Shown: positions 1-32,000 of the stretch, piece by piece | Layout: each line of letters starts with the position of its first letter | How positions within the stretch are numbered: the stretch's first letter is position 1 | From: Glaciecola sp. UBA1851 | GTDB taxonomy: Bacteria > Pseudomonadota > Gammaproteobacteria > Enterobacterales > Alteromonadaceae | Length of the DNA stretch: 32,000 nt | Assembly (NCBI GenBank): GCA_002338515.1 | Contig: DDIL01000005.1 | Location: 1 to 32,000 of the forward strand | Direction of reading: 5' to 3' | Position numbers and translations under genes: made by a program | Notes under the pieces: generated by a model | Databases searched by the model: none | What the model was told of the DNA's origin: nothing | Seen by the model: only the letters and a program-made list of their open reading frames with translations

Positions 1-83
1 TGGCTTATACCATTTATGGTTTTTGGGTAATGCGCGGACGAATCAAACAGTCTGATTTAAACAAATCACACGCAATCTATTAA
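1..83 (+). CDS. cydB: cytochrome bd ubiquinol oxidase subunit II, C-terminal fragment (gene begins upstream of the window)
   Basis: Frame 3 from the window edge reads AYTIYGFWVMRGRIKQSDLNKSHAIY, with stop taa at 81-83. This resembles the CydB C-terminal tail as I recall it from E. coli (...WKMFGRITKEDIERNTHSLY). cydX and cydDC follow immediately. Confidence 0.75.
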   Translation, partial: AYTIYGFWVMRGRIKQSDLNKSHAIY

Positions 84-97
84 TTAAGGAGCACAGT

Positions 98-211
98 ATG
101 TGGTATTTCACTTGGATATTAGGCGTTTTATTAGCGTGTTCATTCGGCATTATTAATGCGATGTGGCTCGAGTCTACAGAAGATATGGATAGAGCGGACG
201 AATCGCAATGA
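98..211 (+). CDS. cydX: cytochrome bd oxidase small subunit CydX (37 aa)
   Basis: Absent from the ORF track because it is too short. An aaggag Shine-Dalgarno sits at 86-91 and the ATG at 98. Translation is MWYFTWILGVLLACSFGIINAMWLESTEDMDRADESQ. The N-terminus matches E. coli CydX (MWYFAWILGTLLACSFG...). Stop tga 209-211 overlaps the cydD ATG at 208 (atga). Confidence 0.85.
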   Translation: MWYFTWILGVLLACSFGIINAMWLESTEDMDRADESQ

Positions 212-1818
212 ACACACATGCAACATCACCTGCTAGCGATGCCAATACATGGTTAACGCAACAGTCAAAGCAAGCTAGAGTGTCACAGCTGCAGGTGTTC
301 GTTGTTCGTTTAGCACAGCTTGCTGCTCAAATTAGTGCATTTTGGTTTTTGGCTTCCATTGTGCATCGCGTTGTGGTTCAGCAGCAAGCCGTCTTTTTCT
401 CAGAACTTTCCCCTCTTATTGTTGCCATGCTGTGTTGGGCGATCTTAGCTTACTTGCAAGATTGGATGGGTAATAGGATGAAGTCTATTCTAGAGCAGTC
501 GCTTGAAGACTCAATCCATCAACGATTAAAGTCAAATCAAGTTGCGCTAACTAGACGATTCTCAAGCACGTTTTGGCAGCAGCTTTTCTTAAACAATATT
601 AGCGATATCGGCGACTACTTAACCCAATATAGTGTGCAAAAATGGTTAGCCGGTATTGGTCCTGTTGTGGTGCTATTGGTTATTACCCCAATCAACTACG
701 TAGTGGCAATTGCACTGTTTGTCACTATGCCAGTAGTGCCACTTTTTATGATTTTAGTCGGTAAGGGTGCGGCGTCATTACATCGAAAGCACTTTGTTGC
801 CTTAGAAAGACTCGGCGATATGTTTTCTGACCGACTAAAAGCGTTATCTTTGATAACCGTTACTGGTCAACATCATAATCAAGTCAATCGATTGAGTGAT
901 GCGAGTGAAATTGTTAACCGTAAAACTATGCAAGTTGTATCAGTGGCGTTTTTATCTACTACGGTACTAGACTTTTTTGCAACCGTATCTATTGCCTTGG
1001 TAGCTGTCTTTATTGGCTTCACCATGTTAGGCGAGTTATCAATTGGCCCGCAAATTACTTTGCACTCTGGTTTGTTTATGCTCTTAGTATCCCCTTTACT
1101 ATTTTCTGAAATGCGAACTTTAGGGCGTTTTTATCACCAAAAATCAAAGGCTGAGGCTGCTGCACAGCGATTTGTTGACGTGTTTAAGAACGACTCTATT
1201 CAGCCGAAAAATTCGACATTCAATGGTATTGCTTGGCTCAATTTTAAAGTTTGTGAGCCATCCATTAAGGCGAAGCAATTATGTATTAATGAAAAAGATT
1301 GGATTTATCTTATTGGGCCATCGGGTAGCGGTAAAACGGTTTTACTTGAAGCACTATGTGGTTTTAGGCAAGCCAGTCATTCCTTAAGCGGCAATGTCGC
1401 CTTATTGAGTCAGCATGTTGCTTTACTTGATAAATCCTTGCGCAATAATTTAACGTTAGGGAAACTGAATTTATCGGATAGCCAGTTAATTCAATCGTTA
1501 GAGGAAGTTGGTTTAAATGAATGGTATACGCATTTAACCGAAGGCTTAGATGCTGAGCTTTCTGATTATCCAGCCCTTTCTGGCGGTGAAGCTCAACGTT
1601 TAGCACTGGCAAGAATACTACTTCATAATAAAGATATTGTGTTGTTAGACGAACCTACCGCCCATTTAACCGAGAAGCAGCATAACGATTTATCAAAACT
1701 CATTCACAAAAAATTGTATTCAAAAACGGTAATTTGGGCGTCTCATAAGCCTTTACCTAGTGACTGGTTTTGCCAGAGTTGGTTTATTAATTCTGGCGTG
1801 ATTGAGGTGACAAAATGA
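208..1818 (+). CDS. cydD: ABC transporter CydD (thiol reductant/heme exporter needed for cytochrome bd assembly)
   Basis: Hydrophobic N-terminal transmembrane half plus an ABC ATPase. Motifs: Walker A GPSGSGKT, signature LSGGEAQRLALAR, Walker B IVLLDEPT. It directly follows cydB-cydX and pairs with a second half-transporter through an ATGA overlap. Confidence 0.85.
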   Translation: MNTHATSPASDANTWLTQQSKQARVSQLQVFVVRLAQLAAQISAFWFLASIVHRVVVQQQAVFFSELSPLIVAMLCWAILAYLQDWMGNRMKSILEQSLEDSIHQRLKSNQVALTRRFSSTFWQQLFLNNISDIGDYLTQYSVQKWLAGIGPVVVLLVITPINYVVAIALFVTMPVVPLFMILVGKGAASLHRKHFVALERLGDMFSDRLKALSLITVTGQHHNQVNRLSDASEIVNRKTMQVVSVAFLSTTVLDFFATVSIALVAVFIGFTMLGELSIGPQITLHSGLFMLLVSPLLFSEMRTLGRFYHQKSKAEAAAQRFVDVFKNDSIQPKNSTFNGIAWLNFKVCEPSIKAKQLCINEKDWIYLIGPSGSGKTVLLEALCGFRQASHSLSGNVALLSQHVALLDKSLRNNLTLGKLNLSDSQLIQSLEEVGLNEWYTHLTEGLDAELSDYPALSGGEAQRLALARILLHNKDIVLLDEPTAHLTEKQHNDLSKLIHKKLYSKTVIWASHKPLPSDWFCQSWFINSGVIEVTK

Positions 1819-3413
1819 ACTCAGTAAAAAGGCAACCATCGGCCTTTAAACTCTTTGTAACCCTTGCTTTAGCCATTGTGCACTTGCTTGCTGGATTTTC
1901 AATTTTGTTGGTCTCATCTTGGTTCATTGCCGCTTGCAGTATTGCAGGTGTTGGTTTTAACTATATGCTTCCAGCTGTTGTAATAAGAGCGCTAGCCTTA
2001 ATTAGAATAAGCTCTGGCTATTTTTCTATGCTAGTTGGTCATTATCACTTGCTCTCTAATTTGGCGATGATTCGTTTAAATCTTTTTGCCAGTTTAGAAA
2101 ATAAGGTAACTGTTTCAAGACAGTCGTCGTTAGACGCACTTAATCATCAAAGTGAGGAAGTAGCGTCCATTTGGATTTCATGGGTAGGGCAAAACGCAGG
2201 GGCATTATTATCACTGGTTTGTCTAAATGTAATTAGCTTTATTTTTATCCCATCAATAAGCAACATTATTGTGTTGTTTAGTGGTGCTTTTGTCATTATT
2301 TACTGTGTTTTATTATGGTCAATGATTCAAAGTAGTAGCGAGTTGGTAAGTGCTAAAGAGGCGTTTCAATTTGATATGGTCAAACATATTGAATGCGCTT
2401 CTTTATGGCATTTATACCAAGAATACGATGTAAATCCTCCTCGATTACGTGTACTAATTGATTTAGAAAAAAAGTTAAAATTAAGAGTAAGACTGGCGGC
2501 ATTTAGTTTGTTTGTTGCTGCTATTGCGTGTATTTCCGTTATTTTTTCTTTATACAGTGCACCGCTCTTAGGAAATCCGATATTTGTGCTTATCCCAATA
2601 ACATTACTTAGCATTAACGATTGGTTGAGCCCAACTTTAAATAGTCTAAATCAGTTGTTGAAATTTAAAGAAGCAAAAAAAGCAATTGATTCAACAAGTA
2701 AAAATTTAAGCGTTCTAAAAACAAACCATGCAAGTATTTTAGGTTTTGAGCTTCGAAATTTTAGACCTTGCAACACAAGAATGAATGCAATCAATGCCCG
2801 TTTTAATTCTAGTGGGGCACATATTATTACTGGTGGTTCAGGGTCGGGTAAAAGTCGTTTTTTACAAGCTTTAATGGGGTTAATTCCTTTTGAAGGAAAC
2901 CGAGGTGTGCTTACATCGAATACAACAACTAACCTTCTTTCTACAACTAACAATACATTATTAACTGATTGCTTTTATGTTGAGCAGTTCCCTTATATTT
3001 TATCGGATACCTTGCGTAGTAACCTATTAATTGTGAACACGCAGGCAACCGAGAACCAGCTTATTCATTGTCTGAATTTGGTGGGCTTAGGTCATTTGAG
3101 AAATTTAGAAGAATGGCTAGGTGAAAATGGAAGACAACTTTCAGGTGGAGAGATGAAACGAATAGGATTAGCAAGAGCATTGCTATCAAAAAGTAGTGCA
3201 ATTTTAATAGATGAGCCATTTGAAGCTCTAGATCAAAGTAATATTCGTTTAGTTGTGAAATTATTAAATAAACTAGCGATGGAAAAAATAATTTTGGTGG
3301 CCACTCATATTATTCCCAAAGAGCTTAACATTGGGCAACGTGTTTCTTTAGACGATAACTTTTCCGATATACAAAGCAACACTTTATCCACAGGGGTATT
3401 AAAAAATGAATAA
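1815..3413 (+). CDS. cydC: ABC transporter CydC
   Basis: Transmembrane half plus an ABC ATPase. Motifs: Walker A GGSGSGKS, signature LSGGEMKRIGLAR, Walker B ILIDEPFEALD. ATGA overlap with cydD. Confidence 0.8.
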   Translation: MNSVKRQPSAFKLFVTLALAIVHLLAGFSILLVSSWFIAACSIAGVGFNYMLPAVVIRALALIRISSGYFSMLVGHYHLLSNLAMIRLNLFASLENKVTVSRQSSLDALNHQSEEVASIWISWVGQNAGALLSLVCLNVISFIFIPSISNIIVLFSGAFVIIYCVLLWSMIQSSSELVSAKEAFQFDMVKHIECASLWHLYQEYDVNPPRLRVLIDLEKKLKLRVRLAAFSLFVAAIACISVIFSLYSAPLLGNPIFVLIPITLLSINDWLSPTLNSLNQLLKFKEAKKAIDSTSKNLSVLKTNHASILGFELRNFRPCNTRMNAINARFNSSGAHIITGGSGSGKSRFLQALMGLIPFEGNRGVLTSNTTTNLLSTTNNTLLTDCFYVEQFPYILSDTLRSNLLIVNTQATENQLIHCLNLVGLGHLRNLEEWLGENGRQLSGGEMKRIGLARALLSKSSAILIDEPFEALDQSNIRLVVKLLNKLAMEKIILVATHIIPKELNIGQRVSLDDNFSDIQSNTLSTGVLKNE

Positions 3414-4278
3414 ATTAGGCGTGCGTCCATTTTTTGATAAAGAGACTCATACTGTTACTTATGTTGTAACAGACAATGCAAGTAAGCATGCTGCTGTTAT
3501 CGACCCGGTACTCAATTTCAACGCTAGTACAGGTGGCCTTTGTTCTTGTTCTGCAGACAAAATAATTGAGTATTTAGATGATAATAACTTGCAGCTTGAA
3601 TGGATATTAGAAACTCATGCGCATTCTGATCACTTAACGGCTTCAAAATATCTAAAGGAAAAACGTGGTGGACAAATAGGGATAGGCGAACATATTAAAA
3701 AAGTACAAAGTACGTTTAAAAAGACCTTCAATTATAATAGTGAGATGCCTTGTGATGGCAGCCAATTTGACCAATTGTTTGAAGATGGTGAAGTTATCTA
3801 TTTAGGTCATATAGCCATTGAAATTATGCATACTCCAGGTCACACCCCAGCATGTGTTAGCTATAAATTTGAAGATACAATATTTGTAGGAGACACCTTG
3901 TTTATGCCCGACTATGGAACGGCAAGAGCAGACTTTCCCAATGGAAGTGCTAGGTCACTGTATCAGTCAATTCAGCGTATTTTATCCTTACCTAATTCTA
4001 CAAGAATGTTTGTTGGTCACGACTATAAAACCAATACAAAACGAAATTATGCTTGGGAAACATCAGTACTTCAACAAAAGCGAAATAATATTCATTTAAA
4101 AGATGGTATGACGGAACAAGCGTTCATTAAACTGCGAAATGCTAAAGATGCCACGCTAGAGGTTCCCAAACTTTTAATGTCGGCTATGCAGGTAAATATT
4201 AGAGCAGGGTGTTTACCAGAAAAAGAAGATAATGGGGTCAGCTACTTAAAAATGCCATTAGTTTTAGAATTAAGTTAA
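3406..4278 (+). CDS. MBL-fold metallohydrolase, persulfide dioxygenase (ETHE1/Blh)-like
   Basis: HxHxDH metal motif (THAHSDH). N-terminal FFDKETHTVTYVV..AAVIDPV and GDTLFMPDYGTARADFPNGSARSLYQSI resemble persulfide dioxygenases. The ATG at 3406 overlaps the cydC stop (3411-3413). The next gene is a DUF442 protein, and the two are fused in Blh proteins. Confidence 0.65.
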   Translation: MNKLGVRPFFDKETHTVTYVVTDNASKHAAVIDPVLNFNASTGGLCSCSADKIIEYLDDNNLQLEWILETHAHSDHLTASKYLKEKRGGQIGIGEHIKKVQSTFKKTFNYNSEMPCDGSQFDQLFEDGEVIYLGHIAIEIMHTPGHTPACVSYKFEDTIFVGDTLFMPDYGTARADFPNGSARSLYQSIQRILSLPNSTRMFVGHDYKTNTKRNYAWETSVLQQKRNNIHLKDGMTEQAFIKLRNAKDATLEVPKLLMSAMQVNIRAGCLPEKEDNGVSYLKMPLVLELS

Positions 4279-4295
4279 AAAATAGGAGAGAAACC

Positions 4296-4706
4296 ATGAC
4301 GTTTGCATTAATTACTGATGAATTTTCAGTTTCAGGCGAGTTAACCGAGCAAGACTTTACTACTTTAAATAAGCTAGGCGTTTCTATGCTAATCAATGCT
4401 AGACCTGATAACGAAAATGATGGTCAGAAAAATGATGAAGATTTCAAAATATTGTGTGAAGCACATGGTATTGAATATGTACATGTACCCGTAAAGCCGG
4501 GTCAGTATTCACAAAATGATATTGAAAAAGTGGCAAACGCATTTAATGCGGCCAGTGGGAAAGTGCATGGGCTTTGTAAAACAGGCGCAAGAGCAGCGCA
4601 TTTATGGGCGCTCTCACAAAAAGAAGCGAAGTGTTTTGACGAACTACAGAAAAAAGCTCAAGCGCAAGGTTACGACTTAACTATGATTAAAAATCATTTT
4701 GAATAG
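4296..4706 (+). CDS. DUF442/TIGR01244-type phosphatase-fold (sulfurtransferase-like) protein
   Basis: 136 aa, with SVSGELTEQDF..L...GVSMLINARPDNE and a CX4R loop (HGLCKTGARAAHLWAL), typical of the DUF442 domain found in Blh proteins. An aggaga Shine-Dalgarno lies upstream. Confidence 0.65.
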   Translation: MTFALITDEFSVSGELTEQDFTTLNKLGVSMLINARPDNENDGQKNDEDFKILCEAHGIEYVHVPVKPGQYSQNDIEKVANAFNAASGKVHGLCKTGARAAHLWALSQKEAKCFDELQKKAQAQGYDLTMIKNHFE

Positions 4707-4709
4707 ACT

Positions 4710-5129
4710 ATGAAAAAACTAATTATTAGCTTGTTACTTTATGTTTCGTTTAGTGTTTTGGCCAATCAGAATGCTACTGAAATAGACAATAGAATAGTGA
4801 TTGAGTTAGAGCAGGAGCAAAAAGTGTTTGTTCTCTTACGTATGCGAAAAATGCTTGAAACTCTCACTAAAATGCAGGTTAAGTTACTTGAAGAAAACCT
4901 AGAGGCAACTCATGACCTAGCGTTAGAATTAATGAGGTTCACCGCTAAAAATCATCCCGATGGGCTAAGAGAGAGGATGCCTTTGCCGTTTCGAGCGATG
5001 AGTCAGTCTATGAACAAAAGCTGGAAAAAATTAAGTAAAAAGCAAACCAATAGCAAGGTTATTCAGCAAGAAATCATTAGCATCATGTCTACTTGTAATG
5101 CTTGTCATCAATCTTATAGAATTGAGTAA
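4710..5129 (+). CDS. periplasmic class II c-type cytochrome (cytochrome c-prime/c556-like)
   Basis: Signal peptide MKKLIISLLLYVSFSVLANQ. About 120 mature residues that look helical. A single CXXCH heme motif (CNACH) lies 9 residues from the C-terminus, which is the class II cytochrome c arrangement. Confidence 0.55.
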   Translation: MKKLIISLLLYVSFSVLANQNATEIDNRIVIELEQEQKVFVLLRMRKMLETLTKMQVKLLEENLEATHDLALELMRFTAKNHPDGLRERMPLPFRAMSQSMNKSWKKLSKKQTNSKVIQQEIISIMSTCNACHQSYRIE

Positions 5130-5131
5130 TA

Positions 5132-5434
5132 ATGAATATAAAAGAGTTTGAAGTTCAAAATGATAGTGCATTAATAAGCTTAAAAGCAATGGCGAATAAA
5201 TACAGATTGGGTATCTTATATTTATTAACCGAGCGTGATCAAAGCGTAAACGATTTAGCTTTGACTCTAGAATTACCGCAGCCGGTGGTGTCCCAACACC
5301 TTAAAGTATTGAAGGCTGCTGATATGGTATGTTTCACTAAAGACGGTGCGCAGCATAGTTATCGATTAGATAAAAAACAACTTGTCATGTCAGCCATGAT
5401 TTTCAAATTGTTTAACATAGAAACAGTCATTTAA
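5132..5434 (+). CDS. ArsR/SmtB-family winged-helix transcriptional regulator
   Basis: 100 aa. KALANKYRLGILYLL...SVNDLA..LELPQPVVSQHLKVLKAADMV is the ArsR HTH signature. Its ATG lies 2 nt after the preceding stop. Confidence 0.8.
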   Translation: MNIKEFEVQNDSALISLKAMANKYRLGILYLLTERDQSVNDLALTLELPQPVVSQHLKVLKAADMVCFTKDGAQHSYRLDKKQLVMSAMIFKLFNIETVI

Positions 5435-5535
5435 ACTGCACTTGGCCTTCTAATAAATGCAAGGAATAATGGCGTATGGTGTAGTTGGTTCATATTTTGC
5501 TAATGGTTGTATATCTAAACAACTTACTGAAAAAT

Positions 5536-6435
5536 ATGATGAGAAATATTATTCTTTTTGGCGCGGGTGCAGGCTCCAAAAATTATGTGCAGGCATGCAA
5601 AGACAATATCTTAGCGATTGCTGATAACAACTCAGGCAGAGTAGGCGAAACGATAGACAGTATCCCTATTATTGCGCCAAGTAGTATTGGTAATTATGCG
5701 TTTGATAATATTGTGATTACTTCGCAATGGGCTGAGGATATTAAGCTTCAACTTGTCAATGAGCTAGGCATACCAATAAGTGATATTGAGGTGCCTGCTA
5801 AGTTTGAGCTTAAAGGAAAAGCCCCAGCTTTTTCGGACCCTGCCACTCTGGAATTAGCGAACAATATATTAAAATCATTGTGTGATAGTGCATATAAAAA
5901 CAGTATCGAACTCTACATTGACTTCGGTACTTTGCTAGGTGTAGCGCGAGATAATACAGTGATGCCATGGGATGATGACATTGATTTTGCTATCACTAAA
6001 GTACCAGACCAAACCTTTCTTAATTGGCTTACTCAATGGCGAACCAGCCATCATTTACCCGTTACATTCGAGGTAGAAACCCGCAAAGATAAACATGACG
6101 ACTTTATTGATTTTGTCCTGAAATTTAGTCACCCCGATTATCAATCATTTCTGACAACTATATGCTACCGGAAAGAAGTGGACGGTCAGTCTTTGCATAT
6201 GCCGAGTTTAGGGCAATGGTTTGCCCCTCAAGTACATTTTTCTTCGCCTGACTATATTGAATGGCAGGGAATTAATGTCCAAGTACCTCATGATTACGAG
6301 AATTATCTTGAGTTTGTTTACGGTGATTGGAAAACACCGAAAAAGAACATGAGCATGACCGATTACGCGAATTTAAACGAATTAAACCACGAAGATGTAA
6401 CCGCTATGGGGATGGTTAGTGAAACAATTAAATAG
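5536..6435 (+). CDS. LicD-family phospho(no)-headgroup transferase with an N-terminal Rossmann-like extension
   Basis: [24 protein letters not shown] matches the LicD motif (G.LLG..R......PWDDD.D). I prefer the ATG-ATG at 5536 over the track's TTG start at 5485. The first ~95 aa ([13 protein letters not shown]...IAD....G..I..IP) resemble NeuD/PglD-type N-domains. Confidence 0.7.
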
Positions 6436-7732
6436 ACAAAATGAAAAGTTAGTTTATGTTGGAATGAGCGCTGACTTAGTGCATCCAGGACATATGAATA
6501 TTTTGAAAGTGGCTGCCGATTATGGTGATTTAGTGGTGGGTTTATTGACCGACAAAGCCATTGCATCATACAAACGATTACCCTATATGGCTTTTGAACA
6601 GCGCAAAGAAGTGATAGAAAATATTAAAGGCGTAACGCAAGTAATTGCCCAAGATACGCTTGATTATCGTCCGAATTTAGAAGCGGTGAAACCAGATTAT
6701 GTTGTGCATGGAGATGATTGGAAAACAGGGGTACAGGCGAAAACGCGGCAACAAGTATTAGATGTTTTAGCGCAATGGGGAGGCGAACTGATAGAACCCT
6801 CTTATACTCACGGTATTTCATCTTCTGCATTGAACCAATCACTAAAAGAAATTGGCACCACGCCTGATATTCGAAGGGGTAGACTAAAGCGTTTAATTCA
6901 AGCTAAGCCTATTGTCAGGATCATGGAATCTCATAATGCACTAAGTGGACTAATTGTTGAAAATGTAAAAGCGGATAATGGTGTTGAATTTGACGGTATG
7001 TGGAGTAGTTCGCTTACCGATTCTACATCAAAAGGTAAACCAGACATTGAAGCGGTAGATGTGAGTTCGCGTATGACTACCGTTAATGAAATTTTTGAAG
7101 TCACCACCAAACCTATGATTTATGACGCTGATACAGGTGGTATTCCAGAACACTTTGCCTTTACCGTTAGAACCCTTGAGCGTACAGGCATTAGTGCTGT
7201 TATTATTGAAGACAAAACCGGATTAAAGAAAAACTCTTTGTTTGGTAATGATGTGGCGCAAACTCAAGATACAATAGAAGGATTTTCTTTAAAAATTGCC
7301 ACAGGCAAAAAAGCGCAAGTGACGAAAGACTTTATGATTATTGCCCGCATTGAAAGTTTAATTCTTGATAAAGGATTAGATGATGCGATTGCCAGAGCAT
7401 TTGCATATATAAAGGCTGGAGCGGATGGCATAATGATCCACTCTCGACAATCGTCCCCAGATGAAATTATTGCGTTTTGTGAACAAATTCGAGCAGAGCA
7501 CACCGATATTCCAATTATTGTTGTACCCACTTCTTTTAATCAAATTACTGCCAAAGAATTAAGTGAAGTAGGTGTAAACGTTGTTATTTATGCCAATCAT
7601 ATGCTTCGCGCAGCCTATCCTGGGATGATGAATGTTGCCCAATCAATTCTTAGTCACGACAGAAGCTTTGAAGCGGAACATCAGTTATTATCTATAAAAG
7701 AAATACTCAATTTGATACCGGGTACTAAATAA
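6419..7732 (+). CDS. pepM: bifunctional phosphonate cytidylyltransferase (PntC-like) / phosphoenolpyruvate mutase
   Basis: The N-terminal ~140 aa have the cytidylyltransferase fold, with [16 protein letters not shown] (HxGH at 6482-6493). The C-terminal ~290 aa belong to the PEP mutase/isocitrate lyase superfamily and carry the PEP-mutase-specific EDKX5NS motif ([10 protein letters not shown], 7208-7237). GTG start at 6419; the first in-frame ATG (6464) would remove the first beta-strand. Confidence 0.85.
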
Positions 7733-8802
7733 TGGCACTGAATACTCAGTCTTTTATTCAATCACTTATTCGTGAAGGCTATACGCATTTGTGTGTTGTG
7801 CCTTGTAGTTTTGCTAAATATGTCATCAATGCAGCTATTAATTCACCGCACATAACCTATATGCCCTGTGCTAGCGAGGCTATTGCTTGCTCAAGCGCGG
7901 CAGGACTAAAAATAGCCGGTAAAAAACCGATTGTTATTGTGCAATCATCGGGCATGACTAATATGGGTTCATGTATCACTAGTTTATTAAAGCCATACCA
8001 TGTTTACTTTCCTATTCTAACTAGCTGGCGTACTTACAAAGAAGGCGATAGCGAGGTACAACATGCTCATCTTGCTACTTGTTTGCCTGAACTCATAAAC
8101 GCTTATGGTTATGAACATTCATTGCTAGATAAACAAGATGAAGTAAAAGCAATAGAGCAAATTAATCAAGCAGATGTATCACCTAGTATCATCATTATGA
8201 GTAGTGGAAGCTTTAGTGAAGTACAATTAGAAGAGAAACATAAAAACGACTTGTCAGAATACCTACCTAGAAGTCAATTTCTTACCCTGCTCAACAAAGG
8301 CTATAGTCACGAACATACTGTCATGGTGGGCACAACCGGCAATACCGCTCGCGAGATGTATCAGTTTATGCCAAACACAAATAACTTATACATGGCAGGT
8401 AACATGGGCGGTGCATTAAGTTTGGGTTTAGGTATAGCGTTAGCGGGTAAACCAGTTGTAGTATGTGGCGGTGATGCTGAATTTGTAATGCATATGGGTG
8501 GCATGACAACTGCAGGTCGCTATGCTGAAAATATGCAATTAATTTATATATTGTTTGATAATGAAGCCAATAAATCTACCGGTGGTCAAAACACATATCA
8601 ATCACATGTTAATTACAGCGGTATTGCCGAGTCATCGGGTTTCCAGTGTATTGAAAATACTATTAAAACAACAGCTGAATTTGAATTGTGCATGAAAGAA
8701 GTGAAAGATAAAACAGGCTTATATTTTATGCATATTAAATGTAGTTATGATGCGGAAACGCCTCGCCCACCAGTTGAAGTGGTTACCGCTTTACCATTAT
8801 GA
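7732..8802 (+). CDS. ppd: phosphonopyruvate decarboxylase (ThDP-dependent)
   Basis: 356 aa. The N-terminus (F...L...GYTHLCVVPCSFAK) and the ThDP motif (GGDAEFVMHMGG...LFDNEANKSTGGQ) are typical of Ppd/AepY. Its ATG shares one nucleotide with the pepM stop. Confidence 0.8.
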   Translation: MALNTQSFIQSLIREGYTHLCVVPCSFAKYVINAAINSPHITYMPCASEAIACSSAAGLKIAGKKPIVIVQSSGMTNMGSCITSLLKPYHVYFPILTSWRTYKEGDSEVQHAHLATCLPELINAYGYEHSLLDKQDEVKAIEQINQADVSPSIIIMSSGSFSEVQLEEKHKNDLSEYLPRSQFLTLLNKGYSHEHTVMVGTTGNTAREMYQFMPNTNNLYMAGNMGGALSLGLGIALAGKPVVVCGGDAEFVMHMGGMTTAGRYAENMQLIYILFDNEANKSTGGQNTYQSHVNYSGIAESSGFQCIENTIKTTAEFELCMKEVKDKTGLYFMHIKCSYDAETPRPPVEVVTALPL

Positions 8803-9884
8803 ATAACGAATTTACTTATTGGCAACCTACAAAAATACAGTTTACCCATAATTGGTTAACAGCGCTTATTCCCCTTGTTAAAAATAGGCGCGTTTTATTG
8901 GTTACCTCAAAAGGTTTTGTTACGCGTGGTATTGTAGAGACGATAACGAGCAATATTCCAAGCGTAAGTTATGTGTGTGATAACATTGTTTCTCATCCTG
9001 AATTAAAGGATTTACAGAAAGCGTATAAAGACGCGCACGTTTATAAATATGACTGCATTATTGCAATAGGTGGCGGCAGTGTATTAGACGCCGCTAAATT
9101 TTTAAGTGTAATAATAAGTAATGCAGAGGGTAAATCAGCTATAGATTCAGTCACGCGTTTAGTAAAAGACTCAACTAGCGTTAGCGGTTACGCTACCTTA
9201 CCTATTATTGCTATTCCAACAACATCTGGTACGGGTAGTGAGGTAACGCCGTGGGCGACTATTTGGGATAGTGAAATAAAAAAGAAATATTCGCTGCATT
9301 TACCCACGTTATTTAGTGAAGCTGCTATTTACGACCCCAATTTAACCATCAGTTTACCGATAGATATTACGCGACAAACTGCACTAGATACACTTTCTCA
9401 TGCCCTTGAGTCAATATGGAATAAACATGCAACGCCCATCACTGTGCAGCATGCTATTACTGCTGCGCAATTAATTTATAAGCATTTACCTAGCTTATTG
9501 TTTGAGCCAACTAACCTTGCATTACGTGAACAAATAATGCTGGCGACTATGCATGCTGGCATGGCGTTTTCACAAACACAAACCGCTATGGCTCATGCAC
9601 TTTCATATTACATTACTGCAAATAAAGGTATACCTCATGGTATAGCCTGCAGCTTTACCTTGCCTATGTTAATAGATGAAGTAATTGGTCAATATGATTT
9701 TGTAGATAATGCATTAAAGGCTATTTTTACAGAGCTTTCTTCTGACCCACTTCGTGAGATGTATAAATCAATTGGACTATTAACTGAGTTTTCTGACTAT
9801 GGGTTGTCTGATTCTGAGGTAGTCAATTTAATTGAATCGGTTAATAACCAACCGCGCGCAAAAAATTCGTTAGTTTCACTTTAA
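8799..9884 (+). CDS. group III iron-dependent alcohol dehydrogenase, probable phosphonoacetaldehyde reductase (PhpC/FomC-like)
   Basis: GGGSVLDAAK, PTTSGTGSEVT and His-rich metal ligands (HALESIW, HAGMAF, MAHALSY). ATGA overlap with ppd. Its position after pepM-ppd matches 2-hydroxyethylphosphonate pathways. Confidence 0.7.
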   Translation: MNNEFTYWQPTKIQFTHNWLTALIPLVKNRRVLLVTSKGFVTRGIVETITSNIPSVSYVCDNIVSHPELKDLQKAYKDAHVYKYDCIIAIGGGSVLDAAKFLSVIISNAEGKSAIDSVTRLVKDSTSVSGYATLPIIAIPTTSGTGSEVTPWATIWDSEIKKKYSLHLPTLFSEAAIYDPNLTISLPIDITRQTALDTLSHALESIWNKHATPITVQHAITAAQLIYKHLPSLLFEPTNLALREQIMLATMHAGMAFSQTQTAMAHALSYYITANKGIPHGIACSFTLPMLIDEVIGQYDFVDNALKAIFTELSSDPLREMYKSIGLLTEFSDYGLSDSEVVNLIESVNNQPRAKNSLVSL

Positions 9885-9946
9885 GGTGTGTTGCTCTTTT
9901 CTCGCTGTGGAAACAGCAAAGTAAAGGGTGAGTAATAAGGAATGGC

Positions 9947-11623
9947 TTAATTCGATTTTTTTGATTCAACCACTTGATTTCTTCCATTTTGCTTAGCTAA
10001 ATATAAAGCCGAATCTGCACGCTCTATTAGGCTTGACATATTGTCTTTTTCGGCTGGATTATAACTTGCTACGCCAATAGACACAGTAATAGGTGGGAGG
10101 CCATGTTTAATAGGCTCTCCTGCATTTTCGATGTCTTTACATATGCGCTGGGCAACCTCAGATGCTGATTTTGCTTTAGTGCCCTCTAGCATGACAACAA
10201 ACTCTTCCCCGCCATAACGTCCCACGCAATCATCATCACGTAAAATTGACCTGATCCTATCGATTGCTGCTACCAGCGCTGCGTCGCCAACCGCATGTCC
10301 AAATGTATCGTTTACTTTTTTGAAGTGATCAAAGTCGATAAACAAAAGGGCTAAATCACGCCCATGATTAATTTTATTAGCTTGAAACGCAGTTAAACGC
10401 CGGTCAAGCTCACCCCTTGTCATCGCGCCAGTTAAAAAGTCAGTTCTTGCATGTAAACGAGCAACGTCTCGCTGTGTTAGCGCATTGGATATATTTCTTG
10501 CTAACTCTATAAATAAAAAGCTACAAGCGTAAACCAGAGTAATGGGATATAACCAACGTGCAACAGACGTCCACACAGTATCAGCATAAGACGAAACGCC
10601 TAACCATAGAGTCAATGCAAGCACAGGTCCCCATGATAATAACAAAACAATAGAAGGACGATGTTTTTTCCAAACACCAACAGCAGCGCTACCTAAAGTC
10701 ATTATCACAATAGCAATCATTAGTGCGTTGCTGATGTGCGAGATACCCACATACCTTAAAGGATTAGGAATGATAGTAAGAAATAGTACGATACCGATTA
10801 GGCCAAAAAATAGCAATAATACATACCATGCTTGAGGATGCCTTGATTTAAAATCAAGGAAGCGAGCTAAACCCAGACCAATCAAAATAGTGCTGCTAAT
10901 ACCAGCAAAGCGCTGCATATGCCAGTCGCGGAGTAAATAGTCACCTAAAGGAAGCTCTATCAATGAGCCGTTATTTACCATAACAAACAGTAACGCCATC
11001 GAAATGCCAGCAGTAAGCATAATGAAAGTTTGTTTTCGTAGCAGTAAGGCTAAGCCAAGAGAGGCGATTGTCATGGCAAACAAGGTGCCTTCAGTAAGTG
11101 AGGCGGCGCGAACTTGTTCGATAACTTTTTTGCGCAATACATGTTCGTCTACTATGCCAGCTTCAATACTGTGCGCTAGTTTTGCGCTGTTACAAACAAA
11201 AATCATATCACCCACTGCAAGATCAGGCTCTAGCTTATATACGGCAACACTGGCGGGCCAACTGGCATCTATTTGATTATCACCGGTCCTATACCATTGC
11301 CAAGATGATGAATTAGGCAGTTGTGTTGCCGACTCAAAATAAAATGGGCTTTCTAAATAAAACACTATATCGCGGTTATTGTTAGGTGTATTAATTATTT
11401 CAAACTGCCAAAGCGCGGTTTCGTCAGACCACTTATATTGTTGAAGCAGATTTGTATCTGCCATTTCCTCGCAATGTCCTAAATGAGTAGCCTTTATAAA
11501 GTTTGGATCGGTTTTAATGGGGCCCGCATGCGCCCATGTTTCTGTTTGGAAAAGTAATAGACTGATTAATAAAACGAGATAAAAAAGCCAACTATTGATG
11601 ATATGCTTTTCTAATAAACTCAT
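9947..11623 (-). CDS. diguanylate cyclase with 7TMR-DISM-type extracellular and 7-TM sensor module
   Basis: The C-terminal GGDEF domain has an active GGEEF motif (10199-10213) and an RxxD I-site (RDDD) five residues upstream. Seven hydrophobic segments can be read between roughly aa 190 and 400. A ~140-aa periplasmic domain follows the signal sequence. I prefer the ATG at 11623 (MSLLEKH...) over 11674. Confidence 0.8.
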   Translation of the reverse strand: MSLLEKHIINSWLFYLVLLISLLLFQTETWAHAGPIKTDPNFIKATHLGHCEEMADTNLLQQYKWSDETALWQFEIINTPNNNRDIVFYLESPFYFESATQLPNSSSWQWYRTGDNQIDASWPASVAVYKLEPDLAVGDMIFVCNSAKLAHSIEAGIVDEHVLRKKVIEQVRAASLTEGTLFAMTIASLGLALLLRKQTFIMLTAGISMALLFVMVNNGSLIELPLGDYLLRDWHMQRFAGISSTILIGLGLARFLDFKSRHPQAWYVLLLFFGLIGIVLFLTIIPNPLRYVGISHISNALMIAIVIMTLGSAAVGVWKKHRPSIVLLLSWGPVLALTLWLGVSSYADTVWTSVARWLYPITLVYACSFLFIELARNISNALTQRDVARLHARTDFLTGAMTRGELDRRLTAFQANKINHGRDLALLFIDFDHFKKVNDTFGHAVGDAALVAAIDRIRSILRDDDCVGRYGGEEFVVMLEGTKAKSASEVAQRICKDIENAGEPIKHGLPPITVSIGVASYNPAEKDNMSSLIERADSALYLAKQNGRNQVVESKKSN

Positions 11624-12210
11624 TTTATATTTTTTGTAGTTGAAACAACACGATTTCAGCATCACTAGCCTCAATTGCTATAAAAATACTGGCAATCGTA
11701 GATAAAAGATATTTATTGTTCAAGGTATACACTTTAATCGACAGACATATCTGCAATAAAACGGAATCAGTGTATAGAGTATAAGTAGAATTGAAACTAT
11801 TTACTAGCCTTCATCTATGATGGTTTTTAGACTATCTAAATTTTTAACTACTAGGCTCTCATAGCTTTTGCCAATATAACTGATTTCAGTTTTTGATCGA
11901 TAAGCTCATTGGTACAGCAAAGAGCAATAGGCCCTAACCTACTATGACAACATTTATTTCTTACTGGCTTGCGTTTTCTTCTTTCCTATCAAAAAATTTA
12001 AAGTCACGATGAATTTTGTGCTTTGTAACTCACAATCATAACGCCACTGATTGGGAAAGATAACTATGTACAACATATCTTTGCGCCATTCCTTAAACAA
12101 GATCGAGGCTAATTAATCAAAAACGCCTCATTTGGATAATTTTTTTACTAGTCAATCGCCCACAGTAAAGCCTATTATTAATCATGTGGTTAATATGATG
12201 GTTAATTATT

Positions 12211-12885
12211 ATGGCTATTCTTACAACGCGTCACCCGGGGCGCCCAAAACCTAGTGAAATAGGTGCACACGACGCAAGAAGTGCATTAATTGATTCTGCT
12301 CGTTTGTGTTTTTCGACTCATCCTTATGCAAAGGTAACAACACGGATGCTTGCAACCCAAGCTGGTGTAAACGCAGCGTTAATTCGCTATTATTTTTTGA
12401 ATAAAGAAGGCTTGTATCAGCAAATGTTAGAGTCGGTGGCTGCCTTATTTCAACGTAAAGTAATGGAATATTTTGAAGCCTCACCCAGCCACCCTTTTGA
12501 GGCTATTTTTAGAGCGCACAGAGCAATGGCAAGCGACAGCCCAGATATTCCTAAGCTTATTTTTAAAGAATTAGCCTTTAATGAAGGGAAAAGCAGAAAG
12601 CTGGTGTTGGACTGTGTTGCTAAACCTAATAAGGCATTCATGTTGGCTCTATTGCAAAAATTTAAAGGCTCACAGCACGATGATTTACCAACACTCAGAG
12701 AAGATTTCGATCCATCTATTTTATTGCTCAGTGTGTTATCAATGTCACTGATGCCTTTGTTGTTACAAGAAGCCATTGCTGAGGTTGATGGCACGACTTT
12801 TAATCAAGAACATATAGAAAAAATGATTTGGCAGAATACTCAGATGATCCAATTTGGATGTTTAGCTAAAGGAGAAGATACATGA
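12211..12885 (+). CDS. TetR/AcrR-family transcriptional regulator
   Basis: N-terminal HTH YAKVTTRMLATQAGVNAALIRYYFLNKEGLY. ATGA overlap with the downstream efflux adaptor gene. Confidence 0.85.
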   Translation: MAILTTRHPGRPKPSEIGAHDARSALIDSARLCFSTHPYAKVTTRMLATQAGVNAALIRYYFLNKEGLYQQMLESVAALFQRKVMEYFEASPSHPFEAIFRAHRAMASDSPDIPKLIFKELAFNEGKSRKLVLDCVAKPNKAFMLALLQKFKGSQHDDLPTLREDFDPSILLLSVLSMSLMPLLLQEAIAEVDGTTFNQEHIEKMIWQNTQMIQFGCLAKGEDT

Positions 12886-14240
12886 GCTCATCGCTGTTTT
12901 TAAAAAAACGAATTTTCTTCATTCTTTTATTTGCAGGCATTGCCTTTGTTGTATTTATTGCATCGCTCAAATCAGGCCCTGTTAAACAACCTGATAGGCT
13001 AAATATTCCTATTGTAGAAGTGGCTAAGGTAGAATTATTGACCATCGACCCTTTGATTACAGGTTTTGGTAGAGCCTTTGCCCACGATCAGTGGCAAGCT
13101 ATTAGTGAAGTAAGTGGCCGCGTTATATATCGTCACCCTGAGCTTGAAGTAGGCAGAACGTTAGAAAAAGGCACAACATTAATTAGAATTGACCCGGTTG
13201 ATTATGAGCTTGCGGTTGCGCAAAGTGTATCTGCTTTGAAACAAGCTCAGCTAGAACGTGAGCGTATTGATTTAAATGAACAGACCTTTCAACAAAACAT
13301 GTTAATTGCTGAAACACAGCTGGAGCTAGCTAAAAATGAGTTAAATCGAAAAGCTGATTTAAATAAAAAAGGGCTAGTATCTAGCTCTGAATTAGAAGCT
13401 CAGCGAAAAGTTGTTTTGCAGCAAGAGCAACAGGTTTGGGAAGCAAAGCAAAGATTAGAGTTGGTGCCGTCTGATAAAGATTTGGCTGATGCCAATATCA
13501 ACTCAGCAAGGGCAAAGCTTACCGAATCAGAACGAAAATTATCGCGTACCGAAGTTGTCATGCCTTTTACGGGAAGAGTTAGCCAAGTAAATATTGCACG
13601 TGACCAACTGGTTAATCCTCAACAGCTAATGATTGAAGCATATGATCTTAGCTTAATGGAAGTAACAGCAAATGTATCGGTTCAAGATATTTCTACGATG
13701 TTACAAAGCACGTCTGGTGAAGCGCGATCTTTTAATGAAAGTATGCCCGGTCAAAATATGCCAGATATTCGAAATTTAGGGCTAAGTGCACAAGTAATTT
13801 ACGCTTTAGGTGATAATACCTTTACTTGGCTAGCTAGAGTTGACCGCCTATCAGTTGGTATTAATGTGCAAGCCAATACAATTGGGATAACCTCTCAAAT
13901 TACCAATAACCCAACCAATTACAACCCAAAAACTAATCCGCCATTACTAAAAGATATGTATGTTCAGGTGGATATTTCCGCTCCTGGAATAGAAAACTTA
14001 GTTGTGCCTAGCAGCGCAATTCATAGCAAAAGGCTATTTGTATTAAACGAAGAAAACCAGTTAAGTTTTGTACCGGTGAGGGTGTTGTATTCGTTAGATG
14101 GATTAAGTGCAATCAAAGCGGATATCAAAGTAGGCGAACGAGTTATTACATCAGACTTGCTAGCGCCGGTTGAAGGAATGAAAGTGCAGCCTGCAGGAGA
14201 GGAAAAGAATGCAGAACTAATTAGAAGGGAAGGGGAATGA
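12882..14240 (+). CDS. RND efflux periplasmic adaptor (membrane fusion protein, HlyD family)
   Basis: N-terminal TM anchor, a long coiled-coil hairpin region (AQLERERIDL...ELEAQRKVVLQQEQQVWEAKQRLE), and barrel-sandwich and beta-barrel segments. Overlaps both neighbouring genes. Confidence 0.85.
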   Translation: MSSSLFLKKRIFFILLFAGIAFVVFIASLKSGPVKQPDRLNIPIVEVAKVELLTIDPLITGFGRAFAHDQWQAISEVSGRVIYRHPELEVGRTLEKGTTLIRIDPVDYELAVAQSVSALKQAQLERERIDLNEQTFQQNMLIAETQLELAKNELNRKADLNKKGLVSSSELEAQRKVVLQQEQQVWEAKQRLELVPSDKDLADANINSARAKLTESERKLSRTEVVMPFTGRVSQVNIARDQLVNPQQLMIEAYDLSLMEVTANVSVQDISTMLQSTSGEARSFNESMPGQNMPDIRNLGLSAQVIYALGDNTFTWLARVDRLSVGINVQANTIGITSQITNNPTNYNPKTNPPLLKDMYVQVDISAPGIENLVVPSSAIHSKRLFVLNEENQLSFVPVRVLYSLDGLSAIKADIKVGERVITSDLLAPVEGMKVQPAGEEKNAELIRREGE

Positions 14241-17200
14241 TAGCATTTTTTGCCAAACACCCCACTGCCGCAAACTTATTGATGGCAATTATTATTATTT
14301 TAGGCCTAACCGCATTACCTGATATCAAGCGTGAAACTTTCCCTGACTTTCAAGCGAAAACTGTGCAAATTACTATTGTGTATCCAGGAGCGACACCTGC
14401 CGAAGCATCAAGCGCGCTTTGTTTGCCTATTGAAGATGCAATTGATGGCCTTGACCAACTAGACGAGCTTACGTGCGAAGCAAGAGAAAACATCGCCATT
14501 GCCACGGTTGATATGCAAGAAGGTGGGAATATAGATAAATTAGTGGCAGAAGTAAAAAATGAAATAGATGCTATTGATAGTTTCCCTGATGGCATTGAAC
14601 TACCTATTGTAGAAGAGAAGGGCAGAACAGATGAAGTGATTCATCTAGCTATTCAGTCAGATATAAATGAAGTTGAATTAAAAGAATATGCCGAAACAAT
14701 TAAAGACAAATTAAAAAGGATAGATGGCGTAGCAAATATAGAAGTTGGCGGTTTTTCAGATCATCAACTGCGAGTTAACTTATCGCTATCAAAGCTTAGA
14801 GAATATGGTTTAACTACACAAGATGTAGCTGAGTCACTGGCCAATCAAAATTTAAAAATGCCAGGAGGGAATTTAGAAGGTAATGATAAAACTGTGCTGT
14901 TACGTTTTGATCAACAGCGAGTCACTGCTAACTTGTTAGAAGAGTTAGTTATATTTGGCGGTGCGGATGGCGGGCAAATTAAACTGAAAGAATTAGGTTT
15001 TGTTGAAGATAGGTTTGAAGATGAAGAGGTGCACATACGTTTTAACGGTAAACGTGCGGCTTTATTGAAAATTAGTAAAAGCAAAGCTGAAGATGCCATT
15101 GATATTGCCACCGAAGTCATGCAATTTGTTGATAAAGAAAAAGCCATGTTACCCTCTGGCATAAGCATGACTTTAACAAATAACACCTCCACCATTATTC
15201 AAGATAGATTAAGCATGTTGTTAACTAATGGTGCGCAAGGAATATTGTTGGTATTTGCGGTAATGTGGCTATTCTTTTCATATCGTTATGCCTTTTGGGT
15301 ATCAATGGGATTACCGGTTTCGTTTTTAGGAACACTATTTTTAATCTCGATTTTGGGCATTAGCATTAACATGATTTCGATGGTGGCGATGTTAATGGCA
15401 ATTGGCATTTTAATGGACGACGCCATTGTGATTGCTGAAAGTATCGCTACCCAAGTCGCTAAAAATGGCGATGTAGATAAGGGTGCTATAGATGGCGTAA
15501 AGTTGGTGCTTCCCGGTGTTGTATCATCATTCCTAACAACTTGCGCTATTTTTGGTGGAATGGCTTTTATATCAGGTGATATCGGGCAAGTGTTAAAAGT
15601 TATTCCTATGGTATTGCTGCTTACATTAAGTGTGTCTTTAATTGAAGCTTTTCTGATTTTACCTAATCATTTAGTGCATTCATTACACAAACATAAAGAA
15701 ACTAATGAAACGGGGTTTAAGCTCAAGTTTACGCAAAAATTTGAAACATTCAGAGATGTATATTTGGTGAATGTCGTAGAAAAAGTAGTAACATATCGTT
15801 ACGCGTTTTTAGGAGGTTTATTTGTCGCATTTTTATTAAGCTTATCGCTATTTGTTGGTGGCTTATTGAAGTTTAAAGCCTTCCCCAATACAGAAGGTGA
15901 CATACTCGAAGCACGCTTAATACTTGCGTCGGGTACACCATTTGATAAAACGCAAATTGTAGTGAAACAAATTACTGAGGCAGCCAATACACTTAATCGT
16001 GAATTCTCCAAGCAAGAGCCTGATAACCAAAGTTTAATAAAAAATATAACGGTTGAATATAATCAAAATAGGGATGCATTCTCGCAAGGCGCTCATTTAG
16101 CGACGGTAAGAATGGAACTTCAAACCGTTGAAGACCGCATAACTAGTATTTATGACGTGCACAAACGCTGGCAAGAATTAGTCGGATCTATGCCTTCTAT
16201 CGTGTCTTTATCTATAACAGAGCCGAGTATTGGACCAGCAGGTAGGGCAATTGAAATTCGTTTAAGTGGCGTTAATGTAGACCAACTGATGCAGCATGCA
16301 TTAGCGATTAAAAGCGAGCTAAATCAATATCAAGGTGTAAATAATCTATTGCTTGATACGCGCGAGGGCAAAGAAGAGCTAATCATATCAATGAAACCCG
16401 GCGCACTTTCATTTCAAGTGAATGGTAGCATCATTGCTAATCAATTGCGCGGCGCATATAACGGTATAAAAGTAGATGATATACAAAGAGGGAGTGAGCA
16501 AATTGAATTAGATGTGCGACTTCAAGATGCCGATAAACTCAATATCAATCAGTTAAATAATTTTCCTATTATTTTACCCGATGGTACCGAGATACCCCTG
16601 TCGGCTGTCGCTAAAATTCAACAAGAGCGCGGAGTATCGAGAATTAATAGAATAGAAGGGCAGCCAACCGTTACTATTATTGGCGATGTTGACCCATTGC
16701 TAGCAAATACTGCTGAAGTGCTTGCAGATATAGACCAAAATTTTATTCAACCCTTGCTACAACAGCAACCTAATTTACAGGTTAAGTTTGAAGGTGAAGC
16801 CGAAGAAGGGAACAAAACATCCGCATCAATAGGGCAGAAGTTTCTGTTAGGTTTAGTCGGTATTTTTATTATTCTAAGCTATCAGTTTAAAAGCTACTTT
16901 GAGCCTGTCATGGTAATGACCGCCATACCACTTGCACTTATAGGCGTATTGTGGGGCCATTTTCTTTTAGGTTTTGACATGACTATGCCAAGCATTGTGG
17001 GCTTTATATCGTTAGCTGGGATAGTGGTAAATGATTCTATTTTATTGGTGGTATTTATTAAGCAACACATGCAAGAAGGAATGGATGCCCATAAAGCAGC
17101 TGTTATGGCAGCAAAAGAACGCTTTAGAGCTGTATTTATTACAAGCGCTACAACCATAGCTGGCACTTTTCCACTGCTACTAGAAACAAGCACTCAAGCA

Positions 17201-17353
17201 CAAGTATTGCAGCCTTTAGTGGTCAGTTTAATATTTGGGATTATTGCATCCACATGCTTAATACTATTTCTACTCCCCGCGCTTTATGTGATTTTACAAG
17301 ACTTTGGATTAGCGAGTAATGCGCATATGCAGGAACCTGACACTTTTGATTAA
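14237..17353 (+). CDS. RND efflux permease (AcrB/AcrD/AcrF family)
   Basis: 1038 aa with a duplicated architecture of two large periplasmic loops and twelve hydrophobic segments. The start (FFAKHPTAANLLM) and the SMGLPVSF...MIAMLMAIGILMDDAIV region are typical of the family. Confidence 0.9.
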   Translation: MIAFFAKHPTAANLLMAIIIILGLTALPDIKRETFPDFQAKTVQITIVYPGATPAEASSALCLPIEDAIDGLDQLDELTCEARENIAIATVDMQEGGNIDKLVAEVKNEIDAIDSFPDGIELPIVEEKGRTDEVIHLAIQSDINEVELKEYAETIKDKLKRIDGVANIEVGGFSDHQLRVNLSLSKLREYGLTTQDVAESLANQNLKMPGGNLEGNDKTVLLRFDQQRVTANLLEELVIFGGADGGQIKLKELGFVEDRFEDEEVHIRFNGKRAALLKISKSKAEDAIDIATEVMQFVDKEKAMLPSGISMTLTNNTSTIIQDRLSMLLTNGAQGILLVFAVMWLFFSYRYAFWVSMGLPVSFLGTLFLISILGISINMISMVAMLMAIGILMDDAIVIAESIATQVAKNGDVDKGAIDGVKLVLPGVVSSFLTTCAIFGGMAFISGDIGQVLKVIPMVLLLTLSVSLIEAFLILPNHLVHSLHKHKETNETGFKLKFTQKFETFRDVYLVNVVEKVVTYRYAFLGGLFVAFLLSLSLFVGGLLKFKAFPNTEGDILEARLILASGTPFDKTQIVVKQITEAANTLNREFSKQEPDNQSLIKNITVEYNQNRDAFSQGAHLATVRMELQTVEDRITSIYDVHKRWQELVGSMPSIVSLSITEPSIGPAGRAIEIRLSGVNVDQLMQHALAIKSELNQYQGVNNLLLDTREGKEELIISMKPGALSFQVNGSIIANQLRGAYNGIKVDDIQRGSEQIELDVRLQDADKLNINQLNNFPIILPDGTEIPLSAVAKIQQERGVSRINRIEGQPTVTIIGDVDPLLANTAEVLADIDQNFIQPLLQQQPNLQVKFEGEAEEGNKTSASIGQKFLLGLVGIFIILSYQFKSYFEPVMVMTAIPLALIGVLWGHFLLGFDMTMPSIVGFISLAGIVVNDSILLVVFIKQHMQEGMDAHKAAVMAAKERFRAVFITSATTIAGTFPLLLETSTQAQVLQPLVVSLIFGIIASTCLILFLLPALYVILQDFGLASNAHMQEPDTFD

Positions 17354-17630
17354 TTTTTAACTGTACGAAAATTACATAACCACTATTTGAAACTGCCATC
17401 AAACACTATTTATGTGTTTATTTTCATGCACAATAGTTTGTTAAATAATTGTTTTTTTGATTGTTAAAAATACATATATATTTAATAAAATTCTAATCAT
17501 ATGTTTTTATTGATTTTTTTAATTTAAAACAAAATTTAGTAGATTTAAAACTTAAAAAAAATATAAATTTATGGGGTTATTTCCTTCATTTAGCTTGTAA
17601 AGGACCATAACAAATGTTAATAATATGTAA

Positions 17631-17644
17631 TGTAAGCGCTACCA
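17631..17644. promoter_or_regulatory. LacI-family (XylR-like) operator, copy 1 upstream of the TonB-dependent receptor
   Basis: TGTAAGCGCTACCA, a 14-bp near-palindrome with a CGCT/AGCG core. It is part of a 19-bp unit (aatgtaagcgctaccattt) that repeats 21 bp downstream. Confidence 0.55.
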
Positions 17645-17651
17645 TTTTAAA

Positions 17652-17665
17652 TGTAAGCGCTACCA
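17652..17665. promoter_or_regulatory. LacI-family (XylR-like) operator, copy 2 upstream of the TonB-dependent receptor
   Basis: Identical TGTAAGCGCTACCA, offset by exactly 21 bp (two helical turns) from copy 1. Confidence 0.55.
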
Positions 17666-17924
17666 TTTGTTAAAAAACATAAGTTTTAAACGCGGTTTCG
17701 CAATGAATCTATATATAAATTAACGTTATATTTACATTGTAAAAAAGCTAAGTGTTTGAGTCGGGTAAAATTTGAAATTTCGAGTTGTGATCAATGTGTA
17801 CATTCGACATTTCATGCGATCGAGAACTAAAAAGAATAATCAATTATTAAATTATTATGTGTTATCGGTTCTTGGTATTTTCAAAAATTAACACACATGT
17901 AGAACACACGTTAAAGGAAGTCGA

Positions 17925-20906
17925 ATGAAAAACAGCAAAAATAATATAACCTTCGAGAATCAGCGCCCTCATTGGATGCGATTCAAAAAAACTATGGTAG
18001 CTGTGGGTATTAGTGCAGCCGTTGCACATACCCCTCTTTATGTGCATGCTCAAGAAACCTCAGAACAAGCGACTGAAGAAGAGTCTGCAGAGGTTATTAA
18101 TGTTAGAGGGCAACGACAAAGTTTGACTGCTGCCCAAGAACTTAAACGAAATGCTGATACCTTCCTTGACGCAATTTCAGCATCAGATTTAGGCGCTCTT
18201 CCTGATGCTAGTGTTGTTGAAGCATTACAACGTGTTCCAGGTATTACAATAGAGCGGTTTGCTGCACCTGATGACCCAGACCATTTCTCAACGGAGGGCA
18301 GTGATGCAACACTTCGTGGCCTTCCTCAAACTCGTACCGGAATTAACGGGCGCGATAGCGTTGCCGCAGATTCATCAAATGGTTTAGGTTTCGATGACAT
18401 TTCACCTCAATTGCTTGGAAGTGTTGAAATTTATAAAAACCAAACTGCTGATATGATTGAAGGGGGTATTGCAGGTACTATTAACTTGAATACCCGCAAA
18501 CCTTTTGATTCTTCATCTCGAATTCTTAATTTTGAGTTGCAAGGCAGTGAAGGTAACTTATCAAAAGAACCCACATACGGGTTTTCTGGTTTATATTCTG
18601 ATGTATTTGACGTTTCAAGTGGTGAGGTAGGTGTATTGGTGAGCTATAGCTCGGTAGACCTAACGTTTAGAGCCGATGGGGCGGAGCTAGGCCAGCATAA
18701 TTTAGTGGCTGATGCTGCGGGTGCCGGGCAAGACAGATGGACACCTATCAATGCAGGCGTTCGCTCAACTACTACTGATCGTGAACGTGAAGCTGCCTCC
18801 TTTACTTTGCAGTATCAAAATTCTGACGAAACCTTTTTATCTACGTTTGAATATATTCTATCAGACTCAGCAACAAATTGGTCAGAGCATGCATTCTTTT
18901 CAGATGATCAAGCTTATACAAGCTTAGGTGATGATGTTACGTTTGGTAACGAATCATTTACTGGCGGTACACTACAAGGTATTCAAGATGGCTTAGGCCC
19001 GCAAACACGCAAAAGTTCAAGCGAAGAAAAGCTAGAAGAATTTACTTTTAACGTTGCATATAAGCCAACTGATCGTTTAACACTTGAGTTTGATGTGCAA
19101 TATGTTGATGCTACTACCGACGTAGTAGATTTATCAGTATTTGGCGGCATTATTCCTAGGCTTGGCGGTATCGATATTGAAGTAGACGCAATGGGCGATA
19201 CTCCAGTTGTTGGCTTTAGGGCACCCTCTGGTTCTGGCCTAAGCGATGCTGAATTTTTCAGCGACCCTAAGAACTATTTCTATCGTGCAGCCATGGACCA
19301 CGTTGAAGAATCTGAAGGCGATCAAAGTGCATTTCAGTTTGATGTAGACTATGAACTAGAGCATGACATGCTAGATTCAGTTGAAGTAGGCGCGCGTTAT
19401 GCTGAGCGTGATCAAACAACACGTTGGTCAACCTATAATTGGCAAAACTTATCTGCCGAATGGGCCGGTGGTTGGGTTGATTTTAATGGTGACAGAATAC
19501 AACCATCTTGGAATGGCGATACAGCATTTCAGCCAACGGGTGAAACCTTGGATACCCCCGGATTTGAGTCATTTGCCTATCCGGGCTTTCACAATGGTAA
19601 TGCTGGAAGTCCTATAAACAGCCTGTTTGCGTCGTTTAATAGTGTACAAAGCTATGATACATTTTTACAAAGCTATTCTGCCTTTAACTTTCCAAGTTTG
19701 GGTACAAGGGGGGATGTGGTAGATGGCAGTATTTATCGCCCTGCTGAGCTTAACCGTGTGGTAGAGGAAAACACGGCGTTTTACGCTAAGTTAAATTTTG
19801 GTGGTGATTCTCGTGTCTCGGGCAACGTAGGATTAAGGTACGTCAACGTAGATACGTCGGTAGATGGTGGCGAAACTTTCCCTGTTCAGCTATCTGACAA
19901 TCTTGTATTAACTGCGGATGAAATGGCGTTTTTCAATGATGCGAGTATTGTTAGGTCAACCAGCAACAGTTACAGCGCTGTATTGCCTAGTTTGAACGTA
20001 AAATACCTTCTTGGCGATGATTTACTTCTTCGTTTTGCTGCATCAAAATCTGTGGCGTTTGCTGACACGGGTAACTTACGGTACAACTATAACTACACAA
20101 CAGATACAATTGAAATTGACCCAGATGTTGATATGTCACCTGTACGCATTGATCAAATAGAAAGGCGAAGTGGCAATCCATTCTTAGCTCCCATGGAGTC
20201 AATTGACTTAGACTTGTCAGTAGAGTGGTACTTTGATGAGGGTGATTCACTTACAGTGGGTGTTTTCCATAAAGATATTGAAGGTTTTTTCTCAAACGAT
20301 ACTTTCAGTCAGCAGGTAACCAACAATGGAGTAACTTTACCTGTACAGGTAAGTACCACAATTAATGTAGGCAGTGGCACTTTAAAAGGTCTAGAAATAG
20401 GCTATCAGCAGTTCTTTGACGAGTTGCCGGGTTTATTTAGTAATTTAGGCTTACAATTCAACGCAACATTCTTAAGGGAAAGTGGTACACCTAATCAAAA
20501 TACCCGTCCTGTCCAATCAGGTGGGGAAGACGATGTGGCCAGAGCCGAATTGCCGTTTGAAGGTTTGCCTCTGCAAGGTTTGTCTGAAACAACATACAAT
20601 ATTGTGGGTTTGTATGAAGATGATGTTATTTCTGCTCGTTTAGCTTATAACTATCGCTCAGATTATTTATTGACTGTTCGTCAAACTAACCTCGGTATAC
20701 CTATTTTTAACCAGGCTCGAGGTCAACTCGATGGGTCTGCTTTTTATAGTATTACAGATAATATTGAAGTGGGTATTCAGGGGCAAAACTTAACCAAGTC
20801 TGAGTCAAATACGCGTATGCAAGTGGACCAGGAAGGGACAACGGTGGTCAGATCGTCATTTACGAATGACCGAAGATTATCGTTAATTGTAAGAGGTCGA
20901 TTCTAA
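17925..20906 (+). CDS. TonB-dependent outer-membrane receptor (carbohydrate/oligosaccharide type)
   Basis: Signal peptide ending VHAQE. Acidic linker and TonB-box-like EVINVRGQRQS. Plug motifs (DAISASDLGALPDASVVEALQRVPGITIER, GSVEIYKNQTADMIEGGIAGTINLNTRKPF). Long beta-barrel ending in ...LIVRGRF with a terminal Phe. Shine-Dalgarno aggaag. Confidence 0.9.
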   Translation: MKNSKNNITFENQRPHWMRFKKTMVAVGISAAVAHTPLYVHAQETSEQATEEESAEVINVRGQRQSLTAAQELKRNADTFLDAISASDLGALPDASVVEALQRVPGITIERFAAPDDPDHFSTEGSDATLRGLPQTRTGINGRDSVAADSSNGLGFDDISPQLLGSVEIYKNQTADMIEGGIAGTINLNTRKPFDSSSRILNFELQGSEGNLSKEPTYGFSGLYSDVFDVSSGEVGVLVSYSSVDLTFRADGAELGQHNLVADAAGAGQDRWTPINAGVRSTTTDREREAASFTLQYQNSDETFLSTFEYILSDSATNWSEHAFFSDDQAYTSLGDDVTFGNESFTGGTLQGIQDGLGPQTRKSSSEEKLEEFTFNVAYKPTDRLTLEFDVQYVDATTDVVDLSVFGGIIPRLGGIDIEVDAMGDTPVVGFRAPSGSGLSDAEFFSDPKNYFYRAAMDHVEESEGDQSAFQFDVDYELEHDMLDSVEVGARYAERDQTTRWSTYNWQNLSAEWAGGWVDFNGDRIQPSWNGDTAFQPTGETLDTPGFESFAYPGFHNGNAGSPINSLFASFNSVQSYDTFLQSYSAFNFPSLGTRGDVVDGSIYRPAELNRVVEENTAFYAKLNFGGDSRVSGNVGLRYVNVDTSVDGGETFPVQLSDNLVLTADEMAFFNDASIVRSTSNSYSAVLPSLNVKYLLGDDLLLRFAASKSVAFADTGNLRYNYNYTTDTIEIDPDVDMSPVRIDQIERRSGNPFLAPMESIDLDLSVEWYFDEGDSLTVGVFHKDIEGFFSNDTFSQQVTNNGVTLPVQVSTTINVGSGTLKGLEIGYQQFFDELPGLFSNLGLQFNATFLRESGTPNQNTRPVQSGGEDDVARAELPFEGLPLQGLSETTYNIVGLYEDDVISARLAYNYRSDYLLTVRQTNLGIPIFNQARGQLDGSAFYSITDNIEVGIQGQNLTKSESNTRMQVDQEGTTVVRSSFTNDRRLSLIVRGRF

Positions 20907-20925
20907 ACATCCCCTTCTCAAATTT

Positions 20926-20970
20926 AGCTGTAGGTGCTATGTTTATGGTATCTACAGCTTGTTTGTTTTT
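20926..20970 (+). terminator. possible leaky intrinsic terminator/attenuator between the receptor and the halogenase-fold genes
   Basis: An 8-bp stem, agctgtag (20926-20933) pairing with ctacagct (20952-20959), followed by tgtttgttttt. The 18-nt loop is long, so the structure is weak. Confidence 0.3.
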
Positions 20971-21008
20971 GGCGGCGTAATTACCTAAGAGTCTATTTTA
21001 AAGAGTGT

Positions 21009-22565
21009 ATGCAAAGTAATTCCATCAAAAAAATAGTGATTGTTGGTGGCGGGACAGCCGGTTGGATGACCGCCGCTGCATTGTCATCGTTACTAGATAA
21101 GACACAGGTTTCCATATCCCTAATTGAATCCGAGCAAATTGGTACAGTGGGGGTTGGCGAAGCGACCCTTCCTCATCTACGGTTTTTTATCAAGCGCCTT
21201 GGTATTGATGAACAAGAGTTTATGCGCCGCACTAATGCAACGTATAAAACGGGCATTGAGTTTATTAATTGGGGGCAAGTAGGTGAAAGTTACTTGCATC
21301 CATTTGGTGATTTCGGTCAAAGCATCAATAGCGTTGATTTTCATCATTACTGGGTAAAACAGCGACAAACAGGAGACAAAACCGATATTGGCGATTATTC
21401 CCTGCCAGTTGTAGCATCAAAAATGGGTAAGTTTGATTACCCTAGTTCTGACGAGCAATCTATTTTATCTACGTTTTCTTACGCTTTTCATTTAGATGCA
21501 GGGCTGTTCGCCAAGTTTCTACGAGAATACTCTGAAGAAAAAGGTGTAGTGCGTACTGAAGGATTGATCAAACACGTCAAACAAGACGACAAAACAGCTT
21601 TCATATCATCAGTGACCTTAGACAGTGGCCAGTCAATTGAAGGTGACCTATTCATTGATTGCTCAGGCTTTAGAGGGTTGTTAATCGAACAAACACTTAA
21701 AACGGGTTACGATGATTGGCGACATTGGTTGCCATGCGACCGAGCAATTGCCATTCCTTGCGAAACCATGAGTGCGCCTTTACCCTATACTAAAGCAACC
21801 GCACGTGATGCTGGATGGCAGTGGCGTATACCGCTGCAAAATAGAGTAGGAAATGGTCATATTTATTCTAGTTCATATATGGACGATACGACGGCATTAG
21901 ATGTTTTATTACAAGGCTTGGATGCTAAACCTACAGGTGATCCAAATTTCCTACGTTTTACCACAGGAAGGCGTAAAAAAGCATGGAATAAAAACTGTGT
22001 GGCAATTGGTCTGTCAGGTGGGTTTTTAGAACCTCTTGAAAGTACCAGTATTCATCTTATTCAACTGGGTATCATGAAATTGTTAGAATTTTTCCCAGAC
22101 AAGCATTGCGATGAAATAAAAAGCGCAGAATACAATCGCATGATGAGTTTAGAATTTGAACGCTTACGTGATTTTTTAGTGCTGCATTATCATGCAACAA
22201 GACGAAATGACACAGATTTTTGGAACTATGTGCGTACTATGAGCTTACCAGATGGACTCGAACATAAAATGGAATTGTTTAAAGAACGTGGGCATGTTGT
22301 GCAATATACTGAAGGCTTATTTTTAAAAGCAAGTTGGCTTGCTGTCTATTTGGGGCAGGGGGTCATACCTACCCATTATGATTACAATGTGGATGCTCAA
22401 CCTCAAGCAAAAGTTGAAAACTTCTTAAAACAGCTTAAAGGTAATATTTCTGATGCAGCCGCGGGTATGAATGACCACGCTATAAGTTTAGCAAATCATT
22501 GCGATATAAACGTTAATCAAACTCCACCTCCAGCTAGTATGAGTTTATATGGAAGAGACGCTTAA
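21009..22565 (+). CDS. flavin-dependent tryptophan-halogenase-fold protein, paralogue 1 (motifs intact)
   Basis: IVIVGGGTAGWM (GxGxxG, 21045-21062), GVGEATLP, TYKTGIEF, FIDCSGFRGLLIE, GWQWRIPL (WxWxIP), GGFLEPLESTSIHL. The ATG at 21009 (MQSNSIKK...) is preferred over the track's 20934 start. Confidence 0.85.
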   Translation: MQSNSIKKIVIVGGGTAGWMTAAALSSLLDKTQVSISLIESEQIGTVGVGEATLPHLRFFIKRLGIDEQEFMRRTNATYKTGIEFINWGQVGESYLHPFGDFGQSINSVDFHHYWVKQRQTGDKTDIGDYSLPVVASKMGKFDYPSSDEQSILSTFSYAFHLDAGLFAKFLREYSEEKGVVRTEGLIKHVKQDDKTAFISSVTLDSGQSIEGDLFIDCSGFRGLLIEQTLKTGYDDWRHWLPCDRAIAIPCETMSAPLPYTKATARDAGWQWRIPLQNRVGNGHIYSSSYMDDTTALDVLLQGLDAKPTGDPNFLRFTTGRRKKAWNKNCVAIGLSGGFLEPLESTSIHLIQLGIMKLLEFFPDKHCDEIKSAEYNRMMSLEFERLRDFLVLHYHATRRNDTDFWNYVRTMSLPDGLEHKMELFKERGHVVQYTEGLFLKASWLAVYLGQGVIPTHYDYNVDAQPQAKVENFLKQLKGNISDAAAGMNDHAISLANHCDINVNQTPPPASMSLYGRDA

Positions 22566-24167
22566 GTGAGTGAGCATGACCGAGGGCCTATTCAAAATAT
22601 TTGCATTTTGGGTAAACATTTACATGTCGCTTCAGTCGCCGCCGCGCTCAGCCGTAAATTTATGCAGCAAAATATTAATATTATAGCGGTTAACACTGAG
22701 GGTAACGATAAATCAGTTTATGGTGAAGCTTCACTTAGTGCACTTCATTATTTTCATCGCTTTTTGGGGCTAAAAGAGCATCAAATGATGGCGGTAACCA
22801 GCGCAACTTACAAACTTGCATCGCAATATAAAAGGTGGTCATGCAGTGAGGCTAATGACACTAGCGAAAAAAACAAGCATTCCTCTTTCTATCATTCGTT
22901 AAGTAGTTACGGAAGTATGATTGATTCAATTGCTTTTGTTCATCATTTGACCAAACTTCGCCAAAACAATAAAAACTATGACTTTACCTGCTTCTCATTG
23001 CCTGCAGTCATGGCGCGAAACGGTAAGTTTGCTAAACCTGAATCGGCACAGTCAGCATTACCCTATAGCTATGCAATGCACATTGATGCAACCTCCTATG
23101 CTAAGGGTATGCAGGATTACGCAACTAAGCTAGGCGTTAAGTTTATATCTAGTAATATAGATAACGTACAGCTCAAATATATTGAAAATAATCTCGGTCA
23201 ACCTTCCGCGCACGTAAAACAAGTAACCTTGAGCGATGGCAGGCAAATAAAATCTGAATTATTTATCGATTGTACTAGCGATGGTGAGTTAATTGACAAG
23301 GCATTAAACGTTGGTTTTGAAGATTGGAGTGAGTATTTACCTTGTGATCGTTTTTTGACATGCAAAACAGAGTTAGATTTACAATTACAGCCTTCTACAA
23401 ATATGAATTTGCACAAAAATGGATGGGAACGCAGTTTTCCTCTGCAAAATGGAACCGTAAAAGAATTCTTTTACTCAAGCAAATACTTAAGCGATGATGA
23501 AGCGGTAAAAGAATTTGAAGTTAATCATTTAAAAGATACTAAAATCCTAAGTGAATGCCGTATAGAAAAACAAAGGACAGGTCGTCGAAAACAATTTTTT
23601 AGTGGTAATTGCGTGTCTATGGGAGGAGCAGCAGGCAGTTTAGATAGACTGGCCGTTAGTGATTTTCATTTAGTGCAATCAGCTGTATTGCGCTTAATTG
23701 ACTTATTTCCTGATACCTCGTTAGGTCAGTTTGCAGATAATTTTAGCCGCAATGAATATAATCATTTATGTACCGAAGAATATGCACGTATTTTAGATTA
23801 TCACGGCGCACATTTTGCTATCCCAGCAAAAGAAGCTGATGAATCCTGTAGCCAATTTTGGCAAGCGCAAAAAACAGCAATATTACCCGACTCACTTGTA
23901 AAAAAATTTAATTTATTTGAGGCCTGTGGGCGTATACCTTTTTATGAAAGGGAAACGTTTTCTAGTTCAACTTGGGTGTCATTATTATTGGGTTTAGGCA
24001 TGCATCCAAAAAGTTATGATGTGTTATTAGATATGCCTCCAGCTAGCAATGAACGAAGCATAAAAGCAATAAACAACATTATGAATACAATCAAGGATAT
24101 AAGTGATCGCGCCCCCTCTCATGCCCAATACTTGCGCCAGTATTGTGTACGACGAAACAATAGGTAG
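22566..24167 (+). CDS. tryptophan-halogenase-fold paralogue 2, with degenerate FAD-binding and catalytic motifs (probable pseudo-enzyme)
   Basis: Collinear with its neighbours (FIDC, TGRRK, YLPCDR and LFPD retained). However, GxGxxG reads ILGKHLHV, GVGEAT reads VYGEAS, WxWxIP reads GWERSFPL, and EPLEST reads SLDRLAVSD. The GTG start directly abuts the paralogue 1 stop. Confidence 0.75.
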   Translation: MSEHDRGPIQNICILGKHLHVASVAAALSRKFMQQNINIIAVNTEGNDKSVYGEASLSALHYFHRFLGLKEHQMMAVTSATYKLASQYKRWSCSEANDTSEKNKHSSFYHSLSSYGSMIDSIAFVHHLTKLRQNNKNYDFTCFSLPAVMARNGKFAKPESAQSALPYSYAMHIDATSYAKGMQDYATKLGVKFISSNIDNVQLKYIENNLGQPSAHVKQVTLSDGRQIKSELFIDCTSDGELIDKALNVGFEDWSEYLPCDRFLTCKTELDLQLQPSTNMNLHKNGWERSFPLQNGTVKEFFYSSKYLSDDEAVKEFEVNHLKDTKILSECRIEKQRTGRRKQFFSGNCVSMGGAAGSLDRLAVSDFHLVQSAVLRLIDLFPDTSLGQFADNFSRNEYNHLCTEEYARILDYHGAHFAIPAKEADESCSQFWQAQKTAILPDSLVKKFNLFEACGRIPFYERETFSSSTWVSLLLGLGMHPKSYDVLLDMPPASNERSIKAINNIMNTIKDISDRAPSHAQYLRQYCVRRNNR

Positions 24168-24175
24168 TTATATTT

Positions 24176-25738
24176 ATGAATACACCACAAAATGCAGTCA
24201 ACCAAGCAAAAAATGATAATCAAGTTCGTGATATTTTAATAGTCGGTGGTGGTACCGCTGGGTGGATGGTTGCTGCGGCTTTAGCAAAGAATTTTGGTAA
24301 TAAGGGCCGAAAAATAAGACTCATTGAGTCAGAAGAGATTGGTACAGTGGGAGTGGGTGAAGCAACCATTCCTTTTATTCGTACCTTTAATCAATTGCTA
24401 GGTATTGATGAAAACGAGTTTGTAAGGGAAACAAAAGGTACGTTTAAGCTAGGAATTGAATTCAATGACTGGGGCAAATTGGGTGACAGCTATATTCATC
24501 CATTTGGTGTATATGGTTCACCCATGGCCGACAATATACCCTTTCATCACTATTGGCTAAAACTCAGAAATGAAGGCATTGAAACTAATCTTTCAGATTA
24601 TTCATTAGCTATAATAGCCGCGAAAAAGGAGCGGTTTAGCCGTCCTGTCAATATTCAAAACTCACCTATGGCGTCGCTTAATTATGCTTTTCAATTTGAT
24701 TCTGGTTTATATGCTAAATTTTTACGCAAGTTTGCAGAAAGTCGAGGTGTAGAAAGGGTCGAAGGTAAAGTTAGTTCTGTTCAGGTAAATCAAGATACCG
24801 GTTATATTGATTCAGTGACGATGCAGAATACGTCAAGTGATATAGCAGGCTCGGTTAAATATCACGCTGATTTCTATATTGATTGCTCAGGATTTAGAGG
24901 CTTGTTAATAGAAGGAGCTTTGCATACTGGTTATGAAGACTGGACGCATTGGCTTCCTTGTGACCGCGCTGTTGCAGCACCTTGCGCTGCAAATGGAGAA
25001 CCCTTACCCTATACACGCTCAACCGCTAGAAAAGCAGGATGGCAATGGCGTATACCGCTACAACATAGAACCGGAAATGGGCATGTATTCAGTAGTCAGT
25101 ATATGAGTGTTGATGAAGCAACATCTATTTTACTTAATAGTCTTGATGGAGAATTACTTGCCGAGCCCAAAGTGTTAACATTCCAAACGGGACGGCGCAA
25201 AAAAACGTGGAACAAAAACTGTCTTGCTATTGGTTTGTCAGGTGGCTTTATGGAGCCTCTGGAAAGTACTAGTATTCATTTAATTCAATCAGCCATCGCT
25301 AGACTAATAAGCCTATTTCCAGATAAAGATTTCAATGACGCTATTGTTAACCGGTTTAACGATGAGTCTAAATGGGAATATGAACGCATTCGTGACTTTT
25401 TAATACTACACTATAAGCTTAATCAACGTACCGATTCAGAGTTTTGGATGTACTGTCAAAATATGGCGATTCCCGATTTTCTGCAGAGCAAACTCGACCT
25501 ATATCGTAGCAGCGGGCATATTTTTAGAGATAATGAAGAGTTATTTGGCATTCCGAGCTGGTTAGCTGTAATGGAGGGGCAAAACTTTCATGCAGATGGT
25601 TGCCATCCTTTACCTGACGCAAGGGAATCGAGTCGATTGCATGAGCATTTATTAAAAATAGGTTCCGTAATCGACAGGTGCGCAGATAGTATGCCTACTC
25701 ATGCTGAGTTTATTAATAAACATTGTAAAGCTAGTTAA
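24176..25738 (+). CDS. flavin-dependent tryptophan-halogenase-fold protein, paralogue 3 (motifs intact)
   Basis: ILIVGGGTAGWM, GVGEATIP, TFKLGIEF, YIDCSGFRGLLIE, GWQWRIPL, GGFMEPLESTSIHL. Starts 8 nt after the paralogue 2 stop. Confidence 0.85.
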   Translation: MNTPQNAVNQAKNDNQVRDILIVGGGTAGWMVAAALAKNFGNKGRKIRLIESEEIGTVGVGEATIPFIRTFNQLLGIDENEFVRETKGTFKLGIEFNDWGKLGDSYIHPFGVYGSPMADNIPFHHYWLKLRNEGIETNLSDYSLAIIAAKKERFSRPVNIQNSPMASLNYAFQFDSGLYAKFLRKFAESRGVERVEGKVSSVQVNQDTGYIDSVTMQNTSSDIAGSVKYHADFYIDCSGFRGLLIEGALHTGYEDWTHWLPCDRAVAAPCAANGEPLPYTRSTARKAGWQWRIPLQHRTGNGHVFSSQYMSVDEATSILLNSLDGELLAEPKVLTFQTGRRKKTWNKNCLAIGLSGGFMEPLESTSIHLIQSAIARLISLFPDKDFNDAIVNRFNDESKWEYERIRDFLILHYKLNQRTDSEFWMYCQNMAIPDFLQSKLDLYRSSGHIFRDNEELFGIPSWLAVMEGQNFHADGCHPLPDARESSRLHEHLLKIGSVIDRCADSMPTHAEFINKHCKAS

Positions 25739-25953
25739 CCTGAACTCGGGATAAGCAAACCCGTCCAGCAGCGCTATTAGAGCGAATAATTGCGTTACCA
25801 AACTAAGCAATAGAATAACTTTAATTGACTTTACCGCCTTGTTCTTCACTTTAATACAATCACTGAATTATGATATTAATTTGCTTATCTCGAATTGAGG
25901 TTAAATTATACCATTAGTATTGTTTTAGAATTAAAGAGGATATTACACCGTGC

Positions 25954-27039
25954 TTAAAAAATTAAACTAGATAAAGCGTTTGAAAATGTATTGCTACTTC
26001 TATCATAAATTTGAAAAGAGCCACCGTCGCACCAAACAGTGCCGGGTATGCCAAATTCTTTCTGCAATGCCACATGTGCTTTTAAATATTCAAGACGATC
26101 GTTTTCATTACAGATATTTTGAGGTTGCGTGAAATCATACATAGCCGCGCCAAATTCATTTACAATCACGGGAATACCAAAATTTTCAGACCAATTAGAT
26201 ACATCTTGATAAATCTCTCTCAACGCCAATCTATCTGCTTCACTGCCCCATGATCTAGTGCATTGGCCTGCAAATGGCCAAGGGTCATAAGAATGGAAAT
26301 TTGCAATGATATTTGGGTCATTTGGTATATCGGCTTGTTTCATCGCTTCAGCTGGGGTGTACCCATTGCCAGAGTATATGACTGAACGTGTGGGGTTTGA
26401 TTGTCTGATCACTGCTAGTACTTCAAGGTTTAGTGAGTCTACTTGTTCTAATGTCATGCCATTAGGTTCGTTTAAAATTTCAAATAGCAATTTGGATGAT
26501 TTGTTTTTAAATCTGTCAGCAACTTGAGTCCAAATGGCTACGAAACGTGCGCGTTTTTCTGCGTTGATATCATTTTTTAACCATGATTCATGATGCGCAT
26601 TGATCATAACGTAAAAATCTCTTTCTATCGCCCAATCAACAATTTCTTCTACTCGATTAAAAAAGTCATCATTCACTTCATATGGTGATTGATTAGCAAC
26701 TCGCTTATCCCAAGTAATAGGGATTCTGACATGTCCGAAACCTGCTGTTTTATATGCATCATAATAATACTCTTGGGCTGCTAATGCCCATTCACCCTCA
26801 CTAGGAGCGTCAAGTGTATTTCCCATATTTATACCCGTTCCCAATGCTGCAACAATTTCTGTTGGAGTCTGATAATTAGCATCTGGGGTAGGCGTATTAG
26901 TAGTCGGTGGTGGCAAGTTTGGTGGAGTAATTTGATTGTCAGGCGTAGCTACTTCCATGGTTGAATTACTTGACCCGCATCCAAACATAAGCAAAACATA
27001 TAATATTATAAATGTTAACTTTGAAGTTTTAGTAAACAT
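25954..27039 (-). CDS. GH5 glycoside hydrolase (endo-beta-glycanase), probable lipoprotein
   Basis: Signal sequence plus Cys (LLMFGC). Pro/Thr linker (PPNLPPPTTNTPTPD). GINMGNTLDA. Acid/base motif FEILNEPNG and nucleophile motif VIVNEFGA. Confidence 0.8.
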   Translation of the reverse strand: MFTKTSKLTFIILYVLLMFGCGSSNSTMEVATPDNQITPPNLPPPTTNTPTPDANYQTPTEIVAALGTGINMGNTLDAPSEGEWALAAQEYYYDAYKTAGFGHVRIPITWDKRVANQSPYEVNDDFFNRVEEIVDWAIERDFYVMINAHHESWLKNDINAEKRARFVAIWTQVADRFKNKSSKLLFEILNEPNGMTLEQVDSLNLEVLAVIRQSNPTRSVIYSGNGYTPAEAMKQADIPNDPNIIANFHSYDPWPFAGQCTRSWGSEADRLALREIYQDVSNWSENFGIPVIVNEFGAAMYDFTQPQNICNENDRLEYLKAHVALQKEFGIPGTVWCDGGSFQIYDRSSNTFSNALSSLIF

Positions 27040-27127
27040 ATAGCCCCCCTGAGAGCTTTTTAATTGAGGCTATTGGAATTCAATAGCACCTCATTATTGT
27101 TCTGATATTATCTATTTCGATGTAAAA

Positions 27128-27141
27128 TGTAAACGCTTACA
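27128..27141. promoter_or_regulatory. LacI-family (XylR-like) operator in the divergent GH5/GH10 intergenic region
   Basis: TGTAAACGCTTACA, 87 bp upstream of the GH5 start codon and 372 bp upstream of the GH10 start codon. Confidence 0.5.
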
Positions 27142-27512
27142 TTTATTTTTTAATATTCACAAGTTATTTACAATTAAGTGTGTTAAATAACCATTTTACT
27201 GGCATGAAATTTTGTAGTTCCGTGTATTATTTTAGGTATTCACATTATGATTTTTGATTTAAGTGTTGTTTGAATACCCAATATAATTCGTGATTTAACG
27301 AGTGGATCCAACATGTTTAATATACATTTTCGTATTTAAGTATATGAAATAAATAACTATTTATTTAGATTTTGTTTTATTGAAGTAGTGGTGTCTTTTC
27401 TAAATAGGCAGCGATTGGCTTCATTTTATAATCATAAATACAGTTAACAAATTCCTCATCTATAGCTAATATCCATTAAATGTTAAATTAGTGTGGTTTT
27501 TGAAGGTCTGAA

Positions 27513-28652
27513 ATGAAAAATATTAAACTAAGTGTGATTATGTTTGGGTGCATGTTTATCCTTTCTTGCTCAATCAAAAGCGGAAAGATTAATGATATTT
27601 CCAATAGTAGTTTAGCAGATGTTTTTAGTGAAGGATTTGATTTAGGTGTAGCCGTTAACCGCAATCAAATGTTGGGAATTGAAAAACCACAACAGCAAAT
27701 TGTGAGTCAGCACTTTAATGCACTCACACCCGAAAATGATATGAAGTGGAGCACGCTGCAACCTTCTGAAGGTAGTTTTGATTTTACAGGTGCAGATGCC
27801 CTAATAAATTATGCAGCAGAAAATAATAAGAAAATTATTGGCCACGTATTAGTTTGGCATCAGCAAGTACCGGAATGGCTATTTGTTGATGAGCAAGGCA
27901 AACAAGTTACAAGAGAAGTGCTTCTATCTAGAATGAAATCACATATTTTTGAAGTGGCAGGTAGGTATAAAAACCAAATTTATGGTTGGGATGTCGTCAA
28001 TGAAGCATTAAATGATGATGGTAGTCTACGAGAGTCTAAATGGCTTGAAATTATTGGTGAAGACTTTATTGATTATGCATTTTTATATGCTTCCCAAGCA
28101 GCGCCAAACGCTAAACTGTATTACAACGATTACAATCTGTTTAAACAAGAAAAAATTACGGGTGCACTGACAATTGCCGAACGACTAAAACGCAAGGGAA
28201 TTCGAATTGATGGGATTGGTGCACAAGCGCATTATGGGCTAAACCCACCTGTTGCAGAATTAGAAAAAACTATTCAGCGAGTTATTTCTCAGCAATTAGA
28301 TTTTATGATAACGGAACTGGATATTACCGTCTTAAAATTTCCCGAGCCTGAAAAAATGGGGGCAGATGTGAGTCTAAATGTTGAATATGCAGAAGAATAC
28401 AATCCTTATGCTGAAAGTATGTCAAACGAAGCCTTGCAAGCATTGGCACAAAGTTATATCGATTTATTTGAGCTTTTTTGGAAGTACCGCGACCACATCA
28501 GTAGAGTCACTCTTTGGGGAGTAAGTGATGGTGATTCATGGAGAAACTATTGGCCCATGCAAGGAAGAGTTGACTACCCTTTATTATTTGACCGAGCTTA
28601 CCAAGCAAAACCTTTTGTACAAGATTTAATAAACATACCTCAAAGTCAATAA
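27513..28652 (+). CDS. GH10 endo-1,4-beta-xylanase, probable lipoprotein
   Basis: Lipobox-like FILSC. GH10 acid/base motif GWDVVNEAL and nucleophile motif MITELDITV. NDYN and WHQQVPEW are also present. Confidence 0.9.
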   Translation: MKNIKLSVIMFGCMFILSCSIKSGKINDISNSSLADVFSEGFDLGVAVNRNQMLGIEKPQQQIVSQHFNALTPENDMKWSTLQPSEGSFDFTGADALINYAAENNKKIIGHVLVWHQQVPEWLFVDEQGKQVTREVLLSRMKSHIFEVAGRYKNQIYGWDVVNEALNDDGSLRESKWLEIIGEDFIDYAFLYASQAAPNAKLYYNDYNLFKQEKITGALTIAERLKRKGIRIDGIGAQAHYGLNPPVAELEKTIQRVISQQLDFMITELDITVLKFPEPEKMGADVSLNVEYAEEYNPYAESMSNEALQALAQSYIDLFELFWKYRDHISRVTLWGVSDGDSWRNYWPMQGRVDYPLLFDRAYQAKPFVQDLINIPQSQ

Positions 28653-28688
28653 CAGCATTCTTTATTCTTATTTTTGGATTATATACTA

Positions 28689-30323
28689 ATGACACAATCA
28701 ATGATTGAAAACCCAATTTTACCAGGTTTTAACCCTGACCCAAGTATTGTTGCGGTTGGCGACGACTACTATATTGCTACTTCTACGTTTGAATGGTATC
28801 CAGGCGTGCAAATACACCACTCTAAAGATTTGAAAAATTGGCGTCTCGTTAAACGACCGCTTGATAGAGAATCTTTGCTCGACATGCGTGGCGCGCCAGA
28901 TTCATGTGGAATATGGGCGCCTTGTTTAAGTTATAGCAATGGCAAGTTTCATCTGATTTTTACTGATGTGAAGCGGTTTCAAGGTAACTTTAAAGATGCC
29001 CATAATTATTATACGAGTTGTGAAACCATAAATGGAACCTGGTCTGACCCTATTTATATGAATTCCAGTGGTTTTGACCCATCTTTGTTTCATGATGATG
29101 ATGGGAAGATGTGGTTTGTTAATATGGTATGGGATCATCGCCATAAACATAATCAATTTGGTGGTATTTTATTGCAAGAATATTGTCCGAAGCAGCAAAA
29201 GCTTGTTGGAGAAGTTAAAAACATATTTAAAGGAACAAGTTTAGGTCTCACAGAAGCACCACACTTATTTAAAAGAAACGGTTATTATTATTTGTTAACT
29301 GCAGAAGGTGGGACGTTTTATACACATGCAATGACAATGGCACGTTCAAAGAATATTGATGGCCCATATGAAAACGATCCATATGGGTATTTGTTAACAG
29401 CAAAAGACAACCAGCATTTACGATTACAGCGTTCAGGCCATGGAGATCTGGTTGAAACCAGTGACGGGCAAACTTACTTAGTGCATTTATGTGGCAGACC
29501 ATTGGCCGGCGAGAGAAGATGTCCATTAGGTAGGGAAACTGGCATACAAAAAACCTATTGGACAGAAGATGATTGGCTACGTGTTGAAGGAGCCATTACT
29601 GACGGTTTACCTTCTTATGAAGTTCCTGCTCCTGCATTGAATGAGTATCCATGGCCAAAAGACCCTATTCGCTATGATTTTAACGATAATGCTTTGCCTA
29701 TAGCCTTTCAATGGTTGCGTACTCCGTTTCCCGAAAGGCTTATGAATTTAAATGCTAGACCAGGCTTTTTGAGATTAATTGGTAGAGAGTCGATAGGCAG
29801 CCTTTATGAACATGCATTGGTTGCGCGTAGACAACAAGCATTTAAATATCGCTCACAAATTTCAATGGAATTCCAACCTACTAGTTTTCAGCAAATGGCT
29901 GGGCTAGTTGTCTATTACAACTGTCATAAATTTCATTATTGTTATGTTTCAATTGATGATGATGGAAATCGTTTTATCGATATTATGAGTTGCCTTGGTG
30001 ACACATCTCAAGAGTTAACCTACCCGCTTCGAGAAGGTGAATTGGAGATTGGAAGAACTGATTCTAGGTTTATTTTACCCAATACAAGTACTTTGTTTAT
30101 TCGCGCATTAGTTGATCATCACATTCTACATTTTGAGTTTTCTTTAGATGAAAAAAATTGGACGCGTTTACCTGTTAATCTTGACCAAAGTATTGTTTCT
30201 GATGAAGCTGGTGGGGGCGACGGTGCGAATTTTACAGGGGCATTTATCGGCATGGCGTGTCAAGATTTGACCGGTCAAGCTTTAGTGGCTGACTTTGATT
30301 ATTTTGAGTACGAAGAGCTATAA
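28689..30323 (+). CDS. GH43 beta-xylosidase/alpha-L-arabinofuranosidase (XynB-like) with a C-terminal beta-sandwich domain
   Basis: NPILPGFNPDPS (catalytic Asp), YYIATSTFEW, CGIWAPCL, TEAPHLFKRNGYYYLLTAEGG, and a ~200-aa C-terminal domain ending in DFDYFEY. The ATG at 28689 is preferred over the TTG at 28674. Confidence 0.9.
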   Translation: MTQSMIENPILPGFNPDPSIVAVGDDYYIATSTFEWYPGVQIHHSKDLKNWRLVKRPLDRESLLDMRGAPDSCGIWAPCLSYSNGKFHLIFTDVKRFQGNFKDAHNYYTSCETINGTWSDPIYMNSSGFDPSLFHDDDGKMWFVNMVWDHRHKHNQFGGILLQEYCPKQQKLVGEVKNIFKGTSLGLTEAPHLFKRNGYYYLLTAEGGTFYTHAMTMARSKNIDGPYENDPYGYLLTAKDNQHLRLQRSGHGDLVETSDGQTYLVHLCGRPLAGERRCPLGRETGIQKTYWTEDDWLRVEGAITDGLPSYEVPAPALNEYPWPKDPIRYDFNDNALPIAFQWLRTPFPERLMNLNARPGFLRLIGRESIGSLYEHALVARRQQAFKYRSQISMEFQPTSFQQMAGLVVYYNCHKFHYCYVSIDDDGNRFIDIMSCLGDTSQELTYPLREGELEIGRTDSRFILPNTSTLFIRALVDHHILHFEFSLDEKNWTRLPVNLDQSIVSDEAGGGDGANFTGAFIGMACQDLTGQALVADFDYFEYEEL

Positions 30324-30338
30324 TATTTAGTTATAAGA

Positions 30339-30387
30339 TTAGGGTCTGTTGATCTTTACTGTATGAATTTTGTTCAACAGACCCTAA
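30339..30387 (+). other. long hairpin (14-bp perfect stem, 21-nt loop) immediately after the GH43 gene
   Basis: ttagggtctgttga (30339-30352) pairs perfectly with tcaacagaccctaa (30374-30387). Confidence 0.5.
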
Positions 30388-30415
30388 AGCATTCACTTGA
30401 TTGTGAATGCTTTTT
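30388..30415 (+). terminator. rho-independent terminator of the GH10-GH43 operon
   Basis: agcattcac-ttgatt-gtgaatgct (9-bp stem, 6-nt loop) followed by tttt. Confidence 0.7.
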
Positions 30416-30554
30416 CAATCAAATTTACATATCTCATCAACCTTATTATTGAGCCTACATTACTTACTTTGCATAGCTAAATGTTATGTTTTTGTAAAAT
30501 AATTGTCAGAAATCATGAAAATCCATTTGCAAATGCCCCTTAAGCTTATTAATA

Positions 30555-30568
30555 TGTAAGCGCTTTCA
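30555..30568. promoter_or_regulatory. LacI-family (XylR-like) operator upstream of the GPH symporter
   Basis: TGTAAGCGCTTTCA, 47 bp upstream of the transporter start codon. Confidence 0.5.
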
Positions 30569-30614
30569 AAACGAAGGCGGCAATATATTTCTTTCGCAGA
30601 ATCAAGGCAATCAA

Positions 30615-31961
30615 GTGGAAAAATTAAGCATTAAAGAAAAAATCGGATTTGGTCTTGGAGACGCTGCCAGCAACATTGTTTTTCAGATGGTGTTGCTTTA
30701 CATGCTCTTTTTCTATACCGACGTATTTGGTATTTCTGCAACCGCTGTCGGCACACTATTTTTAGTTGTCAGAATTTTTGATGCAATCACCGACCCCATT
30801 ATGGGAGGAATAGCAGATCGCACCAAAACTAAATATGGACGATACCGCCCATATTTATTATGGATGTGCATCCCTTATGGTATTTTTGCGGTTCTAGCCT
30901 TTTCTACCCCCGATCTATCTGATACTGGCAAACTCATATACGCGTGTATTACTTATGCGCTTTTAATGACAATGTATACTGCGATTAACATTCCATATTC
31001 CGCTTTAGGCGGGGTGATGACCACTAATAGAAATGAACGAGCGTCGTTACAATCATATCGTTTTATGTTGGCTATGGTGGGAGGTACGATAGTCGCGGCA
31101 AGTGTGTTACCTATGGTAGGCTTTTTTGGTGGTGACGACAATCCTGCATTTGGCTATCAAATGGCAATGATTGTACTTTCAATATTTGCCGTACTTTGCT
31201 TCGTATGTTGTTTCTTATTGACGAAAGAACGAGTAACTGTGGATGACGAAACACACAGAGTTGATTCTGACAAACCTTCTATTTATCAAGACGCGTTAGA
31301 TATGATAAAAAATGATCAATGGCGCATTATTGCGTTTGTGTCATTTTTATCGTTAGCAAGCGGCGCTATGAAGGGCGCCGTCACACCTTTTTATGTTCAA
31401 TATTATCTGCAACAGCCAGATATGATAAGCGTCTTTTTAACCGCAGGGACGGTAGCGTCTTTGTTTGGCGCTTTATTTGCTAATTTAATGACCGGTAAAA
31501 TTTGTAAAGTTAAATTAATGAAGCTGGCAGTAATAGGCAGCTTAATCTTACATGCTGCTATTGTGTTTATTCCATCAGATCAACTTTATCTGTCTCTCTT
31601 TGTAACTAGCGCAGCCGCTTTTGCACATATGGTATTCACGCCACTACTTTTTTCTGCCGTACCAGATACGGTTGATTATGGCATTAAAAAATATGGAAAA
31701 GGTGCAATGGGGATGGGGGTTTCTGGCCATTTATTTGCTTTAAAACTCGGCTTGGCTGTTGGCGGGGCATGTGCTGGCTGGGTGCTGGGTTATGTTGGTT
31801 ATGTGGCTAATGCAGAGCAAACTCAAGAATCATTAAATGGTATTGTATTTTTAATGGGAGCGAGCAGTGCCATTGCATGCACCTTGATACTACTTTTATT
31901 GAATCGTTACGTACTGTATAGCAAAAAAGAAGATTTAAATGTAAATACAGTGGCTAGTTAG
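30615..31961 (+). CDS. glycoside-pentoside-hexuronide (GPH):cation symporter, probable xyloside/xylo-oligosaccharide transporter
   Basis: KIGFGLGDAASNIVFQ...FYTDVFGISA..VGTLFLVVRIFDAITDPIMGGIADRTKTKYGRYRP is the MelB/YicJ/XynP family signature. About 12 hydrophobic segments. GTG start. Confidence 0.85.
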   Translation: MEKLSIKEKIGFGLGDAASNIVFQMVLLYMLFFYTDVFGISATAVGTLFLVVRIFDAITDPIMGGIADRTKTKYGRYRPYLLWMCIPYGIFAVLAFSTPDLSDTGKLIYACITYALLMTMYTAINIPYSALGGVMTTNRNERASLQSYRFMLAMVGGTIVAASVLPMVGFFGGDDNPAFGYQMAMIVLSIFAVLCFVCCFLLTKERVTVDDETHRVDSDKPSIYQDALDMIKNDQWRIIAFVSFLSLASGAMKGAVTPFYVQYYLQQPDMISVFLTAGTVASLFGALFANLMTGKICKVKLMKLAVIGSLILHAAIVFIPSDQLYLSLFVTSAAAFAHMVFTPLLFSAVPDTVDYGIKKYGKGAMGMGVSGHLFALKLGLAVGGACAGWVLGYVGYVANAEQTQESLNGIVFLMGASSAIACTLILLLLNRYVLYSKKEDLNVNTVAS

Positions 31962-32000
31962 GTCAATATGGTTGTTATCTGATTACTGCTAATTGCGTCG

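Follow-up and report, generated by a model that had tools for sequence, protein, structure and literature searches.

The four co-directional genes at positions 5536-9884 (+ strand) of the window, by which we mean the whole 32 kb stretch of DNA analysed, encode enzymes that are all of known types, and the identities of these genes are clear from sequence and fold. On balance, and with confidence only a little better than even, we favour the reading that they make up a module, self-contained and horizontally mobile, that puts 2-hydroxyethylphosphonate (HEP) on a glycan, likely a nonulosonic-acid glycan, and that the window holds an orphan copy of it.

An ORF check of the window gave a LicD-family transferase (5536-6435; 299 aa, with an N-terminal C2185-like_N domain and a C-terminal LicD/FKRP-like domain), a bifunctional HEP cytidylyltransferase/PEP mutase (PepM) fusion (6419-7732; 437 aa, GTG start), a phosphonopyruvate decarboxylase of the ThDP enzyme type (7732-8802; 356 aa) and a phosphonate-type iron alcohol dehydrogenase (Fe-ADH; 8799-9884; 361 aa). 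All four reading frames are intact, every catalytic motif is kept, and transmembrane segments were predicted in none of the four proteins. The junctions are translationally coupled: direct reading of the sequence showed that the LicD gene and the fusion, which begins with GTG, overlap by 17 nt (6419-6435) and that decarboxylase and dehydrogenase overlap at an ATGA (8799-8802), and the TAA of the fusion shares one base with the ATG of the decarboxylase (nt 7732), as the first-pass annotation of this DNA had described. The four enzyme identities it proposed were upheld by an HMM domain check, in which the profile matches of all four proteins were far beyond chance. The 17-nt overlap, in which the LicD stop (TAG, 6433-6435) lies 3' of the fusion start, depends on GTG-6419; as no other in-frame start precedes the first beta-strand of the cytidylyltransferase, and the alignment of that domain to Fom1 begins at residue 9, the overlap is well supported. 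For the LicD gene, a start at ATG 5536/5539 agrees with the N-termini of 40 homologues ('MK.KTLLFGAG'); a longer ORF from TTG-5485 does not match them and was rejected. ArsR and the first cassette gene are separated by 101 nt, and a promoter-like site there (TTGGCC-17-AATAAT, 5442-5470, + strand; 9/12 matches) is a weak candidate promoter only, since our scan found fewer such sites in the window than in shuffled sequence.

The fusion comprises a cytidylyltransferase domain (residues 9-145, nt 6443-6853; CTP_transf_like, PF01467, 52.5 bits) and a PepM domain (residues 156-436, nt 6884-7726; PEP_mutase, PF13714, 194 bits). Judged by its profile scores, the latter is a true PepM, because it reaches 410 bits against TIGR02320, exceeding the cutoff of 319.55, scores far lower against the rival families carboxy-PEP mutase (58 bits) and methylisocitrate lyase (102 bits), and keeps the EDKX5NS motif; the first-pass annotation had named grouping with either rival family as the outcome that would overturn its assignment. 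The 10-residue motif of PepM spans nt 7208-7237, and the domain matches structures 5UNC and 1M1B with E about 1e-42. The HPGH and THGISSS motifs were also found in the fusion, whose cytidylyltransferase domain shares 63.5% identity with that of Fom1 (PDB 5X3D; 87/137 residues, E = 1e-58). The earlier description of the cytidylyl activation as 'PntC-type' therefore has to be abandoned, as PntC enzymes are LicC-like PF12804 proteins (PMC6697681). For the Fom1 domain, HEP is the reported substrate and CMP-HEP the product, as relayed in a passage of PMC6697681 citing Cho 2017, and a Fom1-type rather than a PntC-type domain strengthens the HEP reading. Fusion relatives carry the database name 'PEP phosphomutase / 2-hydroxyethylphosphonate cytidylyltransferase'. 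PF01467 cytidylyltransferase-PepM fusions occur in 2-aminoethylphosphonate (AEP)-type clusters too (PMC8942020), so HEP specificity would rest on the similarity to Fom1 together with an ever-present dehydrogenase.

That dehydrogenase matched both Fe-ADH and ADH_Fe_C, contains a GGGS motif, and has TIGR03405 (Phn_Fe-ADH) as its best match, at 357 bits twice the score of the next family and under the cutoff of 423.7. It is predicted to reduce phosphonoacetaldehyde to HEP, and it accompanies the fusion and decarboxylase in every complete related cassette, wherever the contig allows a view. The decarboxylase matched the N and C domains of ThDP enzymes (TPP_enzyme_N and TPP_enzyme_C); its best NCBIfam match, TIGR03297, scores 198 bits, under the 312.5 cutoff, its nearest PDB entry is 9IZ3, putative phosphonopyruvate decarboxylase subunits, and it is 62-65% identical to its counterparts in Campylobacterota cassettes.

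A profile search matched the LicD-family protein to PF04991 (LicD) with 46 bits (cutoff 22.6), the match spanning just the first 65 of the profile's 227 positions, and precomputed annotation of the same gene lists PF22674 and PF04991. Roughly residues 3-93 (nt 5542-5814) make up the C2185-like_N domain, which is Rossmann-like. Further along, at nt 5968-5985, is a W145-DDD-x-D150 motif whose D146, D147, D148 and D150 are invariant across 41 homologues. The best Foldseek matches for its AlphaFold model (pLDDT 93.5) are the FKRP catalytic domain and 2G6T, while its sole NCBIfam match, the glycolipid cholinephosphotransferase Mf1, scores 58.6 bits, far under the cutoff of 225. We predict a soluble, cytoplasmic transferase that takes the HEP-phosphonyl group of CMP-HEP and places it on a sugar hydroxyl. 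A soluble protein of this kind is also compatible with acting on lipid-linked or nucleotide-linked intermediates.

Taken in order, the PepM domain would convert PEP to phosphonopyruvate, and the decarboxylase would convert this to phosphonoacetaldehyde, pulling the unfavourable mutase equilibrium forward. The Fe-ADH would then reduce phosphonoacetaldehyde to HEP, and the Fom1-type domain fused to PepM would join HEP and CMP as CMP-HEP, the phosphonate counterpart of a CDP-alcohol. Finally, with the LicD/FKRP-like transferase, a sugar hydroxyl would attack the phosphonate phosphorus, releasing CMP and forming a phosphonate monoester. We infer the first four steps from close homology to families with reported activities, whereas the transfer step is suggested by family membership. 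The family and fold matches are consistent with this route, which the first-pass annotation had drawn as far as cytidylyl activation and LicD-type transfer.

At least 29 of the loci we retrieved (25 species-representative loci and four further ones, L001, L002/L003, L120 and L121) have these four genes side by side, in one of two orders; the loci span Alteromonadales, Rheinheimera, Nitrincola, Campylobacterota and Bacillota. They thus behave as a unit, and the cassette is widespread rather than rare or unusual. Twenty species-representative cassette loci have flanks of 8 kb or more on each side. NeuB, a CMP-NulO synthetase, PseB/PseC, Maf or flagellin was encoded within 10 kb in 15 of them; the other five were without those markers, and two of these had only KpsC/KpsS-like Capsule_synth neighbours. 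The cassette adjoins Maf, flagellin or FleQ in Alteromonas, Paraglaciecola, Brumicola, Nitrincola, Lysinibacillus and Aliarcobacter butzleri, as exemplified by PseB-PseC-PseF-NeuB-...-LicD-fusion-Ppd-ADH-Maf-flagellin-flagellin in A. butzleri (L121) and Maf-fusion-Ppd-ADH-LicD-CMP-NulO synthetase-NeuB ... flagellin-FleQ in Alteromonas mediterranea (L002). Members of the LicD subfamily that occur without pepM are also found in nonulosonic-acid/Maf/flagellin islands, in 18 of 23 loci.

As the cassette in relatives usually lies among genes for nonulosonic (sialic-acid-like) acids, often with flagellin genes alongside, neighbourhoods in these other organisms make a nonulosonic-acid glycan of the pseudaminic or legionaminic type the most likely acceptor, probably on flagellin and, in many lineages, as the flagellin O-glycan. 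The first-pass annotation had left the acceptor unknown; comparison of the cassette neighbourhoods in relatives narrows the field. Our literature search found no paper linking HEP or pepM to nonulosonic-acid flagellin glycans, and the link between cassette and flagellin looks unreported. It is testable and points to a likely target of phosphonate decoration.

Less probable, though a serious contender, is the same biosynthesis directed to another envelope polymer or lipid, such as LPS/LOS core, O-antigen, capsule, exopolysaccharide or a glycolipid; this keeps the acceptor as open as the first-pass annotation had left it. Flagellar and nonulosonic-acid genes are absent around the window copy, KpsC/KpsS-like Capsule_synth genes directly follow LicD in six loci (L001, L017, L018, L021, L024 and L027), and O-antigen-type sugar genes occur at L004. 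Some Aliarcobacter loci also carry FdtA, a hexapeptide acetyltransferase and DegT, typical of O-antigen or capsule sugars, so the nonulosonic-acid glycan there need not be flagellar. Work cited in PMC8942020 reports HEP esters on actinobacterial exopolysaccharide, and the sub-cutoff Mf1 match would suit a glycolipid. Against this stand the Maf, flagellin or FleQ genes beside the cassette in the six lineages named above, and the absence of a membrane anchor from the LicD-like protein. Flagellin O-glycans are built in the cytoplasm, which a soluble transferase fits.

The window copy itself is an orphan. Upstream is a CydX/CydDC-MBL-BLH_phosphatase-cytochrome c'-like-ArsR operon and downstream, encoded on the minus strand, a 7TMR-DISM GGDEF protein, bearing out the earlier placement of the cassette outside a polysaccharide or LPS locus. 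Domain searches found no glycan, flagellar or later phosphonate-tailoring genes anywhere in the 32 kb, in line with the first-pass annotation, which had seen no tailoring genes in the cassette, and no nonulosonic-acid, Maf or flagellin genes in the 5.5 kb upstream or 22 kb downstream; the acceptor would thus have to be encoded elsewhere in the genome. In neighbour-joining trees, built without bootstrap support, all four proteins branch with the Campylobacterota clade, and the named top matches of the fusion, at 79-83% identity, are all Campylobacterota; flanking AcrB is nearest Pseudoalteromonas and Aliiglaciecola (58-59%). These comparisons suggest that the copy shares ancestry with the Campylobacterota version in an uncultured host that looks like an Alteromonadales-like marine gammaproteobacterium. 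It is unlikely that the copy is stranded, silent or decaying, without an acceptor and yielding at most free HEP or CMP-HEP. Its position outside any glycan locus would fit such a fate. So would the differences between the window and a Tara Oceans contig from the same population: 16 of the 20 lie within the cassette, and the codon changes divide about evenly into synonymous (9) and non-synonymous (8) ones. However, frames, coupled junctions and catalytic motifs are all preserved, independent assemblies show the same arrangement, the GC and GC3 of the cassette agree with those of the host, which points to long residence, and a second orphan with intact genes lies between SbcCD and unrelated genes in Glaciecola sp. 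KUL10 (L025).

We consider it very improbable that the product is AEP or another C2 phosphonate, with the dehydrogenase in a different role and a transaminase encoded elsewhere. Among surface phosphonates AEP clearly predominates, with 56% of neighbourhoods, PF01467-PepM fusions occur in AEP clusters as well (PMC8942020), and the dehydrogenase falls under the TIGR03405 cutoff; however, no aminotransferase was found in or beside the window cassette, the Fe-ADH is conserved in every complete cassette, and the cytidylyltransferase closely resembles the HEP-specific Fom1 domain. The start of a diffusible phosphonate natural product (fosfomycin-like, with transient CMP-HEP) or of methylphosphonate synthesis can be dismissed almost entirely: fusion, decarboxylase and dehydrogenase do correspond to Fom1, Fom2 and FomC (PMC6697681), but the 32 kb lack a Fom3-like radical SAM methyltransferase, FomD, an epoxidase, an HEPD/MpnS-type oxygenase, an ATP-grasp enzyme and a peptide ligase, the operon has a LicD transferase instead, and relatives' cassettes lie in glycan islands.

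With the early fosfomycin steps of Streptomyces (Fom1-Fom2-FomC), the favoured HEP-glycan module shares three enzyme types, the domain fusion and the predicted intermediate CMP-HEP, and its PepM part matches solved PepMs. In that pathway CMP-HEP is a transient handle for radical SAM methylation; here there is no Fom3, FomD or Fom4, and the fusion is translationally coupled to a LicD-type transferase, so we read the cytidylyl group as a leaving group for glycan transfer. LicD of Streptococcus and Haemophilus and FKRP/fukutin transfer a phospho-alcohol from a CDP-alcohol donor. The cassette transferase resembles them in its LicD Pfam match and invariant acidic DxD-type motif, and its modelled nucleotidyltransferase fold superposes on the FKRP catalytic domain; it differs in having only 15-18% sequence identity to FKRP, in its predicted CMP-phosphonate donor, and in an N-terminal Rossmann-like domain that resembles 2G6T and 3NKL rather than the FKRP stem domain.

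Pnt pathways with PntC and LicD-like transferases are described from Treponema denticola, Olsenella uli and Atopobium rimae (Rice et al. 2019, PMC6697681). They too combine PepM and decarboxylase with a branch-point enzyme, cytidylyl activation and LicD-like phosphonate transfer to a surface glycan, and the cassette has the nucleotidyltransferase-PepM fusion seen in about 60% of PepMs. Pnt pathways make AEP via a transaminase, and their cytidylyltransferase is LicC-like (PF12804); the cassette, by contrast, is predicted to make HEP via Fe-ADH and uses a PF01467 Fom1-type domain, and its LicD bears the extra C2185-like N-terminal domain. HEP made by PepM, decarboxylase and Fe-ADH and esterified to polysaccharide is itself a known system, according to passages of PMC8942020, PMC9381506 and PMC8931226. 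The cassette would share that chemistry but lacks MpnS, differs in organism type and transferase, and in relatives accompanies nonulosonic-acid/flagellin glycosylation rather than exopolysaccharide. Campylobacter, Aeromonas and Shewanella have islands for flagellin glycosylation that involve Maf and pseudaminic or legionaminic acid. Relatives' cassettes sit in just such a setting, between pse genes, maf and flagellin genes, whereas the window has no flagellar or nonulosonic-acid gene. There is experimental precedent for a phosphonate on flagellin in the type A glycan of C. difficile (PMC8861647), which carries 2-AEP on GlcNAc in an organism without pepM, in contrast to the PepM-encoding cassette and its predicted HEP.

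The cassette comprises four co-directional genes at window 5536-9884, an arrangement that the first-pass annotation had described together with its junctions and that can be read directly from the sequence. ORF calls on the plus strand place a LicD-like transferase at 5536-6435, a cytidylyltransferase-PEP mutase (PepM) fusion at 6419-7732, a phosphonopyruvate decarboxylase at 7732-8802, and an iron-type alcohol dehydrogenase (Fe-ADH) at 8799-9884. The fusion gene opens with a GTG at 6419, 17 nt ahead of the end of the upstream TAG; its own TAA and the ATG of the decarboxylase have base 7732 in common, and the decarboxylase and Fe-ADH genes overlap in an ATGA at 8799-8802. An ATG start at 5536/5539 for the LicD-like gene agrees with the N-termini of 40 homologues, which a TTG at 5485 does not, and GTG-6419 is the sole in-frame start that retains the first strand of the cytidylyltransferase fold. 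No transmembrane-type hydrophobic segment was found in any of the four proteins. Antisense ORFs within the cassette (7264-7530, minus strand) were taken as spurious.

Sequence and fold together establish the identities of the four genes, beginning with the mutase. That this domain is a PEP mutase and not a carboxy-PEP mutase or methylisocitrate lyase, as first proposed, is borne out by the NCBIfam equivalog TIGR02320 (PEP mutase), which matches the fusion at 410.2 bits, above its cutoff of 319.55 and ahead of the sister families compared, phosphonopyruvate hydrolase among them (157, 102 and 58 bits, with methylisocitrate lyase at 102 and carboxy-PEP mutase at 58). The EDKXXXXXNS motif, described as PepM-specific (PMC6697681), is present at fusion residues 264-273, and the mutase is coupled to a phosphonopyruvate-consuming enzyme, the decarboxylase gene overlapping the fusion gene by 1 nt.

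The nucleotide-activating domain had initially been labelled PntC-type, and this label did not hold. PntC proper belongs to the LicC-like PF12804 family (Rice et al., PMC6697681). In the Pfam scan the fusion matched PEP_mutase and, N-terminal to it, CTP_transf_like (PF01467; 52.5 bits, cutoff 21), with no match to PF12804 (the MobA-type NTP transferase fold), so the fold is not that of PntC. As Fom1-type we counted PF01467 domains at the N-terminus of a PepM that carry HxGH and RTxGISTT-like nucleotide-binding motifs; the fusion has HPGH at residue 22 and THGISSS at residue 130. Its residues 9-145 align with the cytidylyltransferase domain of Streptomyces Fom1 (PDB 5X3D) at E = 1.2e-58, with 87 of 137 positions identical. 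The Fom1 domain moves CMP from CTP onto 2-hydroxyethylphosphonate (HEP) to give CMP-HEP, according to the account of Cho et al. 2017 in PMC6697681, and 23.6% of all PepMs are fused to the PF01467 family (PMC6697681). The domain in the window would thus work like PntC yet stand outside the PntC family, as a close relative of a reported HEP cytidylyltransferase. JGI names the closest fusion homologues 'phosphoenolpyruvate phosphomutase / 2-hydroxyethylphosphonate cytidylyltransferase'. Because the domain is Fom1-type, the JGI naming specifies HEP, and a phosphonate-type Fe-ADH is always present, HEP rather than 2-aminoethylphosphonate (AEP) is the expected headgroup; from homology and the invariable Fe-ADH we infer that the domain uses HEP and CTP to form CMP-HEP.

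The two remaining steps are assigned to proteins that score under their equivalog cutoffs. Both thiamine diphosphate (ThDP)-binding domains of the decarboxylase were found (PF02776 and PF02775, Pfam), and its cofactor motif, GDA-X27-N at residue 247, conforms to the GD(G/A)...N pattern. It scores 197.8 bits against TIGR03297, under the equivalog cutoff of 312.5, with that family nevertheless ranking first and sulfopyruvate decarboxylase trailing by more than 100 bits. The protein falls in a divergent clade common to Campylobacterota (62-65% identity), and we assign it as a phosphonopyruvate decarboxylase on best hit and context. The dehydrogenase has the Fe-ADH fold (PF00465 and PF25137) with a GGGS nucleotide motif at residue 91. 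Its top family is the phosphonate-associated TIGR03405 (PhpC/FomC), at 357.4 bits under an equivalog cutoff of 423.7, a score twice that of the runner-up (177 bits).

LicD (PF04991) matches the first cassette gene at 46 bits (cutoff 22.6), covering profile positions 3-65 of 227 only. The acidic motif W-DDD-x-D is invariant at D146, D147, D148 and D150 in 41 sequences, and a structure model built from 41 homologues reached a pLDDT of 93.5. The top Foldseek matches of the C-terminal domain are catalytic-domain chains of FKRP (E = 6e-8, ~180 aligned columns), a CDP-ribitol-dependent phosphotransferase, and the N-terminal Rossmann-like domain resembles 2G6T and 3NKL. Pfam, the modelled fold and the DDDxD motif support a place for the protein within the LicD/FKRP superfamily. 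Its own family, of ~300 residues, returned 474 clusters at 90% identity in our search; at 50% identity, 213 clusters reached E of 1e-30 or better. Every member combines a C2185-like domain at the N-terminus with a LicD domain behind it. By analogy with FKRP, the enzyme is predicted to use CMP-HEP as donor, passing its phosphonyl group to a hydroxyl and releasing CMP. A lipid acceptor was considered on the strength of an NCBIfam match, Mf1, and rejected: the match is weak (58.6 bits, cutoff 225), and none of the loci has a lipid-synthesis neighbour. Several LicD-subfamily proteins are of double length, namely P0371 (595 aa) and P0421, P0427, P0441, P0455, P0461 and P0469 (about 540-630 aa); in one such member two stretches were matched, suggesting either tandem duplication or an additional fused domain.

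With the PntC label corrected, these family assignments support the route outlined at first pass, from PepM through decarboxylase and Fe-ADH to cytidylyl activation and LicD-type transfer. Judged by close homology to families of reported activity, the PepM domain would convert PEP to phosphonopyruvate, the decarboxylase would yield phosphonoacetaldehyde, the Fe-ADH would reduce this to HEP, and the Fom1-type domain would form CMP-HEP. Up to this point we consider the route very probable. Family membership suggests that the LicD-like enzyme would then place the HEP-phosphonyl group on a sugar hydroxyl, and such transfer to a glycan seems likely.

Upstream of the cassette, at window 98-5434, lies an operon of overlapping or near-abutting genes (CydX-CydD-CydC-metallo-beta-lactamase (MBL)-BLH_phosphatase-cytochrome c'-like-ArsR); downstream lies a 7TMR-DISM/GGDEF protein on the minus strand, followed by a TetR-RND efflux set, a TonB-dependent receptor, three tandem Trp-halogenase-family genes, GH5, GH10 and GH43 genes and an MFS_2 transporter. 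The domain scan thus agrees with the original placement of the cassette outside any obvious polysaccharide or LPS locus, between the ArsR operon and the GGDEF gene. Genes for glycan assembly, nonulosonic acid (NulO) synthesis, flagella or later phosphonate tailoring were absent from the 32 kb, as specifically were a NeuB-type synthase, CMP-NulO synthetase, Maf and flagellin. The window copy is therefore not part of a flagellin/NulO island, and any link to such islands would run through cassette homology only. The 24 window ORFs of at least 100 aa contain no Fom3/Fom4/FomD domain and no HEPD/MpnS-type oxygenase domain, in keeping with the earlier statement that no later tailoring genes accompany the cassette, and a fosfomycin-like or methylphosphonate product was rejected for want of these genes. 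ArsR, immediately upstream, was rejected as a cassette regulator: homologues of ArsR, cytochrome c', MBL and GGDEF stand beside none of the other cassettes, and since ArsR starts 2 nt past the gene before it, it is part of the upstream operon. An Rfam scan of the whole window returned no match and a tRNA scan none, so we see no riboswitch and no tRNA-linked island boundary.

Several further features of the window were recorded. Distant relatives of the upstream operon keep CydDC-MBL-(TauE-like permease)-BLH_phosphatase and have no cytochrome c'-like or ArsR gene. The region at 17925-31961 resembles a polysaccharide-utilisation block, with GH5 on the minus strand and a GH43 bearing a beta-xylosidase C-domain, and probably serves xylan use. 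GC content falls to ~0.30-0.31 at 17001-18000 and 27001-28000. A 15-nt direct repeat, TGAGTAATAA(T/G)GAAT, matching at 14 of 15 positions, occurs at 5123-5137, across the cytochrome c' stop and ArsR start, and at 9929-9943, in the 62-nt gap after the dehydrogenase; the copies are 4806 nt apart and enclose ArsR and the cassette. Such a pair arose in one of 400 shuffles of both boundary regions, in a post hoc test that leaves room for chance.

The cassette and its flanks differ in affinity. Neighbour-joining trees put each of the four window proteins at the base of the Campylobacterota clade and not among Alteromonadales. Identities to Campylobacterota and Alteromonadales versions, respectively, are 80-83% and 65-71% for the fusion, 62-65% and about 25% for the decarboxylase, and 49-57% and 35-41% for the dehydrogenase. 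The best named matches of the flanking AcrB are Pseudoalteromonas and Aliiglaciecola (58-59%). We therefore read the host as an uncultured marine gammaproteobacterium of Alteromonadales-like affinity, carrying a cassette that has common ancestry with the Campylobacterota type. In GC and GC3 the cassette is the same as the host genes, so transfer was not recent and is deduced from the phylogenetic mismatch only. We did not find an empty insertion site by synteny: metagenome relatives of the upstream MBL, at no more than 64% identity, are too distant, and show CydDC-MBL-TauE-like-BLH_phosphatase with neither ArsR nor cassette, and the locus of the nearest AcrB relative (L088, 74% identity) has TetR-MFP-AcrB alone in common with the window. 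The window locus is also present in a Tara Oceans assembly (contig L087), which differs from window 320-9349 at 20 of 9029 positions, too few for dN/dS; members of this population are found in Tara sample SAMEA2591077 and in SRR5321253. The cassette contains sixteen of these differences, a density of about 0.4% compared with about 0.08% upstream, and 9 synonymous and 8 non-synonymous codon changes were counted, a pattern that suggests locally higher diversity or relaxed constraint.

All four cassette genes were found contiguous in at least 29 fetched loci (25 species-representative loci plus L001, L120, L121 and L002, of which L003 is a duplicate). These came from the neighbourhoods of LicD homologues and of the closest fusion homologues, from species-representative genomes scanned with the LicD alignment, and from marker searches. 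Carriers span Alteromonadaceae, Rheinheimera, Arsukibacterium, Nitrincola, Campylobacterota and Bacillota; the gene order is fusion-Ppd-ADH-LicD (Ppd, the decarboxylase) in Alteromonadales and LicD-fusion-Ppd-ADH in Campylobacterota and the window. As a genomic object the window cassette belongs, as an ordinary case, to a widespread and already annotated module, and the greater novelty lies in what its relatives show by comparison. Twenty cassette loci had 8 kb or more of flank on each side, and in 15 of them NeuB, CMP-nonulosonate synthetase, PseB/PseC, Maf or flagellin occurred within 10 kb; the same markers lie near 18 of 23 LicD-subfamily loci without pepM. Two loci stand out as clearest. 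The Aliarcobacter butzleri locus (L121) reads PseB-PseC-CMP-NulO synthetase-NeuB-PseG-like-...-methyltransferase-ATP-grasp-LicD-fusion-Ppd-ADH-Maf-flagellin-flagellin, and that of Alteromonas mediterranea (L002) Maf-fusion-Ppd-ADH-LicD-CMP-NulO synthetase-NeuB-epimerase ... flagellin-FleQ; both are flagellin glycosylation islands. Some cassette loci have KpsC/KpsS-like or O-antigen-type sugar genes only, the cassette of Glaciecola sp. KUL10 is an orphan, and given these exceptions the association is best put as nonulosonic-acid glycoconjugate loci, often flagellar.

Related genes show further variation. Glaciecola sp. KUL10 carries a second orphan cassette (L025, 6338-10885), between SbcCD and unrelated housekeeping genes, and a further LicD-subfamily gene on another contig (L054). 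No pepM lies close to the genes of a sister clade of the LicD subfamily (L029, L033-L038, L042-L044, L049 and L059; for example L034, 9995-10912). Its LicD gene adjoins NeuB (gap 0-3 nt) in islands with flagellin, CMP-NulO synthetase and PseB/PseC; in L034 it is followed by ATP-grasp and HAD genes, and CMP-NulO synthetase is the only cytidylyltransferase seen within ~6 kb. The C2185-like_N domain, at window 5542-5814 in the LicD-like protein, also fronts GT2 and GT4 glycosyltransferases and a methyltransferase in the same islands (L001, 12136-13362; L004, 16281-17387; L120, 16229-17191 and 17204-18775), and these enzymes may use it in common to recognise one substrate or partner. An acyl-activation set of AMP-binding enzyme, small carrier protein and SDR lies beside the cassette in Alteromonadales and Campylobacterota (L001, 3797-6153; L004, 7673-10004; L046, 6717-9000; L022, 1807-6293, where LuxE- and LuxC-like genes are added). 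This set, missing from the window, probably acylates the NulO.

Neighbourhoods in other organisms, the sole source for this step, suggest that the acceptor could be a NulO glycan, often on flagellin; for a NulO or flagellin acceptor we would put the chances at a little under even. Flagellin glycosylation is cytoplasmic (PMC4065374) and therefore fits a soluble LicD-like transferase. More tentatively still, the four genes could form a portable 'phosphonylation kit' that esterifies HEP onto pseudaminic/legionaminic-acid flagellin O-glycans, and perhaps other NulO glycoconjugates, in marine Alteromonadales and Campylobacterota. Were this so, it would be a flagellin modification absent from any literature we found, marine heterotrophs would gain a defined glycoprotein source for the HEP esters of oceanic high-molecular-weight dissolved organic phosphorus, and the window orphan would show the kit working unlinked from an island.

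A large part of the dissolved organic phosphorus in the sea consists of polysaccharide esters of HEP and methylphosphonate, which feed aerobic methane production; the organisms that make them and the molecules that carry HEP remain poorly defined (PMC9381506, PMC8931226). Acker et al. put forward cell-surface glycoproteins bearing phosphonate and named none. As predicted from its genes, the cassette gives a marine heterotroph the whole route to an HEP ester in compact form; it points to the LicD subfamily as a candidate HEP transferase, of which the literature found describes none, and its relatives give a tractable candidate carrier in the NulO glycan of flagellin. A non-hydrolysable anionic phosphonate on the filament could influence phage or grazer recognition and immune detection. 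Among open-access papers and bioRxiv preprints we found none that ties HEP or pepM to flagellin or NulO, an absence that is not proof.

Of catalogued pepM neighbourhoods, 8.5% are HEP-type, and products have been isolated for only two of the ten HEP-type gene-cluster families (PMC8942020). Polysaccharide-bound HEP esters are reported from actinobacteria and marine dissolved organic matter, in work cited in PMC8942020 and PMC9381506. The one precedent for a flagellin-glycan phosphonate comes from C. difficile, whose type A glycan carries 2-AEP (PMC8861647) and which has no pepM. In the published general scheme, surface decoration starts with PepM and decarboxylase, goes on through a branch enzyme and cytidylyl activation, and ends with a LicD-like transferase (PMC6697681); the window cassette follows this scheme with a Fom1-type activating domain, PF01467 and not the PF12804 of PntC.

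Follow-up and report, generated by a model that had tools for sequence, protein, structure and literature searches.

A Fom1-type cytidylyltransferase–PEP mutase fusion in a putative four-gene cassette for activation and transfer of 2-hydroxyethylphosphonate in Glaciecola sp. UBA1851

Overview of the cassette

A four-gene operon of Glaciecola sp. UBA1851 (licD-like, fusion, ppd and Fe-ADH) likely makes and transfers activated 2-hydroxyethylphosphonate (HEP) by means of a Fom1-type bifunctional enzyme. The operon resides in a 32,000-nucleotide stretch of contig DDIL01000005.1, referred to here as the window, and its domain identities, catalytic motifs, start codon, gene structure and conserved fusion-Ppd-ADH triad are read directly from the sequence; the LicD-type step and its acceptor are proposed. 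The genes of the cassette are:

5539..6435, + strand: LicD-like phospho(no)transferase with an N-terminal Rossmann-like C2185-like_N domain and a LicD/FKRP-type catalytic domain (PF22674 and PF04991); overlaps the fusion by 17 nt
6419..7732, + strand: Fom1-type bifunctional protein (N-terminal cytidylyltransferase and C-terminal PEP mutase), 437 aa, GTG start, single uninterrupted ORF
7732..8802, + strand: phosphonopyruvate decarboxylase (Ppd, ThDP enzyme; PF02776 and PF02775); start overlaps the fusion stop by 1 nt (TAATG)
8799..9884, + strand: Fe-dependent alcohol dehydrogenase (Fe-ADH) of the phosphonate-cluster type (PhpC/FomC/PsrA-like; PF00465 and PF25137), predicted to convert phosphonoacetaldehyde to 2-HEP; overlaps Ppd by 4 nt (ATGA)

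The proposed pathway includes: (i) conversion of PEP to phosphonopyruvate, which would be catalyzed by the C-terminal domain of the fusion, (ii) irreversible decarboxylation of phosphonopyruvate to phosphonoacetaldehyde by the separate Ppd, (iii) predicted formation of HEP from phosphonoacetaldehyde by the Fe-ADH, (iv) predicted condensation of HEP with CTP to CMP-HEP and pyrophosphate by the N-terminal domain of the fusion, and (v) transfer of the HEP-phosphonyl group from CMP-HEP to the hydroxyl of a cell-surface acceptor with release of CMP, most likely by the LicD/FKRP-like transferase encoded just upstream. Judging from the context of this transferase family elsewhere, a glycan may serve as the acceptor, perhaps one that bears nonulosonic acid or is attached to flagellin.

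Architecture and start codon of the fusion

The preliminary description of this DNA held that a cytidylyltransferase is joined to a PEP mutase in a single polypeptide, and the fusion is genuine. Both Pfam domains are matched within the ORF: PF01467 (CTP_transf_like) at residues 17-138 (E=7.5e-14) and PF13714 (PEP_mutase) at residues 156-411 (E=3.8e-57). At the level of sequence these matches are far above chance, with a phmmer E-value of 3e-57 to the cytidylyltransferase (CyTase) domain of Fom1. Alignment to solved structures places the domains at residues 9-145 and 154-432, near the limits of ~1-140 and ~150-437 given earlier. The features of the fusion are:

6443..6853, + strand: CyTase domain, residues 9-145, matched by phmmer and Foldseek to PDB 5X3D; predicted to convert CTP and 2-hydroxyethylphosphonate to CMP-HEP and PPi
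6482..6493, + strand: HxGH nucleotidyltransferase signature, H22-P-G-H25, invariant in 30 homologues
6806..6826, + strand: T-H-G-I-S-S-S, residues 130-136, aligned to 'TPGISST' of Fom1; G132, S134 and S135 invariant
6854..6877, + strand: short inter-domain linker, residues 146-153, GTTPDIRR, the gap left by the two structure alignments, of low pLDDT
6878..7714, + strand: PEP mutase domain, residues 154-432, above the TIGR02320 cutoff and with catalytic residues kept; predicted to interconvert PEP and phosphonopyruvate
7208..7237, + strand: EDKX5NS motif, residues 264-273, [10 protein letters not shown], at exact coordinates (motif as defined in PMC6697681)

The GTG at 6419 is the sole start that preserves the fold, as several observations converge on it. 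The start sites of 119 of the 120 fusion homologues lie 2-6 residues before a conserved VYVG strand, and strand beta-1 of the window protein spans residues 11-16 in the structure model. An in-frame TAA at 6398-6400 precedes the GTG, which is the only ATG, GTG or TTG in the fusion frame between 6401 and 6463. A GGGGA sequence is found ahead of the GTG at 6408-6412. The ATG at 6464 encodes Met16, which is located within [14 protein letters not shown].

For the full-length fusion, the AF2 model reaches only moderate quality (pLDDT 69, pTM 0.57), having been built from a shallow alignment of sequences that are ~80% identical, and gives no basis for a channelling argument. The preliminary description also saw in the fusion a coupling of the thermodynamically unfavourable mutase reaction to an activation further along the pathway. 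This coupling does not follow, as the two reactions of the fusion are separated by two steps, those of Ppd and Fe-ADH, which are carried out by separate proteins. The pull on the PEP mutase equilibrium is provided by the Ppd decarboxylation. Pathway flux needs no covalent fusion, which is probably a convenience of co-expression or assembly rather than a thermodynamic device.

PEP mutase domain

The C-terminal domain scores 410.2 bits against NCBIfam TIGR02320 (PEP_mutase), for which the curated equivalog cutoff is 319.55, and is 35-36% identical to the PEP mutases of Mytilus and Streptomyces. Its best Foldseek matches are 5UNC and 1PYM. [quoted passage not shown] By alignment, W195, S197, L199, D209, D236 and D238 of the fusion correspond to Mytilus W44, S46, L48, D58, D85 and D87, while E264, K270, N272, S273, R310 and H341 correspond to E114, K120, N122, S123, R159 and H190. 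The active site of the Mytilus enzyme (1PYM/1M1B) comprises D58, D85, D87, E114, K120, N122, S123, R159 and H190, and all of its residues are conserved in the fusion.

Cytidylyltransferase domain and its substrate

The N-terminal domain is closely related to the CyTase domain of Fom1 (PDB 5X3D), with 87 of 137 residues identical (63.5%; phmmer E=3.3e-57). Foldseek aligns it to the same entry, described as the 'HEP-CMP-bound form', with a TMt of 0.91 and an rmsd of 2.0 Å. Among 80 ADH-linked homologous loci the identity of this domain ranges from 62 to 79%; since 63.5% falls inside that spread, Fom1 fits into this orthologous group without standing out. The HPGH core of the nucleotidyltransferase signature lies at 6482-6493 as first described; the six-residue LVHPGH to which those coordinates had been assigned spans 6476-6493, a trivial offset. 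The THGISSS segment corresponds to the RTxGISTT motif of the cytidylyltransferase (GCT/CCT) family. PF01467 is the only family found in the N-terminal domain, with no match to PF12804 (MobA-like NTP transferase) at E<=0.001.

The N-terminal domain is predicted to be specific for HEP, given that it is 63.5% identical to its Fom1 counterpart and that a reductase is encoded in the operon. The preliminary description named a reductase rather than an aminotransferase as the partner of the fusion, and a reductase-type Fe-ADH is indeed encoded downstream; no aminotransferase, such as an AEP transaminase (AEPT/PhnW), is found among the scanned ORFs of the window. This partnership argues that the substrate probably differs from 2-aminoethylphosphonate (AEP), as had been expected. 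Close homologues are annotated by JGI as 'phosphoenolpyruvate phosphomutase / 2-hydroxyethylphosphonate cytidylyltransferase'. Fold by itself is no sufficient guide to the specificity of the domain, as PF01467-Ppm fusions are also found in aminotransferase (AEP) clusters (PMC8942020).

Operon partners and conservation of the cassette

The genes are ordered licD-like, fusion, ppd and Fe-ADH with overlaps of 17, 1 and 4 nt and, thus, form one operon in which the predicted HEP supply genes (Ppd and phosphonoacetaldehyde reductase) sit alongside the fusion. The best NCBIfam match of Ppd is TIGR03297 (Ppyr-DeCO2ase) at 198 bits, under the equivalog cutoff of 312.5, and its only PDB matches are to the 'putative phosphonopyruvate decarboxylase alpha/beta subunit', 9IZ3. 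The Fe-ADH is matched best by TIGR03405 (Phn_Fe-ADH) at 357 bits, under the cutoff of 423.7, with the next family at 177 bits.

The fusion-Ppd-ADH order is conserved in ~70 of 80 related loci, which span Campylobacterota, Gammaproteobacteria, Bacteroidota, Patescibacteria, Actinomycetota and archaea. The complete licD-fusion-ppd-adh order recurs identically in three loci (L003, L006 and L082). Cultured relatives with the same cassette include Paraglaciecola, Aliarcobacter skirrowii/butzleri and Shewanella baltica. A candidate CMP-phosphonate transferase is encoded no more than 8 kb away in ~49 of the 80 loci (LicD in 27 and TagF-like PF04464 in 23). The window Ppd is 62-65% identical and the LicD-like protein ~40% identical to the Campylobacterota type, compared to ~25% for Ppd in most other loci.

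Neither a glycosyltransferase nor a pse/neu or flagellar gene is found within the 32 kb. When the flanks are compared with L085 and L086, which hold the closest relatives of the adjacent RND pump, synteny does not extend past the TetR-MFP-RND operon. Base composition around the cassette (GC 0.38-0.40) is as in the rest of the window and gives no signal of a mobile element, while promoter and terminator matches around the cassette are at or below shuffle expectation. The sole flanking repeat is 15 nt long with 14 of 15 positions matched (5123-5137 and 9929-9943); by estimate this is at chance level, with ~1 such repeat expected in 6 kb.

The LicD-like protein

The mechanical ORF of the licD-like gene begins at TTG 5485, but the lengths of homologues favour ATG 5539. 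The protein is annotated as PF22674 and PF04991 by gene callers and by precomputed Pfam annotation. Its PF04991 match scores 45.9 bits (cutoff 22.6) and covers only positions 3-66 of the 227 in the profile. Invariant residues include D128, G130, W144, D145, D146, D147 and D149, which form a W-D-D-D-x-D cluster in their latter part. The AF2 model is of high confidence (pLDDT 94.5) and is matched best in the PDB by FKRP with Mg/CMP/CDP-ribitol (Foldseek E about 1e-7, TMq 0.39-0.44). The window protein, thus, shares with the LicD/FKRP/fukutin CDP-alcohol phosphotransferases a LicD Pfam match, a DxD-type acidic cluster and the FKRP (CMP/CDP-ribitol) fold. It differs in its extra N-terminal Rossmann-like C2185-like_N domain, in a donor that is presumably a CMP-phosphonate, and in sequence similarity to canonical LicD over only the first third of the profile. 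The LicD-like protein is most likely the CMP-HEP:acceptor HEP-phosphonyl transferase of the cassette, a role suggested by its fold and its gene context.

Relationship to known phosphonate systems

The domain combination of the fusion is not new. Fom1 is the founding example of the PF01467-type fusion, a published precedent that the preliminary description overlooked (Cho et al. 2017, as cited by Rice et al. 2019, PMC6697681). According to the same citation, the N-terminal domain of Fom1 converts CTP and 2-HEP to CMP-HEP. Fom1 of Streptomyces wedmorensis and S. fradiae (fosfomycin biosynthesis) shares with the window protein the N-terminal PF01467 CyTase and C-terminal PEP mutase (EC 5.4.2.9), the CyTase fold at the identity given above, and the predicted reaction of CTP and HEP to CMP-HEP. 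HEP cytidylyltransferase is classified as EC 2.7.7.104. The operon partners Ppd (Fom2-like) and Fe-ADH (FomC-like) are likewise shared. By contrast, the window lacks Fom3, Fom4, FomD and FomA/B of the fosfomycin cluster and has a LicD-like transferase in their place; thus, CMP-HEP probably serves as the final donor for a conjugate instead of a passing intermediate. The host also differs, as the window is from an uncultured marine Alteromonadales-like gammaproteobacterium.

The preliminary description named Rice et al. (2019) as a source for Ppm-cytidylyltransferase fusions, correctly so, and PF01467 fusions are reported there on 23.6% of all PEP mutases (PMC6697681). The PntC enzymes characterized in that study (Tde1415 and Ari1348) are of the PF12804 LicC-like type and prefer AEP. 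The window system shares with PntC the Ppm fusion and the general logic, in which a phosphonate is first activated with a nucleotide and then passed to the cell surface by LicD-type transfer, but its domain belongs to PF01467 and its cluster is predicted to make HEP rather than AEP.

A HEP-decorated exopolysaccharide has been isolated from the genus Stackebrandtia (PMC8942020). The HEP-type phosphonoglycan clusters of Stackebrandtia nassauensis and Glycomyces (Yu et al. 2014, as cited in PMC8942020) have in common with the window the Ppm-Ppd-PhpC core and the expected HEP-polymer ester, and a Stackebrandtia MAG (L058), which is among the loci with the conserved fusion-Ppd-ADH order, encodes the same fusion with an ADH. 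Neighbourhoods of pepM-aepY-phpC with an LPS cholinephosphotransferase are also described (Lockwood et al. 2022, PMC9381506). Compared to both of these cluster types, the window cassette is reduced to a minimal set of four genes, has no glycan genes beside it, and encodes a Ppd and a LicD of the Campylobacterota type.

Alternative functions and fates

Pathways other than HEP synthesis were considered for the window, in a scan that covered nearly every ORF from 95-100 aa upwards. The AEP pathway is rejected as no aminotransferase is encoded, and the fosfomycin-like and methylphosphonate pathways are rejected as their required genes are absent; Fom3-like B12 radical SAM, HppE/Fom4, FomD, FomA/B, MpnS and HepD are all missing among the window ORFs, and a tblastn search of the window with the B12 radical SAM protein of the related locus L082 gives no match.

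The CyTase domain could in principle be vestigial, or translation could begin at ATG 6464, leaving a protein that functions only as a PEP mutase. The GTG start codon and one database homologue (P0084) that is called from an internal Met are compatible with this reading, which is nonetheless exceedingly improbable: the near-universal start upstream of VYVG refutes the truncated start raised in the preliminary description, and HPGH, GxSS and ~60 further positions of the N-terminal domain are invariant in 30 homologues. Moreover, across phyla the N-terminal domain (62-79%) is conserved at least as well as the mutase domain (61-82%), which argues for purifying selection on both. A functional domain might instead activate AEP, phosphoethanolamine, phosphocholine or glycerol-3-phosphate (as do PntC, ECT, CCT and TagD, respectively), with the Fe-ADH unrelated to substrate supply. 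The ECT, CCT and glycerol-3-phosphate cytidylyltransferases are also PF01467 proteins and appear as weaker PDB matches, and the occurrence of PF01467-Ppm fusions in AEPT-type clusters fits the same idea. It is, however, decidedly unlikely, given that ECT and TagD are matched at E-values of only 1e-7 to 1e-12 compared to the close identity to Fom1, that the window lacks genes for an aminotransferase, a choline kinase or an ethanolamine kinase, and that a phosphonate-type Fe-ADH is kept directly downstream of Ppd in ~70 of 80 loci.

Once formed by a HEP-specific CyTase, CMP-HEP might still be no more than a short-lived intermediate on the way to a small-molecule phosphonate (fosfomycin-like or methylphosphonate-type) rather than a donor for surface decoration. 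This is its role in the only characterized case, Streptomyces fosfomycin biosynthesis, and a B12-binding radical SAM gene lies three genes downstream of the cassette in L082. The absence from the window of the dedicated genes listed above, the translational coupling of the LicD-type transferase gene to the fusion, and the location of the cassette among glycan genes in relatives make such a fate very doubtful. If CMP-HEP is the donor for surface decoration, the acceptor may be sought in a lipid, namely a glycolipid or diacylglycerol-linked head group that would yield a phosphonolipid, or in a glycan or glycoprotein. A lipid agrees with the best NCBIfam match of the LicD-like protein, the Mycoplasma diacylglycerol/glycolipid cholinephosphotransferase Mf1 (58 bits, far under the cutoff), and with a window that is devoid of glycan genes. 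It is rather unlikely in view of the six inspected contexts of the LicD subfamily (PF22674 and PF04991), which adjoins NeuB/Pse genes in five and flagellin, FliD or Maf in four, with lipid-synthesis genes adjacent in none.

In relatives, the LicD subfamily and the cassette are located in pseudaminic-acid and flagellin glycosylation islands. Tentatively, the cassette may feed CMP-HEP to this LicD subfamily (C2185-like_N and LicD), the natural acceptor being a nonulosonic-acid (pseudaminic-acid-type) glycan on flagellin or another surface glycoconjugate; the unit would then have moved out of the glycosylation island in the organism of the window, apparently via horizontal transfer of a Campylobacterota-type unit. 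The association of cassette and LicD with these islands is only a mildly new lead. No description of phosphonate modification of flagellar glycans was found in the searchable literature.

Implications

The fusion as first described matters little, since the fusion itself, both of its activities and its prevalence are published and already captured by automatic annotation. Steps beyond cytidylyl activation are still unknown according to Rice et al. (PMC6697681), and the minimal four-gene cassette for HEP activation and transfer provides an expressible system for the uncharacterized LicD-type phosphonyl transfer. The link of the cassette and LicD subfamily to flagellin/pseudaminic-acid islands points, in a way that can be tested, to a new kind of glycan decoration; if true, the bacteria concerned would bear a 2-hydroxyethylphosphonate ester on flagellar glycans. 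Marine high-molecular-weight dissolved organic phosphorus is known to contain HEP esters. With the window, an uncultured marine polysaccharide degrader joins the candidate sources of such esters in marine dissolved organic matter, and, should the flagellar-glycan lead hold, cassettes of this type in marine heterotrophs could add to the HEP esters of that high-molecular-weight pool.

Fusion gene and its start

Four genes form a compact operon in the window:
5539-6435, licD-like gene, overlapping the fusion gene by 17 nt
6419-7732, + strand, cytidylyltransferase-PEP mutase fusion gene, sharing a TAATG junction (1 nt) with the Ppd gene
7732-8802, phosphonopyruvate decarboxylase (Ppd) gene, sharing an ATGA junction (4 nt) with the Fe-ADH gene
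8799-9884, Fe-ADH gene, the last of the operon

The 437-aa product of the second gene joins a cytidylyltransferase to a PEP mutase in one open reading frame, as the preliminary description proposed and as Pfam, NCBIfam and motifs confirm. The N-domain matches PF01467 (cytidylyltransferase-like; aa 17-138, E=7.5e-14) and the C-domain PF13714 (PEP mutase; aa 156-411, E=3.8e-57) in Pfam, while the fusion scores 410 bits against the NCBIfam PEP mutase equivalog TIGR02320 (cutoff 319.55). The EDKX5NS motif lies at 7208-7237, as first reported; of the LVHPGH earlier placed at 6482-6493, only the four-residue core HPGH occupies that interval, the six residues spanning 6476-6493.

The C-domain aligns over ~280 residues with two crystallized PEP mutases, one from Mytilus (1M1B/1PYM) and one from Streptomyces platensis (5UNC), at E about 1e-42 and 35-36% identity. 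Residues that we take to be those of the Mytilus active site (D58, D85, D87, E114, K120, N122, S123, R159 and H190, plus W44, S46 and L48) are all kept. The N-domain aligns over 137 residues with the CyTase domain of Fom1, the fosfomycin biosynthesis fusion enzyme of Streptomyces wedmorensis (PDB 5X3D, described in the structure library as the 'HEP-CMP-bound form', where HEP is 2-hydroxyethylphosphonate); 87/137 residues (63.5%) are identical (E=3.3e-57), and the model superposes with TMt 0.91 and rmsd 2.0 Å. Matches to ECT, TagD and CCT are far weaker (E 1e-12 to 1e-5), and action of the N-domain on another substrate is quite unlikely. Judged from sequence, the fusion is a real, intact, predicted bifunctional cytidylyltransferase/PEP mutase of the Fom1 type.

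The start is assigned to the GTG at 6419 based on homologue starts (2-6 residues before VYVG in 119/120 fusion homologues), the position of strand beta-1 (aa 11-16 in the structure model), an upstream in-frame TAA (6398-6400) and the lack of any other start codon ahead of ATG 6464. A GGGGA precedes the GTG at 6408-6412. The ATG at 6464, earlier offered as a possible true start, is instead the internal Met16 within a conserved segment; that an internal start is used, or that the N-domain is vestigial, is extremely improbable.

Relation to known fusions

The Fom1 N-terminal CyTase domain is described, in a passage of PMC6697681 citing Cho et al. 2017, as transferring CMP from CTP to HEP. Among bona fide PEP mutases, 59.5% are fused to another domain, and PF01467 fusions, 'exemplified by the Fom1 CyTase', account for 23.6% of PEP mutases (Rice et al. 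2019, PMC6697681). By contrast, the PntC enzymes characterized in that study belong to PF12804 and prefer 2-aminoethylphosphonate. At least 8,000 homologues sharing this two-domain layout came up in a database search, some of them named by JGI 'phosphoenolpyruvate phosphomutase / 2-hydroxyethylphosphonate cytidylyltransferase'. Given the Fom1 precedent and these annotated homologues, a cytidylyltransferase-PEP mutase beside a reductase is the founding, characterized case rather than the novelty first supposed, and the window's fusion belongs to a well-documented, very common kind. The earlier expectation that the substrate should differ from that of PntC was sound in part; it missed Fom1 as the direct precedent.

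Predicted pathway

The C-domain would convert PEP to phosphonopyruvate (step 1), Ppd would yield phosphonoacetaldehyde (step 2), Fe-ADH would form 2-HEP (step 3), the N-domain would generate CMP-HEP (step 4), and the LicD-like enzyme would transfer HEP to an acceptor as an ester with release of CMP (step 5). Homology to characterized enzymes gives strong grounds for the predicted steps 1 and 4. For the putative steps 2 and 3, the grounds are family assignment and conserved synteny: Pfam detects both ThDP domains in Ppd, its best NCBIfam family is TIGR03297 (phosphonopyruvate decarboxylase; below the equivalog cutoff) and its PDB relatives are only putative phosphonopyruvate decarboxylase subunits, while Fe-ADH scores 357 bits with TIGR03405 ('Phn_Fe-ADH'; below the equivalog cutoff) and 177 bits with the runner-up family. 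Phosphonopyruvate decarboxylation is irreversible and pulls the unfavourable mutase equilibrium. The suggestion that the fusion itself thermodynamically couples the mutase to activation is unsupported, as the fused activities are two reactions apart and both intervening reactions are run by separate proteins; the fusion model is only moderate, and no channelling evidence is derivable from it.

The case for step 5 is built on fold, motif and coupling within the operon. About 100 LicD-like homologues were found, all combining PF22674 (C2185-like_N) with PF04991 and invariant at D128, G130, W144, D145, D146, D147 and D149. The LicD-like model (pLDDT 94.5) has a Rossmann-like N-terminal domain and FKRP as its best structural match, a CDP-ribitol ribitol-phosphate transferase crystallized with Mg, CMP and CDP-ribitol. 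This supports a predicted enzyme that takes a CMP-linked donor and places a phospho(no)-alcohol on an acceptor hydroxyl. Beyond the operon, the 32 kb holds no other gene of phosphonate metabolism: no aminotransferase, radical SAM enzyme, HppE, FomD, MpnS or HepD gene was found, and that CMP-HEP is a transient intermediate to a small-molecule product is very improbable.

Distribution and probable origin of the cassette

A genome scan located the fusion at 80 loci (identity about 64-81%), and by tblastn with ORF clustering the fusion is followed by Ppd and then ADH at about 70 of these. Hosts are Campylobacterota, Gammaproteobacteria, Desulfobacterota, Bacteroidota, Ignavibacteria, Patescibacteria, Actinomycetota (including one Stackebrandtia MAG) and archaea. 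The N-domains share 62-79% identity with that of the window; Fom1, at 63.5%, thus falls inside this orthologous group. The next commonest neighbours are the LicD (27 loci) and TagF-like PF04464 (23 loci) families, whose donors are CDP- or CMP-activated, followed by sugar-modification genes (NeuB/PseI, PseG, PseF-type cytidylyltransferase, GNAT, DegT, ACP/AMP-ligase/SDR and LuxC/LuxE sets). In a Spirochaetota MAG (L009:8004-10622), a 78% identical fusion is followed by a TagF-like gene, and Ppd and Fe-ADH were undetected within 8 kb, an exception to the conserved triad. Directly before the cassette of a Halarcobacter MAG (L002:4313-8008) are two tandem LicD paralogues, a 416-aa HAD-phosphatase/NTP_transf_3 fusion and a methyltransferase, a set similar to the genes for the type-A flagellin glycan of Clostridioides difficile, in which GlcNAc bears phospho-N-methylthreonine.

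By protein identity, the window's cassette is most like those of Campylobacterota: about 80-82% for the fusion (most others 64-71%, a few up to 79%), 62-65% for Ppd (others about 25%), 49-56% for ADH (others lower) and about 40% for LicD (others similar, 23-39% where present). The licD-fusion-ppd-adh order recurs at L003, L006 and L082. We infer that the cassette probably moved horizontally; synteny with relatives is not conserved and its composition is unremarkable, so neither gives proof. In Shewanella baltica (L087), the HEP cassette and LicD/TagF-like genes have a transposase (rve) fragment (1-237) on one side and a phage-type integrase (18553-19821) on the other, as would fit a mobile island that carries them.

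The flanks of the window's cassette are unrelated to it. Upstream, cydDC-like ABC transporter genes (208-3413) precede, with overlapping or near-abutting junctions, a four-gene set at 3406-5434 that resembles BigR/Blh-type sulfide-detoxification operons. Its products are a protein of the metallo-beta-lactamase fold, a BLH phosphatase-like protein, a small protein weakly matching cytochrome c' and an ArsR/HTH_5 regulator. Other flanking genes are a convergent GGDEF gene and a TetR-MFP-RND operon; the nearest matches of its pump are Alteromonadales sequences (<=59% identity where the match is a named protein, from Pseudoalteromonas or Aliiglaciecola), and the 452-aa protein between regulator and pump (12882-14240; marginal Pfam matches only, HlyD_3, E=3e-5) should by position be a divergent adaptor, or membrane-fusion subunit. 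The polysaccharide-utilization region at 17925-31961 (TonB-dependent receptor, GH5, GH10, beta-xylosidase-like GH43, MFS_2 sugar transporter, and three tandem 'tryptophan halogenase' family paralogues of 543, 533 and 520 aa) looks like a xylan or hemicellulose locus of the marine Alteromonadales kind. A 15-nt near-identical direct repeat, TGAGTAATAATGAAT (5123-5137) and TGAGTAATAAGGAAT (9929-9943), encloses the ArsR gene and the cassette; it is probably meaningless, with roughly one such match expected by chance per 6 kb.

LicD subfamily and the possible acceptor

The C2185-like_N-LicD proteins are a small subfamily of fixed architecture (window member 5539-6435), often encoded directly beside the fusion-Ppd-ADH cassette in relatives. 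Six contexts outside the window were inspected.

Contexts of the LicD subfamily (flagellin, FliD or Maf scored within 10 kb; coordinates, where present, are positions in the locus)
Locus; source; flagellin/FliD/Maf; NeuB; HEP cassette
L082:800-17608; JGI metagenome; yes; yes; yes
L083:1-12658; Methylotuvimicrobium; yes; yes; no
L084:1-18918; Pseudomonas; yes; yes; no
L087; Shewanella baltica; no; no; yes
L088:1-17742; Aestuariibacter; no; yes; yes
L089:1017-17874; Paraglaciecola; yes; yes; yes

Flagellar genes occur in 4/6 contexts, NeuB in 5/6 and the HEP cassette in 4/6. The flagellar and NeuB counts therefore suggest a nonulosonic-acid-containing glycan, often that of flagellin, as the acceptor class; in the window, where no glycosyltransferase, pse/neu or flagellar gene was found in the 32 kb, we only infer it. 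A lipid acceptor, a variant of the LicD-like transfer step, is unlikely.

Islands for flagellin glycosylation or nonulosonic acids house the subfamily in other genomes, with FliD, flagellin, FlaG, FliS, Maf/MptE-like, PseB/C/F/G/I and NeuB among its neighbours. The C2185-like_N domain also occurs there fused to glycosyltransferases (GT2, Glyco_trans_1_2) or as a stand-alone 129-aa ORF (L082:14533-16143; L087:10927-11316 and 12630-13988; L089:12136-13362) and might act in all of these proteins as a common module for recognizing an acceptor or a partner. L082, which holds the closest relative of the window's LicD, encodes a 487-aa B12-binding radical SAM protein (16145-17608, - strand; PF02310+PF04055) three genes downstream of licD-fusion-ppd-adh; no counterpart was found in the window. 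The same enzyme class includes Fom3, the CMP-HEP methyltransferase of fosfomycin biosynthesis.

A literature search of incomplete coverage returned no paper tying the HEP cassette and the LicD subfamily to pseudaminic-acid and flagellin glycosylation islands, and no account of flagellin glycans modified with HEP. The recurrence of the cassette with a dedicated LicD subfamily in such islands is the sole lead of some interest, and suggests HEP modification of flagellin glycans.

Follow-up and report, generated by a model that had tools for sequence, protein, structure and literature searches.

A licD, cyt-pepM, ppd and adh cassette on a marine gammaproteobacterial scaffold predicted to make and transfer 2-hydroxyethylphosphonate

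The alcohol dehydrogenases (ADHs) PhpC, FomC and DhpG are reportedly phosphonoacetaldehyde reductases (EC 1.1.1.309; Shao 2008), and their genes directly follow ppd in the antibiotic clusters, the same position that an ADH gene occupies in the locus described here. Phosphonates also reach the cell surface, as in the Pnt pathway, which combines Ppm, Ppd and AEPT with the PntC cytidylyltransferase and a LicD-like transferase (Rice 2019, PMC6697681). The architecture of the present locus has already been catalogued (Li & Horsman 2022, PMC8942020; Lockwood 2022, PMC9381506). According to these surveys, 2-hydroxyethylphosphonate (HEP)-type neighbourhoods account for 8.5% of the ppm clusters in complete genomes, and the abundance of phpC in TARA metagenomes is 64-76% of that of pepM. 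The presence of LicD-type 'LPS cholinephosphotransferase' genes in pepM-aepY-phpC neighbourhoods has been recorded before, and the listed carriers of these neighbourhoods include Oceanospirillales and Arenimonas (PMC8942020 / PMC9381506). Since the pathway logic has thus been catalogued by genome mining, the current understanding of the pathway is unchanged by our analysis. The locus is a good but fairly ordinary example of a cassette type known in other bacteria and common in the ocean; its distinctive point is that gammaproteobacterial genes flank a Campylobacterota-like cassette.

The cassette resembles the Pnt pathway in that a phosphonate would be made, cytidylylated and transferred to the cell surface by a LicD-type enzyme. 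The two differ in the cytidylyltransferase, which is the PF12804 (LicC-type) PntC in the Pnt pathway and a PF01467 (Fom1-type) domain here. They also differ at the branch point: because an ADH stands there instead of the PLP transaminase of Pnt, the predicted head group carries OH rather than NH3+. Taking the evidence below together, we consider it likely that the four genes form one operon whose products make HEP, activate it with CTP and attach it to a cell-surface molecule.

Gene content and order of the cassette

The window, by which we mean the whole 32-kb stretch of DNA that was analysed, contains licD, cyt-pepM, ppd and adh at 5485-9884 on the + strand, tightly packed and overlapping. 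The features are as follows.

5442..5470, + strand: possible sigma-70-like promoter, TTGGCC-17-AATAAT, in the interval between an ArsR-family gene and licD (weak, 9/12 consensus match)
5485..6435, + strand: LicD-family phosphotransferase with an N-terminal Rossmann-like extension of ~110 aa (Pfam LicD PF04991)
6419..6868, + strand: cytidylyltransferase (CyTase) domain, the N-terminal part of the PepM fusion (PF01467; GTG start)
6869..7732, + strand: PEP mutase (PepM/Ppm) domain of the fusion (TIGR02320, PF13714)
7732..8802, + strand: phosphonopyruvate decarboxylase (Ppd/AepY), ThDP-dependent (TIGR03297, TPP_enzyme_N and TPP_enzyme_C)
8799..9884, + strand: PhpC-type group III metal-dependent ADH, proposed phosphonoacetaldehyde reductase (PF00465, PF25137)
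9891..9931, no strand: imperfect hairpin, possible bidirectional terminator, within the 62 nt that separate adh from the convergent GGDEF gene (weak)

Successive genes overlap by 17 nt (licD/cyt-pepM), 1 nt (pepM/ppd) and 4 nt (ppd/adh). Sigma-70-like sites were no more numerous in the region than in shuffles. The hairpin downstream of adh has a folding energy of -16.3 kcal/mol (z = -1.9) and is followed by no U-run, and the terminator scan made no call there. The cassette stands alone between a sulfide-detoxification/cydDC operon and the GGDEF gene, and no glycosyltransferase or polysaccharide genes adjoin it within the window.

The dehydrogenase and its partners in the predicted pathway

The earlier note had drawn attention to a group III ADH overlapping ppd in a cassette with no aminotransferase-like ORF, and both observations were borne out. 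The ADH ORF (8799-9884, + strand) starts with ATG and encodes 361 aa, and its start codon shares the sequence ATGA at 8799-8802 with the ppd stop. The translation contains the motifs quoted before, GGGSVLDAAK (residues 91-100) and PTTSGTGSEVT (140-150), together with the metal ligands. It has the group III fold by Pfam (Fe-ADH PF00465, 1e-36; ADH_Fe_C PF25137, 2e-26). The protein aligns over its full length with hundreds of others at 52-58% identity, and 100-odd columns are invariant in an alignment of 13 sequences, which shows that this is a genuine gene, not an ORF arising by chance.

In Pfam scans of every ORF of 200 aa or more in the window, and of four of its ten smaller antisense ORFs (80-114 aa, each nested inside an annotated gene), no PLP aminotransferase was detected, nor do the gene calls for the 10 kb of source scaffold upstream of the window include one. 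In particular, the class-V aminotransferase (PF00266, PhnW/AEPT) that an AEP-type cassette requires is absent from both regions. The search for a PhnW-like enzyme that the earlier note had proposed thus gave no hit in ~42 kb of the 61.6-kb metagenomic scaffold, the part lying between ~14.7 kb from one end and 5 kb from the other. Among the 25 of 64 Pfam families listed for the related loci described below, there was likewise no class-V aminotransferase, and DegT sugar aminotransferases were the only aminotransferases seen, both in this tally and in a screen with the DegT HMM.

Several lines of evidence connect the ADH with phosphonate metabolism. Its nearest named homologues are annotated 'phosphonoacetaldehyde reductase', and its gene is linked to pepM and ppd, the linkage used by Lockwood 2022 for accepting a phpC (PMC9381506). 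The best NCBIfam model is TIGR03405 (phosphonate-associated Fe-ADH, now carrying the name PsrA), with 357 bits compared with 177 for the next family, a score below the model's cut-off of 423.7. The cassette-linked ADHs of Aliarcobacter (366), Desulfuromusa (352) and Helicobacter (314) are also below the cut-off, whereas the characterised catabolic PhpC of P. fungorum reaches 497 bits. Since every cassette-linked ADH tested falls short in this way, the cut-off is tuned to the Burkholderiales PsrA/PhpC branch, and we attributed the shortfall to the model and did not count it against the function.

The active site was compared with that of P. fungorum PhpC, in which D191, H195, H260 and H274 are the metal ligands and K157, R349, T256 and Y264 the HEP clamp, the roles of the clamp residues being taken from an AlphaFold3 model rather than a crystal structure (PMC13576164). 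The counterparts in the window ADH are D197, H201, H266 and H280 for the metal and K163, R353, T262 and Y270 for the clamp, and all eight are invariant in two homologue alignments. Tyr264 discriminates PhpC, where it is strictly conserved, from sulfoacetaldehyde reductase, which has Phe (PMC13576164); accordingly placed, Y270 lies opposite Phe in the sulfoacetaldehyde reductase 6JKO. Enzymes of the PhpC type can run in both directions, and some of them have catabolic roles (PMC13576164). The window ADH has PF00465, the best model TIGR03405, the metal ligands and the K/R/T/Y clamp in common with PhpC, FomC, DhpG and the P. fungorum enzyme. It is only 41% identical to the last of these, and its gene lies in a LicD transfer cassette, in contrast to the antibiotic or degradative contexts of the others. 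By every in-silico test run, the protein is likely a PhpC-type phosphonoacetaldehyde reductase.

The gene two positions upstream encodes a fusion. Its PepM domain scores 410 bits with TIGR02320 (cut-off 319.6) and 4e-57 with PF13714, and it contains the diagnostic EDKxxxxxNS motif (PMC6697681) of a true PEP mutase. The CyTase domain (Pfam CTP_transf_like, 7.5e-14) is of the Fom1 type: it matches the Fom1 CyTase structure (PDB 5X3D) with E 3e-57 and 87/137 identical residues (64%), and its HPGH and GISS motifs correspond to the HxGH and GISS of Streptomyces wedmorensis Fom1, in which a PF01467 CyTase is likewise N-terminal to PepM. Homologues of the fusion carry the JGI label 'PEP phosphomutase / 2-hydroxyethylphosphonate cytidylyltransferase'. 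The fused Fom1-like domain had not formed part of the earlier claim. The Fom1 CyTase domain is credited with producing CMP-HEP (Cho 2017, as cited in PMC6697681). However, PF01467-PepM fusions also occur in AEP-transaminase clusters (GCF 743, PMC8942020), and the fused CyTase alone is therefore no proof of HEP specificity. The partners Fom3, Fom4 and FomD of the Fom1 system are missing here; CMP-HEP, a transient methylation handle in that system, would be the LicD donor in this one. The Ppd protein has TIGR03297 as its best family (198 bits, below the cut-off of 312.5; next family 89 bits), and at least 20 related loci have a gene with 62-67% identity to it in the equivalent position.

LicD may start at TTG 5485 or at ATG 5539 (298 aa), the latter being favoured by gene callers, and no membrane segment was predicted by eye. 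It matches Pfam LicD PF04991 (1e-11, 46 bits, cut-off 22.6) over profile positions 3-66 of 227 only, shows a weak C2185-like_N match, and retains the DFGTLLG..RD and WDDDID motifs in alignments. It thus has the LicD core and the DxD-type acidic motif of the S. pneumoniae and H. influenzae LicDs, which are transferases of CMP/CDP-activated head groups, but differs from them in its extra N-terminal Rossmann-like domain, its partial profile match and its proposed donor, CMP-HEP instead of the CDP-choline of phosphocholine LicDs. A sequence search against the PDB gave no match, and the sole NCBIfam match, which at 58 bits falls well short of the cut-off of 225, was the Mycoplasma diacylglycerol cholinephosphotransferase Mf1. 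The window LicD shares 38-46% identity with LicDs whose genes immediately precede CyTase-PepM in Campylobacterota and on metagenome contigs. Among 20 full-length metagenomic relatives in the LicD subfamily, 13 have CyT-PepM next to them or close by, and all 11 of these with enough sequence also have the ADH.

From these families and residues we infer the enzymatic activities, the CMP-HEP donor, and the substrate and acceptor of LicD. The PepM domain would convert PEP to phosphonopyruvate, forming the C-P bond, and Ppd would convert this to phosphonoacetaldehyde, pulling the unfavourable mutase equilibrium. At the branch point, where AEP cassettes use an AEP transaminase, the ADH would reduce phosphonoacetaldehyde with NAD(P)H to HEP. 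The fused CyTase would then combine HEP with CTP to give CMP-HEP, from which the cytoplasmic LicD would transfer the hydroxyethylphosphonyl group, as a phosphonate ester, to a hydroxyl of an envelope acceptor, probably a glycan, glycolipid or glycoprotein encoded elsewhere. The earlier proposal that a PhpC/FomC/DhpG-type ADH fills the slot after Ppd and supplies 2-HEP for LicD is thus supported in silico by the ADH family, the clamp residues, the synteny and the Fom1-like CyTase.

Alternative products and functions

The identity of the head group could be questioned, since AEP is the commonest surface phosphonate (PMC6697681). If the final head group were 2-AEP, PhnW/AEPT would be encoded elsewhere, and the ADH would serve a side branch or would buffer or detoxify the reactive aldehyde. 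In favour of this reading, the visible DNA is only part of one metagenomic scaffold, and PF01467-PepM fusions are known from AEPT clusters (PMC8942020). Nevertheless, we regard it as unlikely: the invariant third gene of 25 related loci is the ADH, with no class-V aminotransferase seen there in a non-exhaustive screen, the window ADH is translationally coupled to ppd through the ATGA overlap, and the CyTase shares 64% identity with the Fom1 domain, which is HEP-specific. Slightly less probable still is that HEP serves as an intermediate only, and that MpnS, HEPD or a Fom3-like methyltransferase encoded elsewhere yields methylphosphonate, hydroxymethylphosphonate or another derivative for transfer. 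Marine microbes make methylphosphonate from HEP, and marine HMW-DOM contains both as esters (PMC9381506); moreover, CMP-HEP is transient in fosfomycin biosynthesis (PMC6697681). Pfam scans, however, detected no MpnS/HEPD-like or radical-SAM gene in the window, and elsewhere the compact unit of four genes is found repeatedly with none of them.

The two remaining alternatives concern the ADH itself and the acceptor. It is very improbable that the ADH is a generic or other group III dehydrogenase acting on sulfoacetaldehyde, lactaldehyde or a lipid aldehyde, like B. cenocepacia PsrA, and a mere neighbour of ppd, or that it works catabolically from HEP to phosphonoacetaldehyde. The TIGR03405 score under the cut-off, a sulfoacetaldehyde reductase as the best solved homologue, the catabolic and non-phosphonate members of the family (PMC13576164) and Burkholderiales homologues of ~40% identity that lack pepM and ppd could all be read in that sense. 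Yet the low score is common to the whole biosynthetic clade, the synteny is strict, the start codon overlaps the ppd stop, and all four phosphonate-clamp residues are kept, among them the Tyr that sulfoacetaldehyde reductase replaces by Phe. Since PhnX, PhnA and PhnY are absent from the window, there is no catabolic route in it. That the product is instead a small phosphonate, either soluble or lipid, such as a phosphonolipid that contains HEP, with LicD acting on diacylglycerol or a glycolipid, is a somewhat less remote prospect, but still an improbable one. The match of LicD to Mf1 and the lack of flanking glycan genes in the window agree with such a product, whereas the cassettes of relatives lie within glycan loci with NeuB, DegT, GT2, GT4 and flippase genes. 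This last alternative is a variant of HEP synthesis, activation and transfer in which the acceptor alone differs, rather than a contradiction of it.

Relatives, origin and marine context

CyT-PepM, Ppd and ADH occur in the same order in 25 loci from several phyla, with sources in Campylobacterota, Bacteriovoracaceae, Marinamargulisbacteria, Desulfuromusa and Fibrobacter. The complete four-gene order, with licD directly upstream, was found in Aliarcobacter skirrowii, five other loci and many metagenome contigs. The A. skirrowii cassette (GCA_033796345.1) is identical in gene order and domain architecture, with identities of 82-84% for CyT/PepM, 64% for Ppd, 58% for ADH and 41% for LicD. It differs in lying within a nonulosonic-acid/glycosylation locus (NeuB, CMP-sugar synthetase, DegT, AMP-binding, SDR). 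The nearest relatives of the cassette are thus Campylobacterota, with an ADH identity of at most 58%, and the window copy forms a long branch outside the Campylobacterota clade in the tree.

Oceanospirillales and Arenimonas are both Gammaproteobacteria. A scan of the contigs of GTDB species representatives with the ADH alignment gave no match above 56% identity, which places the source organism outside these representatives; the window itself matched a TARA metagenome scaffold and Logan contigs only. The scans turned up no close gammaproteobacterial relative of this cassette, which agrees with one part of the earlier suggestion that a gammaproteobacterial cassette of this kind would be unusual; the rarity of the design itself was overstated, as it is catalogued and common in marine metagenomes. 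Pseudoalteromonas, Aliiglaciecola and Aestuariibacter have proteins with 56-59% identity to the RND pump that flanks the cassette, and the flanking genes point to uncultured marine, Alteromonadales-like Gammaproteobacteria as the host. These flanks, set against a cassette that groups with Campylobacterota-dominated cassettes, suggest an old horizontal acquisition. In an empty-site comparison, relatives with an RND pump at 66-74% identity shared the adjacent TetR and membrane-fusion genes, with no synteny further upstream. Neither repeats nor composition convincingly indicated that a mobile element surrounds the cassette: GC is 0.36-0.40 within it versus 0.37-0.42 outside, and one 15-nt imperfect direct repeat around it is within noise.

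The predicted HEP ester has counterparts outside this group. By the description cited in PMC8942020, it is like the HEP-decorated exopolysaccharide of Stackebrandtia nassauensis and Glycomyces, in which the ester is also on a surface or extracellular polymer, and it is like the HEP and methylphosphonate esters of marine HMW-DOM polysaccharides as cited in PMC9381506. Together, those esters account for up to 20% of marine HMW-DOM phosphorus and form a large, slowly cycling marine organic-P pool and a substrate for aerobic methane production. A literature search found no characterised LicD-type phosphonate transferase or CMP-HEP transferase. The locus also shows this minimal four-gene cassette crossing phylum boundaries. 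We tentatively propose, at somewhat less than even confidence, that a polysaccharide-degrading, probably particle-associated marine gammaproteobacterium acquired this self-contained module horizontally and places HEP esters on its envelope or exopolymers, and that the N-extended LicDs may be the first dedicated CMP-HEP:acceptor phosphonotransferases. If this is true, copiotrophic heterotrophs would contribute HEP esters directly to marine HMW-DOM.

The operon and its alcohol dehydrogenase

As the earlier note had described, the gene at 8799-9884 encodes a group III alcohol dehydrogenase (ADH) overlapping ppd: both Pfam domains, the Asp/His ligands and the motifs GGGSVLDAAK (residues 91-100) and PTTSGTGSEVT (140-150) are found in its translation, and its ATG overlaps the ppd TGA as ATGA. 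The overlaps between successive genes are 17, 1 and 4 nt, and the four genes therefore form a single compact operon.

Features of the window
5485/5539-6435, + strand: LicD-family gene, upstream of the ADH gene
6419-7732, + strand: PF01467 cytidylyltransferase-PEP mutase fusion (CyT-PepM; TIGR02320, 410 bits, above the cut-off)
7732-8802, + strand: ThDP enzyme, best family phosphonopyruvate decarboxylase (Ppd)
8799-9884, + strand: ADH, 361 aa; Fe-ADH PF00465 (1e-36) and ADH_Fe_C PF25137 (2e-26)
Upstream of the operon: cydDC-like ABC exporter, split Blh-type persulfide dioxygenase and sulfurtransferase, ArsR/BigR-like regulator
3406-4278: MBL dioxygenase part of the split Blh
4296-4706: DUF442/sulfurtransferase part of the split Blh
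Downstream of the operon: convergent 7TMR-GGDEF gene, TetR-RND efflux system, TonB-dependent receptor
Further downstream: three tryptophan-halogenase-family genes; GH5, GH10 and GH43 hydrolases; MFS transporter

According to the ORF annotation of the window, the genes around the operon have no relation to phosphonates. Upstream, a bifunctional sulfurtransferase/persulfide dioxygenase of the Blh type (NF040641) is divided between two ORFs whose order is reversed; a 139-aa ORF that weakly matches cytochrome c' and the ArsR/BigR-like regulator (5132-5434) come next. This block (3406-5434), located downstream of cytochrome bd and the cydDC-like ABC genes, has the look of a unit for sulfide detoxification that directly adjoins the phosphonate operon.

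The best NCBIfam model for the ADH was TIGR03405, a phosphonate-associated Fe-ADH family (357 bits, with the second family at 177 bits). Since the window ADH falls short of the curated cut-off (423.7), we calibrated the model on other ADHs. Those of the same cassette type scored 366 (Aliarcobacter), 352 (Desulfuromusa) and 314 bits (Helicobacter), and the P. fungorum species enzyme scored 497 bits. The cut-off therefore sets the branch of biosynthetic cassettes apart from the Burkholderiales one, which now bears the name PsrA; judged by these scores, it does not tell real from false phosphonoacetaldehyde (PnAA) reductases. The nearest named homologues (52-58% identity), including close Aliarcobacter homologues under their NCBI names, are annotated as phosphonoacetaldehyde reductase.

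The P. fungorum PnAA reductase PhpC has been characterised as highly specific for 2-hydroxyethylphosphonate (HEP)/PnAA (2026 paper, PMC13576164), and its AlphaFold3 model places D191, H195, H260 and H274 as metal ligands and K157, R349, T256 and Y264 as HEP-binding residues (PMC13576164). In an alignment of the window ADH with the corresponding P. fungorum gene of locus L064, the residues agreed at each of the eight positions (D197, H201, H266, H280, K163, R353, T262 and Y270), and none of the eight varied among 13 close and 6 distant homologues. Y270 faces Phe in the alignment with the best solved structure, sulfoacetaldehyde reductase 6JKO. The window ADH is divergent, at most 58% identical to anything beyond its own metagenomic copies.

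The cassette in related genomes

To define the gene context, the ADH alignment was used as the query against one genome per GTDB species, yielding 472 relatives, of which the best 80 were analysed; synteny was compared among the 33 closest relatives (at least 43% identity) and two more Helicobacter loci, also at 43%. In 25 loci of this set, CyT-PepM, Ppd and ADH occur in exactly this order. This three-gene core was found in Campylobacterota, Bacteriovoracaceae, Marinamargulisbacteria, Desulfuromusa kysingii, Fibrobacter and unclassified MAGs. The transferase beside the core differs: the N-terminally extended LicD found in the window also lies directly upstream in L004 (Aliarcobacter skirrowii), L007, L009, L010, L021 and L026, three Helicobacter genomes have a canonical LicD downstream of the core, and a TagF-like CDP-glycerol glycerophosphotransferase (PF04464) directly follows the ADH in two Sulfurimonas MAGs (L006, 4825-5973; L019, about 6028-7287). 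The Sulfurimonas arrangement, with TagF-like proteins instead of LicD, suggests that the same activated phosphonate may be a substrate of more than one transferase family.

We then scanned metagenomes with the LicD subfamily alignment and obtained 20 full-length relatives, 13 of them beside or near CyT-PepM; the ADH was also present in all 11 of the CyT-PepM-linked contigs with enough sequence. The N-extended LicD subfamily is tightly linked to the HEP core. A few other N-extended members (L090, L106, L108, L115 and L126) are followed by a stand-alone CyTase-like gene, 26-33% identical to the window CyTase, with no PepM, and presumably transfer a different head group.

Other arrangements were also seen. 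In Campylobacterota (A. skirrowii L004, 1-11083; also L009 and L010), licD/cyt-pepM/ppd/adh come immediately after nonulosonic-acid genes (NeuB, a CTP_transf_3 CMP-sugar synthetase, DegT, an AMP-binding enzyme and an SDR), which hints that a sugar of the pseudaminic- or legionaminic-acid type, carried for example by flagellin or LOS, could serve as the acceptor there. A second ADH-containing architecture in Bacteroidota/Paenibacillus/Bacillales (L023, L027, L031 and L035) has the order PepM with a C-terminal NTP_transf_3 domain (LicC/PntC-type), Ppd, a separate NTP_transferase and ADH, and is an HEP-type cassette with another nucleotidyltransferase class. In a Helicobacteraceae MAG (L020, 2149-4474), the ADH directly follows CyT-PepM with no detectable Ppd between them and a PepM domain only 43% identical, reflecting either different chemistry or a degraded cluster.

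Activation step and proposed pathway

The cytidylyltransferase fused to PepM was absent from the earlier note's description. Its CyTase domain matches the Fom1 CyTase (sequence of crystal structure PDB 5X3D) with E 3e-57 and 87 identities over 137 residues and contains both the HPGH and the GISS motif, and the PEP mutase part carries an EDKxxxxxNS-type motif. CMP-HEP is what the Fom1 CyTase forms from HEP and CTP (Cho 2017, cited in PMC6697681), and the JGI annotation of homologues reads 'PEP phosphomutase / 2-hydroxyethylphosphonate cytidylyltransferase'. Together, the fusion and the ADH complete a coherent pathway.

From the gene identities, conserved residues and synteny we infer the activities, the donor and the acceptor of the best-supported route, which leads to CMP-HEP transfer. 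PepM would convert PEP to phosphonopyruvate, from which Ppd would produce phosphonoacetaldehyde; the ADH would reduce this to 2-HEP, the CyTase domain would activate HEP as CMP-HEP, and LicD would transfer the hydroxyethylphosphonyl group to an acceptor hydroxyl. The earlier proposal of a PnAA reductase and a 2-HEP headgroup is thus supported in silico by TIGR03405, the PhpC residues, synteny and the Fom1-like CyTase, and we regard HEP as the probable head group.

Four other readings have some support, less than the HEP reading. The head group might be 2-aminoethylphosphonate (AEP), made via a distant AEP transaminase (PhnW): PF01467-PepM fusions occur with AEP transaminases too (PMC8942020), so that the fusion alone is no proof of HEP specificity. 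In agreement with the earlier note, no PLP aminotransferase was found among the window ORFs scanned (all of at least 200 aa and 4 of the 10 shorter antisense ORFs), none was called in the 10 kb upstream on TARA_SAMEA2189670_METAG-scaffold_394, and the matches listed in related loci include DegT sugar aminotransferases only, with no class-V enzyme. HEP might instead be an intermediate to methylphosphonate or another derivative. A non-phosphonate or catabolic role of the ADH has its counterpart in a Burkholderiales group (about 40% identity) with the ADH alone, without pepM or ppd, which matches the catabolic or PsrA-type enzymes of PMC13576164; the window ADH lies in the operon with both genes. 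Finally, the acceptor might be a lipid rather than a glycan; against this, the other genes next to the core in relatives are of the glycan type (NeuB, DegT, epimerases, GT2, GT4 and flippases).

Host background and known systems

Sequence identical to the window is contained in the 61.6-kb TARA scaffold and in Logan contigs of SRR5321253. Metagenomic relatives of the flanking RND pump reach 64-74% identity, and the best ones with a name, from Pseudoalteromonas, Aliiglaciecola, Aestuariibacter and 'Alteromonadales bacterium', reach 56-59%. This makes the host an uncultured marine member of the Gammaproteobacteria, the class already assumed in the earlier note; its flanking genes are less than 60% identical to any named organism. 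The region 17925-31961 is a gammaproteobacterial-style xylan utilisation locus, with a TonB-dependent receptor, three tandem tryptophan-halogenase-family genes (20934-25738), GH5, GH10 (xylanase), GH43 (beta-xylosidase) and an MFS_2 sugar transporter, and fits a polysaccharide-degrading lifestyle.

Compared with Campylobacterota cassettes, the CyT and PepM domains are 79-84% identical, Ppd 62-67%, the ADH 52-58% and LicD about 40%. A neighbour-joining tree built from the three core proteins, concatenated, puts the window on a long branch that joins the Fibrobacter copy and a Campylobacterota-dominated clade at an unresolved trifurcation (65-69% identity between the window and that clade, 70-85% inside it). 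Nested within this clade is the core of a Candidatus Marinamargulisbacteria MAG (L017), apparently after a recent transfer from one phylum to another; the cassette is therefore passed between phyla. None of the sampled lineages is a recent source of the window copy, and repeats and composition revealed no mobile-element scars around it. An imperfect 15-nt direct repeat (5123-5137, TGAGTAATAATGAAT; 9929-9943, TGAGTAATAAGGAAT; 14/15) flanks the ArsR gene and the phosphonate operon, with its copies at both cassette borders, and is probably due to chance because 5.5 kb holds 17 similar two-copy families. A eukaryotic transcriptome assembly contains a CyT-PepM with 81% identity to that of the window (P0277, EukProt TRINITY contig), which stems either from contaminating bacteria or from a symbiont.

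The suggestion that such a cassette is rare or unusual was overstated. The PhpC/HEP type makes up 8.5% of 434 ppm neighbourhoods in complete genomes, including Helicobacter cinaedi and Campylobacter jejuni; of the products, only the Nitrosopumilus methylphosphonate and the Stackebrandtia HEP-exopolysaccharide had been isolated (Li & Horsman, PMC8942020). The abundance of phpC is 64-76% of that of pepM in TARA metagenomes (Lockwood et al., PMC9381506). The latter survey lists pepM-aepY-phpC together in Pelagibacterales, Prochlorococcus, Thaumarchaeota, Oceanospirillales, Arenimonas donghaensis and Desulfuromusa kysingii (our locus L022), notes 'lipopolysaccharide choline phosphotransferase' (LicD) genes in these neighbourhoods, and cites earlier work in which HEP and methylphosphonate esters account for up to 20% of HMW-DOM phosphorus (PMC9381506). 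Cytidylyl activation followed by LicD was laid out for AEP (Rice et al., PMC6697681), and this logic is common to both schemes. As these surveys already list HEP-type clusters, the locus belongs to a known, catalogued, biochemically uncharacterised kind. No gammaproteobacterial close relative of the cassette appeared in the genome and metagenome scans, and the points of modest interest are the gammaproteobacterial host background, the minimal stand-alone operon, the divergent ADH and the N-extended LicD linked to the HEP core.

Follow-up and report, generated by a model that had tools for sequence, protein, structure and literature searches.

Predicted operators of an adjoining BglR-type LacI-family repressor before TonB receptor-halogenase and endoglucanase-family genes in Glaciecola sp. 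UBA1851

Genes and palindromic sites of the locus

We analysed a stretch of 32,000 nt (contig DDIL01000005.1, 1..32,000; hereafter the window), on which all coordinates are based. Its continuation beyond the right end was read from TARA scaffolds sharing 99.9% identity with the window (Table 1). The TonB-dependent receptor that opens the left operon passes the NCBIfam model TIGR01782 for the TonB-Xanth-Caul subfamily (610 bits, cut-off 310), and its closest relative (34%) is found in an Alishewanella GH10 locus. Three Trp-halogenase-like genes follow. Hal1, which among solved structures comes closest to BrvH (6frl, E 1.5e-155), more likely starts at an ATG near 21009, and a related contig annotates a 518-aa product. 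By eye, the motifs GGGTAGW and LEPLES are both present in Hal1 and Hal3 and missing from the Hal2 translation.

The best solved relatives of the GH5 lipoprotein are "Endoglucanase H" (4u3a, E 6.5e-73), an enzyme that has been described as a bifunctional cellulase/xylanase, and other endoglucanases or cellulases. Past the window, the GH1 protein passes the NCBIfam beta-glucosidase equivalog TIGR03356 (570 bits, cut-off 478.5), and GH9 has as its closest solved relative BoGH9A (6dht), deposited as a xyloglucan-specific endoglucanase; endoglucanases are the nearest solved relatives of both GH5 and GH9. The genes downstream of O4 run symporter-GH1-LacI, with the regulator third and GH9 adjoining it. 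The regulator combines an N-terminal LacI HTH (PF00356) with a periplasmic-binding-protein-like sugar domain.

Table 1. Features of the locus, in window coordinates; positions marked "eq." are window-equivalent and lie outside the window.
Feature	Position	Strand	Core or sequence	Remarks
O1	17629..17647	.	17631-17644 TGTAAGCGCTACCA	Copy 1 of perfect 19-nt tandem repeat; 24.4 bits
O2	17650..17668	.	17652-17665 TGTAAGCGCTACCA	Copy 2 of 19-nt repeat; 24.5 bits
TonB-dependent receptor	17925..20906	+		Pfam Plug and beta-barrel; first gene of O1/O2 operon
Hal1, Trp-halogenase-like flavoenzyme	20934..22565	+		PF04820, E 1e-194
Hal2, divergent Trp-halogenase-like paralogue	22566..24167	+		PF04820, E 4e-89
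Hal3, Trp-halogenase-like	24176..25738	+		PF04820, E 8e-188; ends receptor operon
GH5 endoglucanase-family lipoprotein	25954..27039	-		PF00150; gene proximal to O3
O3	27126..27145	.	27128-27141 TGTAAACGCTTACA	21.4 bits
GH10 xylanase	27513-28652	+		Pfam
GH43 beta-xylosidase	28674-30323	+		Pfam
Terminator closing GH10-GH43	30339..30415	+		Double hairpin and U-run; 14-nt perfect arms; -35.2 kcal/mol, z -6.65
O4	30553..30572	.	30555-30568 TGTAAGCGCTTTCA	26.1 bits
GPH-family sugar:cation symporter	30615..31961	+		Passes TIGR00792; first gene of symporter-GH1-LacI
GH1	eq. 32065-33390			Beta-glucosidase equivalog
LacI-family regulator, 332 aa	eq. 33573-34571			PF00356, PF00532, PF13377
GH9 endoglucanase	eq. 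34716-36476	-		
O5	eq. 36589-36602		CTTTGTAAGCGCTTACATTT	28.0 bits; 112 bp upstream of GH9 ATG

Four palindromes had been described in an earlier note on this DNA, and all four were confirmed at their positions (O1-O4), each of them intergenic. The palindrome reaches about 20 bp, with the consensus AAATGTAAGCGCTTACATTT, and is even with a central CG, as in LacI-type operators. O1 and O2 form a perfect 19-nt direct repeat, AATGTAAGCGCTACCATTT, with a spacing of 21 bp (two helical turns), and lie 280 and 259 bp upstream of the receptor ATG. O3 is 88 bp upstream of the GH5 ATG, and O4 is 46 bp upstream of the GTG start of the symporter. Six strand-wise motif matches in the window correspond to these four distinct sites, and none of 100 dinucleotide shuffles reached six (shuffle mean 0.07). 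The statement that the palindromes occur nowhere else in the window was borne out by a weight matrix trained on 66 distinct sites from unrelated loci of other organisms, with the window sites left out of training: at >=8 bits it gave exactly four matches in the window, of 21.4 to 26.1 bits, and block shuffles of the window gave no match >=20 bits. The fifth site, O5, is the best-scoring of all.

Promoter-like signals lie beside several of the sites. A TTGTAA-18-AATAAT signal ends at 17624 with O1 directly downstream, and O3 overlaps the -35 hexamer TTTACA (27133-27128) of the best minus-strand promoter-like site, on the GH5 side, although such scan hits are not above chance in the AT-rich DNA of this locus. 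Abutting O4 is TTGCAA-17-TAATAT (30527-30555), which was seen by eye and falls under the threshold of the scan tool. The positions would fit repression, with O3 over a -35 hexamer and with O1 and O4 beside -10-like hexamers.

The adjoining regulator and its relatives

The earlier note was right that no LacI-family gene lies inside the window, and had concluded that the repressor must be encoded elsewhere. We found a LacI gene only about 1.6 kb past the window, at the end of the adjoining symporter-GH1-LacI cluster. We examined 82 loci encoding relatives of this regulator (47 clusters at 90% identity, 1.12 Mb), in which the nearest relatives are 57-65% identical to the regulator and >70% identical to the L087 query. 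GH1-GPH symporter-LacI is the recurrent layout, often accompanied by a divergent MFS-GH3 pair, a TonB receptor and one to three Trp-halogenase-like genes. Nearly all other loci with both genes have the order GH1-symporter, as against symporter-GH1 here.

The motif TGNNAGCGCTNNCA occurs 102 times in these loci, against 0.64 expected from composition (about 160-fold). The palindrome is upstream of 54 of the 55 GH1 genes and also precedes TonB receptor, GH3/MFS_1 and LacI genes. Xanthomonadales- and Caulobacterales-labelled homologues (55-61% identical) share the GH1/GH3 context and the same motif, and the O3 14-mer recurs identically before GH1 in a Xanthomonadales MAG locus (L171). The sites are upstream of orthologous genes where the regulator is present and are absent from control loci. 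Palindrome form, the adjoining LacI-family gene and this co-occurrence support the reading of the sites as putative LacI-type operators, as the earlier note had proposed, and also its view that they link the receptor-halogenase operon with neighbouring carbohydrate genes. It is highly improbable that these palindromes arose by chance in AT-rich spacer DNA, or that they serve a global regulator of the LacI/CcpA type encoded far away and not the adjoining gene. The motif does fit the generic LacI/cre pattern TGNNANCGNTNNCA, and the best solved relatives of the regulator are CcpA proteins; however, the observed number of matches was not reached in any shuffle, the enriched sites accompany the regulator gene in at least 47 clusters, and they are missing where the regulator is missing.

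The closest known arrangement is the Bgl pathway of Shewanella, predicted by Rodionov et al. in 2010 (PMC2996990) and recorded in RegPrecise. It comprises bglA(GH1)-bglT(GPH)-bglR(LacI), where BglR is Sfri_1314 or Sama_1400, a divergent glcP-bglA(GH3) operon and an omp(Bgl) receptor, each of them preceded by predicted BglR sites. Compared by gene layout with this regulon of Shewanella and other Alteromonadales, the locus likewise has a LacI regulator clustered with GH1 and a GPH symporter, and the predicted palindromes before the GH1/symporter operon and the TonB receptor are matched by O4 and O1/O2. The 82 relative loci reproduce the same layout, and the N-terminus encoded by a published bglT primer, MISIKEKI, matches the ~445-aa symporter type found in them. 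Unlike in Shewanella, the order here is symporter-GH1-LacI, GH5 and GH9 are added, the receptor operon carries three halogenase-like genes, GH10-GH43 is inserted, and no GH3/glcP unit was seen in the available DNA of this organism. On this comparison of sites and gene context, the palindromes are most probably operators of the adjoining BglR-type (beta-glucoside/cellobiose) LacI-family repressor and not part of a xylan regulon.

The CebR/CelR cellobiose repressors of Streptomyces and Thermobifida also invite comparison. They are LacI/GalR-type repressors whose CebR box, TGGGAGCGCTCCCA, is a 14-bp perfect palindrome (PMC4358012, PMC3538285) with an AGCGCT core, identical to the motif here at 10 of 14 positions. 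Their regulon likewise includes GH5, GH9, GH1, a cellobiose transporter and the regulator gene itself, and on the CebR side the inducer is cellobiose or cello-oligosaccharide. These systems are actinobacterial, with GC-rich flanks and an ABC transporter, in contrast to the GPH symporter and TonB receptor found here, and the likeness is one of function only, not of membership.

GH10-GH43 and the question of xylan

The earlier note had likened the sites to the xyl-box and placed the receptor-halogenase operon in the xylan regulon. On that reading they would be xyl-boxes bound by a LacI repressor of the XylR type that responds to xylose. The xyl-box string given there was not found in the literature searched; the printed form is TGGTAGCGCTAACA, from Xanthomonas and Caulobacter, where the xylose-responsive XylR regulons are centred on xylose isomerase and xylanase genes (PMC10380989). 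The resemblance itself stands, with 11 of 14 positions identical and the AGCGCT core shared, but it is at the level of the family, and it does not discriminate because the CebR box matches about equally well. Other points on this side are that GH10 and GH43 lie within the locus and that the sites of some relatives read TGGTAGCGCTTCCA (L086). The XylR systems also have in common with this locus a LacI-family repressor and carbohydrate loci that contain TonB receptors.

Nevertheless, a XylR-type regulon is very unlikely. None of the 82 regulator-relative loci contains GH10, GH43 or GH5, and the five relative contigs for which Pfam annotation was listed show no called gene of xylose catabolism; neither this regulator nor its relatives are found in the xylose isomerase/xylanase context of XylR. 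In 80 GH10-centred loci (1.33 Mb; 13 of them gammaproteobacterial) the palindrome has no occurrence. Nor do these GH10-centred loci hold a close LacI homologue, the best one reaching 30% identity. The regulator itself lies beside GH1. The Xanthomonadales and Caulobacterales homologues, with their GH1/GH3 neighbours, also speak against it. No site lies directly upstream of a xylanase or xylose gene; the sites are proximal to the GH5, GH9 and GH1 units, and the nearest to GH10 is 371 bp from its ATG. The xylan-regulon assignment, though plausible, is most likely wrong. Likeness between operators of the LacI family (xyl-box, CebR box, BglR box) does not suffice for assigning a regulon, for which the conserved gene context of the regulator can serve.

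GH10-GH43 sits inside the locus, and its membership of the regulon is unproven. O3 does lie between the divergent GH5 and GH10 genes, as the earlier note had it, but control of GH10-GH43 by O3 is unproven because GH5 is so much the nearer of the two genes. One alternative is a hybrid regulon, in which the BglR-type repressor would have been recruited in this organism to xylan use too, with O3 acting on both GH5 and GH10-GH43 and the symporter importing xylo-oligosaccharides, as one mixed cellulose/xylan unit. We consider it rather unlikely. It would account for GH10-GH43 being wedged between regulated units, an arrangement seen in this lineage only in comparison with the 82 relative loci, and for the position of O3 in an intergenic region common to GH5 and GH10. 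The unusual symporter-GH1 order, the xyloglucan system from which the nearest solved GH9 comes and the presumed bifunctionality of 4u3a would also agree with it. In addition, the best NCBIfam model of the symporter is YagG, which with YicJ has been termed a predicted xyloside transporter (PMC2996990). YagG is however the best model for all Bgl-locus symporters and is not diagnostic. The weight matrix has no match nearer to GH10 than O3 in the window, the best promoter-like site of GH10 (27405-27432, from the scan that is not above chance) lies about 260 bp beyond O3, a strong terminator separates GH10-GH43 from the symporter unit, and no other regulator-relative locus holds xylanases.

A putative beta-glucoside regulon and its halogenase genes

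The BglR-type reading leads to a predicted regulon of five operators and four transcription units, which would join a TonB receptor and a symporter to a beta-glucosidase and two enzymes of endoglucanase families. Its host is an uncultured marine bacterium represented among the TARA Oceans scaffolds. Without inducer, repressor dimers would sit on the palindromes, overlapping or abutting the promoters of the TonB receptor with its three halogenase-like genes, of GH5, of symporter-GH1, possibly with LacI, and of GH9. The first of these units has two operators, which would face the same side of the helix because they are 21 bp apart, and binding there is probably cooperative. Basal GH5 and GH9 activity may yield a beta-1,4-linked disaccharide or oligosaccharide, which would enter by the receptor and the symporter and bind the sugar-binding domain of the repressor, so that the repressor leaves the DNA. 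The gene content points to a beta-glucoside or cellobiose as effector, with cellobiose the most likely inducer. A shift of effector is conceivable because the regulator shares no more than 57-65% identity with its nearest relatives, and its effector could differ from theirs. Further points weigh against the BglR-type reading: the symporter is about as similar to a xylan-locus symporter (49%) as to Bgl-locus symporters (45-47%), the best relative of the TonB receptor is the one in the Alishewanella GH10 locus, and the solved enzymes nearest GH9 and GH5 are the xyloglucan-specific BoGH9A and the reputedly bifunctional 4u3a.

Among solved structures, the halogenase homologues linked to the receptor come closest to BrvH and Xcc4156; according to the literature the native substrate of BrvH is unknown. 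The position of BrvH-type halogenase genes behind these sites suggests that they are under putative sugar-responsive control. We tentatively propose that "tryptophan halogenase" genes of the BrvH/Xcc4156 type belong to TonB-receptor uptake modules that are induced by sugar and controlled by LacI regulators in alpha- and gammaproteobacteria, with a role tied to beta-glucan acquisition and not to secondary-metabolite synthesis, and that here the same repressor has also annexed cellulase and perhaps xylanase genes; this is possible, though we would not yet favour it. Halogenase genes stand behind the predicted sugar-responsive operator in several lineages, and growth on cellobiose or beta-glucan is suggested for a substrate search.

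The Shewanella Bgl paper does not mention halogenase genes (PMC2996990). A neighbourhood of TonB receptor, one to three Trp halogenases, SapC and JmjC was described from alpha- and gammaproteobacteria by Iyer et al. in 2010, who predicted a halogenated siderophore-like compound (PMC2938197). Our locus resembles it in the receptor followed by Trp-halogenase homologues, and differs in that these genes lie among beta-glucoside genes and are preceded by predicted operators of a sugar-responsive repressor. The full neighbourhood, with SapC and Cupin_8, is found in the relative locus L171.

Predicted operators and the regulator beyond the window end

By pattern search we recovered the four palindromes exactly where the earlier note had placed them, two before the TonB receptor-halogenase operon (O1 and O2), one between the divergent GH5 and GH10 genes (O3) and one before the symporter (O4). 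The observed site count was reached in none of 100 dinucleotide-preserving shuffles of the window, on which a relaxed palindromic pattern was also run. According to the ORF map and Pfam assignments all four sites are intergenic, and the flanks extend the palindrome to approximately 20 bp. At O1 and O2 the same 19 nt stand twice without a mismatch, as a direct repeat with a spacing of 21 bp. It also proved correct that the window holds no further site: a weight matrix of 66 distinct sites, all from foreign loci that carry relatives of the regulator, matched exactly these four.

Features of the locus and of neighbouring genes
Feature	Position	Description
O1/O2	17631 and 17652	TGTAAGCGCTACCA; 259 and 280 bp upstream of the TonB-dependent receptor gene (17925)
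O3	27128	TGTAAACGCTTACA; 88 bp upstream of the GH5 gene (minus strand, start 27039), 371 bp from the GH10 start (27513)
O4	30555	TGTAAGCGCTTTCA; 46 bp upstream of the GPH-family symporter gene (30615)
O5	past window end	CTTTGTAAGCGCTTACATTT; 112 bp upstream of the GH9 gene
Strong terminator	30339-30415	Double hairpin with U-run after GH43; -35.2 kcal/mol, z -6.65
Symporter cluster	continues past window end	Symporter, GH1 (441 aa), LacI (332 aa; PF00356 and sugar-binding domains); order from TARA scaffolds
GH9 gene	past window end	586 aa, CelD_N and GH9; next gene, convergent with LacI; from TARA scaffolds
Phosphonate-type cluster	5485-9884	LicD-family protein, cytidylyltransferase-PEP phosphomutase fusion, TPP-dependent decarboxylase, iron-containing alcohol dehydrogenase
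Signalling and efflux genes	9947-17353	7TMR-DISM diguanylate cyclase (minus strand), then operon of TetR regulator, membrane-fusion protein and RND efflux pump

The window itself carries no LacI gene, as had been stated. However, contigs with an identical symporter gene run past the window end into GH1 and then an ORF with an N-terminal LacI-type helix-turn-helix, and the full gene order can be read from two TARA Oceans scaffolds that share 99.9% identity with the window. The earlier wording that the repressor "must be encoded elsewhere" is therefore misleading, because the LacI gene is part of the symporter-GH1 cluster. These scaffolds also contain a fifth site, O5, which has the top score among the five. 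The 182-bp gap between GH1 and LacI contains no site, and LacI may be partly autoregulated through O4. Only at one place is the 99.9% identity broken (window 25721-25775, TARA scaffold L167 11169-11270), by an indel of some 50-100 bp in the spacer that separates the convergent Hal3, the last halogenase-like gene, and GH5.

The receptor start codon is separated from the tandem operators by an unusually long AT-rich leader of about 260 nt or more (17666-17925), compared with 11-231 bp from site to start in the relatives. The signal peptide suggests that the true receptor start may be a Met at about 17976. An Rfam scan of the window, which includes the long leaders of the receptor gene and of GH10, found no known RNA element.

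Probable assignment of the regulon to beta-glucosides

We collected the loci of the regulator's relatives by a metagenome scan (80 loci, 57-65% identical to the known N-terminal 187 residues) and by look-ups of individual homologues, and labelled their ORFs by BLAST against the window proteins. Clustering the regulators gives 47 groups at 90% identity and 26 groups at 80%, and thus the loci are not one clone resampled. The recurring arrangement is GH1-GPH symporter-LacI on the same strand, frequently with a divergent GH3 (preceded by an MFS_1 transporter in two loci, L102 and L172) and with one to three Trp-halogenase-like genes behind a TonB receptor gene. Among the labelled ORFs, no locus carries GH10, GH43 or GH5. 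The motif TGNNAGCGCTNNCA occurs 102 times in the 1.12 Mb of these loci, against 0.64 expected from base composition, and of the 55 GH1 genes with enough upstream DNA, 54 have a site in the 400 bp ahead of them. TonB receptor, GH3, symporter and LacI genes are also preceded by sites. Sites often come as tandem pairs, with a spacing of 52-59 bp ahead of GH1 and of 39 bp ahead of receptor genes. Across loci, motif and regulator go together. In one locus (L090, 12487-20132), a second receptor-halogenase-halogenase operon has a variant palindrome, TGACAGCGCTGTCA, ahead of it, which a paralogous LacI regulator may use as its operator.

As a negative control, and solely for that use, we took 80 loci centred on GH10 relatives (1.33 Mb, 13 of them gammaproteobacterial) from a GH10-anchored scan of species-representative genomes, in which the best GH10 relative was only 51-53% identical. 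The motif does not occur in these loci, the gammaproteobacterial ones included, and none contains a LacI homologue more than 30% identical.

The Xanthomonas xyl-box, to which the earlier note had likened the sites, is printed as TGGTAGCGCTAACA (PMC10380989); the string given there was not found in the literature searched. The printed box shares 11 of 14 positions with the window consensus, and the actinobacterial CebR box 10 of 14. All three have an AGCGCT core and TG...CA ends, typical of LacI-family operators, and similarity of the motif is therefore unable to assign the regulon. The conserved context of the regulator points to beta-glucosides. As reconstructed for Shewanella, the Bgl pathway consists of bglA-I (cytoplasmic GH1), bglT (GPH symporter), bglR (LacI), a divergent glcP-bglA-II (GH3) operon and the TonB receptor omp(Bgl), with predicted BglR sites ahead of each unit, and BglT-BglA confer growth of E. 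coli on cellobiose (PMC2996990). This arrangement equals that of the regulator-relative loci, and MISIKEKI, the N-terminus from the published bglT primer, matches their symporter type of about 445 aa. In addition, the GH1 protein of this locus scores above the cut-off of the NCBIfam beta-glucosidase equivalog model, and the nearest solved relatives of GH5 and GH9 are endoglucanases and cellulases. Homologues labelled Xanthomonadales and Phenylobacterium (55-61% identical) have the Bgl context and the same motif, and thus the family is not the Xanthomonas/Caulobacter XylR. A functional parallel is the cellobiose-responsive CebR, whose 14-bp box TGGGAGCGCTCCCA stands ahead of GH5, GH9, GH1, transporter and cebR genes (PMC4358012, PMC3538285).

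The sites are real, conserved regulatory elements, predicted to be LacI-family operators of the BglR type; the earlier note was right to call them operators and wrong in assigning them to xylan instead of a beta-glucoside context. The present locus is peculiar in its additional GH5 and GH9 genes, in having three halogenase-like genes and a tandem operator with 21-bp spacing, and in the GH10-GH43 genes embedded in it.

The genomes provide five predicted operators, an adjacent LacI-family gene and a conserved pairing of the two. By analogy with established LacI-family behaviour, dimers bound to the palindromes would block the promoters. Import of a beta-linked di- or oligosaccharide would free the dimers from the DNA, with cellobiose as the most likely inducer. 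The two identical operators 21 bp apart would lie on one helix face and probably act cooperatively, before what would be the most expensive operon, that of the receptor and halogenases.

Control of the embedded GH10-GH43 genes

Control of GH10-GH43 by an operator is unproven. GH5 is the gene closest to O3, and the best promoter-like site on the minus strand has a -35 hexamer that O3 overlaps. The best plus-strand site for GH10 (27405-27432) lies about 260 bp beyond O3; promoter-like counts in the AT-rich window DNA were not above shuffles, and we take these positions as weak support. The weight matrix detected no weaker site before GH10 in the window. The strong terminator after GH43, missed by a simple terminator scan, makes the symporter unit separate. 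It is rather unlikely that the system is a hybrid, with O3 acting on the two divergent promoters alike and with xylosides as the cargo of the symporter. The symporter is 49% identical to one from a xylan locus and 45-47% to those of Bgl loci, YagG is the best-scoring model for all of them alike, and the TonB receptor is closest (34%) to a receptor in an Alishewanella GH10 locus.

The long GH10 leader contains a 17-nt inverted repeat (27226-27287, 88% complementary, 28 nt between arms), a possible RNA hairpin or binding site for another regulator. A search for another regulator's palindrome before GH10 found nothing in common with a Pseudocolwellia GH10 locus, and base composition shows no anomaly that would mark GH10-GH43 as recently inserted.

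Halogenases and other neighbouring genes

The operator sequence ties the receptor-halogenase operon to the carbohydrate genes, as had been proposed, but not to a xylan regulon; sites also precede a TonB receptor-halogenase operon in two other loci (L084 and L086). Of its three halogenase-like genes, Hal1 and Hal3 carry three motifs, judged by eye in the translations. The middle one, Hal2 (22566-24167), is without the N-terminal, FAD-binding GGGTAGW motif and the LEPLES glutamate segment, has GWERSFPLQ where its paralogues have GWQWRIPLQ, and looks like a catalytically degenerate paralogue. The closest solved relatives of Hal1 are BrvH (6frl, E 1.5e-155) and a "putative tryptophan halogenase" entry, 6y1w, presumably Xcc4156. 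In the BrvH literature examined (PMC7754283, PMC5945002), the native substrate is described as unknown and indole as possibly not native, and no mention is made there of a TonB receptor or carbohydrate context.

In the literature found, only Iyer et al. 2010 (PMC2938197) describe the neighbourhood of a receptor, one to three halogenases, SapC and JmjC, with a halogenated siderophore-like product predicted; none was found linking a halogenase and TonB receptor with polysaccharide, laminarin or Alteromonas. In a Xanthomonadales MAG (L171, 1-10671) this neighbourhood is joined to the beta-glucoside genes GH1-LacI, in the order TonB receptor-DUF6445-halogenase-SapC-Cupin_8-halogenase-GH1-LacI, with TGTAAACGCTTACA immediately upstream of GH1. 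The predicted sugar-responsive control speaks against an iron-related role; it hints at where to look and does not reveal the chemistry.

The signalling and efflux genes at 9947-17353 contain no operator sites and are unrelated to the carbohydrate locus. The phosphonate-type biosynthesis cluster before them suggests a phosphonate-decorated surface glycan or lipid.

Follow-up and report, generated by a model that had tools for sequence, protein, structure and literature searches.

A glycan-type TonB-dependent receptor and three packed halogenase-fold paralogues, the middle one degenerate, in Glaciecola sp. UBA1851

Carbohydrate utilization loci that contain TonB-dependent receptors are termed CUT loci. 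The pairing of such receptors with flavin-dependent halogenases is itself already known; it was first noticed in 2010, when Iyer et al. described a receptor/tryptophan-halogenase/SapC/JmjC neighborhood (PMC2938197). BrvH, which stems from a Brevundimonas-like marine metagenome contig and has a tandem halogenase neighbor, brominates indole, not tryptophan (PMC5945002). Xcc4156, another brominase of indoles, has an open site, and model compounds are the only substrates that it brominates; the native substrates of BrvH and of the Xcc halogenases were stated to be unknown (PMC7336383). The description of 2010 and this statement on native substrates agree with the first-pass annotation of the DNA considered here, according to which the adjacency was noticed earlier and left without explanation.

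We analyzed a 32,000-nt stretch of DNA from Glaciecola sp. UBA1851 (contig DDIL01000005.1, positions 1 to 32,000), referred to below as the window. The module that it carries is one case of a widespread four-gene unit, in which a glycan-type receptor is followed by a terminator-like hairpin and packed halogenase paralogues of the BrvH/Xcc4156 type.

Gene order, operators, and neighboring genes

The receptor gene (17925..20906, plus strand) encodes a 993-aa protein with Plug and TonB_dep_Rec_b-barrel domains in Pfam, assigned to the TonB-Xanth-Caul subfamily by NCBIfam model TIGR01782 (610 bits; cutoff, 310). No siderophore-receptor model matched it in the NCBIfam search, and there was no solved homologue at an E value of ≤1e-5. 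Each of the three ORFs that follow on the same strand was identified by PF04820 (Trp_halogenase), with scores of 648, 300, and 625 bits for H1 (21009..22565, 518 aa), H2 (22566..24167, 533 aa), and H3 (24176..25738, 520 aa). The TAA of H1 ends at 22565 and the GTG of H2 starts at 22566, a junction of 0 nt; 8 nt separate the TAG of H2, ending at 24167, from the ATG of H3 at 24176. Pfam and the coordinates thus bear out the arrangement reported in the first pass. A mechanical ORF call had placed the start of H1 at GTG 20934, which we regard as spurious because it lies inside the hairpin described below. From the true start, ATG 21009, H1 equals in length the gene called at the 83%-identical locus L001, and the gap between the receptor gene and H1 is therefore 102 nt.

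This gap contains a hairpin with a 15-bp stem and a 4-nt loop (20926-20959), followed by the T-run TGTTTGTTTTTGG (whole feature, 20926..20972, plus strand). Its folding energy is -27.3 kcal/mol (z = -5.6), and none of 200 shuffles folded as well. Loci L001 to L004 have a hairpin at the same position, with differing sequences, and of the 45 junctions surveyed, 82% have a terminator-like hairpin after the stop codon of the receptor gene. Any co-transcription must therefore be read-through; since the hairpin resembles a real intrinsic terminator, the halogenase genes may have their own transcripts or almost none. The earlier description of the halogenases as "wired" to the receptor holds for their adjacency, but it is too strong with such a structure in between.

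A search of the window with TGTAAGCGCTTACA, allowing at most two mismatches, gave four sites, against 0.20 expected; 0 of 100 shuffles reached four. The motif is a LacI-type 14-bp palindrome, and all four sites (plus strand) are intergenic. Two lie in tandem (TGTAAGCGCTACCA; 17631-17644 and 17652-17665, together 17631..17665) about 260 nt before the start codon of the receptor gene, one (TGTAAACGCTTACA, 27128..27141) lies in the divergent GH5/GH10 intergenic region, and one (TGTAAGCGCTTTCA, 30555..30568) is upstream of the symporter gene. L001 and L002 have the same tandem pair before their receptor genes as well as a site equivalent to the GH5/GH10 one, and related sites precede the L003 receptor. 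Across L001 to L003 the operator is kept upstream of the receptor, GH9, GH5/GH43, and GH1 genes, and a LacI-family gene is present; in our case, the regulator gene is located outside the window. An operator common to the module, the glycoside hydrolase genes, and the symporter gene, as claimed previously, is therefore confirmed. A candidate sigma-70-like promoter, TTGTAA-18-AATAAT (17595..17624, plus strand; 9/12 consensus matches), lies just upstream of the operators; the assignment is weak, because the region has no more sites of this kind than shuffled sequence does. Within the 102-nt gap between the receptor gene and H1, the consensus scan found no promoter-like site and the motif scan no operator.

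Downstream of the module, the glycan genes noted in the first pass were all recovered: a GH5 endoglucanase-type hydrolase (25954..27039, minus strand; Pfam Cellulase), convergent with H3, and, on the plus strand, a GH10 xylanase (27513..28652; Glyco_hydro_10, 323 bits), a GH43 beta-xylosidase-type enzyme with a GH43_C2 domain in Pfam (28674..30323), and a GPH-family glycoside/cation symporter (30615..31961; Pfam MFS_2; NCBIfam TIGR00792, 384 bits). The closest solved structure to the GH5 protein is "Endoglucanase H" (4u3a/4u5i; E = 6.5e-73), and L001 and L002 have a GH5 gene at the same position. The module had been placed inside a xylan locus. GH10 and GH43 do lie alongside, but the label does not reach far enough: the module is found at the edge of the locus, with an RND efflux operon beside it; orthologous modules have GH9, GH5, GH1, and GH3 genes around them, but no GH10; and the GH5 protein most resembles the bifunctional cellulase/xylanase CtCel5E. 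As expected from the first pass, no NRPS/PKS, carrier-protein, tryptophan-pathway, or flavin-reductase domains were found in the scanned ORFs of at least 100 aa.

Two intact halogenases and a degenerate paralogue

Motifs were checked by alignment to PrnA, in a sequence confirmed to be that of PDB 2apg. GGGTAG, GVGEAT(L/I)P, Lys79, WQWRIP, and EPLEST with Glu346 are all present in H1 and H3, and the Trp-binding loop of PrnA is deleted in both. The best PDB match of H3 is 6frl (E = 4.8e-144), followed by 9luq and 6y1w; H1 is 47.7% identical to BrvH. Together with Pfam, these results uphold the fold and the catalytic landmarks read earlier in copies 1 and 3, which we assign as complete flavin-dependent halogenases of the BrvH/Xcc4156 type. 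Judged by sequence, H1 and H3 carry every residue required for FADH2/O2/halide chemistry; their halide preference is not readable in this way. H3 is only 49.5% identical to H1, compared with 52-57% to halogenases in loci for other glycans. Inspection of the N-termini, which enter the Rossmann beta-1 strand directly, revealed no signal peptides in the halogenases, again as first reported.

In the same alignment H2 keeps Lys79 and has lost GxGxxG, WxWxIP, and Glu346; the FAD-motif position reads GKHLHV, and the substitutions include W274R and E346A. Its AlphaFold2 model (pLDDT, 86.5) retains the fold, with TM scores of 0.86-0.92 to BrvH in Foldseek. Its orthologues, which form a narrow clade, have the same losses, and the dN/dS ratio is 0.13 for H2, versus 0.04-0.055 for H1, H3, and the receptor. 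Where arrays have at least three copies, position 2 is degenerate, with an H1-type copy first and an H3-type copy last, in 16/16 complete arrays. We conclude that H2 is a conserved paralogue under purifying selection and, from its residues, predicted to be catalytically dead. A halogenase fold in all three copies had been recognized before; that copy 2 is a conserved pseudo-enzyme had not. H2 is most likely a noncatalytic partner of H1 or H3, an idea based on gene order, the tight junctions, and one degenerate::canonical halogenase fusion protein that adjoins a receptor on a single metagenomic contig.

Receptor-halogenase loci and possible roles of the module

The survey comprised 66 informative loci from Alpha-, Beta-, and Gammaproteobacteria. 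The adjacency, for which the first-pass annotation had suggested such a survey, is kept: a receptor is immediately adjacent in 53/66 loci (80%) and within 6 kb in 59/66, and the same-strand arrangement, with a median spacing of about 90 nt, persists across the three classes. The adjoining receptors span three subtypes; at L081, a Brevundimonas locus, the receptor next to the halogenase is divergent. All four catalytic motifs are essentially unchanged in 115 of 135 family ORFs (84 loci), which argues for retained halogenase chemistry. Neighbors include alpha-amylase (17), LacI-family regulators, glucokinase, GH1, GH3, GH5, GH28, GH31, GH32, GH67, and GH97, and halogenases of the same subfamilies stand beside receptors in loci with alpha-amylase, GH97, GH31, GH32, and GH28 genes. 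With neighbors that are mostly alpha-amylase or other glycan genes, the survey speaks against a xylan-phenolic substrate and also against the siderophore proposal of 2010. Cupin_8 and DUF6445 neighbors and halogenase::DUF6445 fusions were also found, and canonical relatives are present on phage contigs that have no receptor close to them.

The explanation that we prefer, covering both regulation and chemistry of the module as a whole, has in our estimate an even chance of being right. A LacI-family repressor, encoded outside the window, would free the regulon upon the appearance of beta-1,4-glycan (xylan or cellulose) breakdown products; the receptor would be produced in bulk, and a fraction of transcripts would pass the hairpin and yield low, roughly equal levels of H1, H2, and H3. 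In the cytoplasm, H1 and H3 would draw FADH2 from a housekeeping reductase and, with H2 as the noncatalytic partner of one of them, brominate or chlorinate an electron-rich aromatic acceptor. Neither tryptophan nor anything xylan specific is a likely native acceptor. Receptors for many glycans are accompanied by the same H1-type and H3-type subfamilies, so the acceptor should be common to all receptor loci; we favor a small indolic or phenolic metabolite, since the closest relatives have been shown to act on nothing else. A small free acceptor would leave the strict receptor linkage without explanation, however; indole turnover by the closest relatives is very slow, their authors doubt that indole is the natural substrate, and canonical phage relatives exist without receptors.

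We consider it unlikely that the linkage is merely syntenic, with halogenases independently transcribed or near silent and a role unrelated to glycan uptake, possibly not even halogenation. The frequent hairpins after the receptor gene, the lack of an operator before H1, and the lack of a reported phenotype in the literature searched would fit, but the close same-strand spacing across three classes, the lack of a promoter-like site in the gap, and the near-invariant catalytic motifs would not.

Quite unlikely, and entirely inferential, is a peptide or protein acceptor, such that the nascent receptor, or another exported protein, would be halogenated at Trp or Tyr before export, with H2 as an adaptor and with DUF6445 or JmjC oxygenases joining the array in other genomes. 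There is no halogenated receptor on record, and the phage relatives lack receptors, although such an acceptor would explain strict linkage to three receptor subtypes whatever the glycan, and low enzyme and high receptor levels would suit an enzyme and its substrate. The co-occurring JmjC-type enzymes are typical peptide modifiers, and the receptor family has no structure that might have revealed a modification.

Iyer et al. (2010) proposed that the neighborhood makes a halogenated, amino-acid-derived, siderophore-like metabolite that is reimported via the adjacent receptor. Their paper defined the combination of a receptor and between one and three halogenases, in some cases with SapC, JmjC, or 2OG oxygenases, and our survey confirmed the Cupin_8/DUF6445 neighbors and the DUF6445 fusions. 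For the present module the proposal is very unlikely: the receptor belongs to TIGR01782 and matches no siderophore-receptor model, control is through a LacI-type operator common to CAZyme genes, no Fur box was found (best match, 12/19, equaled by 97% of shuffles), the window has no NRPS, scaffold, SapC, or cupin genes, and the survey neighbors are overwhelmingly glycan-utilization genes.

Most improbable is the candidate offered in the first pass, cytoplasmic halogenation of phenolic decorations (e.g., ferulate) on imported xylo-oligosaccharides, which agrees with the operator common to GH10, GH43, and the symporter, with the lack of signal peptides, and with the electron-rich aromatics accepted by relatives, but does not generalize: orthologous modules lack GH10, and the same subfamilies occur in loci for alpha-glucans, fructans, and pectins, glycans not known to be so decorated. 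In addition, the window has no feruloyl-esterase domain, its GH10 protein matching only the xylanase half of a bifunctional xylanase/feruloyl-esterase model.

Comparison with known systems

Among solved structures, BrvH (PDB 6FRL) matches best; H1 and H3 are 45-48% identical to it, have its catalytic motifs (EPLESTS among them), and like it lack the Trp-binding loop of PrnA. BrvH was studied, however, as an isolated enzyme, in a paper that makes no mention of a TonB receptor or a pseudo-enzyme partner. Xcc4156 (PDB 6Y1W; E = 2.4e-136 to H3) has an open substrate site without the tryptophan-halogenase loops; the brominases of Xanthomonas campestris B100 are exclusively brominating in vitro, and their genomic context is not discussed in PMC7336383. 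PrnA, RebH, and Thal resemble H1 and H3 in fold, GxGxxG, WxWxIP, Lys79, and Glu346, but identity is only about 34%, and the window has no biosynthetic cluster or partner reductase. Relative to PrnA, a 14-residue deletion takes out the Tyr443/Tyr444/Glu450 region, which anchors free tryptophan.

The CUT loci that Blanvillain et al. described in 2007 for Xanthomonas and Caulobacter (PMC1790865) likewise pair a receptor with glycoside hydrolases and a sugar transporter of the inner membrane, in a regulon under repressor control. Halogenases appear nowhere in their paper, and here the regulator gene falls outside the window. The neighborhood of Iyer et al., found in Alpha- and Gammaproteobacteria, has the same TonB-type receptor beside one to three halogenase homologues. 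It differs in that the window has no SapC, JmjC/Cupin_8, or DUF6445 genes and in that H2 has no intact Rossmann motif, contrary to the general statement in PMC2938197; the receptor of the window is of the glycan type, under a sugar-type operator rather than an iron one.

Gene organization of the receptor-halogenase locus

The window contains 24 ORFs of at least 100 aa. The TonB-dependent receptor gene (17925-20906, plus strand, 993 aa) encodes plug and barrel domains recognized by Pfam, and its sole NCBIfam match is TIGR01782, "TonB-Xanth-Caul" (610 bits, cutoff 310); a PDB sequence search with the receptor gave no homologue. It is followed in direct succession by three genes of the PF04820 Trp_halogenase family, H1 (21009-22565), H2 (22566-24167), and H3 (24176-25738), all on the plus strand, with junctions of 0 nt (H1/H2) and 8 nt (H2/H3), as reported in the first-pass annotation. 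The listed start of the first halogenase ORF, GTG 20934, falls inside a hairpin (20926-20972), and we therefore take ATG 21009, preceded by AAAGAG, as the real start; H1 is then 518 aa long, the same length as in the gene called at L001, an 83%-identical locus from an uncultured relative. Downstream of the halogenases lie GH5 (minus strand), GH10, and GH43 (with GH43_C2) genes and a GPH symporter; upstream of the receptor is an unrelated TetR/MFP/RND efflux operon and, farther out, a phosphonate cluster.

The halogenase trio had been described as lying inside a xylan locus, a description that proved too narrow. The order receptor, H1, degenerate H2, H3 is kept in L001, in L002 (also from an uncultured relative), in Alteromonas sediminis, and in Agarilytica rhodophyticola, and in these four the module is found among GH9, GH5, GH1, GH3, and GH43 genes, not GH10. 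The closest match of the window GH5 is "Endoglucanase H" (4u3a/4u5i), which we take to be the bifunctional cellulase/xylanase CtCel5E. Given the glycoside hydrolase genes of the orthologous loci and the relationship of the GH5, it is more apt to call the locus a regulon for β-1,4-glycans than one for xylan alone. The GH10 gene is intact in the window (27513-28652), reduced to a 36-aa remnant in the closely related L002 (11128-11238), and absent from L001; the conserved module therefore consists of receptor, halogenases, and GH5, with the xylanase gene as a variable accessory. The A. sediminis locus has a 226-aa ORF with no Pfam match (L003:13117-13797) that comes straight after H3, overlaps the end of H3 by a few bases, and has no counterpart in the window.

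The efflux operon (12211-17353), made up of genes for a TetR regulator, an HlyD-type adaptor, and an AcrB-type RND pump, stops 570 nt short of the receptor gene. The very AT-rich interval (∼30% GC) would give the receptor transcript a 5′ leader of ∼260 nt, which has no Rfam match. The phosphonate-type cluster (208-9884) contains LicD (5485-6435), a cytidylyltransferase::PEP-mutase fusion (6419-7732), a TPP enzyme resembling phosphonopyruvate decarboxylase (7732-8802), and an Fe-ADH (8799-9884), and ahead of these phosphonate genes are two ABC exporters, a metallo-β-lactamase-fold protein, a BLH phosphatase, and an ArsR-type HTH protein; its content suggests the making and export of a phosphonate-decorated molecule. 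Between the cluster and the efflux operon is a 7TMR-DISM membrane sensor fused to a GGDEF diguanylate cyclase (9947-11674, minus strand).

Two halogenases and a conserved dead paralogue

H1, H2, and H3 were aligned with the tryptophan halogenase PrnA (reference sequence identical to PDB 2apg over all 538 residues), BrvH, and relatives of H2; residues are given in PrnA numbering. The catalytic landmarks named in the first-pass annotation for copies 1 and 3 were borne out: both have GxGxxG (GGGTAG), GVGEAT(L/I)P, Lys79, His101, Phe103, WxWxIP (WQWRIP), Pro344, and Glu346 (EPLEST), and by these residues H1 and H3 are shown to be catalytically complete. They are 49.5% identical to each other and ∼34% identical to PrnA, and we infer the PrnA/RebH fold for both from their 45-48% identity to BrvH (PDB 6FRL). 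Like BrvH, they have a 14-residue deletion in the segment that corresponds to PrnA 435-455, which anchors the amino-acid moiety of Trp (Tyr443, Tyr444, Glu450, Phe454, and Trp455); the H1 and H3 residues differ.

H2, at 29-31% identity to either neighbor, keeps Lys79 and His101, but GxGxxG is replaced by GKHLHV, GVGEAT(L/I)P by VYGEASLS, WxWxIP by WERSFP (W274R), Pro344 by Arg, and Glu346 by Ala; across the H2 clade residue 346 is A, T, C, or G. That H2 is a decaying pseudogene was ruled out by a dN/dS of 0.13 against L001 (receptor, 0.048; H1, 0.055; H3, 0.038) and by its conserved orthologues. The latter, from A. sediminis, an Aliiglaciecola MAG, A. rhodophyticola, and metagenomes, range from 83% to 38% identity, share losses identical to those of H2, and are conserved along their whole length. 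An AlphaFold2 model of H2 has an intact fold (pLDDT 86.5, pTM 0.88), with BrvH (6frl), Xcc4156 (6y1w), and a Pseudoalteromonas halogenase as the best Foldseek matches (TM 0.85-0.92; 0.86-0.92 for 6frl and 6y1w). Only three H2-like clusters were found among 1.84 billion representatives; the next matches belong to the family at large, with a fall in score from 357 to 272 bits. The common losses, the dN/dS, the predicted fold, and the narrow set of H2-like clusters all speak against a gene in decay; H2 is a conserved dead paralogue.

All 16 complete arrays of at least three genes, which come from Alteromonadales, Cellvibrionales, Lysobacterales, Sphingomonadales, and Caulobacterales, follow this pattern: they begin with an H1-type gene, end with an H3-type gene, and have a degenerate gene in second place. 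Canonical and degenerate genes alternate in the five-gene array of L005, with degenerate copies at positions 2 and 4 (L005:1549-2997 and L005:4530-6002), which suggests that the repeating unit is a canonical/degenerate pair. P0242 (L165:5134-8088, 984 aa) is a degenerate::canonical halogenase fusion, encoded behind an H1-type gene and adjoining a receptor, and in each of two unrelated proteins, P0249 and P0359, a canonical halogenase is fused to DUF6445. These fusions, P0242 coming from a single metagenomic contig, hint that halogenase-family proteins and DUF6445 work together.

Expression signals and distribution

A 14-bp palindrome, TGTAAGCGCTTACA, occurs at four sites in the window with at most 2 mismatches, where 0.20 were expected, and four sites were reached by none of 100 shuffles; with 3 mismatches allowed the search was not significant (13/100 shuffles). 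Two sites form a tandem pair (17631-17665) just downstream of a promoter-like site and before the receptor, and single sites lie in the divergent GH5/GH10 region and upstream of the symporter. The proposal of an operator common to the receptor block and the glycoside hydrolase and symporter genes was thus confirmed. L001 and L002 also have a tandem pair before the receptor, with further sites before GH43 and GH9, and in A. sediminis (L003) sites precede GH9, the receptor, and GH1. A LacI-family regulator gene is encoded in each of these three loci and is absent from the window. No Fur box above chance was found upstream of the receptor, and an Rfam scan of the whole window gave no element.

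The hairpin between the receptor stop codon and H1 has a 15-bp stem followed by a T-run (−27.3 kcal/mol; z = −5.6), and a hairpin is found at the equivalent place in four homologous loci, L001-L004, despite differing sequences. Neither a promoter-like site nor an operator is present in the 102-nt receptor-H1 gap; H1-H3 are therefore most likely expressed by read-through. Downstream of H3 there is no convincing terminator (z = −0.7). When 45 junctions between receptor and halogenase genes were examined, 82% showed a stable hairpin no more than 70 nt from the receptor stop (median z, −3.3), many of them textbook terminators with a GC stem and U-tract, and z falls below −2 in just 6.7% of random control windows.

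To survey the pairing, we took 80 loci among the matches listed, on one-genome-per-species contigs; 14 were cut by the contig, leaving 66 informative. The nearest TonB-dependent receptor is immediately upstream on the same strand in 45, divergent upstream in 4, immediately downstream in 4, and elsewhere within 6 kb in 6, and no receptor was found in 7; it is immediately adjacent in 53/66 (80%) and within 6 kb in 89%. Single-sequence phmmer and an HMM of 16 receptors missed divergent receptors, and 9 of 10 upstream ORFs that appeared to be "missing" receptors proved by Pfam to be receptors of other subtypes. At least three subtypes are represented: TIGR01782-like, ordinary plug and barrel, and CarboxypepD_reg with OMP_b-brl_4. 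All four motifs are nearly unchanged in 115 of the 135 halogenase-family ORFs, and 20 are degenerate. The family is large, a search with H3 giving at least 8,000 significant candidates (8,000/8,000 scored).

Relatives at ∼30-35% identity (phrog_2928) also occur on more than 560 phage-contig stretches among the matches listed. In 80 such viral loci (L085-L164) there are 135 ORFs, often in tandem, 123 of them with all four catalytic motifs, and a TonB receptor lies beside none. DUF6445 likewise has a phage family, phrog_1644.

Glycan-utilization genes dominate the ∼220 neighboring ORFs of 47 loci: α-amylase (17), LacI-family regulators (about 9), MFS transporters (at least 7), glucokinase, esterases, and DUF6445 (6 each), GH1, GH3, GH5, GH31, GH32, and GH97 (2-3 each), and GH67 (1). 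A PDB sequence search with a DUF6445 domain gave no homologue. The possibility that the arrays are specific to β-glucan/xylan loci was ruled out, as other arrays adjoin GH67, GH28, Cupin_8 (in loci L060 and L066), or unrelated genes. H3 is 52-57% identical to single halogenases in α-glucan loci of other classes, above its identity to the neighboring H1, and on these grounds the function of each halogenase subfamily appears to be independent of the glycan taken up. Such independence argues against a xylan-specific substrate, and with it against the phenolic decorations on which the first-pass annotation had speculated; the fold, motifs, operator, and unexplained adjacency that it noted all stand. 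The receptor-halogenase trio is real and non-random, and the linkage to receptors is broad and glycan independent.

Possible function and relation to known systems

We propose that LacI-type repression would be relieved by β-1,4-glycan products and that H1-H3 would be made at a low level by read-through of the hairpin. The enzymes might then halogenate a common aromatic acceptor in the cytoplasm, drawing reduced flavin from a housekeeping flavin reductase, with H2 as a putative noncatalytic partner. The acceptor would most likely be a small indolic or phenolic compound, because this is the sole activity demonstrated for the closest relatives, but such a compound leaves the strict linkage to the receptor unexplained. 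A peptide or protein acceptor, with the receptor itself as the obvious candidate, seems improbable to us. The array would in that case be a receptor-dedicated protein modifier: before export, the nascent receptor or some other envelope protein would have its aromatic residues halogenated by H1 and H3, with H2 as adaptor and, in other genomes, with DUF6445 or JmjC oxygenases taking part. Unlikely as we hold this arrangement to be, it would account for the thousands of "tryptophan halogenase" genes beside receptor genes and, if true, would be the first case of a protein halogenated enzymatically in connection with nutrient uptake.

Genes of this clade are very common in TonB-receptor-rich Alpha-, Beta-, and Gammaproteobacteria, and their routine annotation as "tryptophan 7-halogenase" is misleading both for the mining of genomes for natural products and for estimates of how microbes cycle halogens. 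Crystal structures exist for three relatives. The locus offers a tractable handle: receptor, hairpin, H1, H2, and H3 form a compact module, in which two intact enzymes can be set against one dead paralogue, under a defined sugar-type operator whose likely inducers are xylan or cellulose products. It makes it possible to test what a very large and misannotated clade of enzymes does.

Halogenases of free L-Trp have the Trp-anchoring loop, which H1 and H3 lack, and belong to natural-product clusters with a partner reductase; in agreement with the first-pass annotation, the scanned window ORFs of at least 100 aa encode no NRPS/PKS, carrier-protein, tryptophan-pathway, or flavin-reductase domains. 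The nearest types are instead BrvH and Xcc4156 (PDB matches at E = 1e-136 to 1e-144), with the loop deletion in common and an open site without the Trp-halogenase loops. BrvH brominates indole, not tryptophan, with low turnover, and in the view of its authors indole is doubtful as the natural substrate (PMC5945002); for BrvH and the three Xcc enzymes alike, the native substrates are stated to "remain unknown" (PMC7336383). Neither paper mentions the receptor context.

By its genes and operator, the locus resembles a CUT locus, in which a receptor, CAZymes, and an inner-membrane transporter are under a sugar-responsive regulator; the operator here is common to the receptor, GH5, GH10, GH43, and the GPH symporter. 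Halogenases are unmentioned in the CUT-locus paper (Blanvillain 2007, PMC1790865) and never mentioned in the Shewanella sugar-pathway encyclopedia.

In full-text literature searches, Iyer et al. 2010 (PMC2938197) alone was found to describe the neighborhood, and no functional study was found, consistent with the earlier remark that the adjacency had been noticed and no role shown. Their receptor adjoins one to three tryptophan halogenases, as in the window, whereas the accompanying SapC and JmjC/2OG-oxygenase genes have no equivalent among the window genes. They proposed a halogenated siderophore-like metabolite and a siderophore-related receptor. The iron/siderophore part of this proposal is contradicted by the TIGR01782 receptor subfamily, the sugar-type (LacI) operator, the absence of a Fur box, and the CAZyme neighbors. 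The hypotheses are narrowed further by the degenerate second gene, the hairpin after the receptor, and the glycan independence, which argue against both a siderophore-like metabolite and xylan phenolics. The pairing of receptor and halogenase was thus already described in 2010; it is usefully refined by the rules for the pseudo-halogenase and the terminator and by glycan independence.

Follow-up and report, generated by a model that had tools for sequence, protein, structure and literature searches.

BrvH, the closest solved relative of the protein considered here, forms a dimer, as PrnA and RebH do, was reported with all three conserved regions and is encoded by a gene which a second halogenase gene adjoins (PMC5945002). 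Iyer, Abhiman, de Souza and Aravind (2010) described neighbourhoods in which a TonB-dependent receptor (TBDR) gene is found with one to three tryptophan halogenases (and with SapC and a JmjC/2OG oxygenase), with halogenase homologues that have an intact Rossmann fold and a conserved Lys, and predicted a halogenated siderophore-like product (PMC2938197). The locus analysed here resembles that neighbourhood, in which, in Alpha- and Gammaproteobacteria, one to three halogenase homologues come after a TonB-class receptor, but differs from it in two ways: the second gene of three- and four-gene arrays is without the features stated there for the halogenase homologues, and, unlike the siderophore-like prediction, genes for glycoside hydrolases and sugar transporters lie in the loci.

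A degenerate gene between two canonical paralogues

The window (the whole stretch of Glaciecola sp. UBA1851 DNA that was analysed, 32,000 nucleotides) carries a cassette whose first gene encodes a TBDR of the TonB-Xanth-Caul subfamily (17925..20906, + strand; PF07715 and PF00593, and TIGR01782 at 7.4e-183). Between this gene and paralogue 1 a consensus scan found a 15-bp hairpin and then a T-run (20926..20969, +), a putative terminator or attenuator-like element. The GTG at 20934 given for paralogue 1 in the open reading frame list falls within this hairpin, and the start is most likely to be the ATG at 21009 instead, which gives a canonical flavin-dependent halogenase-like protein of 518 amino acids (21009..22565, +; PF04820 at 1e-194) with all of the motifs present (GGGTAGW, GVGEAT, K, WQWRIP and EPLES). 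Paralogue 3 (24176..25738, +; 520 amino acids, PF04820 at 7.6e-188) is also canonical and has all of the motifs. Beyond it, Pfam and NCBIfam identified a GH5 gene (25954-27039, minus strand), a GH10 xylanase (27513-28652), a GH43 beta-xylosidase/arabinofuranosidase-like gene (28674-30323) and a GPH/MFS glycoside symporter (30615-31961). Orthologous loci carry GH5, GH43, GH9, GH3, LacI, XylR and xylose genes, and SapC and DUF6445 genes are present in related loci.

Between the two canonical genes lies paralogue 2 (22566..24167, +), encoding a motif-degenerate halogenase-fold protein of 533 amino acids. Its GTG at 22566 is immediately 3' of the TAA of paralogue 1 (22563-22565), with a Shine-Dalgarno-like GGAAGAG run 8 nt 5' of it, and its TAG stop (24165-24167) is separated by 8 nt from the ATG of paralogue 3 at 24176, confirming the coordinates of both junctions as the first-pass annotation had described them. 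A Pfam search matched paralogue 2 to PF04820 (Trp_halogenase) at 3.9e-89 over profile positions 13-455 of 458, with a score (300 bits) below those of paralogue 1 (648 bits) and paralogue 3 (625 bits); no NCBIfam model matching paralogue 2 was found. The reading frame coordinates, this match and a three-way alignment agree with the earlier description of the gene as full length, collinear and intact. At roughly 38% GC an open frame of 533 codons cannot be of chance origin, and its full-length orthologues confirm that it is not. Paralogue 2 is collinear over its full length with paralogues 1 and 3, whose genes it abuts, at 29-32% identity, which rules it out as a recent local duplicate of either. 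In a neighbour-joining tree it clusters with other degenerate sequences and away from its neighbours, but this tree was built from distances and rooted at the midpoint, and its branches are long, so that we place no reliance on it for a single versus a multiple origin.

Lost motifs, retained fold and selection

Motifs were compared by the three-way alignment of the paralogues and by column extraction on 263 homologues, with segment matches to PrnA. The VGGGTAGW of the neighbours is LGKHLHVA in paralogue 2, where the GxGxxG remnant G16-K-H-L-H-V21 (22611..22628, +), aligned to the neighbours' GGGTAG, has His and Val in place of the second and third Gly. The beta-alpha-beta unit at this remnant is still predicted (AF2; pLDDT about 94), and GxGxx[GAS] is kept in deeper orthologues (P0004, P0008-12 and L002), so that some degenerate copies may still bind nucleotide. 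GTVGVGEAT is replaced by DKSVYGEAS, with a FAD-loop remnant V51-Y-G-E-A-S56 (22716..22733, +, by alignment), and GVGEAT is missing from the whole paralogue 2 subfamily. GWQWRIP is replaced by GWERSFP, the remnant being W287-E-R-S-F-P292 (23424..23441, +), and the PrnA matches place W272 and W274 on the WxWxIP tryptophans. GGFLEPLESTS is replaced by AGSLDRLAVSD; within this remnant of the catalytic and halide-binding EPLES motif (L359-D-R-L-A-V-S365; 23640..23660, +) Ala363 stands where PrnA has E346, the second Glu of EPLES. Paralogue 2 has kept FIDC, LPCDR, TGRRK, LFPD, the Lys of ATYKLA and the acidic residue closing strand beta-2. The PrnA matches place K79 on the retained Lys, which is Lys83 (22812..22814, +, by alignment and PrnA segment numbering), and both Lys83 and His110 are invariant in a 12-sequence subfamily alignment. 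All of the motif replacements and retentions listed for paralogue 2 in the first-pass annotation hold in the alignment, the 263 homologues and the PrnA matches. Its description as non-catalytic is, for halogenase activity, likewise supported by sequence, since neither the flavin motifs nor a counterpart of Glu346 survives. Sister degenerate lineages have lost the Lys as well: the Lys79 equivalent is replaced in the degenerate copies of loci L002, L008, L011, L012, L015 and L016 (Q in L002, S in L008, S in L011, R in L012 and A in L016). Comparison of all degenerate copies found no common conserved residue pointing to a new active site.

The AlphaFold (AF2) model of paralogue 2 (pLDDT 84, pTM 0.87) keeps the halogenase fold, with both of its modules (the FAD-binding box and the helical substrate module) present, and Foldseek aligned it to BrvH (6frl), Xcc4156 (6y1w) and 9luq with TM scores of 0.85-0.92. 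In the C-terminal helical (substrate) module lies a subfamily signature, GRIPFYERETFS (23928..23963, +), of which P458-F465 is invariant across 12 orthologues and in which the PFYERETF motif aligns with the tryptophan-binding YY..E..F/W segment of RebH. Most degenerate copies from Alphaproteobacteria have a related motif, GR-h-P-x-Y/V-D/E; a contig scan with the subfamily alignment found three loci only, its patterns being specific to the PFYERETF clade. The ratio of conservation to that of the canonical neighbours is 0.86-1.0 for residues 441-500 versus 0.35-0.48 around the FAD loop, the Lys, WxWxIP and residues 261-280 and 321-340, with the FAD-loop segment (0.36) among the largest losses. 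Constraint in paralogue 2 is thus, judging from these ratios, redistributed to the C-terminal substrate module.

Full-length orthologues of paralogue 2 with 38-99% identity were found in Alteromonas, Aliiglaciecola, Agarilytica, Saccharophagus and metagenomes, the nearest named ones being those of Aliiglaciecola (45%) and Alteromonas sediminis (43%), and at least six genera carry them in the same gene order. The first-pass annotation had proposed estimating dN/dS across related genomes, and this gave values indicating purifying selection: omega was 0.10-0.13 when the window was set against an orthologue of 83% identity and 0.14 for a pair of Aliiglaciecola genomes, compared to 0.035-0.07 for the flanking paralogues 1 and 3. 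It is very improbable, in our estimate, that paralogue 2 is a young pseudogene, or a frame kept open only for ribosome passage to paralogue 3. Such a view would fit the loss of every catalytic motif and an evolution faster than that of the neighbours (its orthologues have a mean column identity of 0.44, versus 0.70 and 0.68 for those of the neighbours, and dN is 2-5 times higher), but omega is far under 1, orthologues remain full length down to about 40% identity, the subfamily has invariant motifs of its own, the fold is confidently predicted and the same slot is filled in Alpha- and Gammaproteobacteria, while a frame serving coupling alone would leave the amino acid sequence unconstrained. 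Relaxed selection or a pseudogene is ruled out by dN/dS together with the full-length orthologues. The earlier judgement that this is not a decaying gene is therefore strongly supported by these orthologues, the omega values of 0.10-0.14, the invariant motifs and the confident fold.

The second position in halogenase arrays

The degenerate copy is not a local oddity of the window, as it might have appeared from the first-pass annotation, but belongs to a class that fills the second slot in Alpha- and Gammaproteobacteria. In 12 out of 12 inspected arrays of three or four halogenase genes (the window, L001, L002, L003, L004/5, L006, L007, L008, L011, L012, L015 and L016, spanning Alteromonadales, Cellvibrionales, Caulobacterales, Rhodospirillales and Sphingomonadales) the second gene was degenerate and the others were canonical, whereas all eight arrays of one or two genes (L009, L010, L013, L014, L017, L018 and two single genes of L019) had canonical copies only. 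In this small sample of inspected arrays a degenerate gene never stood alone or in a one- or two-gene array. L016 was found through a canonical hit and so was not chosen for having a degenerate copy; the arrays are related by descent, and so the rule does not amount to 12 independent observations. As canonical-only arrays of one or two genes exist, canonical enzymes have no general need for a degenerate partner. Junctions between halogenase genes were 0-13 nt or overlapping in all arrays, a TBDR gene was 5' of, or divergent from, the halogenase genes in every related three- or four-gene array, and these larger arrays were mostly in glycan-utilisation loci. Degenerate second-slot homologues are a widespread and apparently ancient class; a literature search, thin for subscription journals, turned up no account of halogenase paralogues without the motifs, nor of the array rule.

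In one lineage the degenerate domain is fused in frame to the downstream canonical domain, giving proteins of 984-985 amino acids which fill slots 2 and 3 of a tetrad. These were found in four samples with 90.5-99.9% identity, and the linker, of 20-25 amino acids, is variable yet always in frame. An AF2 model of the fusion had a pTM of 0.67, with the degenerate half poorly resolved on only four near-identical alignment rows, as all single-domain homologues in the alignment had fallen on the canonical half.

Possible roles of paralogue 2 and comparison with known systems

As paralogue 2 is conserved, under selection and always second, its most likely role is that of non-catalytic partner to the two intact genes beside it. 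A role as subunit of a hetero-oligomer, as first proposed from the sequence, is plausible, with indirect support from the restriction of degenerate copies to the second slot of arrays of at least three genes, from the abutting or overlapping junctions and from the in-frame fusion. In its full form, the explanation we prefer, and to which we would give about an even chance, is that paralogue 2 is a flavin-less pseudoenzyme, incapable of halogenation chemistry, selected as a non-catalytic component of a TBDR-linked canonical-degenerate-canonical module. The data show the lost motifs, the kept fold, purifying selection, the conserved position and a natural fusion; what we infer for paralogue 2 is that it has lost FAD binding, that it associates physically with a neighbour and what its C-terminal module does. 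The likeliest mechanism is that the tight or overlapping junctions would keep the amount of paralogue 2 in constant proportion to that of its neighbours. It would then form a heterodimer with one canonical paralogue, that encoded downstream being the most probable, and this heterodimer would mimic the homodimer of the family. Paralogue 2 would bring to it structural stabilisation and the constrained C-terminal module for substrate or ligand, and the flavin site would come from the partner. The retention of Lys83 and of the acidic residue ending strand beta-2, and of GxGxx[GAS] in deeper members of the subfamily, counts against a flavin-less partner.

FAD-binding folds have been re-used without flavin elsewhere, for example in Rab GDI/REP, and paralogue 2 might similarly be a stand-alone ligand-binding protein without catalytic activity, whose C-terminal module binds, sequesters, senses or hands over a small molecule linked to import through the TBDR, making a stable complex with the neighbours unnecessary. 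This we consider rather unlikely: it would fit well with the strongest constraint being in the C-terminal module, where PFYERETF aligns with the tryptophan-binding residues of RebH, and with the flavin-site elements being the most relaxed, but it leaves unexplained why the gene is never alone, is always second and is in one lineage fused to the next canonical paralogue, and no ligand is known, even for the canonical relatives (PMC7754283). We hold it less probable still that paralogue 2 has kept an enzymatic role, through new chemistry or a non-canonical mode of cofactor use, whether by binding a nucleotide or flavin differently or by employing Lys83 and His110 for a reaction that needs no flavin. 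Catalysis would be in keeping with the strong purifying selection, and the invariance of both these residues in the 12-sequence subfamily and the retention of GxGxx[GAS] in several orthologues would agree with it; set against these are the changes of the GxGxxG glycines to His and Val, the disappearance of the GVGEAT loop and the Glu346 equivalent, the replacement of the Lys in five other degenerate lineages of the same slot and the lack of any residue shared by all degenerate copies that would suggest a new active site.

Extending the non-catalytic partner explanation to all of the TBDR-linked three- and four-gene arrays is more tentative, and we think it possible rather than probable that they encode an obligate hetero-oligomeric halogenase-like complex, in which the second gene would provide an ancient flavin-less pseudo-subunit that joins a canonical one and is responsible for substrate recognition or allosteric control. 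If true, a family of which only homodimers are known would gain its first hetero-oligomeric member. This could account for the missing native substrate of BrvH-type enzymes and their weak, promiscuous activity alone, and it would tie the family to the uptake or processing of glycan-associated compounds and not to antibiotic or siderophore synthesis. Flavin-dependent halogenases are heavily mined as biocatalysts, and sequences without GxGxxG and WxWxIP are usually dropped or fail silently; the motif-less copies are nevertheless a conserved and selected class with a fixed second place and, in one lineage, fusion to a canonical copy, giving the hypothesis that canonical BrvH-type enzymes may work with a non-catalytic paralogous partner. 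The degenerate second genes also correct the view that an intact Rossmann fold and the catalytic lysine are present in all halogenase homologues of these TonB-receptor neighbourhoods (PMC2938197), and the system is placed in glycan-utilisation loci (GH5, GH10, GH43, GH9 and GH3) rather than in siderophore clusters.

Among known systems, BrvH/Xcc4156-type halogenases (6frl and 6y1w; 9luq from Pseudoalteromonas sp. L11) share PF04820 and the fold with paralogue 2 (TM 0.85-0.92, 27-29% identity), and paralogues 1 and 3 are typical members of this type with all motifs present, but paralogue 2 is unlike them in being without GxGxxG, GVGEAT, WxWxIP and the Glu346 equivalent. All solved members of the family, 2pyx, 9lu2 and 9ltb among them, score at least 53 bits against the canonical N-terminal segment and at least 46 bits against the central one, and so no degenerate member appears to have been solved; a search for such a structure found none, the weak PDB matches 2pyx, 9lu2 and 9ltb fitting the canonical segments. 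PrnA, RebH, PyrH and Thal have the fold in common with paralogue 2 (TM 0.80-0.85), as well as the Lys79 equivalent, but identity is 21-24%, paralogue 2 is without the flavin motifs and the catalytic Glu, and its setting is a glycan-utilisation locus and not a secondary-metabolite gene cluster. In bacterial luciferase, a proven heterodimer, a flavin-dependent oxygenase gene has been duplicated in tandem to give LuxA and LuxB, and the copy without a flavin site is the non-catalytic partner. The same logic, shared with pseudoenzyme partner subunits, may apply to paralogue 2, with the differences that the heterodimer is here only inferred and that the folds are unrelated, LuxAB being a TIM barrel and paralogue 2 having a PHBH/GR2-type fold.

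Locus and motif state of paralogue 2

Pfam and NCBIfam matches showed that positions 17925-31961 hold a glycan-utilisation locus. It opens with a TonB-dependent receptor (TBDR) gene of the TonB-Xanth-Caul subfamily (17925-20906), directly followed in gene order by three tandem PF04820 'tryptophan halogenase' genes, then by a minus-strand GH5 gene, GH10 and GH43 genes and, last, a glycoside-pentoside-hexuronide symporter gene. The middle halogenase gene, paralogue 2 (22566-24167), has a GTG start that abuts the TAA of paralogue 1 (gap of 0) with a GGAAGAG run 8 nt upstream, and its TAG lies 8 nt before the start of paralogue 3, confirming on the sequence both junctions proposed in the first-pass annotation. 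The most probable start of paralogue 1 is ATG 21009; GTG 20934 of the mechanical ORF list falls within a 15-bp hairpin with a T-run (20926-20969) between the TBDR stop and ATG 21009; this hairpin looks like a terminator or attenuator and could make expression of the trio lower than that of the TBDR. When two metagenomic loci (L004 13247-16296 and L005 9866-12915) were compared with window positions 25954-30323, L004 had no GH10 xylanase and L005 kept a 36-aa remnant of it, while the TBDR-halogenase cassette, GH5 and GH43 were conserved in all three, so that the glycoside hydrolase complement is turning over. A separate upstream cluster (208-9884), unrelated to the halogenases, contains two ABC exporter genes, metallo-beta-lactamase-fold, BLH phosphatase-like and LicD-family genes, a cytidylyltransferase-PEP mutase fusion (6419-7732), a TPP-dependent decarboxylase (7732-8802) and an Fe-alcohol dehydrogenase (8799-9884), a gene set suggestive of AEP/HEP-type phosphonate biosynthesis and attachment.

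A three-way paralogue alignment and a column-wise motif table of 263 family members bore out the motif losses and retentions first read from the sequence. Paralogue 2 has GKHLHVA for the dinucleotide-binding GGGTAGW of its neighbours, (S)VYGEAS for GVGEAT in the FAD loop, WERSFP for WQWRIP at WxWxIP, and DRLAVSD for EPLESTS in the catalytic and halide segment; FIDC, LPCDR, GRRK, LFPD and the Lys of ATYKLA are retained. PrnA W272/W274, K79 and E346 fell on the expected columns in ungapped segment matches, and thus the catalytic Glu346 is replaced by Ala363, with the Lys79 equivalent (Lys83) still present. The Pfam match was 3.9e-89, compared to about 1e-190 for the neighbours, and no NCBIfam model matched paralogue 2. 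Residues 93-105 (22842-22880), after the Lys region, form a lineage-specific, low-confidence insertion, CSEANDTSEKNKH, whose length and sequence differ from one orthologue to the next and which canonical (motif-intact) paralogues lack.

Orthologues, selection and predicted fold

A search of 5.8 billion proteins gave 12 clusters (P0001-P0012, 38-99% identity, partly named as Aliiglaciecola, Alteromonas sediminis and Agarilytica rhodophyticola) forming a discrete group, below which came a sharp drop in score, to ordinary canonical halogenases sharing <=33% identity. All clusters but P0007, which is short by about 40 N-terminal residues, are full length, and all 12 lack the same motifs as paralogue 2; the group strongly conserves motifs of its own: FYHxxSxYGSMID, GxAAGxLxRLAVSxFHLVQSAVLRLIDLFPD, SRDEYNxLxxEEYARILDYH and GRIPFYERETFS. 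Against the 83%-identical orthologue in L004, dN/dS was 0.10-0.13 for paralogue 2, compared to 0.05-0.06 for paralogue 1, 0.035 for paralogue 3 and 0.04-0.05 for the TBDR; between two Aliiglaciecola genomes (L003 and L007) the values for paralogues 1, 2 and 3 were 0.07, 0.14 and 0.04. Paralogue 2 is thus clearly under purifying selection, though with constraint relaxed two- to threefold relative to its neighbours. In the Aliiglaciecola pair its dS was 0.44, 2.7 times that of both flanking paralogues (0.16), perhaps through recombination or a difference in codon constraint.

Conservation was also followed along the protein, as paralogue 2 column identity divided by the mean of its neighbours in seven syntenic triads. 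This ratio was 0.36 at the FAD loop (residues 41-60), 0.45 at the Lys region (81-100), 0.48 at the WxWxIP region (281-300), and 0.45 and 0.35 at residues 261-280 and 321-340, which hold no named motif; it was 0.69-0.78 over the helices after the former EPLES segment (341-420) and 0.86-1.0 over a C-terminal module including GRIPFYERETFS (441-500). By this profile, selection has shifted from the flavin site onto the substrate-side module. In the HMMER alignment PFY-E-RETF lines up with RebH YY..E..F/W, the tryptophan-holding residues of the 'Trp4' region (PMC8269204). The module may serve to bind a ligand, to contact another protein, or for both.

An AlphaFold2 model made from the orthologue alignment was confident, at pLDDT 84 and pTM 0.87, with the N-terminal beta-alpha-beta unit still predicted (pLDDT about 94), and its top structural matches were BrvH, Xcc4156 and a Pseudoalteromonas halogenase (TM 0.85-0.92).

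The second slot in halogenase arrays

The 263 aligned sequences comprised the first search and the best 150 cluster representatives of an exhaustive HMMER search, a sample biased towards paralogue 2 relatives in which 116 lacked GVGEAT, WxWxIP or EPLES, many of them also GxGxxG or the Lys; degenerate halogenase-fold proteins are thus common in PF04820. Gene order was examined in every fetchable locus. All orthologous loci (L001 Alteromonas sediminis, L002 Saccharophagus MAG, L003 and L007 Aliiglaciecola, L004/L005 metagenome and L006 Agarilytica) run TBDR, canonical, degenerate, canonical, with junctions that overlap by up to 11 nt or leave gaps of up to 13 nt. The order recurs, with very different degenerate sequences, in Alphaproteobacteria: the second gene is degenerate in Asticcacaulis (L008), a Niveispirillum plasmid (L011; canonical, degenerate, canonical, canonical), a Sphingomonas parapaucimobilis plasmid (L012) and a Sphingomonas sabuli tetrad (L016), the last reached via a canonical hit and so not chosen for carrying a degenerate copy; a metagenome contig (L015) likewise has it in second position. 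Every array of three or four genes (12/12, which share ancestry and so are not 12 independent trials) had a degenerate second gene, and all eight smaller arrays, with one or two genes each (L009, L010, L013, L014, L017, L018 and two L019 singles), were wholly canonical; the second-slot rule covers five orders.

The Lys retained in paralogue 2 is lost in other degenerate copies (Q in L002; S in L008, L011 and L015; R in L012; A in L016), which argues that the second slot has no need of halogenation chemistry. In most degenerate copies of both classes the C-terminal module carries GR-hydrophobic-Pro, a motif found in no canonical copy, and GxA[AS] stands in place of the GL[SA]xGF of canonical copies, hinting at a single ancient origin; the neighbour-joining tree was too affected by long branches to decide this.

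Several arrays had further features. In L012 (7001-8745) the annotation divides the third, canonical paralogue between two CDS, owing to either a frameshift or a sequencing error, beside an intact degenerate gene. The L019 locus (Thalassotalea agariperforans, 2917-10875) runs TBDR, SapC, canonical halogenase, TPMT-like methyltransferase (from a family with halide/thiol methyltransferases among its members), and its other strand encodes a second, divergent halogenase. DUF6445 is a further conserved partner of halogenase arrays, fused C-terminally to canonical halogenases P0129 and P0239 and encoded freely beside arrays in L008 (12029-13533), L009 (9541-10257) and L016 (1-410).

In one lineage a fusion protein of 984-985 aa (L015 5447-8404; P0122, P0269, P0270 and P0272) joins a degenerate domain, through a linker of about 25 residues, to a canonical domain; in L015 it occupies slots 2 and 3 between two canonical genes beside a TBDR. 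It was found in four assemblies from different samples (90.5-99.9% identity), in which the linker sequence varies and the frame is kept. Its degenerate domain is complete and very divergent (<=26% identity to anything else retrieved); AlphaFold2 gave pTM 0.67 for the whole fusion and a pLDDT of about 60 for this half, all available homologues having aligned to the canonical half. A maintained fusion is a classic indirect sign of two proteins working together, and this one singles out the downstream canonical paralogue as candidate partner of the degenerate protein. The constant presence of canonical neighbours beside the degenerate gene in our sample, the tight or overlapping junctions, the dimeric state of BrvH and tryptophan halogenases (PMC5945002) and the fusion all point towards a heteromer.

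Possible roles and comparison with known systems

The first-pass view that this is not a decaying gene is supported by the full-length orthologues, their own motifs, dN/dS of 0.10-0.14 and the predicted fold, and paralogue 2 is almost certainly a protein that selection maintains and that does not halogenate, as opposed to a pseudogene; despite its relaxed selection, that it is decaying, or its ORF kept open solely for coupling, is highly improbable. The best-supported reading, which we hold at about even odds, is a pseudoenzyme and putative non-catalytic partner within a halogenase-like module linked to a TBDR. A stand-alone ligand-binding protein would suit the conserved C-terminal module, less so the constant canonical neighbours and the fusion, and is doubtful; a repurposed enzyme, favoured by the Lys83 retained here and disfavoured by the loss of this residue in other degenerate copies, is less probable again.

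The contexts across loci (GH5, GH10, GH43, GH9, GH3, GH1, xylose genes and LacI/XylR/AraC regulators) tie the module to the scavenging of carbohydrates and not to the siderophore-like compound suggested for halogenase/TonB neighbourhoods in 2010 (PMC2938197). BrvH-type enzymes are reported to brominate indole in vitro and to have no known native substrate (PMC5945002; PMC7754283), and the BrvH paper noted a second halogenase adjoining BrvH (PMC5945002). The literature searched (coverage being incomplete) held nothing on the motif-less class, on its constant place as second gene or on the fusion, and none of the solved structures appears to represent a degenerate copy. In its logic, the proposed partnership would resemble that of LuxB beside LuxA. 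The 2010 comparative genomics described 'one to three tryptophan halogenases' beside TonB receptors, with intact Rossmann fold and conserved lysine (PMC2938197), whereas here the second slot is motif-less.
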